NCBI GenBank assembly: GCA_013360215.1
Contig: JABWCP010000001.1
Coordinates: 277,144-341,143, forward strand
Direction of reading: 5' to 3'
Length of the DNA stretch: 64,000 nt
Origin: a bacterium
Lineage (GTDB): Bacteria > CLD3 > SB21
The notes beneath the pieces are model-generated. The model saw nothing but the letters and a program-made list of their open reading frames with translations. It had not been told where the DNA came from and did no database searches. The position numbers and the translations under genes were made by a program. The stretch's first letter is position 1; each line of letters starts with the position of its first letter. This document shows, piece after piece, positions 1-64,000 of this stretch.

Positions 1-2
1 GC

Positions 3-1019
3 TCAGGCTTCCGATTTGGATTCGCGCGTCATCAGATCATATACCGCCGCGCGCGGATCTTTATTTTCAAATATAACACGGTATACCTGTTCTATAATGG
101 GCATTTCTATGCCGTGTTTTTGAGCTAACGCATAAGCCGCTTTGGCTGTCTTAACGCCTTCGGCAACCATTTTCATGGAGGCTAAAATTTCTTCGAGTTT
201 TTTTCCTTGTCCTAATTGAATACCGACGCTGCGATTTCGACTCAGATCACCGGTGCATGTCAGAACCAAGTCTCCCATGCCCGAAAGACCCAAAAAGGTC
301 ATCTCTTTGGCTCCCATTTTTTTTCCGAGACGCAATATCTCCGCAACACCTCGCGTTATGAGCGCCGCACGAGTATTATGCCCATAACCAAGCCCATCAC
401 TGATGCCCGCCGCAATGGCGATAACATTTTTGAGCGCACTCGCCAGTTCCGATCCGACAATATCATCCGTTGTGTATACACGAAAACGCTCACTGGAAAA
501 AATTTTCTGGCAATATTGAGCAGCGGACGGATTTTTAGAAGAAATCGTAACGGCCGTCGGCGCACCGAGTGCCACTTCGCGTGCAAAACTCGGTCCCGAT
601 AAAAAGGCCAGTTGACTGTGTTTTGATGGTGGAATAATCTGAAGCAATAATTCCGACATGGTCAACAAAGATTCATTTTCAATTCCTTTGGTACAATTGA
701 GAATGATCGCATCGTCTTCCAAAAAAGGAACGGCACGCTGCATGACGTCTCGCGTTGCATGGGATGGATTAACCTGCAAAACCAGTTTTTTACCACGCAC
801 AGTTTGCTGTAAATCAGATGTAGCCGTCAGACTATTAGGTAAAACGACACCCGGTAAATAGGTTTTGTTTTCCCGTTGGGTCTGCATGTATTCAGCGGCT
901 TGTGCATCATGTGCCCAAATTGTAACAGGATAACCGTTACGTGCCAAATGAATAGCCATGGCTGTCCCAAAACTTCCACCGCCAATCACACCGACTTCTA
1001 CTAATTCTTTTGTATTCAT
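3..1019 (-). CDS. gpsA: NAD(P)H-dependent glycerol-3-phosphate dehydrogenase
   Basis: GGGSFG Rossmann motif; TKGIE, LSGPSFA, LKNVIAIAAG, GDLVLTC-SRN and EGV family motifs. Confidence 0.96.
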   Translation of the reverse strand: MNTKELVEVGVIGGGSFGTAMAIHLARNGYPVTIWAHDAQAAEYMQTQRENKTYLPGVVLPNSLTATSDLQQTVRGKKLVLQVNPSHATRDVMQRAVPFLEDDAIILNCTKGIENESLLTMSELLLQIIPPSKHSQLAFLSGPSFAREVALGAPTAVTISSKNPSAAQYCQKIFSSERFRVYTTDDIVGSELASALKNVIAIAAGISDGLGYGHNTRAALITRGVAEILRLGKKMGAKEMTFLGLSGMGDLVLTCTGDLSRNRSVGIQLGQGKKLEEILASMKMVAEGVKTAKAAYALAQKHGIEMPIIEQVYRVIFENKDPRAAVYDLMTRESKSEA

Positions 1020-1161
1020 GAGGAAAATATAGTATACGTTGTTTATTATATCAAGACTTATTAAAACACAAATTTTACAATAAGTTAGTTTTAACTTGAA
1101 TTTTTATTGTATCGGTAATACTTTTCCCATGTTCAAGCACTTTTCTTAGGAGAAATATTTG

Positions 1162-1719
1162 ATGAAAATTTATCTCGAAGCCGGAGTCGGCTTCCAATCC
1201 GGAACAGACGCGTATGGTAATGAAATTACCGGCTCATCTAACACAGAGTTAACCGTAAAATATTTACAAGAATATTTAAACAACCAATCTGACATACGGG
1301 ATCGAAAAACGGAAGTAATAACCACCTCCAACGCCGCCACCGTACTTGAAACGATGCAACCTGAAGATATTTTTTTGACCGTACATCTAAATTATTACAG
1401 GCAATCCCAAGGTGTGGGCTTACGCGGGTTTTATCGCAGCTCCCGTAAGCTTAATTCCGAAAAGTGCAAAGCTTTGGCTATTACTGTTACCAAAGCATTG
1501 CATGATCACACGGACGTATACTATCACGGCGTCTTCAATGAGCAACGAAATAATAAACCTCAACTCGAACCGATTTTGTCTACTAAAGCTACAGCCGCTT
1601 TGGTAGAAGTCGGTTTTAATGATGATTTTAAAACAAAATCACAATCTGAAATGTTGCATAAAAATTTAGCAGAGGGTTTAGGTAAAGGTTTAGTTCGTCA
1701 CATAAACGCTATACGCTAA
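1162..1719 (+). CDS. Amidase_3-like (N-acetylmuramoyl-L-alanine amidase fold) protein, degenerate
   Basis: IYLEAG, FLTVHLN and ALVEVGF resemble the Amidase_3 motifs; first Zn-ligand His replaced by Val; AGGAG precedes ATG at 1162. Confidence 0.6.
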   Translation: MKIYLEAGVGFQSGTDAYGNEITGSSNTELTVKYLQEYLNNQSDIRDRKTEVITTSNAATVLETMQPEDIFLTVHLNYYRQSQGVGLRGFYRSSRKLNSEKCKALAITVTKALHDHTDVYYHGVFNEQRNNKPQLEPILSTKATAALVEVGFNDDFKTKSQSEMLHKNLAEGLGKGLVRHINAIR

Positions 1720-1826
1720 AAGTGACCATAAGACAAAAAAACTGTATTATTGTATTAGTATAATTACAATTGGATAGGTCACTTTCCTTTGACAAAAGTC
1801 GACTTAAAGTTCATTTTAATAAATAC

Positions 1827-1855
1827 TTGACATTGCACCAATAATCATTTATTTT
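1827..1855 (+). promoter_or_regulatory. sigma70-type promoter candidate
   Basis: TTGACA (1827-1832), 17 nt spacer, TATTTT (1850-1855), upstream of the 1955 ORF. Confidence 0.45.
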
Positions 1856-1954
1856 TTCTCAAATTACCGTCTTAATAGCTTAATAGCTTAAATCAAGAAT
1901 TATACTGATTAATATTAAAATTTATTTATAAACATCCGAAATTCGGAGGAATGT

Positions 1955-3145
1955 ATGTTGCGTAAAAAATTGATTTGGCTGAGTATGTTAATGGCAACTT
2001 CAGCCATGGTTTCCGCGCAGATCGGCAATGGGCTTGGTACCGGGCGTATGGGTACGTTTAACACCTATTCCGCATCAGTTATGGGTTCAGGCTTCTTGAG
2101 TACTTACAATCAGGGACGTTTATTCGCAGTGGCAGGACAGAGCGGATTTGGAACAATCAAAAATGTTAATTTGTATCATGCGTCCAACAATTTCACAGCA
2201 GCATATGGATTCATGGATAATTTTGATGCTTTAGTTTCTATTATTACATATCAAGACATCAATATTCGTACTGTTCGAGGTTCGCAGTCATTGGTACCAG
2301 GCGATTTATATCTCTCGATTCGAACTGGAAGTTATCAAATTGGTGAAGGTAGTTTGGAATATGGTGGATCCGTCACAGGACGTTTTCCAACCGGAGGACA
2401 GCATAATATTCCTTTTGAAGTATATCGTTCAAAGAATATCGAATTCGGTGTAATGGGATTGTTATCGTACTATAGTAATCCATATTACAAGGATCAGAGC
2501 TATAGTCTTAATTTAAATTTGGGATTTTGGAGTCACAACGATAATGGCACTGTAGTTACGCCATCGGATGATCCAAATTATTCAAAAGTTGAAAGTGACG
2601 TCAATGCTCTTGCACTTCAATATGGATTAGGTTTGCAAATCCCCGTTAGTAAAGTACATTTTATGTTGGATTTGTATGGCCTAAATTACCTCACCGCTCC
2701 TACCAAATATGTATTTAGTCGTGAATCGTTTGCTTATTCTTCTTTCGGTTTACGCTACAATCTTCGCTCATGGTTAAATGTTGGAACTTTCTTTGACTTC
2801 CAATTAGCAGGAAAATCTGACAAGACGAGCTATGATGGGAATGGCAAATTATATGGCGTTACTAAACCAGGTCAACCTGCAAATTCTTCCTCAAAAGGTG
2901 CTCCTAACTACAATACTTGGCGTTTCGGCTTCGGACTTGGGTTTAATATCCTTCCTGCCACCTTTGGTAATTCTGGTGGAGCATCCGGCGGTGAACAACG
3001 CCGCAAAAAACTTTTAGATCGCCTTATGGAAGAAGAAAAAGGGGCTCAGCGTGCATCCAATCAACTTGATAAACTAAAGAATATCCGAGTTAATGCCGAA
3101 AAAGAACTTGAGCAAATTAGATTAGAATTGGAAGGCGGACAGTAG
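1955..3145 (+). CDS. exported protein, probable outer-membrane beta-barrel with C-terminal coiled coil
   Basis: Signal peptide ending VSA-Q; alternating aromatic/Gly beta-strands; Gly/Ser linker then charged helical tail; GGAGG RBS. Confidence 0.6.
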   Translation: MLRKKLIWLSMLMATSAMVSAQIGNGLGTGRMGTFNTYSASVMGSGFLSTYNQGRLFAVAGQSGFGTIKNVNLYHASNNFTAAYGFMDNFDALVSIITYQDINIRTVRGSQSLVPGDLYLSIRTGSYQIGEGSLEYGGSVTGRFPTGGQHNIPFEVYRSKNIEFGVMGLLSYYSNPYYKDQSYSLNLNLGFWSHNDNGTVVTPSDDPNYSKVESDVNALALQYGLGLQIPVSKVHFMLDLYGLNYLTAPTKYVFSRESFAYSSFGLRYNLRSWLNVGTFFDFQLAGKSDKTSYDGNGKLYGVTKPGQPANSSSKGAPNYNTWRFGFGLGFNILPATFGNSGGASGGEQRRKKLLDRLMEEEKGAQRASNQLDKLKNIRVNAEKELEQIRLELEGGQ

Positions 3146-3157
3146 TATATACAGTAA

Positions 3158-3496
<339 letters not shown>

Positions 3497-3573
3497 CATA
3501 CGAGCCGTTCGACGGCGAACAAGAGACATCCGAAGTGTCTCTATCGCCAAAAAAAGTATATTATAGGAATTTT

Positions 3574-3607
3574 AGCCCCTGACCGAAAATCAGGGGCTTT
3601 TGATTTT
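3574..3607 (+). terminator. intrinsic terminator-like hairpin between glnB and glnA
   Basis: AGCCCCTGA-7 nt loop-TCAGGGGCT perfect 9-bp stem followed by TTTGATTTT. Confidence 0.7.
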
Positions 3608-3655
3608 AATTAACTTAAGTAAGTAATAATTCACTTATCAACAAAGGAGCTATCG

Positions 3656-5077
3656 ATGAGCAAAGAAGCCATCAAAAAGGCTATGGACCTTGCTAAAAGC
3701 CGCAACGTTCAAGTCGTTGATCTCAAGTTTATGGATTTTATTGGTGTATGGCAGCATTTCACCATCCCTATCTATGAGCTTAACGATGAAGTTTGGGAAC
3801 AAGGTCTCGGTTTTGACGGTTCCAGTATTCGCGGTTGGAAAGCTATCAACGAAAGCGATATGCTTGTTATCCCCGATCCGAATACGGCCATGATTGACCC
3901 TTTTCAACAACCCTCGACATTGAGTATTGTGTGCGATGTACACGAACCGCTTACCAAAGAACGATTCAGTCGTTGTCCTCGCGGTATTGCTCATGCTGCC
4001 GAAGCTTATCTGAAATCCACCGGAATCGCCGATACGGCTTACTTTGGTCCGGAAGCCGAATTTTTCATTTTCGACAGTATCCGATTTGATCAGACACAAA
4101 ATGCCGGCTATTATTACATTGACTCGATCGAAGGTGTATGGAATCGTGGCCGCGATGAAAACCCCAATTTAGGTTACAAGATTAGAAACAAAGAAGGTTA
4201 CTTCCCCGTTCCCCCGGCTGATCAATTTCAAAATATGCGTAATGAAATGATAATGATCATGCACGAATGCGGGCTTCACGTCGAACGTCAACACCACGAA
4301 GTCGCAACGGCCGGTCAAGCAGAAATTGATTACAAATTTAACAGCCTTGTTCGTTCCGGTGACGATCTTATGCTTTTCAAATACATCGTTAAAAATGTAG
4401 CCTGGAAGTACGGTAAAACGGCTACCTTTATGCCAAAACCTATTTTCGGCGATAACGGCTCGGGTATGCACGTTCACATGAGCCTTTGGAAAGCAGGACA
4501 ACCTCTTTTTGCCGGCAATCAATATGCAGGACTGAGCGAGCTCGCACTGTACTTTATTGGCGGTATTCTAAAACATACCAAAGCACTCAACGCCTTGGCA
4601 AACCCTACGACGAACTCCTACAAGCGTCTTACGCCGGGATTTGAAGCACCTGTCAATCTCGCCTATTCACAAAGTAATCGTTCGGCGGCTGTACGCATAC
4701 CGATGTATTCCAATAGCCCTAAAGCGAAACGTGTAGAATACCGTTGCCCCGATCCGAGTTGCAATCCCTATCTTGCGTTTGCAGCCATGATGATGGCCGG
4801 TCTTGATGGTATTCTCAATAAAATTCACCCGGGTAATCCCCTAGATAAAAACATCTACGACCTTGCTCCGGACGAATTGGCCAAAGTACCTTCGACCTGC
4901 GCATCGTTGGATGAAGCATTGCGTGCATTAGAAAACGATCATGACTTCCTTCTCAAAGGCGATGTCTTCACAGAAGATGTGATCAAATCTTGGATCAGCT
5001 ATAAGTATGAAAACGAAGTAAACCCCATGCGTCTGCGTCCGCATCCGTATGAATTTGCTTTGTACTACGATATGTGA
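3656..5077 (+). CDS. glnA: glutamine synthetase type I
   Basis: [36 protein letters not shown]; adenylylation-type Tyr in NIYDL; AAGGAG RBS. Confidence 0.98.
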
Positions 5078-5098
5078 TCGTTTGAACTCCACTCTGTT

Positions 5099-5129
5099 AA
5101 AAAGCCGGTGCTCACGCATCGGCTTTTTT
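5099..5129 (+). terminator. intrinsic terminator after glnA (possibly bidirectional)
   Basis: AAAAA-GCCGGTGC-TCAC-GCATCGGC-TTTTTT. Confidence 0.85.
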
Positions 5130-5133
5130 ATTT

Positions 5134-5162
5134 TTGACTTTTCTGAGCGAATTGGTTAATTT
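5134..5162 (+). promoter_or_regulatory. sigma70-type promoter candidate for prfB-argS
   Basis: TTGACT (5134-5139), 17 nt spacer, TAATTT (5157-5162). Confidence 0.5.
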
Positions 5163-5198
5163 CGCACGCATTTTTTTAACCATAGGAATCATACTGCC

Positions 5199-6309
5199 GT
5201 GATTGAAATTTCCGACATCGAAAAAAAACTCGAACTCGCTCAATTTAAAATTTCAGAATTGCGGAGGTTTCTTTGACGTCGATCAACGTGATCAAAAAAT
5301 AGCCAACCTCGAAGCCCAGACCACCGTTGAAGGTTTTTGGAATGACAATCAGCGTGCGCAACAGATCATGCAACAGATTGCCTCTGAGCGCGCATGGGTC
5401 GATCAATGGAAAAAGCTGGATGCGCAATGCGAAGATCTGAATATGCTTTTAGAGATCGCTGAAGAGGAAAATGACGAAGCTACAATCAAGTCCATTGATA
5501 CCGAACTGACCGAACTCGAAAAGGCGCTTGCACACCTGGAGTTGCGCGCTTATTTCACTAATCCGGAAGATAACAAAAGCACTGTTCTTACGATTCACCC
5601 CGGTGCCGGCGGAACAGAGTCCCAGGATTGGGCGGAGATGCTTATGCGCATGTACCAACGCTGGGCCGCCAATCGCGGCATGCAGTGCCAGATTCTTGAT
5701 ATTCTTGACGGTGATGGTGCAGGCATTAAGAGCGTGACGATGGAAATTTCCGGTGAATTTGCATTTGGTCTGCTCAAATGTGAAAGCGGCGTACACCGTC
5801 TGGTGCGGATATCCCCTTTTGACTCCAACGCACGCCGTCACACGTCATTTGCGTCAGTATATGCTTATCCAGAAATGGAGGAAGTCGAAGCCAAGATCGA
5901 AATTAATCCCGCGGATATCAAAATGGATACGTATCGCTCTGGGGGTAAAGGTGGCCAAAATGTAAACAAAGTAGAAACAGCCGTGCGACTGACGCATATT
6001 CCTTCCGGCATTGTCGTGGCGTGTCAGGTAGAACGTTCACAGCATAAAAACCGCGATCTGGCTATGAAGCTTCTGATCTCCAAGCTTTATCAAATGCGTA
6101 AAAAAGAAGAACAAGATAAATTAGACAAACTTGAGAGCGCCAAATCCGATATCGCATGGGGCAATCAAATCCGTTCTTACGTTTTTCATCCGTATAATCT
6201 CGTAAAAGATCACCGCACCGATACCGAGACAAGCAACGTGCAGGCTGTCATGGATGGTGATATTGATATGTTTATCGAAGCCTGCCTCAAACAAAAAGTC
6301 GTTCAATAA
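5199..6309 (+). CDS. prfB: peptide chain release factor 2 with programmed +1 frameshift, join(5199..5273,5275..6309)
   Basis: GTG at 5199 opens a 25-codon frame ending CGG AGG TTT CTT TGA C; the +1 frame continues DVDQRDQK with SPF and GGQ motifs. Confidence 0.96.
5263..5277 (+). promoter_or_regulatory. RF2 +1 frameshift cassette
   Basis: Internal SD GGAGG followed by TTT CTT TGA C. Confidence 0.93.
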
Positions 6310-6315
6310 TAAGTC

Positions 6316-8013
6316 ATGAAAAGTTACCTCGAACAACAGCTCCACTCCGCTTTAAAAGCATTAAACATAGTGCCCGATTGTGAAATAATTTTCACTAAAA
6401 CAAAGGATGAACGTTTTGGTAATGTGGCGACAAATTTGGCAATGAATCTCGCCAAAACTCAAAAAACGAATCCTCGCGAATTGGCGCAAAAAATTGTTGA
6501 CCATCTCCAGCTTGATTCATCCTTAGTCACCAAAGCGGAAGTTGCCGGTGGCGGATTTATCAATTTTTTTTTCAGCCCCAATTACCTTTTTGCTCAACTC
6601 AAAACTATACTGCTGCAAAGTGAAGAATATGGTCGTCATCGTTTTGGGACGAATCAACGGGTTGATGTCGAATTTGTCAGCGCAAATCCAACAGGTCCTT
6701 TATCTATAGGTCACGGGCGTCAGGCGGTGCTCGGCGATGTTCTTTGCAGATTATTATCCAATGCCGGTTATCAAGTTACACGCGAATATTATTTTAATAA
6801 TGCCGGTGTTCAGATGAAAAAATTAGGCGAATCCGTACGCCTACGGTATTTGGAATTGTTGGGTGAGAACATCACTTTTCCTGAAAAACATTACGAAGGC
6901 GAATATATACGCGACATCGCTGCCGATATAAAATCACAATACGGCGAATCCTGGAAATCTTATGATTTCGAACCCTTCAAGTCCTTTGCCGAGGATGTAT
7001 TATTTGCCAATATCAGAAAAGTCTTAGGTCGCATCGGACTAAAATTTGACGTTTATTACAATGAAGACTCCTTGTACAAAGATGGAAAAATCGAAGCTTT
7101 GCTCAAATCGTTTGCGGCTAAAAACCTAACCTATGTCAAAGAAAACGCTACCTGGCTAAAAACTTCCGAATTTTCTTATGATCACGGACCTAAACCCGAA
7201 AATGATAAAGTCATCGTAAAATCAACCGGCGAGCCAACTTATCGTTTGCCGGATATGGCCTACCATGTTACCAAATTTGAGCGCGGCTTTGATCATATCA
7301 TTGACATTTTCGGCGCGGATCATATCGCCGAATACCCCGATGTATTAGCCGGACTTAAGGCCTTAGGTTATGACACCTCGCATGTGCGCGTTCTCATTCA
7401 TCAGTTTGTGACATTGATGAAAGAAGGAGAAATCCTCAAAATGTCCAAACGTAAAGCTAATTTCGTAACTATTGATGAATTAATTGATTTGCTTGGGCCT
7501 GATGTGTTTCGTTATTTTCTCATCATGCGCAGTCACAATTCGCATCTTAATTTTGATCTCGAATTGGCTCAAAAGCAGTCTATGGAAAATCCCGCGTATT
7601 ACATACAAAATGCCCACGCGCGTATTTGTTCAATTGAGAAAAAAGCCGGTGAACGCGGCATTTTGTTCTCTGTTTCCAATGAAATTAAATTGGATCTATT
7701 GAAAGCAGACGAGGAAACCACCATCATTGAAAAACTTCTACAATTTCCGGAACTCACTGCGCGGCTTGCTAAAAATCTCGAACCGCATCCGCTCACTACG
7801 TATCTTGAGGAATTGGCCGGTGTATATCACCATTATCAGACGGCAGGCAAGAAAAATCCAGACCTGCGTGTTATCACAGAGGATAAAGCTTTATCTGAAG
7901 CACGTCTTGCTTTATGTATCGCCGTTCGCATCGTTTTACGTCGAGGTCTTGATATTTTAGGCATCCATGCTCCGGAATATATGGCGCGTGATCAGGTTGA
8001 TGAAACAGTTTGA
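6316..8013 (+). CDS. argS: arginine--tRNA ligase
   Basis: VEFVSANPTGPLSIGH (HIGH-type), KMSKRKA, YIQNAHARICSI, C-terminal APEYM. Confidence 0.96.
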   Translation: MKSYLEQQLHSALKALNIVPDCEIIFTKTKDERFGNVATNLAMNLAKTQKTNPRELAQKIVDHLQLDSSLVTKAEVAGGGFINFFFSPNYLFAQLKTILLQSEEYGRHRFGTNQRVDVEFVSANPTGPLSIGHGRQAVLGDVLCRLLSNAGYQVTREYYFNNAGVQMKKLGESVRLRYLELLGENITFPEKHYEGEYIRDIAADIKSQYGESWKSYDFEPFKSFAEDVLFANIRKVLGRIGLKFDVYYNEDSLYKDGKIEALLKSFAAKNLTYVKENATWLKTSEFSYDHGPKPENDKVIVKSTGEPTYRLPDMAYHVTKFERGFDHIIDIFGADHIAEYPDVLAGLKALGYDTSHVRVLIHQFVTLMKEGEILKMSKRKANFVTIDELIDLLGPDVFRYFLIMRSHNSHLNFDLELAQKQSMENPAYYIQNAHARICSIEKKAGERGILFSVSNEIKLDLLKADEETTIIEKLLQFPELTARLAKNLEPHPLTTYLEELAGVYHHYQTAGKKNPDLRVITEDKALSEARLALCIAVRIVLRRGLDILGIHAPEYMARDQVDETV

Positions 8014-8019
8014 AATAAA

Positions 8020-8048
8020 TTGACTTTCCGTGGTGCGTTGTATACATT
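8020..8048 (+). promoter_or_regulatory. sigma70-type promoter candidate
   Basis: TTGACT (8020-8025), 17 nt spacer, TACATT (8043-8048). Confidence 0.55.
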
Positions 8049-8083
8049 GCGCCGCATTTAATTGAAAATTTCAGGAGAAAAAT

Positions 8084-8992
8084 GTGGATATATTGGTTGT
8101 CGGTTCGGTCGCTTTAGATTCAGTAGAAACACCTTTTGGTAAAGTCGAAGACGCCGTCGGAGGTTCTGCTACTTTTTTCAGTGCAGCGGCCAGTTATTTT
8201 GCTCCGGTCAATCTTGTGGCGGTCGTCGGTAACGACTACCCTATGCATGCTATCGAATATCTTAAATCACGCCGTGTTGATTTTAAAGGATTACAAGTTG
8301 AACAAGGCGAGACATTTCGCTGGGCAGGTCGTTATAATTATGATCTGAATCAACGCGACACAATCTACACCCACCTCAATGTATTTCAAAACTTCAAACC
8401 ACATATTCCCGATGCTTATAAATCATCACAATATGTGTTTTTAGGCAATATCGCTCCTGAATTACAGTTTGATGTGTTGGATCAAGTCCAATCGCCTAAA
8501 TTAGTCGCTTTAGATACAATGAATTTTTGGATTGAAGGCAGTCAAAAAGCATTACGCAAAGTTCTTGAACGCATTGACATCTTTATTCTCAACGACTCCG
8601 AAGCAAGACAACTGGCCAATCAACCCAATTTGATAAAAGCCGCCAAAGAAATTTTTAAAATGGGTCCTAAAGCGATTGTGATTAAAAAAGGTGAATACGG
8701 CGCAGCACTCATAACACCTGATGCACAATTTAATGTGCCGGCTTATCCTTTGGAAGACGTGTATGATCCGACCGGTGCCGGAGACACCTTTGCCGGTGGT
8801 TTCATGGGTTATATCGCTAAAACAGATGATGCATCATTTGAAAATCTCAAGCGTGCCGTAGTCTATGGCAGCGCGATGGCCTCATTTTGCGTACAAGACT
8901 TTAGTATCAATGCCTTAAAGGAGCTTTCCGAAGATAAAATTTTTGATCGCGTTCTTGCATTCAAACAACTCAGCCATTTTGAAGAAAAATAG
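8084..8992 (+). CDS. PfkB-family carbohydrate/nucleoside kinase
   Basis: GGSA near N terminus, NDSEA, DPTGAGDTFAGG signature; GTG start after AGGAG. Confidence 0.9.
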   Translation: MDILVVGSVALDSVETPFGKVEDAVGGSATFFSAAASYFAPVNLVAVVGNDYPMHAIEYLKSRRVDFKGLQVEQGETFRWAGRYNYDLNQRDTIYTHLNVFQNFKPHIPDAYKSSQYVFLGNIAPELQFDVLDQVQSPKLVALDTMNFWIEGSQKALRKVLERIDIFILNDSEARQLANQPNLIKAAKEIFKMGPKAIVIKKGEYGAALITPDAQFNVPAYPLEDVYDPTGAGDTFAGGFMGYIAKTDDASFENLKRAVVYGSAMASFCVQDFSINALKELSEDKIFDRVLAFKQLSHFEEK

Positions 8993-9007
8993 AGTGGATA
9001 TTTTTGT

Positions 9008-9475
9008 ATGAAACTGAGCGAAATTCTTAACGCCAAACTCATTCGTATCCCGCTACTCCAATCTAACAAGCAGGATATTATTTTAGAAATGCTGGATGTT
9101 TTGGTTGCGTCCGGAAAAATAAGCAATCGGGAAAAGGTATTACAATCCGTTCTTGAACGCGAACAAATGATGAGCACCGGCATAGGTAACAGCGTTGCTA
9201 TCCCGCACGGGAAATCCTCCGGCGTGGAAGAACTGCAAGTAGCTTTGGGAATCACGGCTCAGGATATCAATTTTGACGCATTAGACGGCAAACCTGTACG
9301 TATCATATTTATGCTCGTCGGACCCGAAAAGGCTTCCAGTCTGCATATCAAAATGTTATCCCGCATTTCGCGGTTGCTCAATCAAGCACCATTTCGGAAA
9401 AAACTGACCGATGCCCAATCGGCCGATGAAATAATGCAAATCATTTCAGATGAAGAAAAACTTTTGGAAGGTTAA
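9008..9475 (+). CDS. PTS EIIA component (fructose/Ntr type, PTS_EIIA_2)
   Basis: RE-STGIG-VAIPHG phospho-His motif; FDALDGKPV; HIKMLSRISRLL. Confidence 0.9.
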   Translation: MKLSEILNAKLIRIPLLQSNKQDIILEMLDVLVASGKISNREKVLQSVLEREQMMSTGIGNSVAIPHGKSSGVEELQVALGITAQDINFDALDGKPVRIIFMLVGPEKASSLHIKMLSRISRLLNQAPFRKKLTDAQSADEIMQIISDEEKLLEG

Positions 9476-9771
9476 TCCGGAAGCGTAATGATTGGTTTTT
9501 CGTGGTGGCATTTATATAGCAAAATATTATTGCCGATAATCTGAACAATTTGTGACTGTGTCCCCTCGCTGATCATTTCAGCTACTTCTTTCTTATCCAA
9601 ATCACAGCCGTCTTGCACTTTGACCTTGATCAATTCTTTGGTATTAAAACCGTTATTGACGGATAAGTACGTGTTATCCGTAATACCGGATTTTCCTACC
9701 GAAATGGTTGCTTTAATGGCGTTTCCCAAGCCACGTAAAAAACGTTTTTGTTTTCCTGTTAATTCCGACAA
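9472..9771 (-). CDS. yhbY: YhbY/CRM-domain RNA-binding ribosome assembly protein
   Basis: LTGKQKRFLR, GKSG, ELIKVK, QIIG-LY; likely TTG start at 9771 behind GAGGA. Confidence 0.88.
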   Translation of the reverse strand: MSELTGKQKRFLRGLGNAIKATISVGKSGITDNTYLSVNNGFNTKELIKVKVQDGCDLDKKEVAEMISEGTQSQIVQIIGNNILLYKCHHEKPIITLPD

Positions 9772-9778
9772 ATGATCC

Positions 9779-10354
9779 TCAATCGTTGGGCAATTTTCTG
9801 TGCTTATACCAAGCTGCACAGACCAGTATAATGCCCGACACTACAAATGTCAACGGCCAATACGTACGGATGATAAATACCCAATCGTATGGAAACATAT
9901 AAAAATTACGTGAAATATGAATTCCTCCAAAACCGATCAGAGAAAGTCCTGCAACCAACGAAAACCAGCGTCGCATATTGAAGAAAAAATTGATGACAAA
10001 AGCGATACCGCTTATCAGAAAATATACGGGCCATAGCGTACGCATGGCGAGTCCTTCCTGTGTGTCAAGGTACAAGTGGAATACCCCGATCAACAATAAC
10101 GTCAGGCCAAAAAACACATAATATTTTTTGGTTACGATCGTCTTGATTATGCTCACGCCACCGATGATAATCAATCCGTAACGCTCCATCCAACCCCAGC
10201 TCAGTACATTCATATTCCATAGTATCCAAAACGTACCGATCACAATAAGCCATAAACCTGTAAACAGATACTTCTTATTGCTGTCAGATGCGCTATCGGA
10301 CTTCACATCTGATACCGCGGCGTCTGATGCGTTGTATTCGCTTTCCGTTTGCAT
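9779..10354 (-). CDS. membrane protein with LiaF/DUF5668-like TM repeats
   Basis: Repeated G-LI-G...(L/Y)WP-LI-G helical hairpin pattern; follows the PspC gene. Confidence 0.6.
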   Translation of the reverse strand: MQTESEYNASDAAVSDVKSDSASDSNKKYLFTGLWLIVIGTFWILWNMNVLSWGWMERYGLIIIGGVSIIKTIVTKKYYVFFGLTLLLIGVFHLYLDTQEGLAMRTLWPVYFLISGIAFVINFFFNMRRWFSLVAGLSLIGFGGIHISRNFYMFPYDWVFIIRTYWPLTFVVSGIILVCAAWYKHRKLPND

Positions 10355-10363
10355 AACGATCTC

Positions 10364-11038
10364 CTATAATTTCTTTTCCGATGCGGCGCCAAAAACTTTT
10401 TGATCTTTGTCATCCGGTGTCAGAAGTCCTACGAGCGCATACGCGATCAAGCCGACGGGAAATGCAATAATCGTGATAAGCACCCATGCGATACGCACAA
10501 TCGAAACATCAAGATTCCAGTGTTTAGCAGCGCCGGCACAAACGCCGAATATTTTTTTATTTTCAGACGCACGACGAAATGTACTTTCACTTGTTTTATT
10601 AAAAAATCCGACTGAACCGGCAAACCGGTTACGCGATGCTATCAAAAGAATTCCGGCAATAATAAATACCGTCGGTACTAAAAATTTCCATCCAAAGTGC
10701 CTCCAGAAAAAATGGAAATTAAAAAGATTCATCGTATCAAGGAACATTATCGCACCAATCAATATCAATATGGCGCCCCAGAAAAAACCATGGTTTACAG
10801 CACTTCGTTTTTCTATCAATTCCATATCAGGATCCTGCGTCAAACTGACGGGCTCGCGGGGTACAAGAACCATCGCCGTAATATAAGCCACCACACTAAT
10901 ACAATCCACAAACGCAAAAACAACAAACAAAAGTCTCACTAAAGCTACATTCACATTAAAATATTCGGATAGACCTGCACACACGCCGTCCACCATTTTA
11001 TCACGACGCGACTTAAAAAGTTGCTTTGTTGTTTCCAT
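10364..11038 (-). CDS. PspC-domain protein (two PspC domains flanking a LiaF-like TM segment)
   Basis: DKMVDGVCAGLSEYF and KKIFGVCAGAAKHW repeats; start METTK at 11038 behind AGGAG. Confidence 0.85.
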   Translation of the reverse strand: METTKQLFKSRRDKMVDGVCAGLSEYFNVNVALVRLLFVVFAFVDCISVVAYITAMVLVPREPVSLTQDPDMELIEKRSAVNHGFFWGAILILIGAIMFLDTMNLFNFHFFWRHFGWKFLVPTVFIIAGILLIASRNRFAGSVGFFNKTSESTFRRASENKKIFGVCAGAAKHWNLDVSIVRIAWVLITIIAFPVGLIAYALVGLLTPDDKDQKVFGAASEKKL

Positions 11039-11143
11039 GGTATCTCCTGATTCAAAATAATGTCCATAGATAAGAACGTGTATCTTCCAAAAATGTTGCA
11101 TTTTTTAGTTAATTTGTTTAGTTCCAATGCGAGGAGATTTGCT

Positions 11144-12046
11144 TTGAATAATATACTACTACTCGGTATTTGTTTTATTTTGGGTATCGGCTTGCGTAAA
11201 AGTGGACGTTTCCATGAAAAAACGGCGGTCGTGCTTAATGCTTTTATTATTCACATCGCCCTACCAGCCTTAACATTACTACATGTCCACACTTTAAAAG
11301 TAAGTGCTGATATATGGCTCCCCGCCAGCATGGCATGGTTTTTCTTTGCAATTTCTGCTGTAACTTTTTATGGGCTCAGCCATTTACTCCATTGGGATAG
11401 AAGCACTACCGGCTGTATGATGCTTGTCGGCGGCCTTGGAAATACCTCTTTTCTTGGTGTCCCGATGATTGAAACGTTTTTCGGAAAAGAAGGCATTCCG
11501 ATCGGGCTTGTCGTGGACCAACTCGGCTCATTTCTTGTTATATCAACCTTGGGTATTTGGACAGCCAATTATTACCAGGGTCAAAGCGTCGCGATGAAAT
11601 CGTTAATCAAACGCGTCATCGTTTTCCCGCCATTTATAGCACTCATGCTTGCTGTAGCACTCATACCTTATGAATTTCCCGTACCCTTGACCTATACGCT
11701 AGATCGGCTTGGACAAACTTTGGCACCGCTTGCGCTGTTCTCTGTAGGTTTCCAGGTTCGTTTTTCTAAAATAAATTCACTTCGTACACCGCTTGTTTTA
11801 GGTTTGAGCTTCAAATTGCTCATCGCGCCGGCTATGCTTTTTATTTTGTATAGCGCGCTAACGGCCGATCGCGATTTGCTTTTTGACATTACGATTTTTG
11901 AAGCTGCGATGCCGCCTATGATCACGGCGGCTATTTTGGCCACAGAGCACGATCTGCGACCTGAACTGGCCTCCCTGATGGTAGGTATAGGTATCATCGT
12001 ATCCATGTTTACGTTACCATTTTGGTGGGTACTTCTCACTCTCTAA
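11144..12046 (+). CDS. AEC (auxin efflux carrier/malate permease) family transporter
   Basis: IALPAL, GNTSFLGVP, PLALFSVG, EAAMPP; TTG start after GAGGAG. Confidence 0.88.
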   Translation: MNNILLLGICFILGIGLRKSGRFHEKTAVVLNAFIIHIALPALTLLHVHTLKVSADIWLPASMAWFFFAISAVTFYGLSHLLHWDRSTTGCMMLVGGLGNTSFLGVPMIETFFGKEGIPIGLVVDQLGSFLVISTLGIWTANYYQGQSVAMKSLIKRVIVFPPFIALMLAVALIPYEFPVPLTYTLDRLGQTLAPLALFSVGFQVRFSKINSLRTPLVLGLSFKLLIAPAMLFILYSALTADRDLLFDITIFEAAMPPMITAAILATEHDLRPELASLMVGIGIIVSMFTLPFWWVLLTL

Positions 12047-12104
12047 ATCCCGCTTGTAAAAAAAGACTTTTTTATTATATTGCGACCAAAATTAAGGAGA
12101 TCCT

Positions 12105-12581
12105 ATGCCAGACACGATCATCGTTTTAGAAACCACGCAAGGTACAATCGAAGTAAAACTATTTCCTGACATTGCTCCCAAAGCTTCGGAAAATTTTGAG
12201 CAGCTTGTCGAAAAGGGCTATTATGACGGGATTATTTTTCATCGCATCATTAAAGATTTTATGATACAAGGCGGTGATCCTACAGGTACAGGGCGCGGCG
12301 GCCAATCCGTGTGGGGAATGCCTTTTGATGACGAATTCAGTTTCAAGGTTCAATTTGATAAACCGGGTATTCTTGCCATGGCTAATGCCGGCCCGCGCAC
12401 CAACGGAAGCCAGTTCTTTATTACGACAGTTCCCACACCGTGGCTCAATAACCGTCATACGATTTTCGGTGAAGTGATTAGCGGGTATGATGTAGTAAAG
12501 AAATTGGAAGGGGTTAAAACTAATCCGATGGATAAACCGTTACAAGATCAAAAAATCACCAAAGCCTATAAGAAAGCTTGA
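12105..12581 (+). CDS. cyclophilin-type peptidyl-prolyl isomerase
   Basis: [39 protein letters not shown]. Confidence 0.96.
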
Positions 12582-12588
12582 TCGGCAC

Positions 12589-13548
12589 ATGATGCCCTAT
12601 CGCATACTTTTATATTATAAATTTACTGAAATATCGGATTACGAAAAATTTGCGGCCGAGCATCTTGCGTTATGCCAATCGCTCGGCCTTTTGGGGCGGA
12701 TCATCGTTGCTCCGGAAGGTATAAACGGTACGGTTTCAGGTACGGTAGAACAAACCGACATTTACCAAAAAACAATCCTGTCGGATCCGCGTTTTTCGGA
12801 TATGGTTATTAAGTCCGATCCATCCGATAAACATGCTTTTCGCCGCCTTTCAGTCAAAGCTCGCACAGAAATTGTTACATTAGGCCCGGATAATGTCAAT
12901 CCGGTCGAAAAAACAGGTCGCTATTTAGAACCACCTGATTTTTATGCCGCGATGCAAGAACCGGATGTTGTGATCATCGATGCGCGTAATGACTACGAGT
13001 ACGATATGGGTCACTTTAAAGGGGCAATACGACCTGATGTAAGTAACTTCAAAGAATTTCCCGCGTGGGTTCGCCAAAACCTCAGTTCTTATCGTGATAA
13101 AAAGGTTCTTACGTATTGTACCGGCGGCATTCGCTGTGAAAAATTTACCGGTTTGCTAATCAATGAAGGATTTAAAGACGTCTATCAACTGCATGGCGGC
13201 ATTGTAATGTACGGCAAGCATCCTGATACGCAGGGCAGAGACTTTGAAGGCAAAATGTATGTGTTCGATGAACGCATCGGCGTCGAAGTCAACCATACAG
13301 AAACAGCGTCCATCATTACTCGGTGTTTATACTGTGAAGCTGTGACAGACCACTTTGTCAACTGTGCACACTTGGACTGTCACAAAAGTTTTTATATATG
13401 TGCCGCGTGTGACCGCGCCAACCAACGCAGTTGCTCCGAAGCCTGCAAAAATGCAGAACATCATGAATACCGTGTACTCGGCGACGCACTTTTCGAAGCC
13501 CCCTTAACACCGCGCGGCTTATTTAAATCCATATTGCCAACTTCCTGA
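12589..13548 (+). CDS. trhO: rhodanese-domain tRNA uridine(34) hydroxylase (UPF0176/YceA)
   Basis: GRIIVAPEGINGT, DARNDYE, YCTGGIRCEK, YVFDER and C-terminal Cys cluster. Confidence 0.88.
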   Translation: MMPYRILLYYKFTEISDYEKFAAEHLALCQSLGLLGRIIVAPEGINGTVSGTVEQTDIYQKTILSDPRFSDMVIKSDPSDKHAFRRLSVKARTEIVTLGPDNVNPVEKTGRYLEPPDFYAAMQEPDVVIIDARNDYEYDMGHFKGAIRPDVSNFKEFPAWVRQNLSSYRDKKVLTYCTGGIRCEKFTGLLINEGFKDVYQLHGGIVMYGKHPDTQGRDFEGKMYVFDERIGVEVNHTETASIITRCLYCEAVTDHFVNCAHLDCHKSFYICAACDRANQRSCSEACKNAEHHEYRVLGDALFEAPLTPRGLFKSILPTS

Positions 13549-13592
13549 ATTGTCGCCCAAATTCATTGCATTTCAATCCTATATTCTATAGG

Positions 13593-13616
13593 TTATACGT
13601 AACATATTACGTATAA
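13593..13616. promoter_or_regulatory. perfect inverted repeat, candidate MarR operator
   Basis: TTATACGTAA-CATA-TTACGTATAA, 12 nt upstream of the MarR-GNAT start. Confidence 0.7.
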
Positions 13617-13628
13617 ATAGAGTCAATT

Positions 13629-14576
13629 ATGGATACAGTAAAACACTTGGGTGAGCTTGCCATCGGAAGCAGACTTCGCCGACTCAGTGACCGACTTTTA
13701 GCCAATGTAAATCGTATCTATCAGGAACACGGGTTAAATTTTGAAACGCGTTGGTTTTTGATGTTTTACCAATTGCATCTCAAGTCGCCCATGTCTATTA
13801 CAGAGATTGCGGCAGCTACCGGTTTTACACATCCGGCTATTATCCAACTATCGGATGAATTAATTAAGGTTGGATTGATCGCATCCGTTACCGATACCAC
13901 AGATAAGCGTCGCCGTCTGATTTCTTTGTCGGCCAAAGGCATCGAAATGCTGGGTCATTTGAAACCGGTATGGCATCAAATCGAAGAAGCGCACCGCCAG
14001 ATCAGTCGCGAAATCGGTATGGATCTACTTTCCACGCTTGAGCGCTACGAAGAAATACTTGATGAACGTGACATCTATGAGCGTGTCACCCACGCGACAA
14101 AAGTTTCTTCTGCCTCTGATATTGTAATTCATACGTATGCACCGCGTTTCAAAAAATATTTCAAATCGCTCAATATCGAATGGTTAAAAAAATTTTTTAC
14201 AATTGAGCCATTGGATCGAAAAATACTATCCCATCCCGAAACCATCATAAAAGACGGCGGTGAAATATTTTTTGCCGAGTGGAATGGAAAAATCGTTGGC
14301 ACTTGCGCTGTACTAAACAATAAAGCCGGAATTTATGAACTAGCCAAAATGGCTGTAACCGAAAAAGCGCAAGGTAAACACATCGGATGGAAACTCGGAT
14401 CGCATGCGATCACGTGGGCACAGAAAAGCAAAGGTAAAACAATGGTTTTAGAAACAAGTCGAAAATTGGATGCCGCGTTAGCCTTGTATCGCAAATTAGG
14501 TTTTGTATTGGTTGCTAATCCCGAGCCATCCAAATATGAACGTTCCACGATCAAAATGGAGTTGCGATTGAGGTAA
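13629..14576 (+). CDS. bifunctional MarR-type HTH regulator / GNAT acetyltransferase
   Basis: N-terminal wHTH (SITEIA, DKRRRLISLS-KG); C-terminal GNAT (ELAKMAV, QGKHIG, LYRKLGF). Confidence 0.88.
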   Translation: MDTVKHLGELAIGSRLRRLSDRLLANVNRIYQEHGLNFETRWFLMFYQLHLKSPMSITEIAAATGFTHPAIIQLSDELIKVGLIASVTDTTDKRRRLISLSAKGIEMLGHLKPVWHQIEEAHRQISREIGMDLLSTLERYEEILDERDIYERVTHATKVSSASDIVIHTYAPRFKKYFKSLNIEWLKKFFTIEPLDRKILSHPETIIKDGGEIFFAEWNGKIVGTCAVLNNKAGIYELAKMAVTEKAQGKHIGWKLGSHAITWAQKSKGKTMVLETSRKLDAALALYRKLGFVLVANPEPSKYERSTIKMELRLR

Positions 14577-14578
14577 GA

Positions 14579-15475
14579 TTATCCTCCGATTTTAGACCGT
14601 TTTGCGATATACTCCCTCAAGGCCACATCAAAGGGCGTTTTAGTATCCAGCAAAACGTAATCGACCCGGCTTTCTCTGCACCGGCGGCGATAATAATCAC
14701 AAAACGATTCTACTTCTTGAGCGTAGGCTTTGCGAATGTGCCAAGGCTGCGTTGCCAATTGTTCTCCGGTTTCCAAGTCATCAAAAACCACATCGCCTTC
14801 AAAATCCAGAGTGCGCTCCGCATGGTCCAGCACATGAAACACGATCACTTCATGGCCGTCATGACGAAAGTGCCGTAGTGCGTGCACGACATCCTCCGCT
14901 TCATCCAAAAGATCGCTTATCAGAATTACAAGCCCTCGCCGTTTGATGCGTTCGGCTACGGCATGAAGATTCTCCGCAATGCGCGTAGTTTCGTGATATG
15001 ATATATTCTGCAAAGCCTCTTCGATCGTTTTGATATAACCCAGCGTTGCACGGGGGGGCAAATACTTACGCAACACTTTATCAAAAATGGCAAGCCCGGC
15101 AGCATCTTTTTGATGAATCATCAAATACGCCAGCGAAGCCGCCAGATATCCGCCATATTGAAGCTTATTCACCTCGCCCGTTCCAAACGTCATGGATGCA
15201 CTTGTATCAAGCACAATATGGCATTTGAGATTCGTCTCCTCCTCAAACCGCTTCACGTAATACCGCGAAGTACGGCCGTACACTTTCCAATCTATCGAAC
15301 GTATTTCGTCACCGGGCATATATTGCCGGTGCTCCGCAAACTCAACGCTGAAACCGTGATATGGGCTTTTATGGAGTCCCGTAATAAATCCTTCGACTAC
15401 GAAACGCGCAATCATCTCCAGGTTGGCTAGGCGTGCAACCACATCGGGTTGCAAATATTTTTTAAAGTCTGTCAT
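14579..15475 (-). CDS. DUF58 / VWA-like protein (MoxR-associated family)
   Basis: GLHKSPYHGFSVEFAEHRQYMPGDE, IDWKVY, DTSASM MIDAS-like motif, ILISD. Confidence 0.9.
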   Translation of the reverse strand: MTDFKKYLQPDVVARLANLEMIARFVVEGFITGLHKSPYHGFSVEFAEHRQYMPGDEIRSIDWKVYGRTSRYYVKRFEEETNLKCHIVLDTSASMTFGTGEVNKLQYGGYLAASLAYLMIHQKDAAGLAIFDKVLRKYLPPRATLGYIKTIEEALQNISYHETTRIAENLHAVAERIKRRGLVILISDLLDEAEDVVHALRHFRHDGHEVIVFHVLDHAERTLDFEGDVVFDDLETGEQLATQPWHIRKAYAQEVESFCDYYRRRCRESRVDYVLLDTKTPFDVALREYIAKRSKIGG

Positions 15476-15480
15476 GTGTT

Positions 15481-15511
15481 AAAAAAATAATCCCGCACAG
15501 GGCGGGATTAT
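15481..15511 (-). terminator. intrinsic terminator after the large Omp85-like gene
   Basis: Minus strand ATAATCCCGC-CCTGT-GCGGGATTAT followed by TTTTTT. Confidence 0.8.
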
Positions 15512-15532
15512 GATACTCAATGTTTTTCTAAA

Positions 15533-18500
15533 TTAAAAATCCGATCCTATCGAAAAATAATGTTTGGCATTATCACCACGAAAACGCGGGTTTCGAATAT
15601 TCCAAGCCAGATCGTAGCGCAGGATAAAAAATCCTACGAACGCACGTATACCGAAACCATAACCTATGCGAGCATCCTGAAATACGGGGTTCCCTTCACC
15701 TTGCAAGGTCTGACCCCAGTTAAAGCGGCCTTTGTTATACACAATTTTTCCATTTCGGTCTATATAACGGTAGTTTGCTCTTGTGGAATCACCCGTAATA
15801 GGATCAACAAATGTCCGATTTTTACCTCCCCAAGCCGCACCAAAATCAACAAAAGTCACGCCGCGTATTTGTTGGAGGAACATGGGAAGGGGAAAACCCA
15901 ACTGCATGAAGTGAACGAGTGGGAAACGAAACTCAAAATTGGTGATAAAATATCGTGTACCCTGAAGTTCATAATAATTACTTCCGCGCAGCGGGGAAAC
16001 ATACGTGGCAAGAAAGTCTTCAAACGTATCCACTAAAATATCACCGTTATTAAATCGGGGAAGAATCCAATTATCCAATCCACCTACAAAAAAGCGTTGC
16101 GGATCACGTCCAAATGTTGCACCAGCACTAGCACGGGTCGCAATCGCATAAAACTTTTTGAACCAAAAATACTTCCTACCATCTACGGTAGCTGTTACGA
16201 AGCGAAGTCCATTTTGCCCATATCCCGGGCTAGCCGTCAATGATATTTGAGCACGTTGGCCGTCAAAAGGACCGAAATATGTGTTAAGAGCATTATCATT
16301 GACCAGTGACAAAGAAAAAACCGTGTTATTGGACTGTCGCGACGATCCTAAGCCTGTAGTATCTTTTCGAGGCATATCATAACGATCTCGCGCATTCCAC
16401 GATGTCTCTCGCGCCAGAACGATCTGCGTTGCTGAAAAATCGACCCGATTAAACTTATTAATAGGACGCGAGGCATTTAATCCAAGACCATAAAAACGAA
16501 AACGCACAAAACTATCGTAAATACCATCGGGGCGATTATAGATAGGGTATCCCGTTATCGGATCGGCAGATAACTCATCTACGTAATCCGTCGCAAAAGC
16601 ATACGCTGAATGAAAGGCTGTAATACCATAATCCGTACGATTGGCTAAATAGTAGTATGAACCGGTAAAGCTACTGTTTTTGAGATCAAAAAATAAATTA
16701 GTTCCCAACAGAAGCCTGTGATCACCCAGCATATCACTAAATGCAAATTGTGTTACACCTTGAAAACCAGTCATCGTATTGAATCCGGCGGTACCATATA
16801 CCATATCCGGTGAAAATTTTACGCGATAACGTCGAACACGGTAATCACCTTTTTCGTTTTTATAAACATTTTCCGGTAACTCCACAGCTTCTTCCGGTTC
16901 TTCTTCATCCTTAACGGAGGAACTATTATTTTCATCTTCTAGTCCGGCAAATACGAAGTTTCGATAAGATACCTGCGATTCTTGTATTTTCAAAGAATCA
17001 ACTTTGGGGTCCGTCACCGTTGAAGACTCCCCTTCATTGGATGAAACTAACTTGTCATGTTTTTTAATACCAATTTCATCCGCTAAAGTTTCAGGTAAAT
17101 CATGATCTTTACGAAATTTTTTCATCGAAATCGTAATCGGCAGTTCTACAGGTTTCATTTCAAACGGGTTCTTCAACGTATAAACATCGAACCCACTTCT
17201 ATTGAAGCCTGAGAATGTCAAAAATTTACCATCTTTGCTGAGAGAAGGTTGGAAAATACCACTTAAGTTATTGGTAATAGCGTAATTTTTTTTCTCTTTG
17301 AGATCAGCAACGTAAATATTGCTTACACCATTTCGATCCGAAGTGAAAAGAAGTTTACTATTATCCGGGCCCCACTCCGGCCATGAGTCATTCATTTCAT
17401 CCGTCGTAATGCGCTCCATACCCGAACCATCCGCATTCATCACGTAGATATCTGTTTGACGGTACTCAAAATTGATCATTTTAAAACCGTCGGGTTGTTT
17501 ACCCAGAATATCACGTCGGTCCGATACAAAAGCGATTTTACTGCCATCGCGACTATAAACCGCACGACTATCACTAAACACATCGTCTGTCAGTTTAGAT
17601 AATTTACCGCTCGCCAATTCAAACTCAAAAACATCGCTTTGGCCAAAACGCATTCCGGAAAAGGCGATTTTTTTTCCATCCGGGCTCCACGAACCGCCAA
17701 ATACGCCTTCTAGATCCGGCCAACTATATTTTGTAATATCTCCCGTCATCACATCTACGACCAGTAAGGCGTCATTATCGCTGGCTTTCGCTGCAAAGAC
17801 CAATTTTTTGCTGTCCGGTGACCAGCTCATACCCGGACTGAGCCAATGTAATTCTTCAAGGTTAGGTGTTTTTTCTCCGGACACGAGCTTTTTCAACGGC
17901 ATGCCGTCGTATGCTGAAATTAACATAATATCCGCGTAACCCGATTTATCCGTAAGATATGCGATTTTATCACCATTCGGAGAAATCGTAGGCGTCATGT
18001 TATAGAAATTTTCGTCCTTTAAGTGATTGGTCAACGCTTTACCGATTTCTTTTACTGAAACCATCTGTGAAATATCAGGATAATAAATTTTACGCTGATA
18101 CGTCGCCCACTTATCGGAAAACTCTTCTTCTTTCATACCGAAGGTAGATTCAAATGTAGCATTGGGTGTTCCTGCAACACGCAGTTTGGTCATAAATTCA
18201 GCTACTTTTTCTCGCCCGTATTTTTCCTCCATATATCGAAAAACGGTCGGTCCCGCCGTATAAACAGCATAACCACCCATTTGATTCAATGGCGGTAAGT
18301 AAGCTTCCATCACTGCATCGCGTACAAACATATCCGATTGGGTATTAAATGCACCATAACGCGACGAGTACTCTGCAAGACCTTCGGCGACCCACAGCGG
18401 CACCTGCACGCGAATCCGGCCGGAAATAATACCTTGGATCGAACCACCGTACATATAATCATTCATCACCCCGTGTACCAACTCGTGGTGGATCACGTGA

Positions 18501-18916
18501 CGAAACTGTTCGTAAGAGCCTTCAAACGGAATGACGACCCGATTTTTAAATAATTCCGTAACACCGCCGATGCCCTCGGACATATATTCGTCCAGGACGT
18601 TGGTTTGTTGAAATTGGTTATGCGAGTTATAAACAACCAAAGCGATGCGGCTTTGAATATCATAATTGCGAAAGCACTCTTTAATATGAACGTATGCGCT
18701 TTCGGCAACTTCGGCCGTAAAACGCGCAATGTCCTCGCCGCCTTTGTAATAATAAATGTCAAAGTGCTTGGATTGAATGTAACGCCAGTTGAACTCCTGA
18801 TATTGTACCTTATTCTGGCCAAACCATTTTTGCTCTTCCTGGGCTGCGACTTTGCCGGTCAATAAATAGACGGTCAACATGATAAAACCAACGGGGAGCC
18901 TGAAAAAACTCCGCAT
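15533..18916 (-). CDS. exported protein: zinc-peptidase-like domain + TolB/PD40 beta-propeller + Omp85/BamA-like barrel
   Basis: Start MRSFF at 18916 behind AGGAGG; signal peptide; HELVH plus WVAEGLAEY; repeated WSPD/SPDG blades; LRG, EFRFP and FVDFG motifs; terminal Phe. Confidence 0.8.
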   Translation of the reverse strand: MRSFFRLPVGFIMLTVYLLTGKVAAQEEQKWFGQNKVQYQEFNWRYIQSKHFDIYYYKGGEDIARFTAEVAESAYVHIKECFRNYDIQSRIALVVYNSHNQFQQTNVLDEYMSEGIGGVTELFKNRVVIPFEGSYEQFRHVIHHELVHGVMNDYMYGGSIQGIISGRIRVQVPLWVAEGLAEYSSRYGAFNTQSDMFVRDAVMEAYLPPLNQMGGYAVYTAGPTVFRYMEEKYGREKVAEFMTKLRVAGTPNATFESTFGMKEEEFSDKWATYQRKIYYPDISQMVSVKEIGKALTNHLKDENFYNMTPTISPNGDKIAYLTDKSGYADIMLISAYDGMPLKKLVSGEKTPNLEELHWLSPGMSWSPDSKKLVFAAKASDNDALLVVDVMTGDITKYSWPDLEGVFGGSWSPDGKKIAFSGMRFGQSDVFEFELASGKLSKLTDDVFSDSRAVYSRDGSKIAFVSDRRDILGKQPDGFKMINFEYRQTDIYVMNADGSGMERITTDEMNDSWPEWGPDNSKLLFTSDRNGVSNIYVADLKEKKNYAITNNLSGIFQPSLSKDGKFLTFSGFNRSGFDVYTLKNPFEMKPVELPITISMKKFRKDHDLPETLADEIGIKKHDKLVSSNEGESSTVTDPKVDSLKIQESQVSYRNFVFAGLEDENNSSSVKDEEEPEEAVELPENVYKNEKGDYRVRRYRVKFSPDMVYGTAGFNTMTGFQGVTQFAFSDMLGDHRLLLGTNLFFDLKNSSFTGSYYYLANRTDYGITAFHSAYAFATDYVDELSADPITGYPIYNRPDGIYDSFVRFRFYGLGLNASRPINKFNRVDFSATQIVLARETSWNARDRYDMPRKDTTGLGSSRQSNNTVFSLSLVNDNALNTYFGPFDGQRAQISLTASPGYGQNGLRFVTATVDGRKYFWFKKFYAIATRASAGATFGRDPQRFFVGGLDNWILPRFNNGDILVDTFEDFLATYVSPLRGSNYYELQGTRYFITNFEFRFPLVHFMQLGFPLPMFLQQIRGVTFVDFGAAWGGKNRTFVDPITGDSTRANYRYIDRNGKIVYNKGRFNWGQTLQGEGNPVFQDARIGYGFGIRAFVGFFILRYDLAWNIRNPRFRGDNAKHYFSIGSDF

Positions 18917-19117
18917 ACGAAACCTCCTTACAAAGGAATATTTTAACCTGGAAATGACTAAGAGATATACGCAGTAAATGATTAAAGGTTTAACGGCACA
19001 GCTACAAAAAATGATTTGCCAGAAACGAGTCAAACCGCTATATTCCGCGCGCTTATTAAATAGTCTATACAAAAAGACAACAACATTCAAGCATAAACAC
19101 GACCCGAGGAGTACCGC

Positions 19118-19543
19118 ATGAGCCGCCATACGTTGGCCATTCTAAAACCCGATTGTGTACGTAACAATCAACAAGGCGCCGTGATCGCCGAAATCCAGAA
19201 AGCCGGATTCAAAATCATCGCGATGAAACAGACTCGTTTGACGAAAGCCCAAGCTGAAGGCTTTTACGAAGTGCATCGTCAGCGTCCTTTTTTCGGTGAA
19301 CTCACCGAGTTTATGAGCTCCGGCCCTTGCGTGCCGATGGTCTTAGAAAAAGACAATGCCGTTGCGGCATTTCGTACAACTATAGGCGCTACAGATCCCA
19401 AAGAAGCGGCTGAAGGCACGATTCGTAAACTATTTGCATCCAGCAAAGCGGAAAATGTTATCCACGGCTCCGATTCAGATGATAATGCAAAAAATGAAAT
19501 CGCATACTTTTTTGCCCACAGCGAATTGATCGCGATACGCTAG
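19118..19543 (+). CDS. ndk: nucleoside diphosphate kinase
   Basis: [28 protein letters not shown]. Confidence 0.97.
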
Positions 19544-19561
19544 TTGTCATAGAACATTTTT

Positions 19562-19610
19562 ACAGCGCAGGGTTCCGGTATAAACCGTTAAGCCTTGCGC
19601 TGTTTTACTT
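19562..19610 (+). terminator. terminator-like hairpin after ndk
   Basis: ACAGCGCAGGGTT pairs with AGCCTTGCGCTGT (G-U pairs), followed by a T-rich tract. Confidence 0.5.
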
Positions 19611-19622
19611 TGAGGACACACT

Positions 19623-20894
19623 ATGAATGCAGAAATCCTTGTCATCGGCGATGAAATCCTACTCGGATTGATAACGGATACCAACTCCGCTTATATCAGT
19701 CGTCGTCTTGCTCAATACGGTGTCGCCGTCACGCGTATTACCAAAGTCGGTGATCAAACAGAAATTATCACGGATGCGCTCCATGCATCATCAAGTCGAG
19801 CCTCTTTGGTTATCAGTTGCGGCGGTTTAGGTCCAACCCACGACGATAAAACGCGGGATGCGGCTGCTTTATTCCTCAACGTACCTCTGCAACTCAATGA
19901 AAGCGCATTAAAAGAAATAGAAACCCTGTATGTCAAAGCAGGGCGTACCATGAGTGCTACGAACCGTGTGCAAGCGATGATTCCCGAGGGTGCGATGTAT
20001 CTGAGTAATGAACGCGGCACCGCGCCGGGTCTTCACTTTATCAAAGGCGATACCGCGTTTTTTTGTTTTCAAGGCGTCCCCAAAGAAATGGAATGGATGA
20101 CCGAAAACTATCTTATTCCATTTGTACAAAAAAAGCCGTCATCGCACGTGGTTCGCTACAAAACCATTCGCACGACCGGTATTCCCGAATCGAATTTGTT
20201 TGAAACCCTGCGTTCGCAGGTGCAATCTTATCGTGAACGTTTGGATATCGCTTTTCTCCCCAAACTCACCGTGGGTGTAGATTTACGATTTACAGTCCAG
20301 AATATGACGGCTGAAAAGGCCGATTCGCTCTTGAACGAGACGGAAAAAGCTTTTCGTCAAACGATCGAGTCGGCCTATCCGCATGGCGTCTATGGTGAAG
20401 GAACGATTTCCCTTGAAGACGTTGTCGCCGATTTACTTTTTCGTCACAATCTGACCATCGCCACTGCCGAATCCTGCACCGGCGGCTTGATCGCTCACCG
20501 CTTGACCAATGTACCGGGCAGTTCCCGATATTTTATGCAAGGTATCACGACCTATAGCAATGCCGCAAAAGTGCAGCATGTAGGCGTTACCCAGACGCTG
20601 CTGGATGAACATGGCGCCGTAAGTGAACCCGTTGTCCGTGCCATGGCCGAAGGTATGCGCCGCGTTGCACAAACCGATATCGCGATCGCTACAACAGGAA
20701 TTGCCGGCCCCACAGGTGCGACCGAAACCAAACCGCTCGGGCTGGCGTACATCGCGCTGGCGACCGCCTCGGGCACGCATGTTTTCAAACATAGCCCGCT
20801 TCCCTTTTCCATCGAACGTCTTGCTTTTAAAGAACGATTATCCCAATTTGCGTTGGATCGTTTACGTCATTACTTGATCGGTTTATCAGTATGA
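19623..20894 (+). CDS. cinA: CinA family protein (molybdopterin-binding-like domain + NMN deamidase PncC domain)
   Basis: IGDEIL-DTN, GGLGPTHDD, GTAPG, AESCTGG, GSS-YF, GAVS, TTGIAGP. Confidence 0.92.
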   Translation: MNAEILVIGDEILLGLITDTNSAYISRRLAQYGVAVTRITKVGDQTEIITDALHASSSRASLVISCGGLGPTHDDKTRDAAALFLNVPLQLNESALKEIETLYVKAGRTMSATNRVQAMIPEGAMYLSNERGTAPGLHFIKGDTAFFCFQGVPKEMEWMTENYLIPFVQKKPSSHVVRYKTIRTTGIPESNLFETLRSQVQSYRERLDIAFLPKLTVGVDLRFTVQNMTAEKADSLLNETEKAFRQTIESAYPHGVYGEGTISLEDVVADLLFRHNLTIATAESCTGGLIAHRLTNVPGSSRYFMQGITTYSNAAKVQHVGVTQTLLDEHGAVSEPVVRAMAEGMRRVAQTDIAIATTGIAGPTGATETKPLGLAYIALATASGTHVFKHSPLPFSIERLAFKERLSQFALDRLRHYLIGLSV

Positions 20895-21160
20895 TCATTT
20901 GCAAAGTCACAGGCTCTGTTGTTTCGACACATAAAAACGAGCATTTGCACGGTCATAAAATCATGGTCGTACAACCTGTGGATCTCGAAAAAAATCATAT
21001 CGGCAGTGATATGCTTGCTCTGGACGAAGTCAGTGCCGGTGTCGGTGACCTTGTTCTCGTTATGCGTGAAGGCGGTTCTGCGCGTATTGTTTTCGGTCAA
21101 AAAAAACTTCCCGTACAAGCTGTTATCGTCGGCGTGATTGACGATTACGACTATCGCTAA
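20891..21160 (+). CDS. EutN/CcmL family bacterial microcompartment vertex (BMC-P) protein
   Basis: 89 aa; KVTGSVVSTHK, ALD-VSAGVGDLVLV, GGSAR, IVGVID; ATGA overlap with cinA. Confidence 0.88.
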   Translation: MIICKVTGSVVSTHKNEHLHGHKIMVVQPVDLEKNHIGSDMLALDEVSAGVGDLVLVMREGGSARIVFGQKKLPVQAVIVGVIDDYDYR

Positions 21161-21185
21161 ACACACCTCCTTGTCCCCTATTTCG

Positions 21186-21214
21186 TTGAAGTTAGCTCTG
21201 AAATTTCCTATCCT
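21186..21214 (+). promoter_or_regulatory. sigma70-type promoter candidate for murA operon
   Basis: TTGAAG (21186-21191), 17 nt spacer, TATCCT (21209-21214). Confidence 0.5.
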
Positions 21215-21260
21215 TGTCCTAACACTTTACTTTATTCAATTTTAACTCACCTCTATAGTT

Positions 21261-22550
21261 ATGGAAAAATTCATAGTCGAAGGTGGTCATCGTCTTAGCG
21301 GCACCTTTCAACCTGCAGGAAATAAAAATGAAGCGCTGCCGGTTATTGCCGCGTGTATGCTGACGGACGAACCGATCATTTTAAAAAATATGCCGGATGT
21401 CAGCGATGCGCGCCACATGCTGGATATTGCAGCCAATATCGGCGCTGAAGTAACCCGGCTTGGCCCGTCGGAATGGAAAGTACAAGCTAAAAACATTCGC
21501 ACGCACGAACCCGATTATGCGCTGGCGTCGGAAATCCGAGGTTCATTTTTATTTGCCGGATCGCTACTCGGTCGTCATGGCCGCGTGAGTTTACCTTCAC
21601 CCGGCGGCGACAAAATAGGACGACGACGCCTTGACACGCATATCCTGGCTTTGCAAAAACTCGGCGCACACATGGATTTGGGAAGAAAGTTTTATACGAT
21701 GGAATCCCGCGGCCGATTAATCGGCGAGGATATTTTCCTCGATGAGGCCAGCGTGATGGCTACGGAAAATGCCGTACTGGCCGCGGTATTAGCCAAAGGC
21801 ACCACGATACTCAATAATGCCGCCGGTGAACCGCATGTGCAGGGCCTTTGCCGAATGCTCAATGCGATGGGCGCAAAAATAAGCGGTATCGGAAGCAATA
21901 TACTCACCATCGAAGGGGTAGATAAGCTGCACGGTTGCACCCATACGATCACCAACGATCACATTGAAATCGGCAGTATCATCGGTTTAGCCGCGGCGAC
22001 CAAAAGTGAAATTCTTATCAAAAATACGACACCCCGCAATCTGCGCATGATACTTTTGGTATTTGAACGCCTCGGCGTGCGCGTCGAAATTCGCGGCGAA
22101 GATTTATTTATCCCCGGCGGACAAGAGCCTGAAATCATGTCCGACATGGATGGCGCCATCCCCAAAATTGATGATGCTCCCTGGCCGGGATTTCCTGCCG
22201 ATCTTACGAGTATCATGGTTGTTACGGCCACTCAGTGCAAAGGTATGGTACTGATATTTGAAAAAATGTTTGAAAGCCGGTTATTTTTTACAGATAAACT
22301 TATCTCAATGGGCGCTCGTATCGTCTTATGCGACCCGCACCGTGCCGTTATCAATGGCCCTACACCGTTGCATGGCGAGCTGATAACCAGTCCGGATATT
22401 CGTGCCGGTATGTCACTTCTGATCGCCGCGCTTTGTGCCGAAGGCACTACCACGATCCAAAATATTCGCCAACTGGATCGCGGGTATGAACGGATTGATG
22501 AGCGACTCAATGCACTGGGAGCACGTATCGAACGACGCAAAGATGCTTAA
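21261..22550 (+). CDS. murA: UDP-N-acetylglucosamine 1-carboxyvinyltransferase
   Basis: [52 protein letters not shown]. Confidence 0.95.
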
Positions 22551-22559
22551 CCTCGAACT

Positions 22560-23396
22560 ATGGATCCATCTGCGCGACTTATACATACATTAATACGCCA
22601 GCGCTCCGTGGTGGACGCCGTGGATGCCGGTTTGGCTTTGTGCCGTAATCGTTATTACGATTTATGTATCACCACGTTGATCGTGTTCGTACCGCTTTAT
22701 TCCCTGAAATACGTTCTTTTCGTGTTGGATTTAATTCCTTTTGAACGCGTCTTCAATTCGTTCGGCTTTTTCTATGTTCAATCGTACACACCGGCCAATA
22801 TCATGGTATGGCTTTTGGACAGCGCTGCCAATACGCTATGCGGTGCTGCAATCTGCCGTTATGTGACGATGATGGCCGAGTCGCATACTTTACCGATCCG
22901 ACATACCAAACTTTTGCCGTGGGGTGAATTATGGCCGCTCCTGTTTAATACGTTTATAGCGGAACTAATCATTATCATCGGATTTGGCTTATGTATTTTA
23001 CCCGGCATTTGGACCGGGGTGATGTTTATGTTTGTGACGCCTCTGATCACATATGAAAAACTAACTTCTTTTTCAGATATTTGGACGCGTTCAAAATATT
23101 TGTCGCAGAACGACTGGTGGCGAATGCTTGGATTTTTATTGCTCACGTTTCTTTTACTTGCGATACTCGGTTTATCTTTGACTTACCTTTTTGCTGCCGT
23201 GTATCAGTTGGTTCTCGGTCAGTTAGCCTGGCTTAGCGGTCAAACAGCCGATGAGAACCTGCTAACTATGATCGGCGGTGCCGTCGTATCCGTACTGCTG
23301 TTGCCGATGCAAATGGTATTTACCGTTGTTTTGTATTTTGACATCCGTGCACGCCGTGAAGGTTTAGACATCGAACGAATGGTTCAAAAACTATGA
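22560..23396 (+). CDS. integral membrane protein of the MoxR/DUF4129 module
   Basis: Multiple TM helices; ILPGIW, RS-L-WWR, LYFDIRARREGLDIE C-terminal motif. Confidence 0.7.
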   Translation: MDPSARLIHTLIRQRSVVDAVDAGLALCRNRYYDLCITTLIVFVPLYSLKYVLFVLDLIPFERVFNSFGFFYVQSYTPANIMVWLLDSAANTLCGAAICRYVTMMAESHTLPIRHTKLLPWGELWPLLFNTFIAELIIIIGFGLCILPGIWTGVMFMFVTPLITYEKLTSFSDIWTRSKYLSQNDWWRMLGFLLLTFLLLAILGLSLTYLFAAVYQLVLGQLAWLSGQTADENLLTMIGGAVVSVLLLPMQMVFTVVLYFDIRARREGLDIERMVQKL

Positions 23397-24496
23397 AACA
23401 TATTTTTATTCTTTGGATATTAGCCGGTACGATGGCCGCACATGCCGGCGCAATGCAATCCGATACGATACAGCACATCGGAGCGGAAGCCTATCAATTG
23501 AAAATGCAGTCCATTTATCAAGCGGCTGATTCGTTGTATCGCATAACCGGCTCAGATACAGAAAACCCTGCCATACAAATCATGCGCCAAGCCGAAGACG
23601 AATTACCAGTTCACTATGCCGTCGTATATAGCTACCGTATGCGTATGGGCGGCGATTCACTTTATACCGGCATCATGCGCGTTGACAACCGTTATTTGAA
23701 GCGTTTGATGCAACAAAGTATCAAACCCGACGGAACCAGTTATCGCGATGCATTGCGAACAGAGTTGCTCGACCGCCTGTATGCTTTGGACGAACTGGCT
23801 GAAAACGGAATTATTTTGGATAGCACCGATTACCGTGTAGTCGCTTTGCGAATCGCCGCGGACAAAGATTTCCAACCTGAACAAAAAACCAATGTCTTTT
23901 CATATTTCATTGATAAATTTTTTGAATGGTTGCGTCGCCTCTTTCCTGGCAATCCCGATACACCGGAAACAAAAGAACAAACCAACAACGCCGACTACGG
24001 ATGGCTGGCTACGATTTTGCTGTACAGCATCTATGCGATCGGTTTAGCTTTGCTAGTCTATATTATTTATTGGGCGTATAAACAATACCGCCGTAATACA
24101 ACGGCCGATGAAATGTTACCGGCCACGGCGACACATAGCATCATCGAACCCGGCGAATCTACGGATTACGAGGTACATGCTTCATTGGCAACACAATATG
24201 CGGTTTCCGGAGATTACCGAAAAGCAATCCGCCACTTATATATTGCTTTGATTTTGGAACTTGACGCCCGATTGATTTTACGGTTTGATAAAGCCTACAC
24301 GATCAACGAATATCTTACTTTTGCCAAAAACCAATCCATCATGCCGGAACTTTTACGGTTGTTGATTCAATCCAGTGCACAATTTGAGTACTCCTGGTAC
24401 GGCCATCAAATAACGGATCGCGCTGATTTTGAACGTTTGTTACTATGGTATAACGAAGCAAGGAATTTATATAATACGGCAAGCCATGGCAAATAA
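23393..24496 (+). CDS. DUF4129-domain protein
   Basis: Signal peptide, one TM, GDYRKAIRHLY, TINEY, FEYSWYG. Confidence 0.75.
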   Translation: MKHIFILWILAGTMAAHAGAMQSDTIQHIGAEAYQLKMQSIYQAADSLYRITGSDTENPAIQIMRQAEDELPVHYAVVYSYRMRMGGDSLYTGIMRVDNRYLKRLMQQSIKPDGTSYRDALRTELLDRLYALDELAENGIILDSTDYRVVALRIAADKDFQPEQKTNVFSYFIDKFFEWLRRLFPGNPDTPETKEQTNNADYGWLATILLYSIYAIGLALLVYIIYWAYKQYRRNTTADEMLPATATHSIIEPGESTDYEVHASLATQYAVSGDYRKAIRHLYIALILELDARLILRFDKAYTINEYLTFAKNQSIMPELLRLLIQSSAQFEYSWYGHQITDRADFERLLLWYNEARNLYNTASHGK

Positions 24497-25730
24497 TCGT
24501 TTATTCTTGAGCCTCAGCATTTTTTGCGGCCTAGCTATTTTGCTTCTTCTTTTTTTTTCCGACCCGGGCGCCACTATACATACCGATTCCCCTACAAGTT
24601 ATTCTGTTCAACCGGGCGGCACAAAAATATTTTACAAGCTTCTTACCGACAACGGCTACAACGTTGAGCGTTGGCGAAAAAAAATAAACTCGGTACCTGT
24701 AGCACAGGAAGCGCAATCCATAATAATGATCGCGCCGAGTGACGCCCTTTCGTCGCAGGAAACGGATTTTTTAATATCGTTTATTCATCAAGGCCATACC
24801 GCGTTTCTTTTTTATAGCTCGGCTTTGGATGATTTACTTCAAAAACTGCACGTCCGTTGTAATACCGATTCGTCCATGATTTCTTTTCCGTCGGGCTATC
24901 TGGGAAATACCGTTAGCGGCGACACATTGCATCCTCACATAATAACCTCCGATTCGACGACGCACGCCCGTTTTGACGACGAATACGTCTATTTTAATTC
25001 AGATTCGTCGGCCATCATGCCGCTTTACAGCACATTAAACGGTCATACTGCTCTTGAAATACATCATGGACAAGGAAAGCTAATTATTTTCAATTCACCG
25101 AATTATGTAACTAACGCCGGTTTGCAACTGCGGCATAATGCCGATATTATTTTTAGAATCTTGGAAGTAGATCCCGGTGGAAACCAACGTGAACCGGGTA
25201 TCATTTATTGGGATGAATATCATCACGGCTATAAAGACTACGAATCCCTCGTCGCGGCTCTGGACACCTGGCCGATCAAGTGGGGCATGATCCTCAGTAC
25301 GATCAGTCTTTTGTTGTGGGTGCACGCACGCGCCAAACGTTGGGGTCGCCCCGTACCGGTTATCACTTCGTCACGACGTGCTTCGATAGATTACGTGCAC
25401 TCCGTGTCCGGCGTATATCAAAATTCGTCCGCGCATACGCTCGCACTTCATCATTGGTACCAGTGGGTTATGGCCGATCTGCAAAGGCGCTATGCCACAC
25501 GCGATCCGGACAAACTCGCGCTCATTCTCCACCGACGATTTGCACTGGATATTCAAAAAACAAAAAAACTTTTCGCCTGGATCGAACGTAAAACGATCGT
25601 CGTCAAATCGCCCGACCTCAAAAACGATCCCGTACAAAAACGAGAGGTAAGCATTGACGATGAAGAATTGATCGCCGGTGCAAAACAATTGGATCACATC
25701 TATTTTTTACATTATCCAACCCAATCTTAA
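24486..25730 (+). CDS. DUF4350-domain protein
   Basis: N-terminal TM, SYS-PGGTK, N-GL-N, WDEYHHG, second TM then RWGRP; start MANNR at 24486. Confidence 0.75.
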   Translation: MANNRLFLSLSIFCGLAILLLLFFSDPGATIHTDSPTSYSVQPGGTKIFYKLLTDNGYNVERWRKKINSVPVAQEAQSIIMIAPSDALSSQETDFLISFIHQGHTAFLFYSSALDDLLQKLHVRCNTDSSMISFPSGYLGNTVSGDTLHPHIITSDSTTHARFDDEYVYFNSDSSAIMPLYSTLNGHTALEIHHGQGKLIIFNSPNYVTNAGLQLRHNADIIFRILEVDPGGNQREPGIIYWDEYHHGYKDYESLVAALDTWPIKWGMILSTISLLLWVHARAKRWGRPVPVITSSRRASIDYVHSVSGVYQNSSAHTLALHHWYQWVMADLQRRYATRDPDKLALILHRRFALDIQKTKKLFAWIERKTIVVKSPDLKNDPVQKREVSIDDEELIAGAKQLDHIYFLHYPTQS

Positions 25731-25739
25731 GGATATACC

Positions 25740-26729
25740 ATGTCCGATTTGACAGTAACACCCCATAGCGATGCACCGCTCAATGACGCAGCCGATTTGT
25801 ATCGGCAGATTTCGGCCGCTCTTGATACTACCGTCATAGGCCAGTCGGAGATCAAACGCGAAATGATCATCGCACTGCTGAGCGGCGGTCATATCTTGAT
25901 GGAAGGTGTACCCGGTATAGCCAAAACGCTGCTAGCCAAAACGTTAGCCAAAGCGTTGTCTTGTGAATTCAAGCGTATTCAGTTTACGCCTGATCTGATG
26001 CCGTCCGACGTGATCGGAACCAATGTTTTTGATCCAAAATCCAATCAGTTTAATGTCAAACGCGGTCCTATTTTTACCCACATTGCGCTGATTGATGAAA
26101 TCAATCGCGCACCGGCTAAAACGCAATCGGCATTACTGGAAGTAATGGAAGAGCGACAAATTACGATTGACGGCACGCGTTATCTTTTACCGGAACCTTT
26201 TATGGTGATGGCTACACAAAATCCTATCGAATACGAAGGGACCTATCCTTTGCCTGAGGCGCAGCTTGATCGTTTTATGTTTAAGCTTATTGTGCCGTAT
26301 CCCTCCGCCAGTGAGGAAGAGCAAGTGCTTCGCGCATACCACGGCGGCTTCGATGCGCATCAGATAGACCAAATAAAAATAGAAAACCCGTGTACACCGG
26401 AAATGCTCGCACGGACACGTCATTTGATACGACAGATCGTGGTGGATGACGGAATACTAAAATACATCACAGAGGTTGTTCGCAAAACGCGCGAAACCTC
26501 CGGCATCATGGTCGGCGCAAGCCCACGCGCTACGATCAACTTGCTTTTGGCCGCGAAAACGCAGGCCGCGTTGGCTAATCGCACCTTCGTCATACCGGAT
26601 GACGTCAAAGATCTGGCGCCTGCCGTACTGCGTCATCGCCTTGTGCTACAACCGGAAACCGAAATGGAAGGTCTGCGCCCCGATGACATAATTCGGGACG
26701 TACTCAATACTGTTCCTGTACCCCGCTAA
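25740..26729 (+). CDS. MoxR family AAA+ ATPase
   Basis: GVPGIAKT, RIQFTPDLMPSD, DEINRAPAKTQSALLE, NPIEYEGTYPLPEAQLDRF. Confidence 0.95.
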   Translation: MSDLTVTPHSDAPLNDAADLYRQISAALDTTVIGQSEIKREMIIALLSGGHILMEGVPGIAKTLLAKTLAKALSCEFKRIQFTPDLMPSDVIGTNVFDPKSNQFNVKRGPIFTHIALIDEINRAPAKTQSALLEVMEERQITIDGTRYLLPEPFMVMATQNPIEYEGTYPLPEAQLDRFMFKLIVPYPSASEEEQVLRAYHGGFDAHQIDQIKIENPCTPEMLARTRHLIRQIVVDDGILKYITEVVRKTRETSGIMVGASPRATINLLLAAKTQAALANRTFVIPDDVKDLAPAVLRHRLVLQPETEMEGLRPDDIIRDVLNTVPVPR

Positions 26730-27913
26730 TGAAAGTAAAATCTGACAACATGAAAAAAATATTAAACCCCATTCAGGAATTTATTCACTACGAACAGTCG
26801 TCTGGAATAGTCCTTATTTTTTGTACGATTGTCTCTTTGGCTTTAGCCAATACGCCTCTCAACGAGCCCATCTATCAATTCTGGCACACACGTATCGGAT
26901 TTGCTACAGAAAATATTGATCTCCATAAAACCATTCTGCACTGGGTCAATGACGGATTGATGGCGGTGTTTTTTCTGCTGGTAGGTCTTGAAATCAAACG
27001 CGAAATCGTGAGCGGCGAGCTTTCCTCTCTGCGTCGGGCCAGTCTGCCACTCTTTGGCGCAGTCGGTGGGATGCTTGTACCGGCATTAATTTATGTAAGC
27101 TTCAATCAGGGTACGATATATGAAAACGGTTGGGGTGTCCCGATGGCCACTGATATCGCCTTCGCGTTAGCCATACTCGGATTATTGGGTTCTCGCATAC
27201 CTGTGTCGATAAAAGTTTTCCTCACGGCGCTTGCGATAATCGATGACCTTGGCGCGATCATAGTGATCGCCCTGTTTTACTCATCTACATTATTTTTAAA
27301 CTATAAAGCGGCGGCTTTAGTGACTGTACTTGTTTTGATTTTGATAAATCGATTAGGCATACGCTCTCTTGCAATCTATCTTGGATTGGGAATTCTGCTT
27401 TGGTACTTCGTACTCAAGTCGGGTATTCATGCAACCATCGCCGGAGTCATTTTAGCCATGACCATACCGTATTCCAAAGATGAGACATCTTCCCCGTTAC
27501 TTGCGCTGGAGCACGCACTGCACAAACCGGTTCAGTTTTTTATCATGCCTATTTTTGCACTAGCTAACACCTTAATTGTCATGGATGCATCGGTATGGGC
27601 CGCACTTTTTTCAACGCTAAGCATCGGTATTTTTACAGGTTTGTTCTTTGGCAAAGTTTGCGGCATTCTGATGTTTTGCTGGATCGGTACAAAACTTAAT
27701 CTGGCTGCATTGCCCGACGGTGTCACGTGGCATCACTTGATAGGTACGGGTTTTCTGGCGGGTATCGGTTTTACAATGTCTATATTTATCGCAGTATTAG
27801 CTTTCGAGAATCAGGAAGGCATACAAACTACAGCGAAAGCGGCTATTTTGGCGGCATCTATCGTTTCAGGGCTGACCGGTTTTATGATACTGCGCCGAAC
27901 AATAAAAACCTAA
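26729..27913 (+). CDS. nhaA: Na+/H+ antiporter NhaA
   Basis: WVNDGLMAVFF-GLEIKRE, ATDIAFA, LAIIDD, GIGFTMSIFI; start may be 26750. Confidence 0.95.
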   Translation: MKVKSDNMKKILNPIQEFIHYEQSSGIVLIFCTIVSLALANTPLNEPIYQFWHTRIGFATENIDLHKTILHWVNDGLMAVFFLLVGLEIKREIVSGELSSLRRASLPLFGAVGGMLVPALIYVSFNQGTIYENGWGVPMATDIAFALAILGLLGSRIPVSIKVFLTALAIIDDLGAIIVIALFYSSTLFLNYKAAALVTVLVLILINRLGIRSLAIYLGLGILLWYFVLKSGIHATIAGVILAMTIPYSKDETSSPLLALEHALHKPVQFFIMPIFALANTLIVMDASVWAALFSTLSIGIFTGLFFGKVCGILMFCWIGTKLNLAALPDGVTWHHLIGTGFLAGIGFTMSIFIAVLAFENQEGIQTTAKAAILAASIVSGLTGFMILRRTIKT

Positions 27914-28620
27914 AAATTCATCGGCACTTCGATAAGCAATATATGCGACGGTTGCCGTATTATTAAATTACAATCGCCGGCCGGGTGTATCCCGATCGCA
28001 TCGCGACGATCAAGAAGTTGACTCTCATATTGCGCATTGCCGTCGATCATAAAAATATAAATACCGTTTTCTTTGAAACGCGGCGTGTATGAAATTTCGC
28101 CGCTTTCAACCTCGGCTAACGATAATACAGCATCCTGATTGATCCAGAGCGATTCCGCATTCTCGTCCGGCGCCACGACAGTAACCCATTGATTTTTTCG
28201 TGAAGCAAGGTCAAACGTTTTTTGATCATAGCGCGGCTCGATATTTCTGCGTTTGGGGTAAATCCACAATTGAAGGAAATTAACAGGCGCACTGGCGCTG
28301 TGATTGTATTCCGAATGCGTCAAACCTGAACCGGCGGACATGATTTGTACATCGCCCGTACGAATAGCTTTTTCGCTGCCGGTACTGTCGGCATGCGCGA
28401 GCGTACCCTCCAGCGGGATCGAAATAATTTCCATATTATCGTGCGGGTGCTCACCGAATCCCGATCCCGGACGCACCGTGTCATCATTGAGTACACGCAG
28501 CAAGCCAAAATTCATCCGCTTCGGGTCATGATAACCCGCAAAACTAAATGTATGATACGAACGGAGCCAGCCGTGATCGGCAAACCCGCGCGATTCTGCT
28601 TTGTGAAACACCGTCGGCAT
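27910..28620 (-). CDS. pirin family protein
   Basis: HTFSF, LRVLNDD, HPHDNMEI, MSAGSG-HSE, LQLWI. Confidence 0.92.
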   Translation of the reverse strand: MPTVFHKAESRGFADHGWLRSYHTFSFAGYHDPKRMNFGLLRVLNDDTVRPGSGFGEHPHDNMEIISIPLEGTLAHADSTGSEKAIRTGDVQIMSAGSGLTHSEYNHSASAPVNFLQLWIYPKRRNIEPRYDQKTFDLASRKNQWVTVVAPDENAESLWINQDAVLSLAEVESGEISYTPRFKENGIYIFMIDGNAQYESQLLDRRDAIGIHPAGDCNLIIRQPSHILLIEVPMNF

Positions 28621-28633
28621 AAGGAATACTTAT

Positions 28634-29101
28634 TTAAGTGGTAGATACGAGCGTGGAAGGTATTTTAATTTCCGTAATCGGTTTTTGTGCAGGATGCACA
28701 AGATCTTGAAGGGTCAGTCGCATCAACACATCGTCCACCGCCGTTTGTACGGTTTGCCAAACATGGCGCAGCGTGCAGTCCGTACCGTGCGAACAAATAT
28801 TTTCTTCCCCTGCATGTTTTTCACAAAACTCATGATCAAACAAACGCCCGCCCAATACCGTAAGCACGTCACCGATACGAATCTGATCGGCCGTCCGCGC
28901 TAAACGATAGCCGCCTTCATGACCCCGCGCGCTTTCGATAATACCGCCCATACGCAGGATACGTAACATTTTGGCAACGTTGGCTTCCGAAAGACCTTCC
29001 GCCTGACTGATCTGCGGAATCGTCATACCGTTTTTATTCGTACTGCGGGCGATCTGCAAAAGGCATCGCAATCCGTATTCTTCTTGTGTACTGAACTTCA
29101 T
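28634..29101 (-). CDS. Rrf2-family regulator with three C-terminal Cys (probable Fe-S sensor of the suf operon)
   Basis: EYGLRCL, S-RG-GGY-L, C-X9-C-X5-C. Confidence 0.88.
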   Translation of the reverse strand: MKFSTQEEYGLRCLLQIARSTNKNGMTIPQISQAEGLSEANVAKMLRILRMGGIIESARGHEGGYRLARTADQIRIGDVLTVLGGRLFDHEFCEKHAGEENICSHGTDCTLRHVWQTVQTAVDDVLMRLTLQDLVHPAQKPITEIKIPSTLVSTT

Positions 29102-29116
29102 ATTTTTTCCGTATCG

Positions 29117-29446
29117 TTACATCATACCCAGTTCGAGGCGTGCTGCTTCGGTCATGCGGGTCGGGTCCCAGGGCGGTTCCCACGTCAATTCCAATTTTAC
29201 ATCCGTGATACCGGGCACGGCGCGTGCTTTGGATTCGACCTCCGGAGGCAAACTTTCTGCCGCAGGGCAACTCGGCGAAGTCAGCGTCATCAGAATAGAC
29301 GCCACTCCGGCCGCATCCACTTTCACTTCGTAGACTAAACCGAGATCATAAATATTCACCGGTATCTCGGGATCATAACACGTACGAATCGCTTCGATCA
29401 CTTGTATTTCCATGCCGGTCGGGCCGAGTTTGGTTTCTTCGATCAT
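29117..29446 (-). CDS. sufT: SufT / DUF59 Fe-S assembly protein
   Basis: DPEIPVNIYDLGLVY, MTLTSPSCP, WEPPW. Confidence 0.9.
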   Translation of the reverse strand: MIEETKLGPTGMEIQVIEAIRTCYDPEIPVNIYDLGLVYEVKVDAAGVASILMTLTSPSCPAAESLPPEVESKARAVPGITDVKLELTWEPPWDPTRMTEAARLELGMM

Positions 29447-29449
29447 GGT

Positions 29450-29902
29450 TCACTCCGTAGAAACGATGGTCGTATCATTGGCAATCGCAGCATGCATCGT
29501 GTGCCAGGCCAAACTCGCACACTTCACGCGGGCGGGAAATTCGCGTACGCCGGCAAATACGGCTAACTTACCCAACGATTCTTCATCCACGGTCGTACTC
29601 ATATCGGCCGTTACCAAATCATGAAACCGCTTAAATAAAACTTCGGCATCCGACTTCGTTTTGCCTTTGAGCACAGTGGTCATCAGGGATGCGGATGATT
29701 TGGAAATAGCACAGCCATTTCCTTCGAAGCTTACGTCTTGGATCACATCACCATCCAGCTTGAGATAAAGATGCAAATGGTCACCGCACAACGGATTAAA
29801 ACCTTCTTTGACAATATCCGCATTTTCCATAACGCGAAAATTTCGGGGGTTCTTATTATGATCAAGAATCACTTCCTGATACAATTCACGCAAATCCGAC
29901 AT
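29450..29902 (-). CDS. sufU: SUF system NifU-family protein
   Basis: LYQEVILDH, NPLCGD, GCAISKSSAS, PARVKCA. Confidence 0.93.
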   Translation of the reverse strand: MSDLRELYQEVILDHNKNPRNFRVMENADIVKEGFNPLCGDHLHLYLKLDGDVIQDVSFEGNGCAISKSSASLMTTVLKGKTKSDAEVLFKRFHDLVTADMSTTVDEESLGKLAVFAGVREFPARVKCASLAWHTMHAAIANDTTIVSTE

Positions 29903-31152
29903 CAGCGAAACATCTCCATTGTTTTGTGAATGGCTTTCACCAGCGTATCTATTTCATCGTGCGTATTATAAAATGCCAGCGAAACGCGCGACGTCGCAGG
30001 TACTTTAAAAAACTGCATTACCGGCTGCGTACAATGATGTCCGGTGCGTATGGCTATTCCTTCCTGATCCAGCATCGTACCTACGTCGTGCGGATGTACG
30101 CCGTCCAATATAAACGAAATCACGCCGGCTTTATTTTGCGCCGTACCGATAATATGCAAACCCGAAACGGCGCTCAGTTTTTCCGTTGCATAGTCCAGCA
30201 ATACTTTTTCATACGCTGCAATACGCTCCAAACCGATACCTTGCAAATAATCAACGGTATCACCTAAAGCGATACCGCCTGCGATATGGGGCGTGCCGGC
30301 TTCAAATTTGTGCGGCACGTCGTTGTACGTTGTTTTTTCAAACGTCACCGAACGAATCATATCCCCTCCGCCTTGATACGGCGGCATGGCGTCCAGCCAC
30401 TTCTTTTTTCCGTAGAGAATACCCACGCCGGTCGGTCCGAACATTTTGTGGCCTGAAAACGCATAAAAATCACAATCCAAATCTTTCACATCCACGGGCA
30501 TGTGTTGCACCGCTTGGGCGCCATCTATGATCACGGGAATATTTTTGGCATGTGCAAGTGCTATCATTTCTTTGACAGGATTGATTGTACCGAGCGAATT
30601 GGACACATGCACGATCGCAACGATTTTCGTTTTTTCGGTGAGCATCGTTTGATACGCGTCCATGCGCAGTTCGCCACGTTCATTCATCGGAATGACACGC
30701 AGTTTGGCACCGGTCTGCTCGCAGAGCATCTGCCAGGGTACGATATTGGCATGATGTTCCATCGCCGAAATGAGCACTTCATCATCACGTTGGATATACG
30801 TTCGCCCGTAGGATTGCGCTACCAGATTGATGGCTTCGGTCGTGCCCCGTAAAAATATAATCTCATTGTCGGAGGGCGCATGGATTAATTTTTGAATTTT
30901 CTTCCGCGCGTTTTCGTATGCGATCGTTGCCTGCGCACTCAAATAATGCACGCCGCGATGAATATTGGAATTTTCACGGCTATAATAACGCGCAATGGCA
31001 TCAATCACTTGCTTCGGTTTTTGTCCGGTTGCACCGTTATCTAAATAAACCAGCGGCTTTCCGTGAACGTGTTCGCACAATATGGGAAAATCCCGTCGCA
31101 TAGCGGCCACCTCCGCATCGGAGAATGGTTTTATTTGTTCGGTACTGTTCAT
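29902..31152 (-). CDS. sufS: cysteine desulfurase SufS
   Basis: YLDNGAT-QKP, EHHANIVPW, DGAQ, SGHK, EAGTP, RTGHHC. Confidence 0.96.
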   Translation of the reverse strand: MNSTEQIKPFSDAEVAAMRRDFPILCEHVHGKPLVYLDNGATGQKPKQVIDAIARYYSRENSNIHRGVHYLSAQATIAYENARKKIQKLIHAPSDNEIIFLRGTTEAINLVAQSYGRTYIQRDDEVLISAMEHHANIVPWQMLCEQTGAKLRVIPMNERGELRMDAYQTMLTEKTKIVAIVHVSNSLGTINPVKEMIALAHAKNIPVIIDGAQAVQHMPVDVKDLDCDFYAFSGHKMFGPTGVGILYGKKKWLDAMPPYQGGGDMIRSVTFEKTTYNDVPHKFEAGTPHIAGGIALGDTVDYLQGIGLERIAAYEKVLLDYATEKLSAVSGLHIIGTAQNKAGVISFILDGVHPHDVGTMLDQEGIAIRTGHHCTQPVMQFFKVPATSRVSLAFYNTHDEIDTLVKAIHKTMEMFR

Positions 31153-32475
31153 TTATTCAAACTTCATGTTAAGCCGTTCGTGCAACATCGTATCCAGGCG
31201 TTTACGCAGTGCCGTATGACGAATGCGCGACACGATATCTTCAGCAAACGCCAAAGTCATGATGCTGCGCGCTTCGTCGTATCCGATACCGCGTGAGCGA
31301 AGATAAAACATCCCTTTTTCTTCCAGTCTCCCGATCGTCGCGCCGTGCGTACACTTCACATCGTCGGCAAATATCTCAAGCTGCGGTTTGGTATTGATCG
31401 TCGCGTCTTTGGATAAGAGCAAATTATTATTCGATTGTTTAGCATCCGTTTTTTGCGCATCGGGATGAACAAATATTTTGCCGTTGAAAACTGCCGTCGC
31501 ATGGTCATCCATAATGCCTTTGTACAATTCGTGGCTGTTACAGTGCGGCTTGGCATGATGAATGATGGTGCGGTTATCGGTATGCTGACGACCTTTGGGC
31601 ATGTATAATCCGTTAAGCGTAGATTCGATGCCTTCGCCATCCAAATGCGCGATCGTCAGATTGCGGGACAACGCCGCACCGAACGTAATATTGGTCGTCA
31701 TAAAATTACTGCTGCGCGCTTGCCGCAGGCGTGTCAGGCTGATATGGTATCCTTTGACGGATTCATTTTGAATGCGTGCATGATCCACTACGGCATTTTC
31801 GGCTACGATGATTTCAGTCCGTGCATTAGTGAGAAACGGCTTTTCTCCGACGGTTTTGTAATCTTCGATCACCGTACATTGGGCGTTTTTTTCCACGCGT
31901 ATGAGCGTCAATGGTTGCGTCATCGGAGCCGATTCTTCGGCAACGGTGAAGTATTGGATATGAACCGGTTTACCGATCACTGCACCACCGGCCACATCTA
32001 TCACCACACCATCGGATACCAGTGCCATGTGCATGGTATTAAACACCGATTCATCCGTTTCCGTTGCCAGCGCACGCAAAATGCCGGCCTTTTCTTCATC
32101 GCTGCATTGCGACAGCAATCGAATTTGTAAACCTTTTTCCGGTGCGTTTATCGTCGAACGCTTGGCATCGTAATATCCATTCACAAAAACAACCGTGTAC
32201 GCCTCTGTATCCAGCGTCAAGTCATCCCGTATGTCGAGCGCATGCGACGCACTATCCGCCGGTGAAGCGAGGTGCAGTCCGTGGGTAAAGAGGGATTCTA
32301 GATTCGTATATTTCCATTCTTCATGACGCATCGTGGGAAATTCCGACGCCTGAAAGCGTGCCATCGCATCGCGTCGCAGTGCATGGGTAACGCCGGATTT
32401 TTGCCCGTTTAGTGCGGATTCAAAACGTGCAAACTGATTTTGAAACCAGTTCTTAGCTTCGGTTTGGTTGATCAT
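31153..32475 (-). CDS. sufD: Fe-S cluster assembly protein SufD
   Basis: EEWKYT, FNGKIFV, PQLEIFADDVKCTHGATIG, FYLRSRGI. Confidence 0.95.
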   Translation of the reverse strand: MINQTEAKNWFQNQFARFESALNGQKSGVTHALRRDAMARFQASEFPTMRHEEWKYTNLESLFTHGLHLASPADSASHALDIRDDLTLDTEAYTVVFVNGYYDAKRSTINAPEKGLQIRLLSQCSDEEKAGILRALATETDESVFNTMHMALVSDGVVIDVAGGAVIGKPVHIQYFTVAEESAPMTQPLTLIRVEKNAQCTVIEDYKTVGEKPFLTNARTEIIVAENAVVDHARIQNESVKGYHISLTRLRQARSSNFMTTNITFGAALSRNLTIAHLDGEGIESTLNGLYMPKGRQHTDNRTIIHHAKPHCNSHELYKGIMDDHATAVFNGKIFVHPDAQKTDAKQSNNNLLLSKDATINTKPQLEIFADDVKCTHGATIGRLEEKGMFYLRSRGIGYDEARSIMTLAFAEDIVSRIRHTALRKRLDTMLHERLNMKFE

Positions 32476-33233
32476 CAGGCTACCACTCCGTCATGTTCTT
32501 TGATCCAGTCATAACCGCGATCTTCGAGGGTGAGCGCCAGCTCTTTGCCACCGGACTTGACGATACGTCCATCCATCAGCACATGCACAAAATCCGGCAC
32601 GATGTAGTTTAGCAAACGCTGATAGTGCGTCACGACGATGGTCGCATTATCACCGGAGCGAAATTTATTCACGCCGTTTGAAACGATTTTGAGTGCGTCA
32701 ATGTCGAGACCTGAATCGGTTTCATCCAGAATCGCTAATTTCGGATTGAGTACGGCGAGTTGAAATATCTCATTACGTTTTTTCTCACCGCCGGAAAAAC
32801 CTTCATTCACGGGGCGCTTGAGCAGGTCTTCATCCATTTCGACAAGCTTCATTTTTTGTTTTACAAGACTCAAAAAATCCATCGCGTCCAAAGGCTCTTC
32901 GCCGCGGTATTTGCGAATGGCATTGAGCGCCGCTTTGAGGAAATACGTATTATTGACGCCGGGAATTTCAACCGGATACTGAAACGCGAGAAATACACCT
33001 TCTGCCGCGCGATCTTCGGGATCAAGTTCCGTGAGGCTTTTTCCGTTAAAAATGATCTCGCCTTGCGTGATTTCGTAATCCTCTTTACCGGCTAAAATGT
33101 GAGCCAAAGTGCTTTTGCCGGAACCGTTGGGTCCCATGATCGCATGCACTTCGCCCGCTTTGACGGAAAGATTGATTCCTTTGAGAATCGGGTTACCGTC
33201 AATGGTTGCGTGTAGATTTTTGATTTCGAGCAT
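32475..33233 (-). CDS. sufC: Fe-S cluster assembly ATPase SufC
   Basis: MGPNGSGKST, FQYPVEIPGV, NEGFSGGEKKRNE, LDETDSGLDIDAL. Confidence 0.97.
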   Translation of the reverse strand: MLEIKNLHATIDGNPILKGINLSVKAGEVHAIMGPNGSGKSTLAHILAGKEDYEITQGEIIFNGKSLTELDPEDRAAEGVFLAFQYPVEIPGVNNTYFLKAALNAIRKYRGEEPLDAMDFLSLVKQKMKLVEMDEDLLKRPVNEGFSGGEKKRNEIFQLAVLNPKLAILDETDSGLDIDALKIVSNGVNKFRSGDNATIVVTHYQRLLNYIVPDFVHVLMDGRIVKSGGKELALTLEDRGYDWIKEHDGVVA

Positions 33234-33272
33234 GTCTTCTTTTCTCTGCTATAAATGATTATATGAATAAAT

Positions 33273-34310
33273 CTAAATACTTTGTTGCCAAAGGATGTTT
33301 CCGTTTTCCGTATCCAGCGCAACGGCAAAGCGGTATGTAAAAAAATAAAGTTTACCGTCTTCGACCAGATACGAACCCGGGTTTTCGCTGAAAAAAAACC
33401 GATCGTCTTTGATCTCAGGATGGATCTGATCGGCTGTTACGGTCCATTTTTTTTGTCCGTCCGCACGCACAGCAAATAATACAAAGCCGTTTTCGGAAGC
33501 GCGTTTTTTGAGCGCACGTACGACTCCGGTTGAGGACGAATCAATCGTAAAATCGGCATACTCCGTAAACAGAGCAGGTCGTTTTTCATCGGTCCACGTC
33601 GTTTGTTTTTTATCGCGGGGATGTGTTTCGCCCGTGAGCACATCATAATAAAGCCCGGCCCCATCGGACAGGGTGAGTTCAAAATAAGGTATGGCTTCGT
33701 CCCACCCGGAGCCTGACATATCGGGCTTGAGCATCCATGAACGGTCGTATGTGATCTTATCTATGCGGTTTGCCAACTCCGGCATATCGGAACGCAGCTC
33801 ACTCGATATAAAAAAACGATCAAATCGGGATACACGGGTATCAAAAATTGCGTACGATTTAGTGGCGATGGTCGGCACTAAAAATGCGCGCCGTTCGGCA
33901 TAATGCGCCACCTGATAATCCTCAATGCGCTGCAGAATATTTCCGCTTTTTTTATCAAACACGAAGATTTTCTGCGCTTGTGTTGTCGTAGATGGGTCTT
34001 CACGAAATCCGGACGCGCTGCCGCGGCTGCTCCGGTATCCGGTATTGGTAAGTACGCCTTCTACCATCAACACATCATCCGCCGATATGATGCGCGTCAC
34101 TTCACCCATACGCGAGAGCTGATGGTCATAATACACAAAAAAAATCGTATGTATCAGTAATGCCATCGCAGAAAAAGTAATCCAGCGGTTGCGTTTCGTC
34201 ACGATCTTAAAAAGCTTGACGATCATAAGTGTAAACACGACGATGCCGGGTAATACCAAAAAGAGATAACCCAAAAACCAGTCAAAGTATATGTTGAAAA
34301 AATCGCTCAT
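33273..34310 (-). CDS. hypothetical membrane-anchored protein with PQQ-type beta-propeller-like repeats
   Basis: Two N-terminal TM helices; FDKKSGNIL, AVRADGQKKW and VALDTENGNILWQ blades; ATG at 34310 just after the sufB stop. Confidence 0.65.
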   Translation of the reverse strand: MSDFFNIYFDWFLGYLFLVLPGIVVFTLMIVKLFKIVTKRNRWITFSAMALLIHTIFFVYYDHQLSRMGEVTRIISADDVLMVEGVLTNTGYRSSRGSASGFREDPSTTTQAQKIFVFDKKSGNILQRIEDYQVAHYAERRAFLVPTIATKSYAIFDTRVSRFDRFFISSELRSDMPELANRIDKITYDRSWMLKPDMSGSGWDEAIPYFELTLSDGAGLYYDVLTGETHPRDKKQTTWTDEKRPALFTEYADFTIDSSSTGVVRALKKRASENGFVLFAVRADGQKKWTVTADQIHPEIKDDRFFFSENPGSYLVEDGKLYFFTYRFAVALDTENGNILWQQSI

Positions 34311-34312
34311 CC

Positions 34313-35761
34313 TCAACCTACGCTGCCTTCGAGGCTTACGCCGAGCAGTTTCTGCGCTTCGACGGCAAACTCCATCGGCAGTTCTTTGAAAACTTCTTTA
34401 CAAAATCCGTTGACGATCATAGACACGGCGTCTTCGGTAGAAATACCGCGCTGATTGCAGTAAAAAATCTGGTCTTCGCCGATCTTCGACGTGGATGCTT
34501 CATGTTCTACCTGAGCGGTATTGTTCTTCACTTCGATATACGGGAAAGTATGCGCGCCGCACTGATCACCGAGCAGCATCGAATCGCATTGGGAAAAATT
34601 ACGCGCATTCTCCGCGTTTTTGCCCACGCGCACCAAGCCGCGATAGGTATTTTGGCCATGGCCTGCGGAGATACCTTTGGAAACGATCGTGCTGCGCGTA
34701 TTTTTGCCGAGGTGAATCATCTTCGTACCGGTATCGGCTTGCTGACGTTTGGCCGTGAGCGCGACGGAATAAAATTCTCCGACCGAATTATCACCTTTCA
34801 AAATGCAACTCGGATATTTCCATGTGATGGCGGAGCCGGTTTCAACCTGCGTCCAGGAGATTTTAGAATTGTCACCCGCGCACAAACCGCGTTTCGTCAC
34901 AAAATTATAAATCCCGCCTTTACCGTCCTTGTCGCCCGGGTACCAATTTTGTATCGTTGAATATTTGACCTGTGCATTGGTATGCGCATAGATTTCGACG
35001 ACGGCGGCATGCAATTGGTTTTCATCGCGCATCGGTGCGGTACATCCTTCGAGATAACTGACGTAGCTGCCCTCGTCCGCCACGATGAGCGTGCGTTCAA
35101 ACTGGCCCGTACTGGCGGCGTTGATGCGGAAATACGTCGAAAGTTCCATCGGGCACCGTACGCCTTTGGGGATATAACAAAACGAACCGTCGGTAAATAC
35201 CGCGGAATTGAGCGCAGAGTAAAAATTATCCGTCGGCGGTACGACCGAACCGATGTATTGCTTGATCAATTCGGGATGTTCTTGCACAGCTTCAGAGAAT
35301 GAACAAAAAATGATACCGAGTTCTTTGAGTTTGGTTTTGAATGTCGTCGCGACGGATACGCTGTCAAATACGGCATCCACAGCCACTCCCGCGAGGGCAA
35401 GGCGTTCATTGAGCGGAATGCCGAGCTTCTCGTACGTTTTCAGCAATTCCGGATCCACTTCGTCAGCACTTTTTTTCTTTTGTTTCGGCGCGCTATAGTA
35501 GATGATATCCTGATAGTCCACTTTGGCGACATGCACATTTTGCCATGTAGGCTCGCCTTCTTCGCACATTTTGAGCCATTGTTTGTACGCTTTGAGTCGC
35601 CACTCCAAAAGCCATTCCGGTTCATTTTTCTTTTTGGAAATGAAGCGTATAATGTCTTCGTTAAGCCCTTTGGGGGCGGCATCGGCTTCGATATCCGTTA
35701 CAAAGCCGTACTTGTATTCGCGGTCAGCCAGTTGTTGCAGTTCACTGGTTTCGGTATTCAT
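34313..35761 (-). CDS. sufB: Fe-S cluster assembly protein SufB
   Basis: [38 protein letters not shown]-terminal LEGSVG; ATG at 35761 behind AGGAG. Confidence 0.97.
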
Positions 35762-35792
35762 AAAACTCCTATTGTTGACTCTAACACGCGAA

Positions 35793-35853
35793 AGATTAAA
35801 CAATCTGTACTATACTGTCAAGTATAAATTGATTTTTTTGTCAAGTATAAATT
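35793..35853 (-). promoter_or_regulatory. suf promoter with tandem 15-bp repeat, candidate Rrf2 operator
   Basis: Minus strand TTGACA (35821-35816), 17 nt, TAATCT (35798-35793); TGTCAAGTATAAATT at 35816 and 35839. Confidence 0.7.
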
Positions 35854-36285
35854 TTCATGCAATTCTTGCAAATCTTGATCTGTATCTTAGAAAGGTAAGG
35901 TAAAGAAGTTCAAGCGGTTGGATCATATTTCGCAAGGTCTCTGCAATGCGAGCTTTCTAAAGACCTTGTTGATAGAGACTCATTCGACCATGAGATGACC
36001 TGCATAGGTCATTTCCGGTTACGCTATAGCCAGCCTGTTTTTTGATTAGCCGCCACGTTTCGCTATGAATACAACGGGGCAAAAAAAATAGCGCGCTGTA
36101 GATTATACAAGTTACACTAATGACCAAAAGAATATTAAGCTTGATTCTGAGTAAATTTCTCGGAAAAAGCATCTATTGAAATGATGGAACGCAGTTACCG
36201 AAAATGATATAATTCGGCAACGCGTGCGATCCGCACCACGTTACACTATTGCCTGGAATATCTGCTAATAAGAATACTCATTCTT

Positions 36286-36318
36286 ATAATGCTTCCGTAA
36301 TCAAGACGTAACACATAT
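36286..36318 (+). promoter_or_regulatory. Pho-box-like 11-bp-period direct repeats
   Basis: ATAATGCTTCC GTAATCAAGAC GTAACACATAT upstream of the chemoreceptor. Confidence 0.5.
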
Positions 36319-36358
36319 AAAGCATTATTACGGCAAGACTAATTTAGAGAAAACCGGA

Positions 36359-38464
36359 TTGTTACATTTTATAAATAACCTCTCTCTACGAAAAAAATTT
36401 ATTGCAGTCAGTTTATGCTTTGTCACCCCGATGATCATCATGTTGGGATTCATCATCTGGGAAAAAATAGAATCCGTCCAATTGACCAATCTTAAGCTCT
36501 ACGGGCTGAACCACCTGCATGTTGTCCTGAAGTTTCAGTCATCCATGCATCGTTACACGCTTTTGCGAATTGAACATGGAACGACAACTTCAGAGGGTTC
36601 TGAGGAACTTCAGGATATCCTCGAAACCGACAAAGAAAGGCGCTTTCAATCCTCTGCTGAAACCTCATACCAAACATTGGCTGAACGATGGAAAGAGTAT
36701 TCGTCACTAGACCCTACCACGTCAGCGGATGCGGTGCATAATTACCATACCTATCTTGCGGAACAATCGTTTCTGCCATACCTCAACGAAATCGGTGCGA
36801 TAGCGCAACTTTCATCGGATGCGGAGGCCGATATTCAGATGGCCGCAACGAATCTCATGCAGCATCTTCCGAACCTAATGTACAGCATCACGGATGCCTG
36901 TTTATTGGAACAGCGGCGATCCGGAAAACCACTCTCAGCCGATATTCAGAAAATCGGCCTTCTATGCGGACGTTTGCGCGACAATATGGCTAAAGTCGAA
37001 CGGGATGCTGAAAAAATCGCATCAACCAATGAATTAATAAATCAGGATCCGCTGCTTGCCCGTGTCAAGGAGCTGCGTTCCATGATCAGTGATATGGTTG
37101 AAATTTTAGAAAGCCAGTTGAATCCGGCCGAAAACCGCGAAGCGAACCCTGCAGAATTTGCACTCCTTTCTCGTCGGACCTTGGCAACGGCATCGGTTTA
37201 TGAAGACGTTGTGTATCGATACCTCCAAGATACGCTTGCCCGCCGCGCGGATGAATTGAATATGAGCGCATGGGTCATCACTATCGTCGCTCTGGCATCG
37301 ACGCTTATCCCGGTATTTCTTGGGCTTTATTTGTTTGGTTCTGTATCAAATCCCATTCGGATGATGGCCGGGATCATGGAGCATGCTGTTCTAGATACAC
37401 GCATCAGACTTTCCCGCAAGGACGAAATCGGACGAATGGCAACAGCTTTTGACCGGTTCCTTGATACGACCAAGGCCGCACTCAAAGAAGCCGCGCAAAG
37501 TTCTCACCAAGCCGTGATCATCGCGCAAAAAATGACGGAGAGTTCCCGCACGATTGCGGATGAATCCTTATTACAGAACAAACAAAGTTCGGCCTCTTCC
37601 GCCAGTATGGATTATCTGCAGACCACCGTACATCTTATTGCTGAAAACGCACTTAATGCGCGGCATTTAATCACGGACGTCGAGCGTCGCGTTTCGATCG
37701 GACAACAGACTATCAATCATTCTATCGAAGGAATCAGGCATCGAGCCGACATCATTTCTGTATCCTCTAAAAAAATCGAAGATCTTCATATTGCCAGCCG
37801 CAATATCGGCAAAGCGCTACATCTTATACGTATCATAGCCAAACAACTTAACTTGCTGGGTATCAATGCGTCTATCGAGGCGTCAAAAGCCGGCAAACAC
37901 GGCAAGGGATTTGATGTCGTTGCTGAAGAAATAAGAGCTTTGGCCCTGCGCGCCGATAAGACGACCCACGACATTGATGAAATTGTAAAATCCATACAAA
38001 TCAACGTAAACGAATCGGTAGACCTTATTCACGGCGTACAAAGTGAGGCGGCCGCGAGCACCGGACAGATGGATGAATTGCAAAAGAGTCTGGGCAATAT
38101 CGCGACGGAATTTCTCGCTGTCACCGATCACGTACACAAAATCGTGGACGCAACATCGCGCCATGCGGCTGCGGCCAACGAAGTCGAAGAACGTATCCGC
38201 ATGATAGACCACTCATCCAAACGGATTTTGCAAGGTACCCAAGAAATCAATAGCTCCACGGATTACTTTTTGCAAGTTACGCGCGGATTGCAAGAAATGC
38301 TCATGCCTTTTAAAATGAATGAAACGGAGGAATCTCAAAAAACGACGCCACAACCGTCAAATCACAGCCATTCAAATCCCACTGCCCTATCTACGAAAAA
38401 CGATCCGCCGCATCAAAATGCATTTGACTTAAAGACCAACGACCTCATCTCCAATGTAAATTAA
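36359..38464 (+). CDS. methyl-accepting chemotaxis protein
   Basis: Two TM helices around a helical periplasmic domain; HAMP (DEIGRMA-AF); signalling tip [31 protein letters not shown]. Confidence 0.9.
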   Translation: [701 protein letters not shown]

Positions 38465-38801
38465 AAAGCGTGCAATTGCCGCGACATCGTTCCTATGATC
38501 ACTTGACGAACGTGCCGTACGGTGTTACCGCGCCCCCAATTATTTCCTTCTGATACACCTCCATTTCGCCGAGACTTGCCGACAAAAAATTACCATTCCC
38601 TTTTTTCAAAAAACCGAAACAGCGCCAAGGCGGCGGCGATATTGCTTCGCTTACGTCAAAAATGACGAAGGGCATATTCAATACGCGCGTATGAACAGAT
38701 ACAATGAACCTAATTGCTGTTTCGAAGTACCTGCGTGAATCACGGCGGGTACGATGACTCGGTTCGATTTTGATCATAAAGTAAAATCTTTGGACACAAT
38801 G

Positions 38802-38844
38802 CTAATAAATCCGAAATAATGATTTAACATTTGCCTCCTATCAT
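38802..38844 (+). promoter_or_regulatory. Pho-box-like repeats with -10 candidate
   Basis: CTAATAAATCC GAAATAATGAT TTAACATTTGC, then TATCAT at 38839-38844. Confidence 0.4.
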
Positions 38845-38901
38845 TACATCCAGTCGGGGCCAATTGGCTACTGATATTGATCACATTAAAACCTGCGAGT
38901 C

Positions 38902-39987
38902 ATGTTGCATAGAAAAAAAATCTTATTTATCGGAGGTTCTTACAATCAATCGACGATGATGTTCGCAATCTCCCAATATCTTAAGCACTACGAATGTTAT
39001 TTTACCCCTCACTATTGCGATGGTGTACTTGATCTTTTTGCTAAAGCGGGTATGCTTGATTTTACGCCGATCGGTGGGATTCATAAGAAAGTAACAGAAG
39101 AGTTTTTTAGTCGGATGGGAGTAGCGGTTGATTACAAAGGCCTTCTCTACGACTATGATCTAGTAGTGACATGTTCCGATTTGATCATACAAAAGAATAT
39201 CCGCACTAAAAAAATCGTATTGGTCCAGGAAGGCATGACCGACCCTGAGAATCTCATGTATCATCTTGTTCGTACCTTACGGCTTCCCCGATTTCTGGCC
39301 AGTACTTCGACCAATGGTTTGTCCGATTCTTACGAAATGTTCTGCGTCGCCTCGCAGGGGTACAAAGATTTTTTTGTACGAAAAGGAGTGCGTCCTGAAA
39401 AAATAGCGGTAACCGGCATACCAAACTACGATGATCTCGCGCGCCACACAGAAAACAACTTTCCGCATCATCACTTTGTTTTGGTGGCGACCTCGGACGC
39501 TCGGGAAACCTATAAACTGGATAACCGAAAAAAATTCATCCGCAAATGCGTCGCGATCGCAGCCGGACGGCCATTGATATTCAAATTGCACCCCAATGAA
39601 AATTTTGCCCGTGCGAAGCGCGAAATCGAAACTTACGCGCCCGGTTCCAAGGTTTATACGGACGGGGATACGATGGCGATGATTGCAAACTGCGACGTAT
39701 TGATTACCCAATATTCGACCGTGGTTTATGCCGGGATTGTATTCGGAAAGGAAGTGCATTCATATTTTGATCACGACACATTACATCAGATGGCGCCGAT
39801 GCAAAACGGCGGCGACTCCGCACGCCGTATCGCATTGATCTGCGAATCGGTTCTTCATCGTTCTCCAAAATCAAACGGCAAAACCCGCTATCCTGCTTTG
39901 CTTAGTTCGGGACGCTCCGTCTACGCCAAAGCGGTAAAGCGGTTAGCCTCGATCATGAATAAAACATTGATATCATGCACATCGTAA
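38902..39987 (+). CDS. GT-B-fold protein, candidate CMP-ulosonate (sialyl/Kdo-like) transferase
   Basis: VQEG, VTGIPNYD, FKLHP and QYSTVV motifs; heads the NeuB operon. Confidence 0.55.
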   Translation: MLHRKKILFIGGSYNQSTMMFAISQYLKHYECYFTPHYCDGVLDLFAKAGMLDFTPIGGIHKKVTEEFFSRMGVAVDYKGLLYDYDLVVTCSDLIIQKNIRTKKIVLVQEGMTDPENLMYHLVRTLRLPRFLASTSTNGLSDSYEMFCVASQGYKDFFVRKGVRPEKIAVTGIPNYDDLARHTENNFPHHHFVLVATSDARETYKLDNRKKFIRKCVAIAAGRPLIFKLHPNENFARAKREIETYAPGSKVYTDGDTMAMIANCDVLITQYSTVVYAGIVFGKEVHSYFDHDTLHQMAPMQNGGDSARRIALICESVLHRSPKSNGKTRYPALLSSGRSVYAKAVKRLASIMNKTLISCTS

Positions 39988-40781
39988 CGATTGTTCAAGC
40001 CCGGTTATCCTCGACGCGATTACCAGGCAAAGTTCTGCTCCATGCCGCCGGCCAGCCTCTTCTAGGTCATATTGTTCGTCGTATCCAATCTAGTCGATAT
40101 GCCGGCACAGTCATCGTCGCTACTACCAGCAATGAGTCCGACGATCCGATAGAATTCTTTTGCCAAAAAGAAGGAATTCAATGTTTCCGCGGACATCCGA
40201 CCGATCTTTTAGACCGACATCTGATGGCTGCGCGCCTATATCGTGCGCAAGCCGTTGTCAAAATTCCCTCCGACTGCCCGCTGATTGATCCGGCGATCAT
40301 TGATCGCGTTATTGAATACTATCTTGCACACTCCGATCAATACGACTACGTGAGTAATTTGCATCCGGCGACATACCCGGATGGCAATGACGTCGAAATC
40401 ATGAACATTGCCGCTTTGACCACGGCATGGAAAGAGGCGCACCGTCCCATGGAACGCGAACACACGACTCCGTTTTTTTGGGAGAATCGCGAGCGATTTC
40501 GGATCGGTAATGTGGCTTGGGAATCGGGGTTAGATTATTCCATGTCGCACCGTTGGACATTGGACTATGCGGAGGACTACGAATTAATTTGCCGGATATA
40601 CGACGCCTTATATAAAGAAGACGAGGTGCCTTTTACTATCGCACAAATTCTGACTTTGCTTGAAACCCGACCAGAATTGGCCACAATCAATCAACGCTAT
40701 TTGGGCGTGAACTGGTATCGTCATCATTTGGATGAATTGAAAACAGTCACTTCCAAAAGCACCAATCCAACTTTTCTATAG
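39975..40781 (+). CDS. SpsF-like cytidylyltransferase (CTP_transf_3)
   Basis: IVQARLSSTRLPGKVL, SDCPLIDP, REHTT, RWTLDYAEDY. Confidence 0.85.
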   Translation: MHIVTIVQARLSSTRLPGKVLLHAAGQPLLGHIVRRIQSSRYAGTVIVATTSNESDDPIEFFCQKEGIQCFRGHPTDLLDRHLMAARLYRAQAVVKIPSDCPLIDPAIIDRVIEYYLAHSDQYDYVSNLHPATYPDGNDVEIMNIAALTTAWKEAHRPMEREHTTPFFWENRERFRIGNVAWESGLDYSMSHRWTLDYAEDYELICRIYDALYKEDEVPFTIAQILTLLETRPELATINQRYLGVNWYRHHLDELKTVTSKSTNPTFL

Positions 40782-40789
40782 GAATCGTT

Positions 40790-41647
40790 ATGCGCCGACT
40801 CGCACTGGACGAACTGCCCATCATCGCACAAAATGTGCGCGAACACATATTGCGTATGTCCACCGACGGCGGATGTTTTACCGGCGCTTCCTTGTCGTGT
40901 ACCGATCTGATCGTCTACTTGTATACACGCTTTTTAAATGTCTCTATTGATAATCTCTTTGATCCGGATCGCGATTATTTTTTTCTATCCAAGGGTCACG
41001 ATGTCCCTGCTCTCTATGGGACGCTGGCAGAACTTGGATTTATCGCACGCGCTCGTCTTAGCAATCACTTGTCGAGTCATGACACAATATACTGGCATCC
41101 CAACCGAAACATCCCCGGCATCGAATTTCACAGCGGATCGTTAGGGCACCTGATTTCCGTCGCGGCTGGAGTTGCATTGGATTGCAAGCTTCATTCGTCA
41201 CCATCACGAATCGTCGTGGCGTTAGGCGACGGTGAACTTAACGAAGGATCGGTTTGGGAAGCGTGCTTGGTGGCTCAGGCCTACCGTCTTGATAATTTGA
41301 TCTTGTTGGTAGATCGCAATGCATTTCAGGCCAACGTGCGCACTGAATCTTTAATTCCGCTAGAACCTCTCGAAGACAAATTTTCAGCGTTCAATTTTTC
41401 CGTAACCTCTATTGACGGCCATGATTTTGAGGCCATGGAGGAAACCTTTGCCCGTATTCCGATGGCAGATGGTAAACCAACCGCCATCATTGCACATACC
41501 GTTCGCGGCAAGGGCGTCCCCAGCATCGAAGCGAGAGCGGATCGTTGGTTTTGCAATTTTTCTCATGACGAGGTACAGCAGTTGATCAATGAACTTCATA
41601 CCAACCAATCGGCGGAACTAACTAGTGACACCTTATTGGTCCGGTAA
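40790..41647 (+). CDS. transketolase-like protein, N-terminal (ThDP-binding) subunit
   Basis: DRD-F-LSKGH, GSLGH, GDGELNEGSVWEA...DRN, DGHD, TVRGKGV. Confidence 0.9.
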   Translation: MRRLALDELPIIAQNVREHILRMSTDGGCFTGASLSCTDLIVYLYTRFLNVSIDNLFDPDRDYFFLSKGHDVPALYGTLAELGFIARARLSNHLSSHDTIYWHPNRNIPGIEFHSGSLGHLISVAAGVALDCKLHSSPSRIVVALGDGELNEGSVWEACLVAQAYRLDNLILLVDRNAFQANVRTESLIPLEPLEDKFSAFNFSVTSIDGHDFEAMEETFARIPMADGKPTAIIAHTVRGKGVPSIEARADRWFCNFSHDEVQQLINELHTNQSAELTSDTLLVR

Positions 41648-41745
41648 CAATTACGTTGATTAGATAACATTTCTGCTTTCTCCATAAAGAAACTTCTACA
41701 TCGGCATAATCTTAGCGCTACAATTGAAGGTTATCTTTACACATC

Positions 41746-42669
41746 ATGAAAATTAAAATCAATGAAACCTACGAAGATATCCTGACCGATCTAGTCCATC
41801 AAGACAATCGGTTTATGGCGCTAACTGCAGAAAATCGAGCGCCGATTCGAGGAATACCGGATCGCATCGGTTCGCGTTTTGTAGATACCGGCATCACCGA
41901 ACAAACGTTGATCGGTATGGCCGCCGGTCTGGCATTGCGCGGACGCATCCCCGTCGCGCATGCGCTAGCTTCATTTCTTACCATGCGCGCATTCGAATTC
42001 ATTCGCACGGATGTTGGCATTGGAGCACTCCCGGTCAAAATGGTAGGGTACATACCCGGGATATTGTCGGACGCCAATGGGCCCACCCATCAGGCCATCG
42101 AAGATGTAAGCATCATGCGCACTATTCCTCCCGTCGGTATTTTCTGTCCCGCTGATATTGATGATCTTTTGATCGGCATTCGAACGGTATTGACTGATCC
42201 ACGGCCGTTTTATATCCGTTACAATCATCGACCGGCCAATTATGTACATAGTGATCAATTTGCCATCGGAAAGGCCGAAGTCATCAAAACCGGTTCGGAT
42301 ATAGCTATTTGCACATACGGCGCTTTATTCAATGAATGCCTTCAAGCCTCGACTATACTTGAAGATGAAGGTATCTCCGTGCGACTAATCAATTTGCGAA
42401 CGCTTAAACCTATTGACAAGGAAGCCCTGCTGTGCGCAATGCGTGAAACATCGCTTTTGGTAGCCGTTGAAGATCACTTTGAGACGGGCGGGCTATCTAC
42501 CATTCTATCCGAAATTATGGTTCAGGAGACCATGACGTATCCCCCGCTGTTATCTATCGCATTTCCGACTTGGTTCAAACCTGGTTTGCTCAATGACGTA
42601 CTCGAGCATGAACGGATGACCGGCGAACATATTGCCCAGCGTATTCTCACTCGTTATAACCAAAATTAA
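41746..42669 (+). CDS. transketolase-like protein, C-terminal subunit
   Basis: GITEQ-GMAAGLA, RAFEFIR, GPTHQAIED, LKPID, VEDH. Confidence 0.9.
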   Translation: MKIKINETYEDILTDLVHQDNRFMALTAENRAPIRGIPDRIGSRFVDTGITEQTLIGMAAGLALRGRIPVAHALASFLTMRAFEFIRTDVGIGALPVKMVGYIPGILSDANGPTHQAIEDVSIMRTIPPVGIFCPADIDDLLIGIRTVLTDPRPFYIRYNHRPANYVHSDQFAIGKAEVIKTGSDIAICTYGALFNECLQASTILEDEGISVRLINLRTLKPIDKEALLCAMRETSLLVAVEDHFETGGLSTILSEIMVQETMTYPPLLSIAFPTWFKPGLLNDVLEHERMTGEHIAQRILTRYNQN

Positions 42670-42685
42670 CGCGTAATAACACTCT

Positions 42686-44035
42686 ATGACCATGACATCA
42701 CATCCCCTCAATATTGCGAACTCGGAAAAATACTATCAAAGAGCTTTGCCGCTTATTCCGGCGGGAACGCAAACGCTGGCCAAAGGACCGGGTCAATATG
42801 TGAACGGTTTTGCCCCCAAATATCTCGATCGCGGAAAAGGTGCGCACGTGTGGGATGTGGATGGAAATGAATTTATTGATTGGACGATGGGCGTAGGGCC
42901 GCTATCCCTCGGGTATGCATACCCTGCGGTAGATCGCGCGATATCCGATCAACTGAGAAAAGGAATCACTTTTTCGTTGATGCATCCATTGGAAGTCGAA
43001 GTCGCTGAGTTAATACACGACGTGGTGCCCAATGCCGAATGCGTACGATTTAGTAAAACCGGGGCCGATGTAACAAGTGCCGCAATCCGACTTGCCCGCG
43101 CTTATACCGGGCGCGACAAGGTATTGTGTTGCGGATATCATGGATGGCACGATTGGTATATCGGCGTGACAGACCGTCACCTCGGAATACCTGACGCGGT
43201 ACGCGCGATGTCGTTCACGTTTGCGTATAATGATATCGCGTCGGTCGAGGCCTCTATAGACGAAAACACGGCGTGTGTCATACTCGAACCGATCGTTTTT
43301 GAAGAGCCTCAAGACAACTTTCTGCATAAACTGCGTGCATTATGCGATCGCCACGGGGTACTGCTCATTTTTGACGAAATGTGGACCGGTTTTCGTATCG
43401 CCATTGGCGGTGCTCAAGAATATTTTGACGTCCATGCCGATCTCGCTTGCTTTTCCAAAGCTATCGCTAACGGCATGCCTTTGTCGGTGTTAACGGGGCG
43501 CGCCGATATCATGCGGCTTCTAGAAAAAGATGTTTTCTTCTTTACGACATTTGGCGGTGAAGCGCTCTCCCTAGCGGCCTGCAAAGCAACGCTGGCCGAG
43601 TTGAGCATCCATGATGTGCCGTCTTATCTCAGGTCGATGGGTATAAAAATCAAAGACGGTTATAACCAAATCGCACAGGACATGAACTTAGCCTTTACCA
43701 AGTGCGTCGGCTTGCCATTTCGAAGTATGGTGACATTTGATCCAGCGGCCGGCAACCCTCTTGAGATGAAATCATTGCTACAACAGGAGTTGATTCGACG
43801 CGGTATCTTGTGGGGCGGATTTCACAATATGAGTTATGGTCATTCGGAAGCAGATATTCAAACCACACTTGCGGCTTATGCGGAGTCTCTGGAAATATTG
43901 GGAAAAGCCGTCGGTGATCATACCGTGCGTGAAAAACTTGCCGGACTACCCATCGAACCGGTATTTCGAAAAACTACAAATTTTAACACTAAGCCGGCTG
44001 TATCACTCACAAAACCGGATGTTACTACGAAATAA
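42686..44035 (+). CDS. class III PLP aminotransferase (GSA-aminomutase-like, polysaccharide-cluster type)
   Basis: WDVDGNEFID, CGYHGWHDW, FDEMWTGFR, FSKAIANG (PLP Lys), TTFGG. Confidence 0.88.
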   Translation: MTMTSHPLNIANSEKYYQRALPLIPAGTQTLAKGPGQYVNGFAPKYLDRGKGAHVWDVDGNEFIDWTMGVGPLSLGYAYPAVDRAISDQLRKGITFSLMHPLEVEVAELIHDVVPNAECVRFSKTGADVTSAAIRLARAYTGRDKVLCCGYHGWHDWYIGVTDRHLGIPDAVRAMSFTFAYNDIASVEASIDENTACVILEPIVFEEPQDNFLHKLRALCDRHGVLLIFDEMWTGFRIAIGGAQEYFDVHADLACFSKAIANGMPLSVLTGRADIMRLLEKDVFFFTTFGGEALSLAACKATLAELSIHDVPSYLRSMGIKIKDGYNQIAQDMNLAFTKCVGLPFRSMVTFDPAAGNPLEMKSLLQQELIRRGILWGGFHNMSYGHSEADIQTTLAAYAESLEILGKAVGDHTVREKLAGLPIEPVFRKTTNFNTKPAVSLTKPDVTTK

Positions 44036-44058
44036 TTAAACCGATCGTTAACAACACT

Positions 44059-44889
44059 ATGACATCTTCCGCTTCCAATATGCCAGTTGATCTATTTTCA
44101 CTGCAAGGCCGCGTGGCCATAGTTACCGGTGCGTTGGGGTTGCTCGGTCAACAGCATTGCCGCGCCCTGACCGAAGCGGGGGCATCGGTTGTCGTTTGCG
44201 ACCTGGACGGCGACAAGTGCCGTGCTTTAGCCGAAACGCTGGGCCCCGGAGCGTTTGGTATTGGCGTCGACATCACAAATCCGGATTCGATCGGCACTCT
44301 CAAGGACGAAACTCTAAAGCGATATCAGAAGTTGGATATTCTCGTCAACAACGCGGCCATCAATGACGCCGTTGAGCATAGCGTTTCAAAGACGGACGTG
44401 TCGCAATTCGAAAACTATGCACTGAGTCACTGGAAAAAATCAATAGACGTCAACGTGACCGGCAATTTTTTATGCAATCAGATTTTGGGAACGGAGATGA
44501 CGCGTCGCGGTTCCGGAAGCATTATCCAGATTGCATCCACCTACGGCATCGTGGCACCGGATCAGCGGTTATATCGGGACGCGCAGGGAAAGCAAACCTT
44601 TTACAAGGCCGTATCGTATCCCGTTAGTAAAGCGGCCATCTTGTCCATGACACGTTATCTCGCGGCGTACTGGGGAGGTACGGGCGTACGCATCAACGCG
44701 CTATCGCCCGGCGGCGTAGAAAACGGGCAAGATGATTTTTTTATCGCTTCGTACGCGGCACGAACGCCAATGGGACGAATGGCAAGGCCTACAGACTATA
44801 AGGGTGCGCTGATCTTTTTAGCGAGTGATGCATCCGGCTATATGAACGGCGCGAACCTCGTCGTCGACGGAGGATGGACGATATGGTAG
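44059..44889 (+). CDS. short-chain dehydrogenase/reductase
   Basis: TGALGLLG, NNAA, ASTYG, YPVSK, SPGG, VDGG. Confidence 0.92.
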   Translation: MTSSASNMPVDLFSLQGRVAIVTGALGLLGQQHCRALTEAGASVVVCDLDGDKCRALAETLGPGAFGIGVDITNPDSIGTLKDETLKRYQKLDILVNNAAINDAVEHSVSKTDVSQFENYALSHWKKSIDVNVTGNFLCNQILGTEMTRRGSGSIIQIASTYGIVAPDQRLYRDAQGKQTFYKAVSYPVSKAAILSMTRYLAAYWGGTGVRINALSPGGVENGQDDFFIASYAARTPMGRMARPTDYKGALIFLASDASGYMNGANLVVDGGWTIW

Positions 44890-45386
44890 ACAATGCGCCC
44901 CTGCGCGGACGCATCGCGCCCATCAAATTATTGCTGACCGACGTAGACGGCGTACTTACTGATAACGGCGTGTACTATACGGATCAAGGCGAAGCGGCAA
45001 AGCGATTTTCAATACGCGACGGCATGGGCGTGGATCGTTTGCGAAAACTGAGATCTGTCGAGACGGGAATCATCACCGGAGAAACTTCTGTTTCCGTCAC
45101 TCATCGCGCCGCTAAGCTCGGTATTGTAGAATTACACATAGGCATATCCGATAAATACAACACCCTACTTCAAATACTTGAAAGAAGAAACCTGACCTGG
45201 GATGAAGTCGCTTATATAGGCGATGATTTCAATGACATTGAAGTGTTACGCGCGGTGGGTTTTTCGGCATGCCCGGCCGATGCCATGCCGCCGGTCATCA
45301 ATGTCTCACATTATTGGTGCCGACACAACGGCGGCCAGGGTGCCTTCCGCGAGCTGGCTGAGCTAATCATAGAATACAAACCATAG
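44874..45386 (+). CDS. KdsC-type HAD phosphatase (ulosonate 8/9-phosphate phosphatase family)
   Basis: DVDGVLTD, F-IRDG, ITG, IGDDFND, GGQGAFRE; start may be 44883. Confidence 0.9.
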   Translation: MDDMVDNAPLRGRIAPIKLLLTDVDGVLTDNGVYYTDQGEAAKRFSIRDGMGVDRLRKLRSVETGIITGETSVSVTHRAAKLGIVELHIGISDKYNTLLQILERRNLTWDEVAYIGDDFNDIEVLRAVGFSACPADAMPPVINVSHYWCRHNGGQGAFRELAELIIEYKP

Positions 45387-45406
45387 ACCAATCGGAGTGA
45401 AATGTC

Positions 45407-46312
45407 ATGCGCAAGCGAGAAGTCAAAATCGGTAAATCAACCGTTGGCGACGGGCACCCCGTCTATGTAATCGCGGAAATAGGCATCAATCACAATGGCT
45501 CCCTCGACGTAGCCAAAAAAATGATTGACGGTGCCGTATTTGCCGGGTGCAATGCGGTTAAATTTCAGAAAAGAACACCTGAACTTTGCGTACCAAAAGA
45601 TCAGTGGTACAGCGAGCGCGATACGCCGTGGGGACGCATGAGTTACATCGAATACCGTAATCGTATGGAGTTTACGTCGCAAGAGTACGCGCAAATTGAT
45701 GTTTATTGCAGGGAAAAAGGGATTGACTGGTTCGCATCTTGTTGGGACGAAGAAGCCGTCGATTTTATCGACCATTTTGATCCGCCGTGTTACAAAGTGG
45801 CTTCCGCAAGCTTGACGGATATCGCATTGCTGAAGCGCCTGGAAAAAACCGGAAAGCCGATTATTATTTCTACAGGGATGTCAACCATCCATGAGATTGA
45901 GACCGCGGTCGCGACAGTTCCGCACGAACAGTTATTGATCGCACACACGACCTCCGCCTATCCTTGTAAAGCCGAAGAGCTAAATCTTCGTATGATTCAA
46001 ACGCTGCGTGAAAAATATCCTACGATCCCTGTCGGTTACTCGGGGCACGAAACTGGCTTGACGCCGACATGGTCGGCCGTGAGTCTGGGTGCCTGTTTTG
46101 TCGAGCGGCATATCACACTGGATCGCGCCATGTGGGGCACCGATCAAGCCGCTTCGGTCGAAATTATCGGATTGCACCATCTCGTGCGTGACATTCGCGA
46201 TATCGAAAAAGCGCTCGGCGACGGCGTGAAGAAAGTCTATATGAGTGAAATTTCACCTATGCAGAAACTAAGACGTGTGCCGGCGTCCGCTATTAGTCAA
46301 AAGGCTGTCTAG
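45407..46312 (+). CDS. NeuB-family PEP-dependent nonulosonate synthase, short form without SAF domain
   Basis: IAEIGINHNG, VKFQKR, KVAS, STGMS, GYSGHE, ERHITLDR, DQAAS; 301 aa. Confidence 0.92.
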   Translation: MRKREVKIGKSTVGDGHPVYVIAEIGINHNGSLDVAKKMIDGAVFAGCNAVKFQKRTPELCVPKDQWYSERDTPWGRMSYIEYRNRMEFTSQEYAQIDVYCREKGIDWFASCWDEEAVDFIDHFDPPCYKVASASLTDIALLKRLEKTGKPIIISTGMSTIHEIETAVATVPHEQLLIAHTTSAYPCKAEELNLRMIQTLREKYPTIPVGYSGHETGLTPTWSAVSLGACFVERHITLDRAMWGTDQAASVEIIGLHHLVRDIRDIEKALGDGVKKVYMSEISPMQKLRRVPASAISQKAV

Positions 46313-46316
46313 TCCT

Positions 46317-47084
46317 ATGTCTAATACCAGCCTGGCAGCAACCGTACTTGTACTTGTCGGCGCGGTGATCATTATTGGCCTTGAAAGAATCAAGCCCTAC
46401 GATGCACGGCAGCATTTTTTTCGGCAGGAACTAGTGACGGATTTCTTTTACTACAACGCTTTTCAAAGTTTCATTCTCGGCCTCGTGATATCCGCCATAA
46501 TTGGCTGGTTGGATACTGTTTGCGGCAGAATTCACATCCCATTCTTCTTAGCATGGCCGTTCCTAGGACAACTTGCATTTTTCCTGGTACTTCACGATTT
46601 CTATATTTATTGGTTTCATCGCTGGCAACACCGCATTACGATACTCTGGCGCATTCATGAAGCACATCACTCCGCACGCAGTGTGGACTGGGTCTCGGGT
46701 ATGCGATCGCATGCATTAGAAATTCTGATTAACCAAACGATAGAATTTGCGCCGATCGTTTTACTTGGCGCTTCACCGGAGATCATCGTCTGGAAGGCGG
46801 CCATTGACGCGATCTGGGGAATGTATATTCACTCGAATATCAACGTTAAGTCAGGACGTCTGCAATATTTGATCAACGGTCCTGAAATGCATCGCTGGCA
46901 TCATGCTGTCCATGATACCCAGGCGTATAACAAAAACTTTTCTACAAAGCTGGCCATGTGGGATTGGATGTTCGGTACCGCATTTTTTCCGAAAGATCGA
47001 AAGCCCGAAGCGTATGGTTTGGATCATTCACATTTTCCGAATGGTTTTTTTAGGCAGTTCCTTTATGCATTCAGAAAGTCGTAA
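46317..47084 (+). CDS. sterol desaturase / fatty acid hydroxylase family protein
   Basis: TM helices; His boxes HRWQH, HEAHH, HSN, HRWHH; WDWMFGT; ATG at 46317. Confidence 0.9.
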   Translation: MSNTSLAATVLVLVGAVIIIGLERIKPYDARQHFFRQELVTDFFYYNAFQSFILGLVISAIIGWLDTVCGRIHIPFFLAWPFLGQLAFFLVLHDFYIYWFHRWQHRITILWRIHEAHHSARSVDWVSGMRSHALEILINQTIEFAPIVLLGASPEIIVWKAAIDAIWGMYIHSNINVKSGRLQYLINGPEMHRWHHAVHDTQAYNKNFSTKLAMWDWMFGTAFFPKDRKPEAYGLDHSHFPNGFFRQFLYAFRKS

Positions 47085-47087
47085 GTG

Positions 47088-47413
47088 ATGGCTTGGATTT
47101 ATCTTCTCATTGCCGGTGTTTTAGAAATAGGATGGGTTATTTGCCTGCGTTTATCCGAGGGGTTCACACGCGTGATCCCGATGATAGGTTACGCTGTTTT
47201 CGGGTTATTAGCCGCTTTTTCTTGAGCAAAGCACTTAAAACCATGCACGTAGGAACCGCGTATGCCATTTGGATGGGAATTGCCGTAACGGGAACGACGC
47301 TAACGAGTGTTCTTGTATACAAAGAGCCGACTTCCTGGATAAGAGTCGCATTCGTCGGATTAATCGTATTTGGAATTGTCGGCTTGCAACTTACTTCTCC
47401 ACAAAAACCATAG
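47088..47413 (+). pseudogene. SMR/DMT (SugE/Gdx-like) small transporter with frameshift
   Basis: MAWIYLLIAGVLEIGW...GFT frame stops at 47223-47225; FLSKALK...GTAYAIW continues in another frame; one extra T in the T5 run at 47216-47220 restores it. Confidence 0.85.
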
Positions 47414-47422
47414 GCCAAAACC

Positions 47423-47875
47423 ATGGACGCCATCGATGTGAAACGACGGAATATTCTAATTTTCGTGATATCAGTTTTTGTACTGCTCGTTGCAACCCAT
47501 GACGGCGAATTTTGGCCATTTTCTATTTTTCCGATGTTCTCCAAAGCAGGACAACCTTGGCAACGCATCGTGATAAGGAAAGTAGAGGCCGCGCCTTCAA
47601 ATGATTATTACGCACTTGATGAATTGCCGGGATTCCCGATTGCGTTGGATGCCTATGGTGTCGAAGCCATTGACGTTGCCGATTTTGTTCGCCATACGAC
47701 GCATTGGACACCGCAACGCCTTCAAGCATTATCTCATTTGTTACAATCGCGACCGAGTTCGCAGCAATGGCTTGTTATGCGAGTTGATGGCCAGAAGACC
47801 ATCGATGGAATTCGTATTCAGGCTGTACCACTACTGCTCTTCAACGATAGCTCCGTTTTCGAGGTCACTCCATGA
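47423..47875 (+). CDS. membrane-anchored hypothetical protein with WPFS-x-FPMFS motif
   Basis: Single N-terminal TM then EFWPFSIFPMFS; ATGA-coupled to the next gene. Confidence 0.7.
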   Translation: MDAIDVKRRNILIFVISVFVLLVATHDGEFWPFSIFPMFSKAGQPWQRIVIRKVEAAPSNDYYALDELPGFPIALDAYGVEAIDVADFVRHTTHWTPQRLQALSHLLQSRPSSQQWLVMRVDGQKTIDGIRIQAVPLLLFNDSSVFEVTP

Positions 47876-48774
47876 ATCAACTTTCAGCGCTACTATTTCA
47901 ATCGTGGTATGCGTCGGATAACGACGAGAAATTTCATTTTCGCCTATTCGAATTTTTTGTTTTATCGGGCAGCATTTATTATGCCTGGTCTTGGGCTGAT
48001 TACATTCGCCAAATAAGCGACAATATACACCCACTAGGTATCGCGCAGCACGTGCCGATAGACTTCATGTATGGTAACATGATTCCGCATTTATTTGCTA
48101 TCGTGATAACGACATTGGCCTTTCTCATTTTTTTGGGACGCGCGCATCGCTACGCCCATGCAATAATTCTTGTGCTGTTGCATTTATTACTCGTAGCGCG
48201 CGATGCGATGGGTGAAATCGGGCATAGCGCTAATTTCATCGGTCTGAGTGTTCTGGCTTTAGCTGTAGCCTATGCGTCTTGCGGCCAGGACGGCGAAAGA
48301 CGACGCATGGCACTGGGACTGACTGTTTTTTTTATCGGACTGGGATATGTATCCGCCGCGCTATGCAAGCTGATTGCCACCGGCGTTTTTTGGCCTGATG
48401 GTATGCACCTCGCTCTGTGGATCGCAGAGAAAAAAATAGACACAATCGCCCGCACGGGCATTTACGAAGCTAATCCGCTTCAGCAAATGGTTTTGACACA
48501 TCACAGTGCAGGTACGTTGATGCTTGGTTTCGGTCTCACTGCGGAATTGCTGGGGTTCCTTATTTGGTGGAAACGATTTCGCCCGTACATCACCCTCTTG
48601 CTTGTGGCCATGCACACCGGCATATCGCTTACCATGAATATCCGCTTTGACTCCTTCATTTTGCAACTCCTTATTTTAGGTTTACCTTGGCCGATTTGGA
48701 AAAACAAAATATTAGACTACATCTCAAAAGTAAGCGGGAGTCGCAAAATCCTTAACAAAAATGCATCCGTATGA
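47872..48774 (+). CDS. HTTM-like polytopic membrane protein
   Basis: Multiple TM helices; YVSAALCKL-W-DG, ELLG, MHTGI-MNI-F pattern. Confidence 0.6.
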   Translation: MNQLSALLFQSWYASDNDEKFHFRLFEFFVLSGSIYYAWSWADYIRQISDNIHPLGIAQHVPIDFMYGNMIPHLFAIVITTLAFLIFLGRAHRYAHAIILVLLHLLLVARDAMGEIGHSANFIGLSVLALAVAYASCGQDGERRRMALGLTVFFIGLGYVSAALCKLIATGVFWPDGMHLALWIAEKKIDTIARTGIYEANPLQQMVLTHHSAGTLMLGFGLTAELLGFLIWWKRFRPYITLLLVAMHTGISLTMNIRFDSFILQLLILGLPWPIWKNKILDYISKVSGSRKILNKNASV

Positions 48775-49457
48775 TATTTATTGTCGTGTGGTTATTGTTG
48801 GCATTTTGGCCGATGCAAAAAAATCTGGTTGTTGAAGATTTTGAATCCGATGCACTCGGCGGTATTCCCGCCCGCTGGTATAATCGCGACGGTACAGGGC
48901 GTCCAAATTCCTATAGCGCGGATCTTCGCAGAGGTTACCAATACGAAGTTCTGTCGGAAAAGCCCGGCAACCAATTTTTACGATACAATGGATACCACGC
49001 AAAACACCTCGCGTTCCACTTTGTCAAGGATAGACATTGGTCAATTAAGAAATATCCCGTATTGACGTGGCGGTGGCGTGCATGGAAACTTCCGATAGGA
49101 GCCAATGAAGCCTTGGATGAAAAAAATGATGCCGTTTTGAGCGTGTATGTTGTTTTTGACAAAGGAAATTGGGTAAGGCCGCCGCAGGTCATTCGTTATG
49201 TATGGAGTTCGACACTCCCTATCGGAACCATACTTACAAAATCCTCCGGGCGTCAGAAGATCGTGGTCATTGCCTCGGGAAACAGAGACCTCGGCCAGTG
49301 GATCAACGTCACGCGTTCGATCTCAGACGATTATCAAAGCCTGTTCGGACATGCTGAAGTTCCTGATCCGATCTCTCTCCTCCTATTAAGCGATGCCGAT
49401 GATACGCAAACATGGGCCATTGGCGACTATGATGATTTCTCCATAGGCAGCTTATGA
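48771..49457 (+). CDS. DUF3047-like exported protein
   Basis: Signal peptide; LTWRWR, GANE, VYVVF, IRYVWSS-LP-G, DDY-LFG, SDADDT. Confidence 0.75.
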   Translation: MIFIVVWLLLAFWPMQKNLVVEDFESDALGGIPARWYNRDGTGRPNSYSADLRRGYQYEVLSEKPGNQFLRYNGYHAKHLAFHFVKDRHWSIKKYPVLTWRWRAWKLPIGANEALDEKNDAVLSVYVVFDKGNWVRPPQVIRYVWSSTLPIGTILTKSSGRQKIVVIASGNRDLGQWINVTRSISDDYQSLFGHAEVPDPISLLLLSDADDTQTWAIGDYDDFSIGSL

Positions 49458-50599
49458 AGCCCAAGGTTCTTCACTTTAAGACAAATTTTCTCAATCCATC
49501 AGAGACGTTTATCGAACGACTTGTTACCGGCCACCAGACCTATGAGCCTATTTGCGCTTGCGCTAATCGCCGAACGCTTGCCAACAGTATCCGAACGTAT
49601 GTAATGCCAAAAGATGGTATGACGGGATTAGTCAATCGCTATGAATTGATGCTCAATCGGACACCCCGATTTCTGGATAGAATATTTGAGGATGAAAAAC
49701 CGGATATCATCCATGCACACTTCGGGTTAGATGCATACCGTATGGTACAAATATCCAAAAAAACAAAAACACCGTTGATCGTTGGGTTCTACGGATCGGA
49801 CGTCACACGACTTCCCAGAGAATTTGGATGGGAACGGCGATACGCAAGACTCGCGGCGCATGCGGACCATAGTATAGCACTATCTTCGCATATGCGTGAT
49901 CAGCTGATTCAGCTCCGGTTTCCGCCCGACAAAATATCCGTGGTTTATTTCGGCTTAGATCTAAATCGTTTTATTCATCATTTACGACCGCATGGAAATC
50001 GGATCATGTTGGTCGGTCGAATGGTGGAAAAAAAAGGGTTTTCGACCGCCCTTCAAGCTGCTCAGATACTAAAACAAGACGGCATACCGTTCGAAATGCA
50101 CTTCTACGGAGACGGTCCATTGTTGTCTTCGTTGCAGTCCTTGGTCCGGGAACGGAGCTTGCAGGATCGCGTTTCTTTTCACGGCTTGGTAAGCAATGAG
50201 CAAATACGCCTTGCGTTACATCAAAATCATATCATGATTGTGCCAAGCCGGCGTGCACGCGATGGCGATGAAGAGGGATTGCCTAATACGCTTATTGAAG
50301 CGATGGCTTCCGGTTTACCGGTTGTCGCTTCCCGACACGCGGCGATTCCGGAAGTGATCCGGCACCAAACGGACGGCCTATTGTTTGATGAAAATGACGT
50401 CCAAGCGCTTGCACTACACTTGAAGTATTTACTTGGGGCGCCAGAAAAAATGAAGAGCCTTTCCGTCAAAGCACGCCAACGCATCGAACAACTCGGTTTT
50501 TCCATTGACACGACCGTTCAAAAGATCGAAGATATTTATTCACACGTTTTGCAAAGTAAAAAATCCAAAACTCGTGATTTCACTTTCCGAGCGCAATGA
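49454..50599 (+). CDS. GT4 glycosyltransferase (WcaL-like)
   Basis: SETFI, IHAHFG, GRMVEKKG, GDGPL, EGLPNTLIEAMASGLPV. Confidence 0.9.
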   Translation: MKPKVLHFKTNFLNPSETFIERLVTGHQTYEPICACANRRTLANSIRTYVMPKDGMTGLVNRYELMLNRTPRFLDRIFEDEKPDIIHAHFGLDAYRMVQISKKTKTPLIVGFYGSDVTRLPREFGWERRYARLAAHADHSIALSSHMRDQLIQLRFPPDKISVVYFGLDLNRFIHHLRPHGNRIMLVGRMVEKKGFSTALQAAQILKQDGIPFEMHFYGDGPLLSSLQSLVRERSLQDRVSFHGLVSNEQIRLALHQNHIMIVPSRRARDGDEEGLPNTLIEAMASGLPVVASRHAAIPEVIRHQTDGLLFDENDVQALALHLKYLLGAPEKMKSLSVKARQRIEQLGFSIDTTVQKIEDIYSHVLQSKKSKTRDFTFRAQ

Positions 50600-52067
50600 A
50601 TGCACGTCTGATCGTTTCCCGGTGAACCAAACCAAACTTCCAGCTTAACAAAAAAAATACAATCGCATAAATGACGAAGGAAATCACAAACCCTGATGCA
50701 TGCTGCGAAGCATCCAATACTCTATAGCGTATAAACCAAGTTGCCAGCCCTGACAGCGCCGCCAAGATCAGTACTTTCAGATAGTGATGGAAAGGAATGA
50801 CTTTGTAAAACGGCAACTTCATGTGATTTCCGATTCGCCGCAACGCCATGCACCAGGCGGCCATATTGGCCAGCCAGGCGGCCACAGCTGTCCCTGTAAT
50901 ACCCCACCAATACGTAAACGGAACGCACAATAAGGTGTTTGTGAGTACGAGAAATAACGACAGGAACAAAATTCCTCTTTTATCACCGAATGCCTGCAAC
51001 GCGCCGCCATAGGATGTGACACGGTGAAGCACGATCAAAGAAAACACTTGAAATGGAATAATAGACGCCATATAGGACGAGCCAAACATCAGGCAAATGA
51101 AATCTTGGGCTGAAGCGATAAAAAAAATCGTAATCGGGACGACGATCATCGTCACGTTGCGTATTGCACTATGCCACAATGCCGTTAAACGCTGCCGATC
51201 TTCATCCATAATATGACGTACAAATTGACCGATCAGTGCCGAACTCACCGCATAAGGTATCACCGCAACGATCGGAATTTCTTGCGCTCCAATATTGTAT
51301 TCCGCCAAAGCCACCGGTGTTAAAATCGCCGCCACGATAAATTTGTCCACATGTTTATTGAAACGGCTGATCAACGACGCCGAGCCGATGATAACGGAAA
51401 ATCGGATCTGCGCTATGACGGATCCTTTGGCCAAGGACTCACGATCGGGAGGCAAAATCAGGTCCATGAGATACCATGACATGACAAAACGAATGAAGGC
51501 ATATGCGGCAAGCCCATAAATAGCATAGGACAATGGAAATTTAAGAATCAGCGGGACTGCCAAAGCCAAAAGCGTCATGATGCTGGTAATAATCTGATAC
51601 CATGCTGCATAAGTTGTTCGAGCGAACGCAATAAGAATATTGGTTACCGGCCATGTCGGAACCTCCAGAATCATAACAAGAGACATCCAGGGCAAAAACT
51701 GTTTTAGATATTCAATCTGACTTTTTTCCCACTCTGCACTGAGAAACGACTCTATTATCAAGGGCAAAAAGCCTATTGCGAGCCCTACGACCAATGCCAT
51801 CAGCCCTACAATAGTGAAAGTCTGAAGGACTAAAGCGCGGCGTGCCTGAATTTCAGTTCGTTCAAAAAAATAAAAAATGCTGTCCGGAAAACCCATGGTC
51901 GCAATAAAGCGACCTACCTGAAAAATCATAAGTAAATAGCTCATCACGGCAAAATCAGATTTATCCAGCAACCGAACGATGATAATGGCTGTCAAAAGAT
52001 CAATACCCGTAGTCACAATGCCGGCAGCGGTTACGACAAATGCCTTTTTTCCTAATGCAGATGACAT
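50580..52067 (-). CDS. Wzx-like oligosaccharide flippase (MOP superfamily)
   Basis: About 14 TM helices; VRLL-K-DF, VDKFIV, Y-IG, GITGTAVA patterns. Confidence 0.8.
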   Translation of the reverse strand: MSSALGKKAFVVTAAGIVTTGIDLLTAIIIVRLLDKSDFAVMSYLLMIFQVGRFIATMGFPDSIFYFFERTEIQARRALVLQTFTIVGLMALVVGLAIGFLPLIIESFLSAEWEKSQIEYLKQFLPWMSLVMILEVPTWPVTNILIAFARTTYAAWYQIITSIMTLLALAVPLILKFPLSYAIYGLAAYAFIRFVMSWYLMDLILPPDRESLAKGSVIAQIRFSVIIGSASLISRFNKHVDKFIVAAILTPVALAEYNIGAQEIPIVAVIPYAVSSALIGQFVRHIMDEDRQRLTALWHSAIRNVTMIVVPITIFFIASAQDFICLMFGSSYMASIIPFQVFSLIVLHRVTSYGGALQAFGDKRGILFLSLFLVLTNTLLCVPFTYWWGITGTAVAAWLANMAAWCMALRRIGNHMKLPFYKVIPFHHYLKVLILAALSGLATWFIRYRVLDASQHASGFVISFVIYAIVFFLLSWKFGLVHRETIRRAFIALGK

Positions 52068-53335
52068 AATGTACTTAATTGTTCTGCCAGCTTACTGGCG
52101 CCGTTCTCAGAGGAATATTTGTTTATTTGTTCAATCCGCGGATTGAATCTTAGAAGCTGATGGATAGCCGCGCCTTGCAAAATTTGAAAGAGGCCATCAG
52201 CCGCGTCCTGCGGCGACAGCTGGATGCCGATGCCGGTATCATGCAAGATATGGCTGATTTCAGAATTCGTCGCTAGCGACAACACCGGACGACCTATCGG
52301 CATGTAGTCCCACAGTTTCGCTGGAATAATGTCATTGCGCATTTCCGAGGCGCTTACAAGGAGAATATCATAGGTTAGCAGTTCATCAAGCATGGCATTA
52401 CCATAGACGGGTTTGTGCACCTCAAAATGCGACAAAACGCCAGCGGATTCCGCCAATATACGGTCTTGATCCGTCAGGGGTGCAAAAGAAATTATTTTAA
52501 CCGACGGGTTTATTCCGTCGTTGATTTCTTTTAAGCGTTTGAGCATGGCTATTACGGGAATGGCCGGGGACAACCATCGAAATGCACCCAAAAAAACGAT
52601 ACGAATTTCATTCGCTGATGACTTATGCGGACGCTGGGTCATTTCTTCATAAACCATATTCTCAAAACCATTATAAATAGTGGACATGCGGGACGCGCTA
52701 GCCGGATAAAATAAGCGATATCGCTCCTCGGTAACACACGACGTAAAAATGATTTTATCAGCATCGTTAATCCATCGGCGTTCTATCCTGCGGTCATAGA
52801 CTTGCGTCAGCCTGCTTCTGCGCTGATTGCGCACCGGGCATAGCATCCAGGGATCGCGAAAATCCGCTACCCACTTTACCCGTAAGGCCTTTGCAACGGT
52901 GCGTCCCAACCAATGCGAAGACCATGGATCAGCTGTGCTCCATACAACATCAGGATTAAACTGACGTGCGTAGGCTATGACCGACCGACGATGCAACCAC
53001 AGCAAAGGTAGCCATGTATCAATCGGAAACCACCGAGCTATAAATGAAAATGTCTCTTCTATACGATAAGAAGCCCCATGATTTGTCCCTGATGTGGTGC
53101 GATCGAGAGGAGTTTTCAGGGAAAGTATCGGTATGCCCTCCAGCAAGGCTATCTCTTCCTCCCCCAATCGCGATGAAGAATCGATGGTTACGATTGCCGG
53201 CTGCCAACCCAATGACTTCAACCGCACGGCCATTCGATACGGACGCTGGGACCCCACCCTCTTTCTTGGTGGAAAATATGGCGCTATCATAAGTATGCGA
53301 TGTGCGTCTTTTTTCATGACGGTTTGCGATGCCAC
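52052..53335 (-). CDS. GT4-like glycosyltransferase
   Basis: ILMIAPYFPP, WSTADPWSSH, WVADFRDPW, IYNGF, PAKLWDY; start may be 53317. Confidence 0.8.
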   Translation of the reverse strand: MASQTVMKKDAHRILMIAPYFPPRKRVGSQRPYRMAVRLKSLGWQPAIVTIDSSSRLGEEEIALLEGIPILSLKTPLDRTTSGTNHGASYRIEETFSFIARWFPIDTWLPLLWLHRRSVIAYARQFNPDVVWSTADPWSSHWLGRTVAKALRVKWVADFRDPWMLCPVRNQRRSRLTQVYDRRIERRWINDADKIIFTSCVTEERYRLFYPASASRMSTIYNGFENMVYEEMTQRPHKSSANEIRIVFLGAFRWLSPAIPVIAMLKRLKEINDGINPSVKIISFAPLTDQDRILAESAGVLSHFEVHKPVYGNAMLDELLTYDILLVSASEMRNDIIPAKLWDYMPIGRPVLSLATNSEISHILHDTGIGIQLSPQDAADGLFQILQGAAIHQLLRFNPRIEQINKYSSENGASKLAEQLSTLCHLH

Positions 53336-54258
53336 AACTTCTCCGAAAATTCATAGAATGGTTTTTTCTGATGCATCCAACCAAAATGAAGCCAATACGG
53401 ACATACGCTCATAACATCTGATTTTCCCGGCCAGATGGTATGCAGATTTAGTAGTAAATGTTGAAGGGATTCGTTTTGCACGCCGCACAAGCGATGGACT
53501 TGCGGATCGGTATAATAACGGCATTGAACGTTTTGAAAATCAGCATCATGCTCGACCCAAGAAGCAATATAATCCATTTGTGGACTTTCATATCCATTCA
53601 TCCATGGAAGCAATGGAATCCCCAATCGTGCCATTGCGATGGCAAAGCTCCATTCGCACGACTCCAAAGCCCGACCTCTTTCATAAAGCCGGCTTTGAAA
53701 GTGTGTCTCGTGCTTTCTTGCAAGCATTGCCTGTGCTTCCCGGCATACGCGTTCGGTTTGTTCTGCACTCGCTGCGTAGATCATACCCGACTGAATACGC
53801 GGCAAATATCGTATTCCAAAGCGACCCATCGTTCGTCGTCTTCGATTTAGAAAAATATCGGCAAGTACGCCGAAATCTTTGGCCGCGCCAAAAAAATGAT
53901 CCGCGCGGAGATTCCCGGTAATCGTAAATTCATAGCCCGACAGTGTTTTCCATAGACGGTCCGGATTGCGGCAACAAATCATGTCACTGTCTAAAAACAA
54001 GTTGCGATCAAACGGCAAATACTGATGGATATGATGTTTGAACCCCACAATGGAACTGTGCTCGTCCGCAAGACGGTCCATAATCGTAATCTTCAGCTCC
54101 GACGCGTGTTTTGCGGCCTCAGCCAAATGCGACTCCGAAGCGATCAACGCAACCGGCCTTGTCACATCGTAACGCCGAATCGTATGAATCGCCGTGAGTG
54201 CATGCCACACGTATTTTTCATCCCCGTATGAATGAAATACGTATCCCTCTCTGTTCAC
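53314..54258 (-). CDS. GT-A-like (DxD) nucleotide-sugar transferase-like protein
   Basis: GYV-G-Y-A-I, PFDRNLFLDSD, QSGMIY, HF near the C terminus. Confidence 0.55.
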   Translation of the reverse strand: MNREGYVFHSYGDEKYVWHALTAIHTIRRYDVTRPVALIASESHLAEAAKHASELKITIMDRLADEHSSIVGFKHHIHQYLPFDRNLFLDSDMICCRNPDRLWKTLSGYEFTITGNLRADHFFGAAKDFGVLADIFLNRRRRTMGRFGIRYLPRIQSGMIYAASAEQTERVCREAQAMLARKHETHFQSRLYERGRALESCEWSFAIAMARLGIPLLPWMNGYESPQMDYIASWVEHDADFQNVQCRYYTDPQVHRLCGVQNESLQHLLLNLHTIWPGKSDVMSVCPYWLHFGWMHQKKPFYEFSEKLWHRKPS

Positions 54259-54413
54259 CTGCTGCTCCTCATATTTTGAATCTGTTTCCTTTCAATGCAA
54301 ATCATCTAAATAACAAAATAGTCCAATACAACGGCAAGCGCCGCAAGATTTTTCTTGCGCATGCAAGCACCGCATGGCATGAACATTTTTTTTCATCTAT
54401 CCGTTACCGGCGC

Positions 54414-54465
54414 ATAATACATCGTTCACAAAAAGCCTACTTTCTAATATCACCGTAACACGATT
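54414..54465 (+). promoter_or_regulatory. two Pho-box-like repeat pairs
   Basis: ATAATACATCG TTCACAAAAAG (54414-54435) and CTAATATCACC GTAACACGATT (54444-54465). Confidence 0.5.
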
Positions 54466-54541
54466 TTTGATTCATTTCGGCGTACTCTTTGCGTAGCAAA
54501 TACTATGACAATTCATTAATTCATTTAAAGAAAGAAATGCC

Positions 54542-55756
54542 GTGCTTTCACGTTCAATGGTGTATCCGGTTACTTTTGAACCGCCGCGTATCTCTCCGAA
54601 ACCACAATTAAGGCTGGCCCTTTTTACGGGAAGTTACCAGTACATACGAGATGGTGTCGCGCTGACGTTGAACCGTTGGGTAAACTATCTTCTTTCACAG
54701 AATATCTCTGTGATGATATTCAGCCCCACGGCCAAACACCCGGCTCTGCATACAACCGGCCAACTCATTTCGGCGCCATCAATCGCTTTACCCGGTAGAT
54801 CGGAATACCGCATGGGTATTGGATTTTCGTCGTCCATGAAACGCGAGCTGGCACAATTCGACCCCAATCTCATTCACATCGCGACACCGGATTTGTTGGG
54901 AATTCGAGCGCTTGAATACGCAAAAGCTCAAGATATCCCGATGGTTATGTCATATCACACACACTTTACCGCTTATTTGAAATACTACAGACTAAATATG
55001 TTCGAGGCATCGGCATGGAAATATTTGACATGGTTTTACGGACAAGCGCGTCGAGTTTACGTGCCTACACAGTCGATGGCCGAGACTTTGGTTGACCGGA
55101 GCCTTAGCGATAAAATCGAAATTTGGCCGAGAGGTGTAGATTCTGATTTATTTCGACCGGAGATCAGAGACAATGCCTGGCGCCGTCAAATAGGCATAAA
55201 GGATGATGAAATCGCTGTGCTTTTTGTATCACGACTAGTTGCGGAAAAAAATCTGAAATTGCTCGGGCAAATTTTAACGCTCGCCATGCAAATGAACCGA
55301 CGCATTAGGCCTGTCATCGTCGGAGAAGGACCTGCCAGAAAAGAGCTTCAGAATACGTTGCCATCGGCCATTTTTTTAGGCCAACAAAATGGCAATGATC
55401 TGGCTAAGGTCTATGCGTGCTGCGACGTTTTTTTATTTCCCTCGGAAACGGAAACCTTTGGTAATGTCACACTTGAGGCTTTGGCGGCGGGCCTTCCGGT
55501 GATCGCCGCCGATGCGACCGGCAGCCGATCGCTGATCACCAACGAACATAATGGATTTCTTGCCGAACCCCTTGATGTGACAGATTTCGCAGCCAAACTG
55601 AATTTAATTTCAGAAAACCGGCAACTACGAAAGCGAATGAGCGCTCAGGCCCGTCAAACAGCTTTGCTTCGCCCATGGTCCCAGATCCATCAAAGTCTTC
55701 TGCAAAGCTATTATGACGTCCTCGCAGAAGGATTTCGCGATGAGGCCGCAGCGTGA
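54542..55756 (+). CDS. GT4 glycosyltransferase (Agt/MgtA/SqdX-like glycolipid synthase type)
   Basis: LALFT-DGVA-TL, IHIATP, SYHTHF, W-RGVD, SRL-AEKN, FPSETETFGNVTLEA. Confidence 0.85.
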   Translation: MLSRSMVYPVTFEPPRISPKPQLRLALFTGSYQYIRDGVALTLNRWVNYLLSQNISVMIFSPTAKHPALHTTGQLISAPSIALPGRSEYRMGIGFSSSMKRELAQFDPNLIHIATPDLLGIRALEYAKAQDIPMVMSYHTHFTAYLKYYRLNMFEASAWKYLTWFYGQARRVYVPTQSMAETLVDRSLSDKIEIWPRGVDSDLFRPEIRDNAWRRQIGIKDDEIAVLFVSRLVAEKNLKLLGQILTLAMQMNRRIRPVIVGEGPARKELQNTLPSAIFLGQQNGNDLAKVYACCDVFLFPSETETFGNVTLEALAAGLPVIAADATGSRSLITNEHNGFLAEPLDVTDFAAKLNLISENRQLRKRMSAQARQTALLRPWSQIHQSLLQSYYDVLAEGFRDEAAA

Positions 55757-56886
55757 TTCGCCTGTTTTTTGTATCGCATTCCATTCCGCCGACGAATGAT
55801 CTGCTCGAAAATATTGGCGGAATGCAACGTGCCAGCCTCCAATTGTTGGAAGCTCTGCGCAACGAAGTCCATTTTAATGTGTTGCCTTTTTTACTTATGT
55901 CGTCCTGGAGGTTTATCCACATTCAAACAGCCTTCTTTTTGATTAAGCTCATCTTTAGGCTTCCGATCGCAATACGTCGTCAACGTCCGGAAATCGTGTT
56001 GTTTTCAAGTATGGTTACTGCAGCCGTCATGCTGTTTATCAAGAAAAAAGGATCGTCACCCAAATATGTCGCGATCGCCCACGGGCGCGACGTGACGCTC
56101 CCCAACCCGCTGTATCAGATTATTCTCAAGTGCGTATTCAAGAAACTGGATGGTGTTATTGCCGTCTCTTCGGCCACAAAGGCAAGTTGTATGGCGTGTG
56201 GACTCTCTTCAGATCAGGTTGTGGTTATCCCCAACGCCATACCTCCCGGTTATGATACGCTCCCGATACCGCCGAAGACCATAGCCGATTTTCTTTTTCA
56301 AAATCATCATATTCCGCGCGAAGCTCGCCCCGTCTTACTGACCGTTGGTAGACTCGTCCTGCGCAAAGGTCACGCATGGTTTATCGAGCACGTGCTTCAA
56401 AGATTAGATCACGACGTGATCTATCTTATCGTCGGCGATGGCCCCGAATACGACACCATCCGCCAAACAATCGCGCGGTCACCCAAACGTCACACCATCG
56501 CTTTACTTGGCAAAATGCCCGAAGACTGGCTGCTGGGATTGTATGAATACGCGGATATTTTCGTAATGCCCAATATTTCCGTACCCGGCGATATCGAGGG
56601 CTTTGGTATCGTCTTATTGGAAGCCAATCGCGCAGGACTACCCGCCGTGGTAACCGATATCGAAGGTATCACGGATGTAGTCACCGATGGATTAAACGGA
56701 TATCGCGTCAAACAAAATGACGCCGCCGGATTTGCTAATAAAATCGATAGTTTGCTGAAAAAAAATATGAAACAAGCCAAGCCGCAAATCCAGCAACATG
56801 TCCGTGGTCATTTTATATGGCCGTGCGTGATAGAAAAATATAACCGATACTTTGCGTCGCTAAGCCCCCGCGCAACCCAATCGTAA
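55753..56886 (+). CDS. GT4 glycosyltransferase (PimB-like)
   Basis: GGMQ, AHGRD, VS-AT, VGRLV-RKG, DIEGFGIVLLEA. Confidence 0.88.
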   Translation: MIRLFFVSHSIPPTNDLLENIGGMQRASLQLLEALRNEVHFNVLPFLLMSSWRFIHIQTAFFLIKLIFRLPIAIRRQRPEIVLFSSMVTAAVMLFIKKKGSSPKYVAIAHGRDVTLPNPLYQIILKCVFKKLDGVIAVSSATKASCMACGLSSDQVVVIPNAIPPGYDTLPIPPKTIADFLFQNHHIPREARPVLLTVGRLVLRKGHAWFIEHVLQRLDHDVIYLIVGDGPEYDTIRQTIARSPKRHTIALLGKMPEDWLLGLYEYADIFVMPNISVPGDIEGFGIVLLEANRAGLPAVVTDIEGITDVVTDGLNGYRVKQNDAAGFANKIDSLLKKNMKQAKPQIQQHVRGHFIWPCVIEKYNRYFASLSPRATQS

Positions 56887-56988
56887 TGTAGTACTGGCCA
56901 GTTTGATTGCACGGCAATACACTAAATTAGAATTACGGGTCTTGATAGTGAGAGACGGACTCTTAAAGTAAGCATGAAGCATGCAGAT

Positions 56989-57510
56989 CTAAACTAACCA
57001 CAGCGCCAGTTTGAAACTACTTAATCCTAGCACGGTACCGGCCAAAATATCCGTAGGATAGTGAACCCCTAAATATACCCTAGAAACCCCCACCATGCCG
57101 GCCCAACCAAAAACGAATGGCGCGGCTTCGGGGACCACATGCGCAATCAACGATGCCATTACAAAAGCGCCGGAGGTATGGCCGGATGGAAAGCTAAATT
57201 CATCCGGCGGAACAATTTTTTGAATGACAAGTACTCCCCCGGAACAAGGTCGCTTACGTTTCAGAGTTTGTTTGGATAGCTTGTAAATTGTGAGATTGAT
57301 GGCAAAGGCCAATGCACCGATTTTCCAAATCGCCCCGGCGATAGCGGAATGTGTCCAGGATAGATATGCCGTAGCGAAAATATACGCGTGGCCGTCGCCC
57401 AACCGCGACATAGCATAAAACCACGCATGCAACACACGATGCGAAAACGTACGTGACGCGTGTATGACTAACCAATTGTCCCATTGCTGCAAGGTTTCTA
57501 ATAATCGCAT
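56989..57510 (-). CDS. PAP2-family membrane lipid phosphatase
   Basis: K-X6-RP, SFPSGH, SRVYLGVHYPTD. Confidence 0.92.
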   Translation of the reverse strand: MRLLETLQQWDNWLVIHASRTFSHRVLHAWFYAMSRLGDGHAYIFATAYLSWTHSAIAGAIWKIGALAFAINLTIYKLSKQTLKRKRPCSGGVLVIQKIVPPDEFSFPSGHTSGAFVMASLIAHVVPEAAPFVFGWAGMVGVSRVYLGVHYPTDILAGTVLGLSSFKLALWLV

Positions 57511-57764
57511 ATGAAACTATAAAAAAGAATTACAACGCCATAATTATCGGCTTGTTTCGGTTCGATTATATCGCAAGGTTCTCCTGCAAAATTCAAGCGA
57601 TTGTACGTATTACTGTTCCTCTTTGCCGAATCCGATGCCTATGTTCATTCACAATTCCTGTTGTGATCCGAAAACTATTATTCGTCGGCCACATCGGTGA
57701 CAGTGATATCATTCCATAATGTCATTGCAGATATGGGCATAGACAACCTAATCGTTATAGATCA

Positions 57765-57817
57765 ATAATACAGACCTAACACACCGACATTACTCTTAAC
57801 GATAAACTAATAAACGA
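57765..57817 (+). promoter_or_regulatory. two Pho-box-like repeat pairs
   Basis: ATAATACAGAC CTAACACACCG (57765-57786) and TTAACGATAAA CTAATAAACGA (57796-57817). Confidence 0.5.
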
Positions 57818-57845
57818 TGAGAACCTAAATCGGAAGAAAACAATT

Positions 57846-60632
57846 ATGCGCCCCAAAGCATGCGTGCAACTTATAATGTTGACTATTCTGGTGTTCCTGA
57901 GCGTTCCAGCTTATTCCCAAACTCGTACGGGCATGGTCGGTTTTGTATCGGATGAGGACGGCGGCTTCTATTTACAGGGCGCGCTTATTACGATAGAAGG
58001 AACGGCTTTTCGTGCTGTTAGTGATCGTCAGGGAAAATTCACAATGTCATTGCCCGCCGGCAACTATGTCCTGTTGGCAAGGTATCTGGGCTACGAAGAA
58101 AAGAAAATAGAATTTACCGTCACGGATGGAAGTTTGAAAATACTTGAGGTGAAACTCAAAGGGACTGCCGTGCCGTTTTCAGAGCAGATCGTAGAAGGTA
58201 TACGCTTGGGACAAACCAAAGCGTTGAACACTCAAAAGAACAGCGACAACATAAAGAACGTCGTTTCCTCCGACTTAATTCAGCTATTCCCCGACCCAAA
58301 CGCGGCCGAAGCGCTCCAGCGATTGCCGGGCCTTTCCATACAACGTGATCAGGGTGAAGGGCGTTATGTTTTGATTCGGGGAACGGAAGCGCGTCTAAAC
58401 TCCATGATGATCAACGGTGAGAGGATCCCTTCACCCGAAGCAGAAGTGCGGAGTGTCGCACTGGATGCCATTCCGGCCGACGCGATCGCTTCGATCGAAG
58501 TCACCAAAGCGTTGACACCGGATATGGACGCAGACGCCATCGGCGGATCTGTCAATCTCATTACAAAGAGCGCATTTGACTATGACAAGCCGGTCATATT
58601 GGGTACCTTAGGAAGCGGATACAATAATCTCGTTACCGGCGGCGTATATCAGGGTGGTCTCACGTACGGTCGCCGCTTTGGTCCAGATAATAAATTCGGC
58701 CTTCTCCTCAGCGGAAGTTATTACCAAACAAATCGCGGTTCTGATAACAACGAATTCGACTACGACGATGCGGAAATCGGCGGCGGCGAAGAACAGGAAG
58801 TGCTCACCGAATACCAACTGCGCGACTATGTGATAGACCGAAAACGTATCGGAATCAGCGCCACATTAGATTATCGTCTTGACGACCTTTCCCATATGTA
58901 CTTCCGAGGCATTGTCAATGAATATAGCGATCAAGAGTATCGGCGACGCCTCATCTATGCCTTTGACGAAGGCGATTTTGACGCTGCGACAGAGACCTCC
59001 GCGTCTATTTCGGGCGCCGAAGCGGTTAGAGAACTGAAAGATCGTTTTGAAAAACAATCCATCCGTAGTTTTGCCGTGGGCGGCAATCAACATTTCAATC
59101 TTATGGACGTTGATTACCACCTGTCATACAGTTTTGCGGAAGAAAAAGAACCTCATAGCCGCTACAGTACATTTAAATTCGAAGACGGCGTTGATTTCAC
59201 GTACGATCTGAAAGATCATGATTTTCCAAAGATCAACATCACAAACAGTTCAGACATCTACGATCCAACCAAGTTTGAATTTGAAGAGTTTTCAACAGAA
59301 AAATATACGACCCAAGACAAAGACTACACCGGTTCTTTCAATATAAAAATCCCGTTTACGTTTAATGCTAAGTCCGGAATGTTCAAAAGCGGATTCAAAT
59401 ATCGCGGCAAATCCAAAGACCGTCATGTGGATATCCGCGTATATGACGGTTATTCGAGCGATTTGTATCTAGATGAAGTCCTTGGAAATTTTGAAGGAAA
59501 GGACTTCTTAAATGGAAAATACCGCGTAGGTCGCTTCCAGGACGCTAAAAAAATAAAGACGTTTTTCAACACGAATTCTGCCGGATTCGAAGAAGATTCG
59601 GACAAATCGCACGAAGAAACCGATGCGCAAAACTATGATGCGGAAGAACGCGTTTTGGCCGGATACGCGATGACAACTCTAAATGCAGGACCATGGTCTC
59701 TCTTAGCAGGATTGCGCGCTGAAAAGACCAATATTGACTACCGAGGAAACACCGTCGTATTTGACGAAGACGGTGACTATGAGTCCACCGTGGCTTCGAA
59801 TGGAAAATCTGATTATCTCAACATGTTGCCGTCACTGCATGTCAAATATCGCATCGATCAGAATACTAATCTGAGAGCCGCTTACACCAATTCGATTGCG
59901 CGTCCCGACTATTATGATCTTGTTCCGTTTCAGTCCGTTTCCCGTGAAGATGAAGAAATTGCTTCCGGTAATTCGAATCTGAAGCCTACGGTTTCCAAAA
60001 ATTTAGACCTCATGGTTGAGCGTTATTTTCAAAGTGTCGGCTTAATCTCCGGCGGATTCTTTTATAAAAAACTCAATGACTTTATTTATGCCAACGTGAG
60101 CGAGGTCTCCGGTGGTGCCTACGACGGTTACGAACAAACCGTTCCGGTAAACGGTAAAGCCGCAACATTGTGGGGCGTTGAAATGAACTGGCAACAGCAA
60201 ATGACGTTTCTTCCTTCGTATTGGAGCGGTTTGGGTGTATATTTGAATTACACTTATACGCAGTCCGAGGCAGAATTTCCTACGCGCGAAGCCGGTGAAG
60301 ACAAGGCGACATTGCCCGGACAATCTGAGCATGTAGCAAATTTTGCAATTTCGTATGAACGCGGCGGTTTCAATGGCAGAATTTCAGCTAATCTCCACGG
60401 AAAATATCTTGATGAAGTTGGCGAAACGAAGGCTGATGACATATTCTATGATCGTCATTTTCAGCTAGACGCATCCGCGAGCCAGCGATTGACGCACAAC
60501 TGGACAGCCTATCTTGAATTATTAAACTTGACCAATGCCCCGCTTCGTTATTATCGCGGATCAACGTCCCGTCCTGTACAACAGGAATTCTACTCATGGA
60601 CCGGTAAATTAGGCTTGAAATTCACATTTTAA
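57846..60632 (+). CDS. TonB-dependent outer-membrane receptor
   Basis: Signal peptide; N-terminal carboxypeptidase-regulatory-like domain; plug PDPNAAEALQRLPG, GEGRY-IRG, IGGSVNL; GNSNLKP; NLTN; terminal Phe. Confidence 0.95.
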   Translation: MRPKACVQLIMLTILVFLSVPAYSQTRTGMVGFVSDEDGGFYLQGALITIEGTAFRAVSDRQGKFTMSLPAGNYVLLARYLGYEEKKIEFTVTDGSLKILEVKLKGTAVPFSEQIVEGIRLGQTKALNTQKNSDNIKNVVSSDLIQLFPDPNAAEALQRLPGLSIQRDQGEGRYVLIRGTEARLNSMMINGERIPSPEAEVRSVALDAIPADAIASIEVTKALTPDMDADAIGGSVNLITKSAFDYDKPVILGTLGSGYNNLVTGGVYQGGLTYGRRFGPDNKFGLLLSGSYYQTNRGSDNNEFDYDDAEIGGGEEQEVLTEYQLRDYVIDRKRIGISATLDYRLDDLSHMYFRGIVNEYSDQEYRRRLIYAFDEGDFDAATETSASISGAEAVRELKDRFEKQSIRSFAVGGNQHFNLMDVDYHLSYSFAEEKEPHSRYSTFKFEDGVDFTYDLKDHDFPKINITNSSDIYDPTKFEFEEFSTEKYTTQDKDYTGSFNIKIPFTFNAKSGMFKSGFKYRGKSKDRHVDIRVYDGYSSDLYLDEVLGNFEGKDFLNGKYRVGRFQDAKKIKTFFNTNSAGFEEDSDKSHEETDAQNYDAEERVLAGYAMTTLNAGPWSLLAGLRAEKTNIDYRGNTVVFDEDGDYESTVASNGKSDYLNMLPSLHVKYRIDQNTNLRAAYTNSIARPDYYDLVPFQSVSREDEEIASGNSNLKPTVSKNLDLMVERYFQSVGLISGGFFYKKLNDFIYANVSEVSGGAYDGYEQTVPVNGKAATLWGVEMNWQQQMTFLPSYWSGLGVYLNYTYTQSEAEFPTREAGEDKATLPGQSEHVANFAISYERGGFNGRISANLHGKYLDEVGETKADDIFYDRHFQLDASASQRLTHNWTAYLELLNLTNAPLRYYRGSTSRPVQQEFYSWTGKLGLKFTF

Positions 60633-60647
60633 TCGAGATGTAGGGTT

Positions 60648-61709
60648 ATGTTAAAAATAGTTTCAATTATGATGTTCGCCGTGTTGAGCGCTTGCTCAAA
60701 ACCGCCCATGGCGCCGGTTTCCAAAGCGGTTCATCGACCGCTCATTTCTGAAACGTTCATGACCGATCGCAATGAAGCCGACAACGTGGACGCTCCGGCG
60801 ATCTGGCATGGCCCTCACGGCGAACACTGGCTCGTTGCCACGGCAAAAAAAACCGATGGTTTGATCATCAGTGACGCGGCGACCGGAAAATTTATCAAAC
60901 GCATCGGGGGCACTGGCGCCGAACCCGGCAAGCTGCGACGCCCCAATAATGCCCTCGTTTTGGACGACATGTTATTTGTAGTCGAACGCGATAACCACAG
61001 GGTGCAGGTTTTTTCATTACCTGAATTCAAAAGCATATTCGTATTTGGAGAGCAGGAATTGAAAAAACCTTACGGCATTTCGCTTTATAAATCATCGCCG
61101 GATAGCATTGTTTGTTATATCACGGATAATTACGAATTGACCAAAGACTCAATACCTCCGCCATCCATGCTGGGACAGCGCATCCGGCAGTATCACATAA
61201 CGATGCGCTCACGAAAACTGTCCGCGACACCCGTACGGGCGTTCGGCGATACGTCGGGAAGCGGCGTTTTGTATACGGTCGAGTCCATTTACGTCGATCC
61301 GGTCTATAATCGCATCCTCATCGCAGACGAGTACGAGAGACAAAATAATATAAAAATATATACGCTAGACGGCACGTTTACCGGGCAAGTGATCGGCTAT
61401 GGCCTGTTTAAAACCCAGCCGGAAGGCATTGCCTTGTGGACGTGCGGCGACAGTGCCGGGTACTGGATCACTACGGATCAGTCCCACACCGAAAATGTTT
61501 TCCATATATTTGACCGCCAATTCCTTCAACCTGTAGCGTCGTTTTGTGCTGTCAATATTCGAAACACGGACGGGGTCGCCCTTACAACCAGATCATTCGG
61601 ACCGTTTTCAGCCGGTGCTTTCTACGCCGCGCATGATGACGGAAACATCGGCGCGCTGTCATTAAAGAGCATCCGTGATTCGACAAGGATACAATTCGAA
61701 TGCCCCTAA
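60648..61709 (+). CDS. beta-propeller phytase-like lipoprotein
   Basis: Lipobox LSAC; D-PAIWH, ATAK, PYGI, VES-VD, IADE, EGIAL, TDG, F-AG-F-A-DD. Confidence 0.8.
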   Translation: MLKIVSIMMFAVLSACSKPPMAPVSKAVHRPLISETFMTDRNEADNVDAPAIWHGPHGEHWLVATAKKTDGLIISDAATGKFIKRIGGTGAEPGKLRRPNNALVLDDMLFVVERDNHRVQVFSLPEFKSIFVFGEQELKKPYGISLYKSSPDSIVCYITDNYELTKDSIPPPSMLGQRIRQYHITMRSRKLSATPVRAFGDTSGSGVLYTVESIYVDPVYNRILIADEYERQNNIKIYTLDGTFTGQVIGYGLFKTQPEGIALWTCGDSAGYWITTDQSHTENVFHIFDRQFLQPVASFCAVNIRNTDGVALTTRSFGPFSAGAFYAAHDDGNIGALSLKSIRDSTRIQFECP

Positions 61710-62653
61710 TTTCGCACGTACGACACATGATCCTTATATCCGCACTGGTCACGGGCTCTGTGGAATGGGTCGGTTGTTTTACAAAGCCATCTCCGGGATT
61801 TGATTCGCGCGAAACATTAGAATGCATCGTTCTGGGGGATTGGGGGCGGCAAGGCCAATTTGGGCAACAGGTGACAGCGAACCGCATGGCCGAAGTAGCG
61901 CATACCATCGGCGCTGATTTCGTTATTTCGACCGGCGACAATTTTTACGATAACGGTGTGACGAGCGTGGATGATTCGCTGTGGTTCGCTTCATATGAAA
62001 ATATTTATGCGCACAAGTCGCTGCAAATCCCATGGTATGTGGCGCTTGGCAATCATGACTACCGCGGGAATCCGCAAGCGCAGATAGAGTACTCTACCCG
62101 GAGCCGACGATGGCGCATGCCTTCGCGGTACTTCCATATAGATACCACGATCGGAGGCGCTTCGCTGCGGCTGGTGATATTGGACACCAATCCTTTTATT
62201 CATGAATACTACACCGACAAAAAATATCAATCCGTTTCCGGTCAGGACACGGCGGCGCAGTGGCGTTGGCTTGAAAATACGCTGGCAACTGCAACAAGTG
62301 ATTGGACGATTGTGGTCGGGCATCACCCGGTATATTCCGCGGGTACTAAACATGGAAATACATCCGAATTGATTACGCGGCTTGAACCGATGCTCCAGAA
62401 ATACCGCGTACCGATATACCTTGCGGGCCACGAACACGATCTGCAACACTTAAGTCATAATCAGATCAATTACTTCATATCCGGAGCCGGCTCTTCGCTG
62501 CGCCCGACCGGCACTTCAAACGAATCCGTTTTTTCTCTATCACAAAACGGTTTTCTACGCCTTTCTATTGCCAAAAAAAGCATACGCGCCGCGTTTATAG
62601 ATGTAAACGGGGCCATCGTCCATGAGGTTAGAATTTCCAACCCTGCTCATTGA
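61700..62653 (+). CDS. purple (tartrate-resistant type) acid phosphatase
   Basis: GDWG, GDNFY, GNHD, GHHP, GHEH metal-binding motifs. Confidence 0.92.
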   Translation: MPLISHVRHMILISALVTGSVEWVGCFTKPSPGFDSRETLECIVLGDWGRQGQFGQQVTANRMAEVAHTIGADFVISTGDNFYDNGVTSVDDSLWFASYENIYAHKSLQIPWYVALGNHDYRGNPQAQIEYSTRSRRWRMPSRYFHIDTTIGGASLRLVILDTNPFIHEYYTDKKYQSVSGQDTAAQWRWLENTLATATSDWTIVVGHHPVYSAGTKHGNTSELITRLEPMLQKYRVPIYLAGHEHDLQHLSHNQINYFISGAGSSLRPTGTSNESVFSLSQNGFLRLSIAKKSIRAAFIDVNGAIVHEVRISNPAH

Positions 62654-62747
62654 AGTTATTTCTATCCCTTGCAAAAATTCATTCGTTTAACGAGATTGCC
62701 TATATGGTTATCCATCTTTTCTTACTCTTACTTGGGGATATTTTCTC

Positions 62748-64000
62748 ATGGCTTTCGATAAAGCGTTTGAATCCGTAAACCGTCTCGTGCAGGATTTTCG
62801 TGCGCAAGAAGCGTATTATCTCGACGCCAAATATCAGGAGCAGGAAGCGCGTAAGGATTTCATTGACAAATTTTGGATCGCTCTCGGGTGGGATGTCAAT
62901 CATGAGATTCAAAAAAATCCGTACGAACAGGAAGTGCGCATCGAAAATGCCGTTCGCACCGGTGCTTCGCAGCGGCGCGCCGATTACGGTTTTTATCTCT
63001 CCCCCAATTTCCGCGACCCCAAGTTTTTCGTAGAGGCCAAAAAACCCTCACGCAGCATCGCCAATCCCGATGATTATTTTCAAGTCAATCGCTACGGATG
63101 GAGCCAGCAAACGCCCGTCGCCGTACTCACGGATTTTGAAGAATTGCATATCATTGACTGCCGATTTAAGCCGCATATCGGCACGGCACTGGATCGTAAG
63201 ATCAAAGCCTTTCGTTATACCGACTATACCGATGCCGAAAAATTTGCCGAAATCTACTGGTTATTTAGCCGCGAGGCCGTCGCCACCGGATCACTGGAAA
63301 AGTACGCTGCCGCACTACCCCGCCCCAAAGGCAAAGCCGCACAAAAAGGTCTTTTCAAAGCGGGTGTACAGCCTATTGACGAAGCCTTTCTTGAGGAATT
63401 GGACGAATACCGCGTCATCTTGGCCAAAGCCTTCAAAAAATCCAATCCCGATCTTGAAGGCGAAGCGCTCACCGAAGCCGTGCAACGGACCATAGACCGT
63501 CTGGTGTTCATACGATTTCTGGAAGACAAATCCATCGAAGACTATGAAGTGCGACACTACGGCGACAGCGGTCATGCATGGAAAAAGTTTCTCGCCCACT
63601 GTCAACGGCTGGAGCCCAAATACAACGGCCTTGTATTCAAACCGCATCCCGTAATTGACGGCCGTGCGTTTCATGCACCGGATGAAGAAGACTTCAAGGC
63701 GATTTGCGCCAAACTTTCCGATCCCCATGCCGTGTACGACTTTGATCAGATCCCTATCGCTATTCTCGGTAGTATCTACGAACGCTTTCTCGGTAAAGTC
63801 GTCCACACGACCGCCAAACGCGCCGTCGTCGAAGAAAAACCTGAAGTGCGCAAAGCCGGCGGCGTGTACTATACGCCGGAGTATATCGTGCGCTACATCG
63901 TACAAAATACCGTAGGCAAACTGATCGAAGGCAAAACGCCGGAAAGCATCGCCAAAATGGCTTTTGCGGACATCGCATGCGGGTCAGGTTCGTTTTTGAT
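62748..64000 (+). CDS. type IIG restriction-modification enzyme (nuclease + N6 methyltransferase), 3' truncated by window edge
   Basis: Manual translation from ATG 62748: MAFDKAF...RADY...FVEAKKP (PD-D/ExK), LGSIYERFLG, RKAGGVYYTP, DIACGSGSFL; no stop before the edge, so absent from the ORF track. Confidence 0.88.
   Translation, partial: MAFDKAFESVNRLVQDFRAQEAYYLDAKYQEQEARKDFIDKFWIALGWDVNHEIQKNPYEQEVRIENAVRTGASQRRADYGFYLSPNFRDPKFFVEAKKPSRSIANPDDYFQVNRYGWSQQTPVAVLTDFEELHIIDCRFKPHIGTALDRKIKAFRYTDYTDAEKFAEIYWLFSREAVATGSLEKYAAALPRPKGKAAQKGLFKAGVQPIDEAFLEELDEYRVILAKAFKKSNPDLEGEALTEAVQRTIDRLVFIRFLEDKSIEDYEVRHYGDSGHAWKKFLAHCQRLEPKYNGLVFKPHPVIDGRAFHAPDEEDFKAICAKLSDPHAVYDFDQIPIAILGSIYERFLGKVVHTTAKRAVVEEKPEVRKAGGVYYTPEYIVRYIVQNTVGKLIEGKTPESIAKMAFADIACGSGSFL

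Follow-up and report, generated by a model that had tools for sequence, protein, structure and literature searches.

The Kdn pathway of Bacteroides thetaiotaomicron consists of a Kdn-9-P synthase, the Kdn-9-P phosphatase BT1713 and a CMP-Kdn synthetase. In Shewanella, Kdo8N is formed by the alcohol oxidase KdnB and the aminotransferase KdnA acting on free Kdo. The aminoDAHP/kanosamine routes employ RifL/K/M/N with the transketolase Orf15, and NtdABC. The main text on the Leptospira interrogans NulO cluster describes a synthase fused to a phosphatase-like domain, adjoining an unassigned aminotransferase and a CMP-NulO synthetase (PMC3438082).

The locus compared here with these systems lies in a window of 64,000 nucleotides, the whole stretch of DNA that was analyzed. 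Eight open reading frames on the + strand, with short gaps or overlaps between neighbors, occupy positions 38902-46312, as a first-pass annotation had described, and the ORF list, Pfam and NCBIfam bore out its gene identities. Its end point at 46312 did not hold: the conserved unit is longer than eight genes and extends to about 47413, adding FA_hydroxylase and SMR-like genes. The genes are as follows:

g1, 38902..39987, +, GT-B fold protein of unnamed family; putative CMP-sugar transferase
g2, 39975..40781, +, CTP_transf_3 cytidylyltransferase (KdsB/NeuA superfamily); putative CMP-ulosonate synthetase
g3, 40790..41647, +, split transketolase-like ThDP enzyme, N-terminal (PP-domain) half (TktN)
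g4, 41746..42669, +, split transketolase-like enzyme, C-terminal half (Pyr + C domain; TktC)
g5, 42686..44035, +, class III PLP aminotransferase (AT3), GSA-aminomutase-like / omega-type
g6, 44059..44889, +, classical SDR oxidoreductase
g7, 44874..45386, +, KdsC-type HAD phosphatase (ulosonate-phosphate phosphatase)
g8, 45407..46312, +, SAF-less NeuB-family PEP:aldose condensing synthase
d1, 46317..47084, +, membrane di-iron hydroxylase, FA_hydroxylase family, OlsE-like; conserved module partner
d2, 47088..47413, +, SugE-like SMR four-helix transporter gene; two frames in this assembly
d3-d5, 47423..49457, +, a 150-aa protein, a 300-aa multi-pass membrane protein and a DUF3047 protein

A chimeric assembly was rejected, as single contigs of two other public runs cover 38902-50600 wholly or mostly (X12 to 48892).

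Proteins were tested against Pfam domains and NCBIfam equivalog cut-offs; all curated equivalog tests of module proteins came out below cut-off, and family alignments showed intact catalytic motifs throughout the module enzymes. The synthase g8 (301 aa; PF03102 NeuB, 257.2 bits; 104 invariant positions in the family alignment) has no SAF domain by Pfam and falls short of the Neu5Ac synthase (249.2 < 399.65) and PseI (204.6 < 340.25) equivalogs, in keeping with the earlier view that the operon fits no canonical pathway. The KdsC-type phosphatase g7 (TIGR01670, 146.9 bits, over the cut-off of 106.95) has conserved DxDGV and GDDxND motifs, is the sole gene of its type in the genome by tblastn, and scores below the KdsC equivalog (138.5 < 208). 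The cytidylyltransferase g2 (CTP_transf_3, 94.9 bits) misses the KdsB equivalog (38.6 < 155.2). It had been labeled SpsF-like; the CTP_transf_3 assignment stands, but the SpsF label goes beyond the data, the best solved relative being the unnamed cytidylyltransferase 6oew (E 7.8e-39), and KdsB structures align over the N-terminal ~120 residues only. The best solved relative of g8 is the 290-aa NeuB 6ncs; both 6ncs and 6oew we take to be leptospiral proteins. KdsA, KdsB, WaaA and KdsD gave no match above cut-off in the window's genome.

The locus resembles the Kdn pathway in three parts: the NeuB-family synthase that works on a sugar phosphate, the HAD phosphatase of KdsC type, and the cytidylyltransferase of the CTP_transf_3 family. 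Foreign to the Kdn route are the SDR, the class III aminotransferase, the transketolase-like enzyme, the dedicated GT-B protein and the membrane partners, and g7 lies under the Kdn-9-P phosphatase equivalog cut-off (NF058599; 151.2 vs 180). Pfam found no dehydratase, DegT-type aminotransferase, acetyltransferase or recognizable NeuC family in the operon, which agrees with the reported lack of canonical Neu5Ac, Pse or Leg accessory enzymes. No kinase to feed a phosphatase-dependent synthase was present in the operon or among the recurrent families of related loci. A described pathway with this gene set, which the first-pass annotation had also not recognized, was not found in the open-access full-text literature, and the tailoring enzymes appear unlike those of any described pathway.

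The aminotransferase g5 (Aminotran_3, 159.9 bits) misses the NCBIfam cut-offs for PRK06209 (392.3 < 486) and hemL (241.8 < 527.3). Its PDB matches are GSA aminomutases, D-phenylglycine aminotransferase and aminoglycoside C-6' aminotransferases, KdnA is not among the 60 best of 75 such matches, and the lysine motif SKA.ANGMP is invariant in the alignment; the sequence places g5 in the GSA/omega class of aminotransferases. The SDR g6 (adh_short_C2, 157 bits) conserves TGxxGxxG, S160 and Y187-x3-K191. Its nearest NCBIfam models, all under cut-off, are gluconate 5-dehydrogenase, PRK09186 and KduD, and gluconate 5-dehydrogenase and KduD, the nearest curated SDR models, act on sugar acids. Kdo8N formation, in which a finished ulosonic acid is oxidized and then transaminated before CMP activation, follows the logic favored here, but the module relies on an SDR where Shewanella has an iron alcohol dehydrogenase, its aminotransferase is class III, and the Kdo8N route is without a ThDP enzyme. 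The L. interrogans cluster, as described in PMC3438082, differs in carrying a full legionaminic-acid set (dehydratase, LegC, acetyltransferase and LegG), and the main text of that paper does not contain the word transketolase.

In the split transketolase-like enzyme, g3 matches Transketolase_N (92.4 bits) and g4 matches Transket_pyr (84.6 bits) and Transketolase_C (78.5 bits). The closest solved relative of both is the split transketolase of Carboxydothermus hydrogenoformans (g3 to 6yak, E 2e-51; g4 to 6yaj, E 2e-41), which shares the two-gene architecture. The ThDP residues GDG...N are kept in g3 together with H70, H103 and H211, as is the activating Glu52 in g4. In the alignments, however, g3/g4 carry Phe30, Asn6, Pro33, Ile103 and Asn111 at positions that in the Carboxydothermus enzyme are taken by His, Arg, Ser, His and Asp, respectively. 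The canonical 'GH' (donor-C1-OH) histidine is replaced by Phe in 36/36 g3 family members. With the transketolase numbering that we assume for these sites, the g4 family has Arg at the equivalent of human Arg318 in 0/40 members, V/F/I at His416 in 40/40, Asn at Asp424 in 40/40 and Arg at Arg474 in only 6/40; a new loop, N-R-A-A-I-R-N, is conserved. A paralogous split transketolase on contig C20 retains His and Arg. As read from these alignments, the canonical sugar-phosphate pocket is lost family-wide in the module transketolase at all four phosphate-binding positions. The aminoDAHP/kanosamine routes draw on the same kinds of activity: oxidoreductase, aminotransferase, HAD phosphatase, transketolase and a synthase that condenses PEP. 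Their aminotransferases, however, are DegT-type, their oxidoreductases Gfo-type and their condensing enzymes of the DAHP-synthase family, their transketolase has an ordinary phosphate pocket, and their product is an aromatic precursor and not a CMP-sugar.

The gene set is conserved together, as had been supposed: g1-g6 and NeuB are colinear on one strand in 33 of 56 related loci, these 56 being the informative ones, in which the sequence reaches 7 kb or more upstream of NeuB. The phosphatase g7 is also present in 23 of the 33 and absent from 10. Across 1178 ORFs from 80 loci, the only families found in at least 20 loci were the eight, FA_hydroxylase (33 loci) and SMR (23 loci, sometimes as a pair after NeuB); no further flank gene was conserved, the next most frequent family occurring in 9 loci. 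Five genomes have a NeuB locus of only phosphatase, NeuB, hydroxylase and SMR; all five carry g1-g2-TktN at a second locus and AT3 elsewhere, and four of them TktC elsewhere. Module genes are co-inherited even when scattered over loci. Across nested variants, NeuB, phosphatase, SDR, cytidylyltransferase and GT-B form a core that is always together. Module-type TktN is absent from all five genomes of a transketolase-less variant. A Saprospiraceae-type variant has no close AT3 in 4/5 genomes and no close transketolase in 5/5, with a Gfo/Idh/MocA oxidoreductase in their place and a flippase-like MprF-type protein replacing SMR.

The hydroxylase gene d1 (PF04116, 100.8 bits; ORF 46275-47084, probable ATG start 46317) encodes three conserved His boxes, and its sole NCBIfam match is OlsE, under cut-off (116.9 < 475). 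It lies immediately 3' of NeuB in 29 of the 66 loci that have 1.5 kb or more of sequence downstream, and in 3/3 same-family genomes. The SMR gene d2 is frameshifted: within the listed ORF, PF00893 matches the C-terminal half alone, the N-terminal half is in another frame, and a stop follows a T-run near 47216-47225. One extra T behind 47215 appears in the contigs of runs X7 and X12, while X8 agrees with the window. An intact d2 homolog scores 97.3 against the SugE cut-off of 126. Genes d3-d5, which gave no informative family matches, occur in 0/80 related loci; homologs (42-49% identity) adjoin g1 in divergent orientation in the same-family genome G006, and d3-d5 are possibly lineage-specific accessory genes outside the general module. 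Among 35 module-bearing genomes, OlsF is over cut-off in only 5 and a clear serine palmitoyltransferase present in only 2, both being absent in G000, and no acceptor was identified by way of these two enzymes. No conserved flippase, polymerase or further glycosyltransferase was found in the module across the 80 loci.

It is reasonably likely that the product of the module is a modified 3-deoxy-2-ulosonic acid, most likely with an amino substituent, which the module's own enzymes convert to the CMP form and pass to a membrane acceptor. The SAF-less NeuB would condense PEP with a common aldose phosphate, and the KdsC-type phosphatase would then take off the terminal phosphate. On the free ulosonate, the SDR may oxidize one hydroxyl, and the resulting oxo intermediate would be the branch point; in the full version, which the window has, the ThDP enzyme would make or break the adjacent C-C bond, after which the omega-type aminotransferase would add an amine. 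The cytidylyltransferase would form the CMP-sugar, and the GT-B protein would transfer it. The OlsE-like hydroxylase and the SMR protein may act on, or move, a lipid-linked or membrane-proximal acceptor or product. We infer the substrate, the order of steps, the amination site, the role of the ThDP enzyme and the acceptor alike.

Tailoring might instead come ahead of NeuB: the transketolase-like enzyme would act with the aminotransferase and the SDR to build an unusual amino-aldose phosphate, which NeuB and PEP would turn into a neuraminic-acid-like sugar with a free amine. The route could run from a ketose phosphate through a 2-amino-alditol phosphate to a 2-amino-aldose phosphate, or use aminomutase and transketolase chemistry as in aminoDAHP/kanosamine. 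We regard this as rather unlikely, although the gene order g3-g4-g5-g6-(g7)-g8, kept in 33/33 complete loci, would match the pathway order, the nearest neighbors of g5 are GSA aminomutases, enzymes that work on alpha-amino aldehydes, and the need for a KdsC-type phosphatase (a terminal phosphate) fits a sugar-phosphate route. Sugar-phosphate pathways built on an oxidoreductase, an aminotransferase and a HAD phosphatase also exist (NtdABC, Rif). Against it stand the family-wide loss of the transketolase phosphate-binding positions and the retention of the SDR in the core even where AT3 is absent; moreover, the keto-sugar-phosphate aminotransferases known to us are of DegT type, not class III. 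NeuBs of genomes lacking AT3 and transketolase match the window's NeuB as closely (66-73% identity) as do those of AT3-bearing genomes, and in the tree those of the AT3-less variant form a single clade nested among AT3-positive NeuBs, a pattern that speaks for a NeuB substrate independent of AT3 and transketolase. The AT3-less variant in this argument is one clade and represents one evolutionary event. Read forward, the order TK-AT3-SDR-phosphatase-NeuB describes a pathway to an amino-aldose phosphate ahead of NeuB equally well. Between the two orders, both of which the first-pass annotation had allowed, the data lean toward tailoring after the synthase.

The GT-B assignment of g1, made earlier from sequence, agrees with its AlphaFold (AF2) model (pLDDT 83.8) and fold searches. 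The protein, with at least 6664 homologs, has no Pfam match at E <= 0.001, and its faint matches, neither of which reaches its cut-off, are Glyphos_transf (17.7 bits) and Epimerase_2 (16.6 bits, cut-off 30.6). A divergent NeuC/LegG/PseG-type enzyme that frees an aldose from a nucleotide sugar, with the transferase elsewhere, would make the module a disguised sialic-acid-type pathway. The best VIA match of the model is indeed NeuC 5zlr (Z 17.7, rmsd 3.8 over 279 residues; TagF Z 15.0), UDP-GlcNAc 2-epimerases including NeuC score 2-3 Z units above glycosyltransferases and TagF, and the top Foldseek matches are likewise 2-epimerases. Yet profile-profile comparison with 13 genuine epimerases gave a probability of 2.6% with the C-terminal domain alone aligned, their invariant DSGGxQEE is missing from g1 in that alignment, and g1 has Asp-Ala at the invariant His-Arg of HRRE; the family profile matches the TagF-like Cps3D (E 8.4e-5). 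As modeled, g1 fits neither group cleanly. Since there is also no kinase to supply a phosphatase-dependent synthase, g1 accompanies the cytidylyltransferase in every variant examined, and a new host would presumably gain nothing from a mobile CMP-sugar module that lacks a transferase, an epimerase role is quite improbable, and we treat g1 as the putative transferase of the CMP-activated sugar.

An exported soluble amino sugar acid, with SMR as the exporter and the CMP step serving another purpose, would suit the SugE-like gene after NeuB and the missing flippase, polymerase and further glycosyltransferase, but is very improbable given the constant cytidylyltransferase and GT-B core, the MprF-type protein in SMR's place in Saprospiraceae, and the fact that SugE-type SMR proteins carry small cations, not acidic sugars.

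At least 559 NeuB relatives at 64-73% identity were found in genome_contigs, spread across Ignavibacteriota, Bacteroidota, Nitrospirota, Pseudomonadota, Chloroflexota, Bdellovibrionota and Chlorobiota. Sequences from different phyla are intermingled in the NeuB tree, where the phylum label takes 16 changes against a minimum of 6, and in the window's own family only 4/15 genomes have the module (G000 and 3/14 others), with differing flanks. The module is self-contained and horizontally mobile, and has moved among many bacterial phyla. The first-pass reading of an uncharacterized acidic sugar is supported, with the product itself still a prediction; it is probably a sialic-acid/Kdo-type sugar of the cell surface that has yet to be described.

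At 38902-46312 on the + strand lie eight ORFs, here g1 to g8, separated by short gaps or overlaps, and seven of them (g2-g8) were assigned to families by Pfam and NCBIfam. The ORFs and these assignments agree with the first-pass annotation, which had described eight co-oriented genes of the same enzyme classes. The hydroxylase and SMR genes that follow are two further members of the unit, and "module" is used here for all ten:

g1, + strand: protein with a predicted GT-B fold
g2, + strand: CTP_transf_3 cytidylyltransferase (Pfam/NCBIfam)
g3 and g4 (TktN and TktC), + strand: the two halves of a split transketolase (Pfam/NCBIfam)
g5, + strand: class III aminotransferase (Pfam/NCBIfam)
g6, + strand: classical SDR (Pfam/NCBIfam)
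g7, + strand: KdsC/YrbI-type HAD phosphatase (TIGR01670, 146.9 bits, cut-off 106.95)
g8, + strand: 301-residue NeuB-family synthase (PF03102, 257.2 bits) without a SAF domain
ORF from 46275, likely ATG 46317, + strand: FA_hydroxylase-family membrane protein (Pfam), 3' of NeuB
47088-47413, + strand: SugE-like SMR gene after the hydroxylase, frame-split in the window assembly

The catalytic motifs of all module enzymes are intact and invariant among relatives, and the three His boxes of the FA_hydroxylase family are conserved in the hydroxylase. The stretch is not an assembly artefact, since single contigs from two other public runs span it: one from X7 covers 38902-50600 and differs from the window by 12 letters, and one from X12 covers 38902-48892 and differs by 28. 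In the window assembly the halves of the SMR gene lie in different frames, flanking a T-run near 47216. The X7 and X12 contigs have one extra T there and an uninterrupted gene, and a third run, X8, has the window's reading; the frame split is either an assembly slip or strain variation. A second X7 contig, of much greater depth (174.7), aligns with the hydroxylase gene to either side of 46777-46875 and has between these matches a diverged 97-base stretch of equal length; it is presumably a related gene from another organism of that sample. No Rfam match was obtained at E ≤ 0.1 in 38300-51000, and promoter and terminator scans did no better than shuffles (16 vs 18.9 and 12 vs 14.8).

A NeuB scan using one genome per species returned at least 559 relatives among at least 598 matching stretches; there are at least 8000 NeuB homologues at E ≤ 1e-50 and at least 6664 homologues of g1. 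The best 80 of the at least 559 relatives, 64-73% identical to the window's NeuB, come by record title from Ignavibacteriota, Bacteroidota, Nitrospirota, Pseudomonadota, Chloroflexota, Bdellovibrionota, Chlorobiota and a Polyangiales bin. At 56 of these 80 loci at least 7 kb was available upstream of NeuB. The first-pass annotation had treated the eight genes as one set, and a synteny search bore this out: g1-g6 and g8 occur in 33 of the 56, always colinear and on one strand, with the phosphatase also present in 23. When the 1178 ORFs of the 80 loci were clustered, the recurrent families were the eight, the hydroxylase (33 loci) and the SMR protein (23 loci), the next commonest ORF family being found in 9 of 80. 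Because only these families recur, the module appears self-contained in surroundings that vary. The genes at 47423-50599, and the Wzx-type flippase and GT4 genes beyond, are not conserved with it (0, 0, 0 and 1 of 80 loci). Three genes, for a 150-aa protein, a multi-pass membrane protein of 300 aa and a DUF3047 protein, stand downstream of the module in the window (47423-49457); in a genome of the same family (G006, locus L108, 17271-19295; 42-49% identity) they lie upstream of it, by g1 and divergently oriented. The trio was found in none of the 80 loci from other lineages.

The module is spread over at least seven phyla. On the NeuB tree (78 rows) the phylum label needs 16 changes, against a minimum of 6, and even when only the well-supported branches are counted, several changes are required within Ignavibacteriota, Bacteroidota and Pseudomonadota. 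Within the window's own family, a close NeuB (70-77% identical) is present in only the window's genome and 3 of 14 others; those three carry the whole set with other flanks, and identities to them do not exceed the identities to other phyla.

The variants of the module form a nested pattern, with NeuB, the phosphatase, the SDR, the cytidylyltransferase and the GT-B protein as the core, to which first the aminotransferase and then the ThDP enzyme are added. Seven loci (Flavobacteriales, Competibacteraceae) have only phosphatase-NeuB-hydroxylase-SMR-SMR. In all five such genomes searched, g1-g2-TktN stand together at a second locus, with the aminotransferase elsewhere in 5/5 and TktC in 4/5; the scattered genes are still present, so the set is kept together by inheritance without adjacency. 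Six loci have no transketolase, and in the five such genomes searched there was either no TktN-like match or a best one of 35-36% identity within a long reading frame (655-665 aa in the two that were uncut); on these searches the version lacking the transketolase is genuine. A Saprospiraceae-type arrangement reads SDR-phosphatase-NeuB-GT-B-Gfo/Idh/MocA oxidoreductase-PseF-like cytidylyltransferase-flippase-like protein. In four of five genomes of this type no aminotransferase was found at E ≤ 1e-40 (the fifth had a 41% match), and none of the five gave a TktN match above 39% identity.

The synthase, g8, has the NeuB TIM-barrel domain with its metal and PEP motifs, and EIGINHNG, KFQKRTPE, GYSGHE and ERHxTLDR are invariant across 78 relatives. 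The SAF domain is absent from g8, in which Pfam finds NeuB only (residues 39-275 of 301 aa). According to passages of one source, this antifreeze-like domain carries the essential Arg314 of NeuB and is often absent from environmental NeuBs (PMC8208679). The synthase scored below the equivalogs for Neu5Ac synthase (TIGR03569, 249.2 bits vs a cut-off of 399.65) and PseI (TIGR03586, 204.6 vs 340.25), in line with the first-pass proposal that the operon fits no canonical pathway. A KdsC-family phosphatase is common to the module and the Kdn-type core, and g7 passes the general family model TIGR01670 with conserved HAD motifs, but it fails the Kdn-9-P phosphatase equivalog (NF058599, 151.2 bits vs 180); it is also under the KdsC equivalog (PRK09484, 138.5 < 208). 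Similarly, g2 is under the kdsB equivalog (38.6 < 155.2), its likeness to KdsB is confined to the N-terminal ~120 residues, and its best solved relative is a cytidylyltransferase that is itself unnamed (6oew).

The first gene gave no family match at E ≤ 0.001. An AlphaFold model built from 33 relatives (pLDDT 83.8, pTM 0.79) has the two-Rossmann-domain GT-B fold, for which Foldseek and VIA-align rank UDP-GlcNAc 2-epimerases first, including hydrolysing NeuC (Z 17.7), with glycosyltransferases 2-3 Z units below (PglA 15.9, TagF 15.0). Below the Pfam cut-offs, g1 scores 16.6 against Epimerase_2 (PF02350, cut-off 30.6) and 17.7 against Glyphos_transf (PF04464, cut-off 22.1). The motifs are not those of an epimerase: the invariant His-Arg of HRRE is Asp-Ala, DSGGxQEE is absent with QYSxVVYxG in its place, and hhalign against 13 true epimerases of related genomes gave a probability of 2.6%, over the C-terminal domain only. 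The sole PDB match of the family profile was Cps3D, a TagF-like polymerase (E 8.4e-5), and some relatives are named "CDP-glycerol glycerophosphotransferase family protein" by NCBI. K-L-H-P-N-E is invariant in the family, a K-x-H-P motif that we take to be typical of TagF-like and CMP-sugar-using GT-B enzymes. Because g1 is always accompanied by the cytidylyltransferase and no other transferase is encoded in the module, we regard it, with moderate confidence, as the module's transferase.

Among solved structures, g3/g4 are closest to the split transketolase of Carboxydothermus. They keep an intact ThDP machinery: G146-D-G and N for ThDP and metal binding, the cofactor-activating glutamate E52, and H70, H103 and H211 are invariant. 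The substrate pocket was compared with human transketolase, in which we take Arg318, Ser345, His416 and Arg474 to bind the sugar phosphate and His37 and His258 to hold the donor C1 hydroxyl. At the four phosphate positions the window has Asn6, Pro33, Ile103 and Arg162. In all 40 relatives compared, the residue at the Arg318 position is absent or other than Arg, that at the His416 position is V/F/I and that at the Asp424 position is Asn; Arg stands at the Arg474 position in only 6 of the 40. In the g3 half, Phe replaces the His37 equivalent in 36/36 relatives, and the His258 equivalent is retained in 35/36. A new loop, N-R-A-A-I-R-N, is conserved in the module transketolase family. By its residues, g3/g4 is therefore not a pentose-phosphate transketolase and probably does not bind sugar phosphate in the usual way. 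Another contig of the window's genome (C20, about 28-67 kb) carries an apparent second glycan locus with a split transketolase of canonical appearance (36.7% identity to g3, 31% to g4), which retains the His and Arg lost by the module enzyme; the same locus has a true UDP-GlcNAc 2-epimerase (358.5 bits), several GT4 genes, a Gfo-type oxidoreductase and an SDR.

The aminotransferase is nearest to GSA aminomutases, under the cut-offs of both models (TIGR00713, 241.8 < 527.3; PRK06209, 392.3 < 486), and its solved relatives include aminoglycoside C-6' aminotransferases, which aminate sugar aldehydes. The nearest curated models of the SDR are the sugar-acid enzymes gluconate 5-dehydrogenase and KduD.

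We favour an order in which tailoring follows the synthase. NeuB would condense and the phosphatase dephosphorylate, the SDR would then oxidise the product to an oxo-ulosonate, the ThDP enzyme, where present, would carry out C-C chemistry, and amination, CMP activation and transfer would follow. The ThDP step could be removal of a terminal two-carbon unit from an (omega-1)-oxo sugar acid, lengthening of an omega-aldehyde or addition of a two-carbon branch. This order is favoured because the SDR is core and the aminotransferase and transketolase are add-ons, because the variant without aminotransferase pairs the SDR with another oxidoreductase, because the transketolase pocket is without its phosphate site, and because the usual substrates of class III aminotransferases have their aldehyde or ketone group distant from a carboxylate. 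The oxo intermediate would be a branch point, open for example to re-reduction to an epimer, with which the aminotransferase-less variant is compatible. The NeuBs of that variant nest among the other module NeuBs on the tree, so the synthase substrate seems independent of the aminotransferase and the transketolase. Tailoring before NeuB is the main rival, favoured by the gene order and by the likeness of g5 to GSA aminomutases; we consider it a real though distinctly less probable alternative.

A role at the membrane is suggested by the module's partners: a hydroxylase resembling OlsE, one or two SMR proteins and, in one variant, an MprF-type flippase-like protein. The hydroxylase itself is under the OlsE equivalog (NF052566, 116.9 vs 475 bits). 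Candidate acceptors were considered in turn. A sphingolipid is unsupported as a general acceptor, since only 2 of 35 module genomes (G056-G090) pass the serine palmitoyltransferase cut-off of 640 and the only family member in the window's genome scores 379 bits, level with BioF and Kbl. An SPT-like gene remains a lead: 31 of the 35 have an alpha-oxoamine synthase at 466-677 bits on the CFB serine palmitoyltransferase model, on which BioF/Kbl-like genes score well below (~340-380 bits), and eight genomes at 567-589 bits are mostly Nitrospirota-labelled (6/8, record titles). OlsF, a bifunctional ornithine lipid synthase, stands beside the module in 7 of 80 loci. In six of Ignavibacteria type (L010, L012, L021, L040, L052 and L062) it is just downstream, after the NeuB, hydroxylase or SMR gene (one ORF intervening in L040), and in L023 it is 8 kb away; the L021 protein is above the cut-off (717.5 > 620 bits). 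Ornithine lipid was rejected as a general acceptor, OlsF being over the cut-off in only 5/35 module genomes and no homologue being found in the window's genome by tblastn with a locus OlsF protein.

In the window's genome the best KdsA match is 140.1 bits (cut-off 314), there is no WaaA N-domain match, and neither KdsB nor KpsF/KdsD matched over the cut-off; LpxC is present and g7 is the only KdsC-type gene. LpxC is over the cut-off in this genome and in 17/17 relatives of the same order, none of which has a Kdo-8-P synthase over the cut-off (best about 120-140 bits vs 314, probably DAHP synthase), and KdsA is present in two genomes from a sister family of that class. The lineage would have lipid A but no Kdo pathway that can be recognised. 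A search for arabinose-5-P isomerase (TIGR00393) gave no match at E ≤ 1e-20 in this genome or in 19/20 relatives, which says little because two KdsA-bearing relatives also lack a match at that threshold. The module was rejected as a Kdo replacement because the lack of KdsA is order-wide (17/17 relatives KdsA-less with LpxC) but the module NeuB is in only 3.

We rate the module as a widespread variant of CMP-ulosonic-acid biosynthesis. Full-text searches of open-access papers found neither a description of this gene set nor an identical characterised pathway, in line with the first-pass view that the operon fits no canonical pathway; subscription journals or supplements could contain one. A C. 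butyricum paper and an anammox glycoproteomics preprint proved unrelated to the module. Existing annotation is generic ("N-acetylneuraminate synthase family protein", "hypothetical protein", "CDP-glycerol glycerophosphotransferase family protein"). The nearest published case found is a Leptospira cluster with a NeuB-phosphatase fusion by an unassigned aminotransferase and a CMP synthetase (PMC3438082).

Near-identical copies of the stretch occur in activated-sludge and sludge metagenome runs from several studies. Ulosonic acids such as Kdo and sialic, legionaminic and pseudaminic acids shape bacterial surfaces, and to our knowledge few pathways that make them have been described. Our fullest proposal, which we hold as unlikely in its entirety, is a new kind of amino-ulosonic acid. 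The substrate of a dedicated ThDP enzyme of transketolase type would be a free sugar acid with its carboxylate, not a sugar phosphate, and the enzyme would shorten, extend or branch the carbon chain; an omega-transaminase would then aminate it, and a new GT-B family would attach the zwitterionic sugar to a membrane lipid prepared by the OlsE-like hydroxylase. The result would be a hitherto undescribed head group of a glycolipid that is common among bacteria of sludge and sediment. Such a glycolipid may be related to the aminoglycosphingolipid reported from Chlorobium (work cited in PMC11762602), which is said to bear neuraminic acid. If the ThDP and omega-transaminase reading is true, the module would be nature's equivalent of the synthetic cascade of transketolase and transaminase. 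The transketolase variant is also of biocatalyst interest because its pocket does not look built for phosphate. With only 8-10 genes the question is directly testable, and module variants lie in contigs labelled Melioribacter roseus (L072) and Ignavibacterium (L012), genera with cultured members. Should the product be as the genes suggest, the module would add a surface sugar that is new and either acidic or zwitterionic, the first case of ThDP-dependent carbon-carbon chemistry in the biosynthesis of ulosonic acids and a new family of CMP-sugar-dependent GT-B enzymes.
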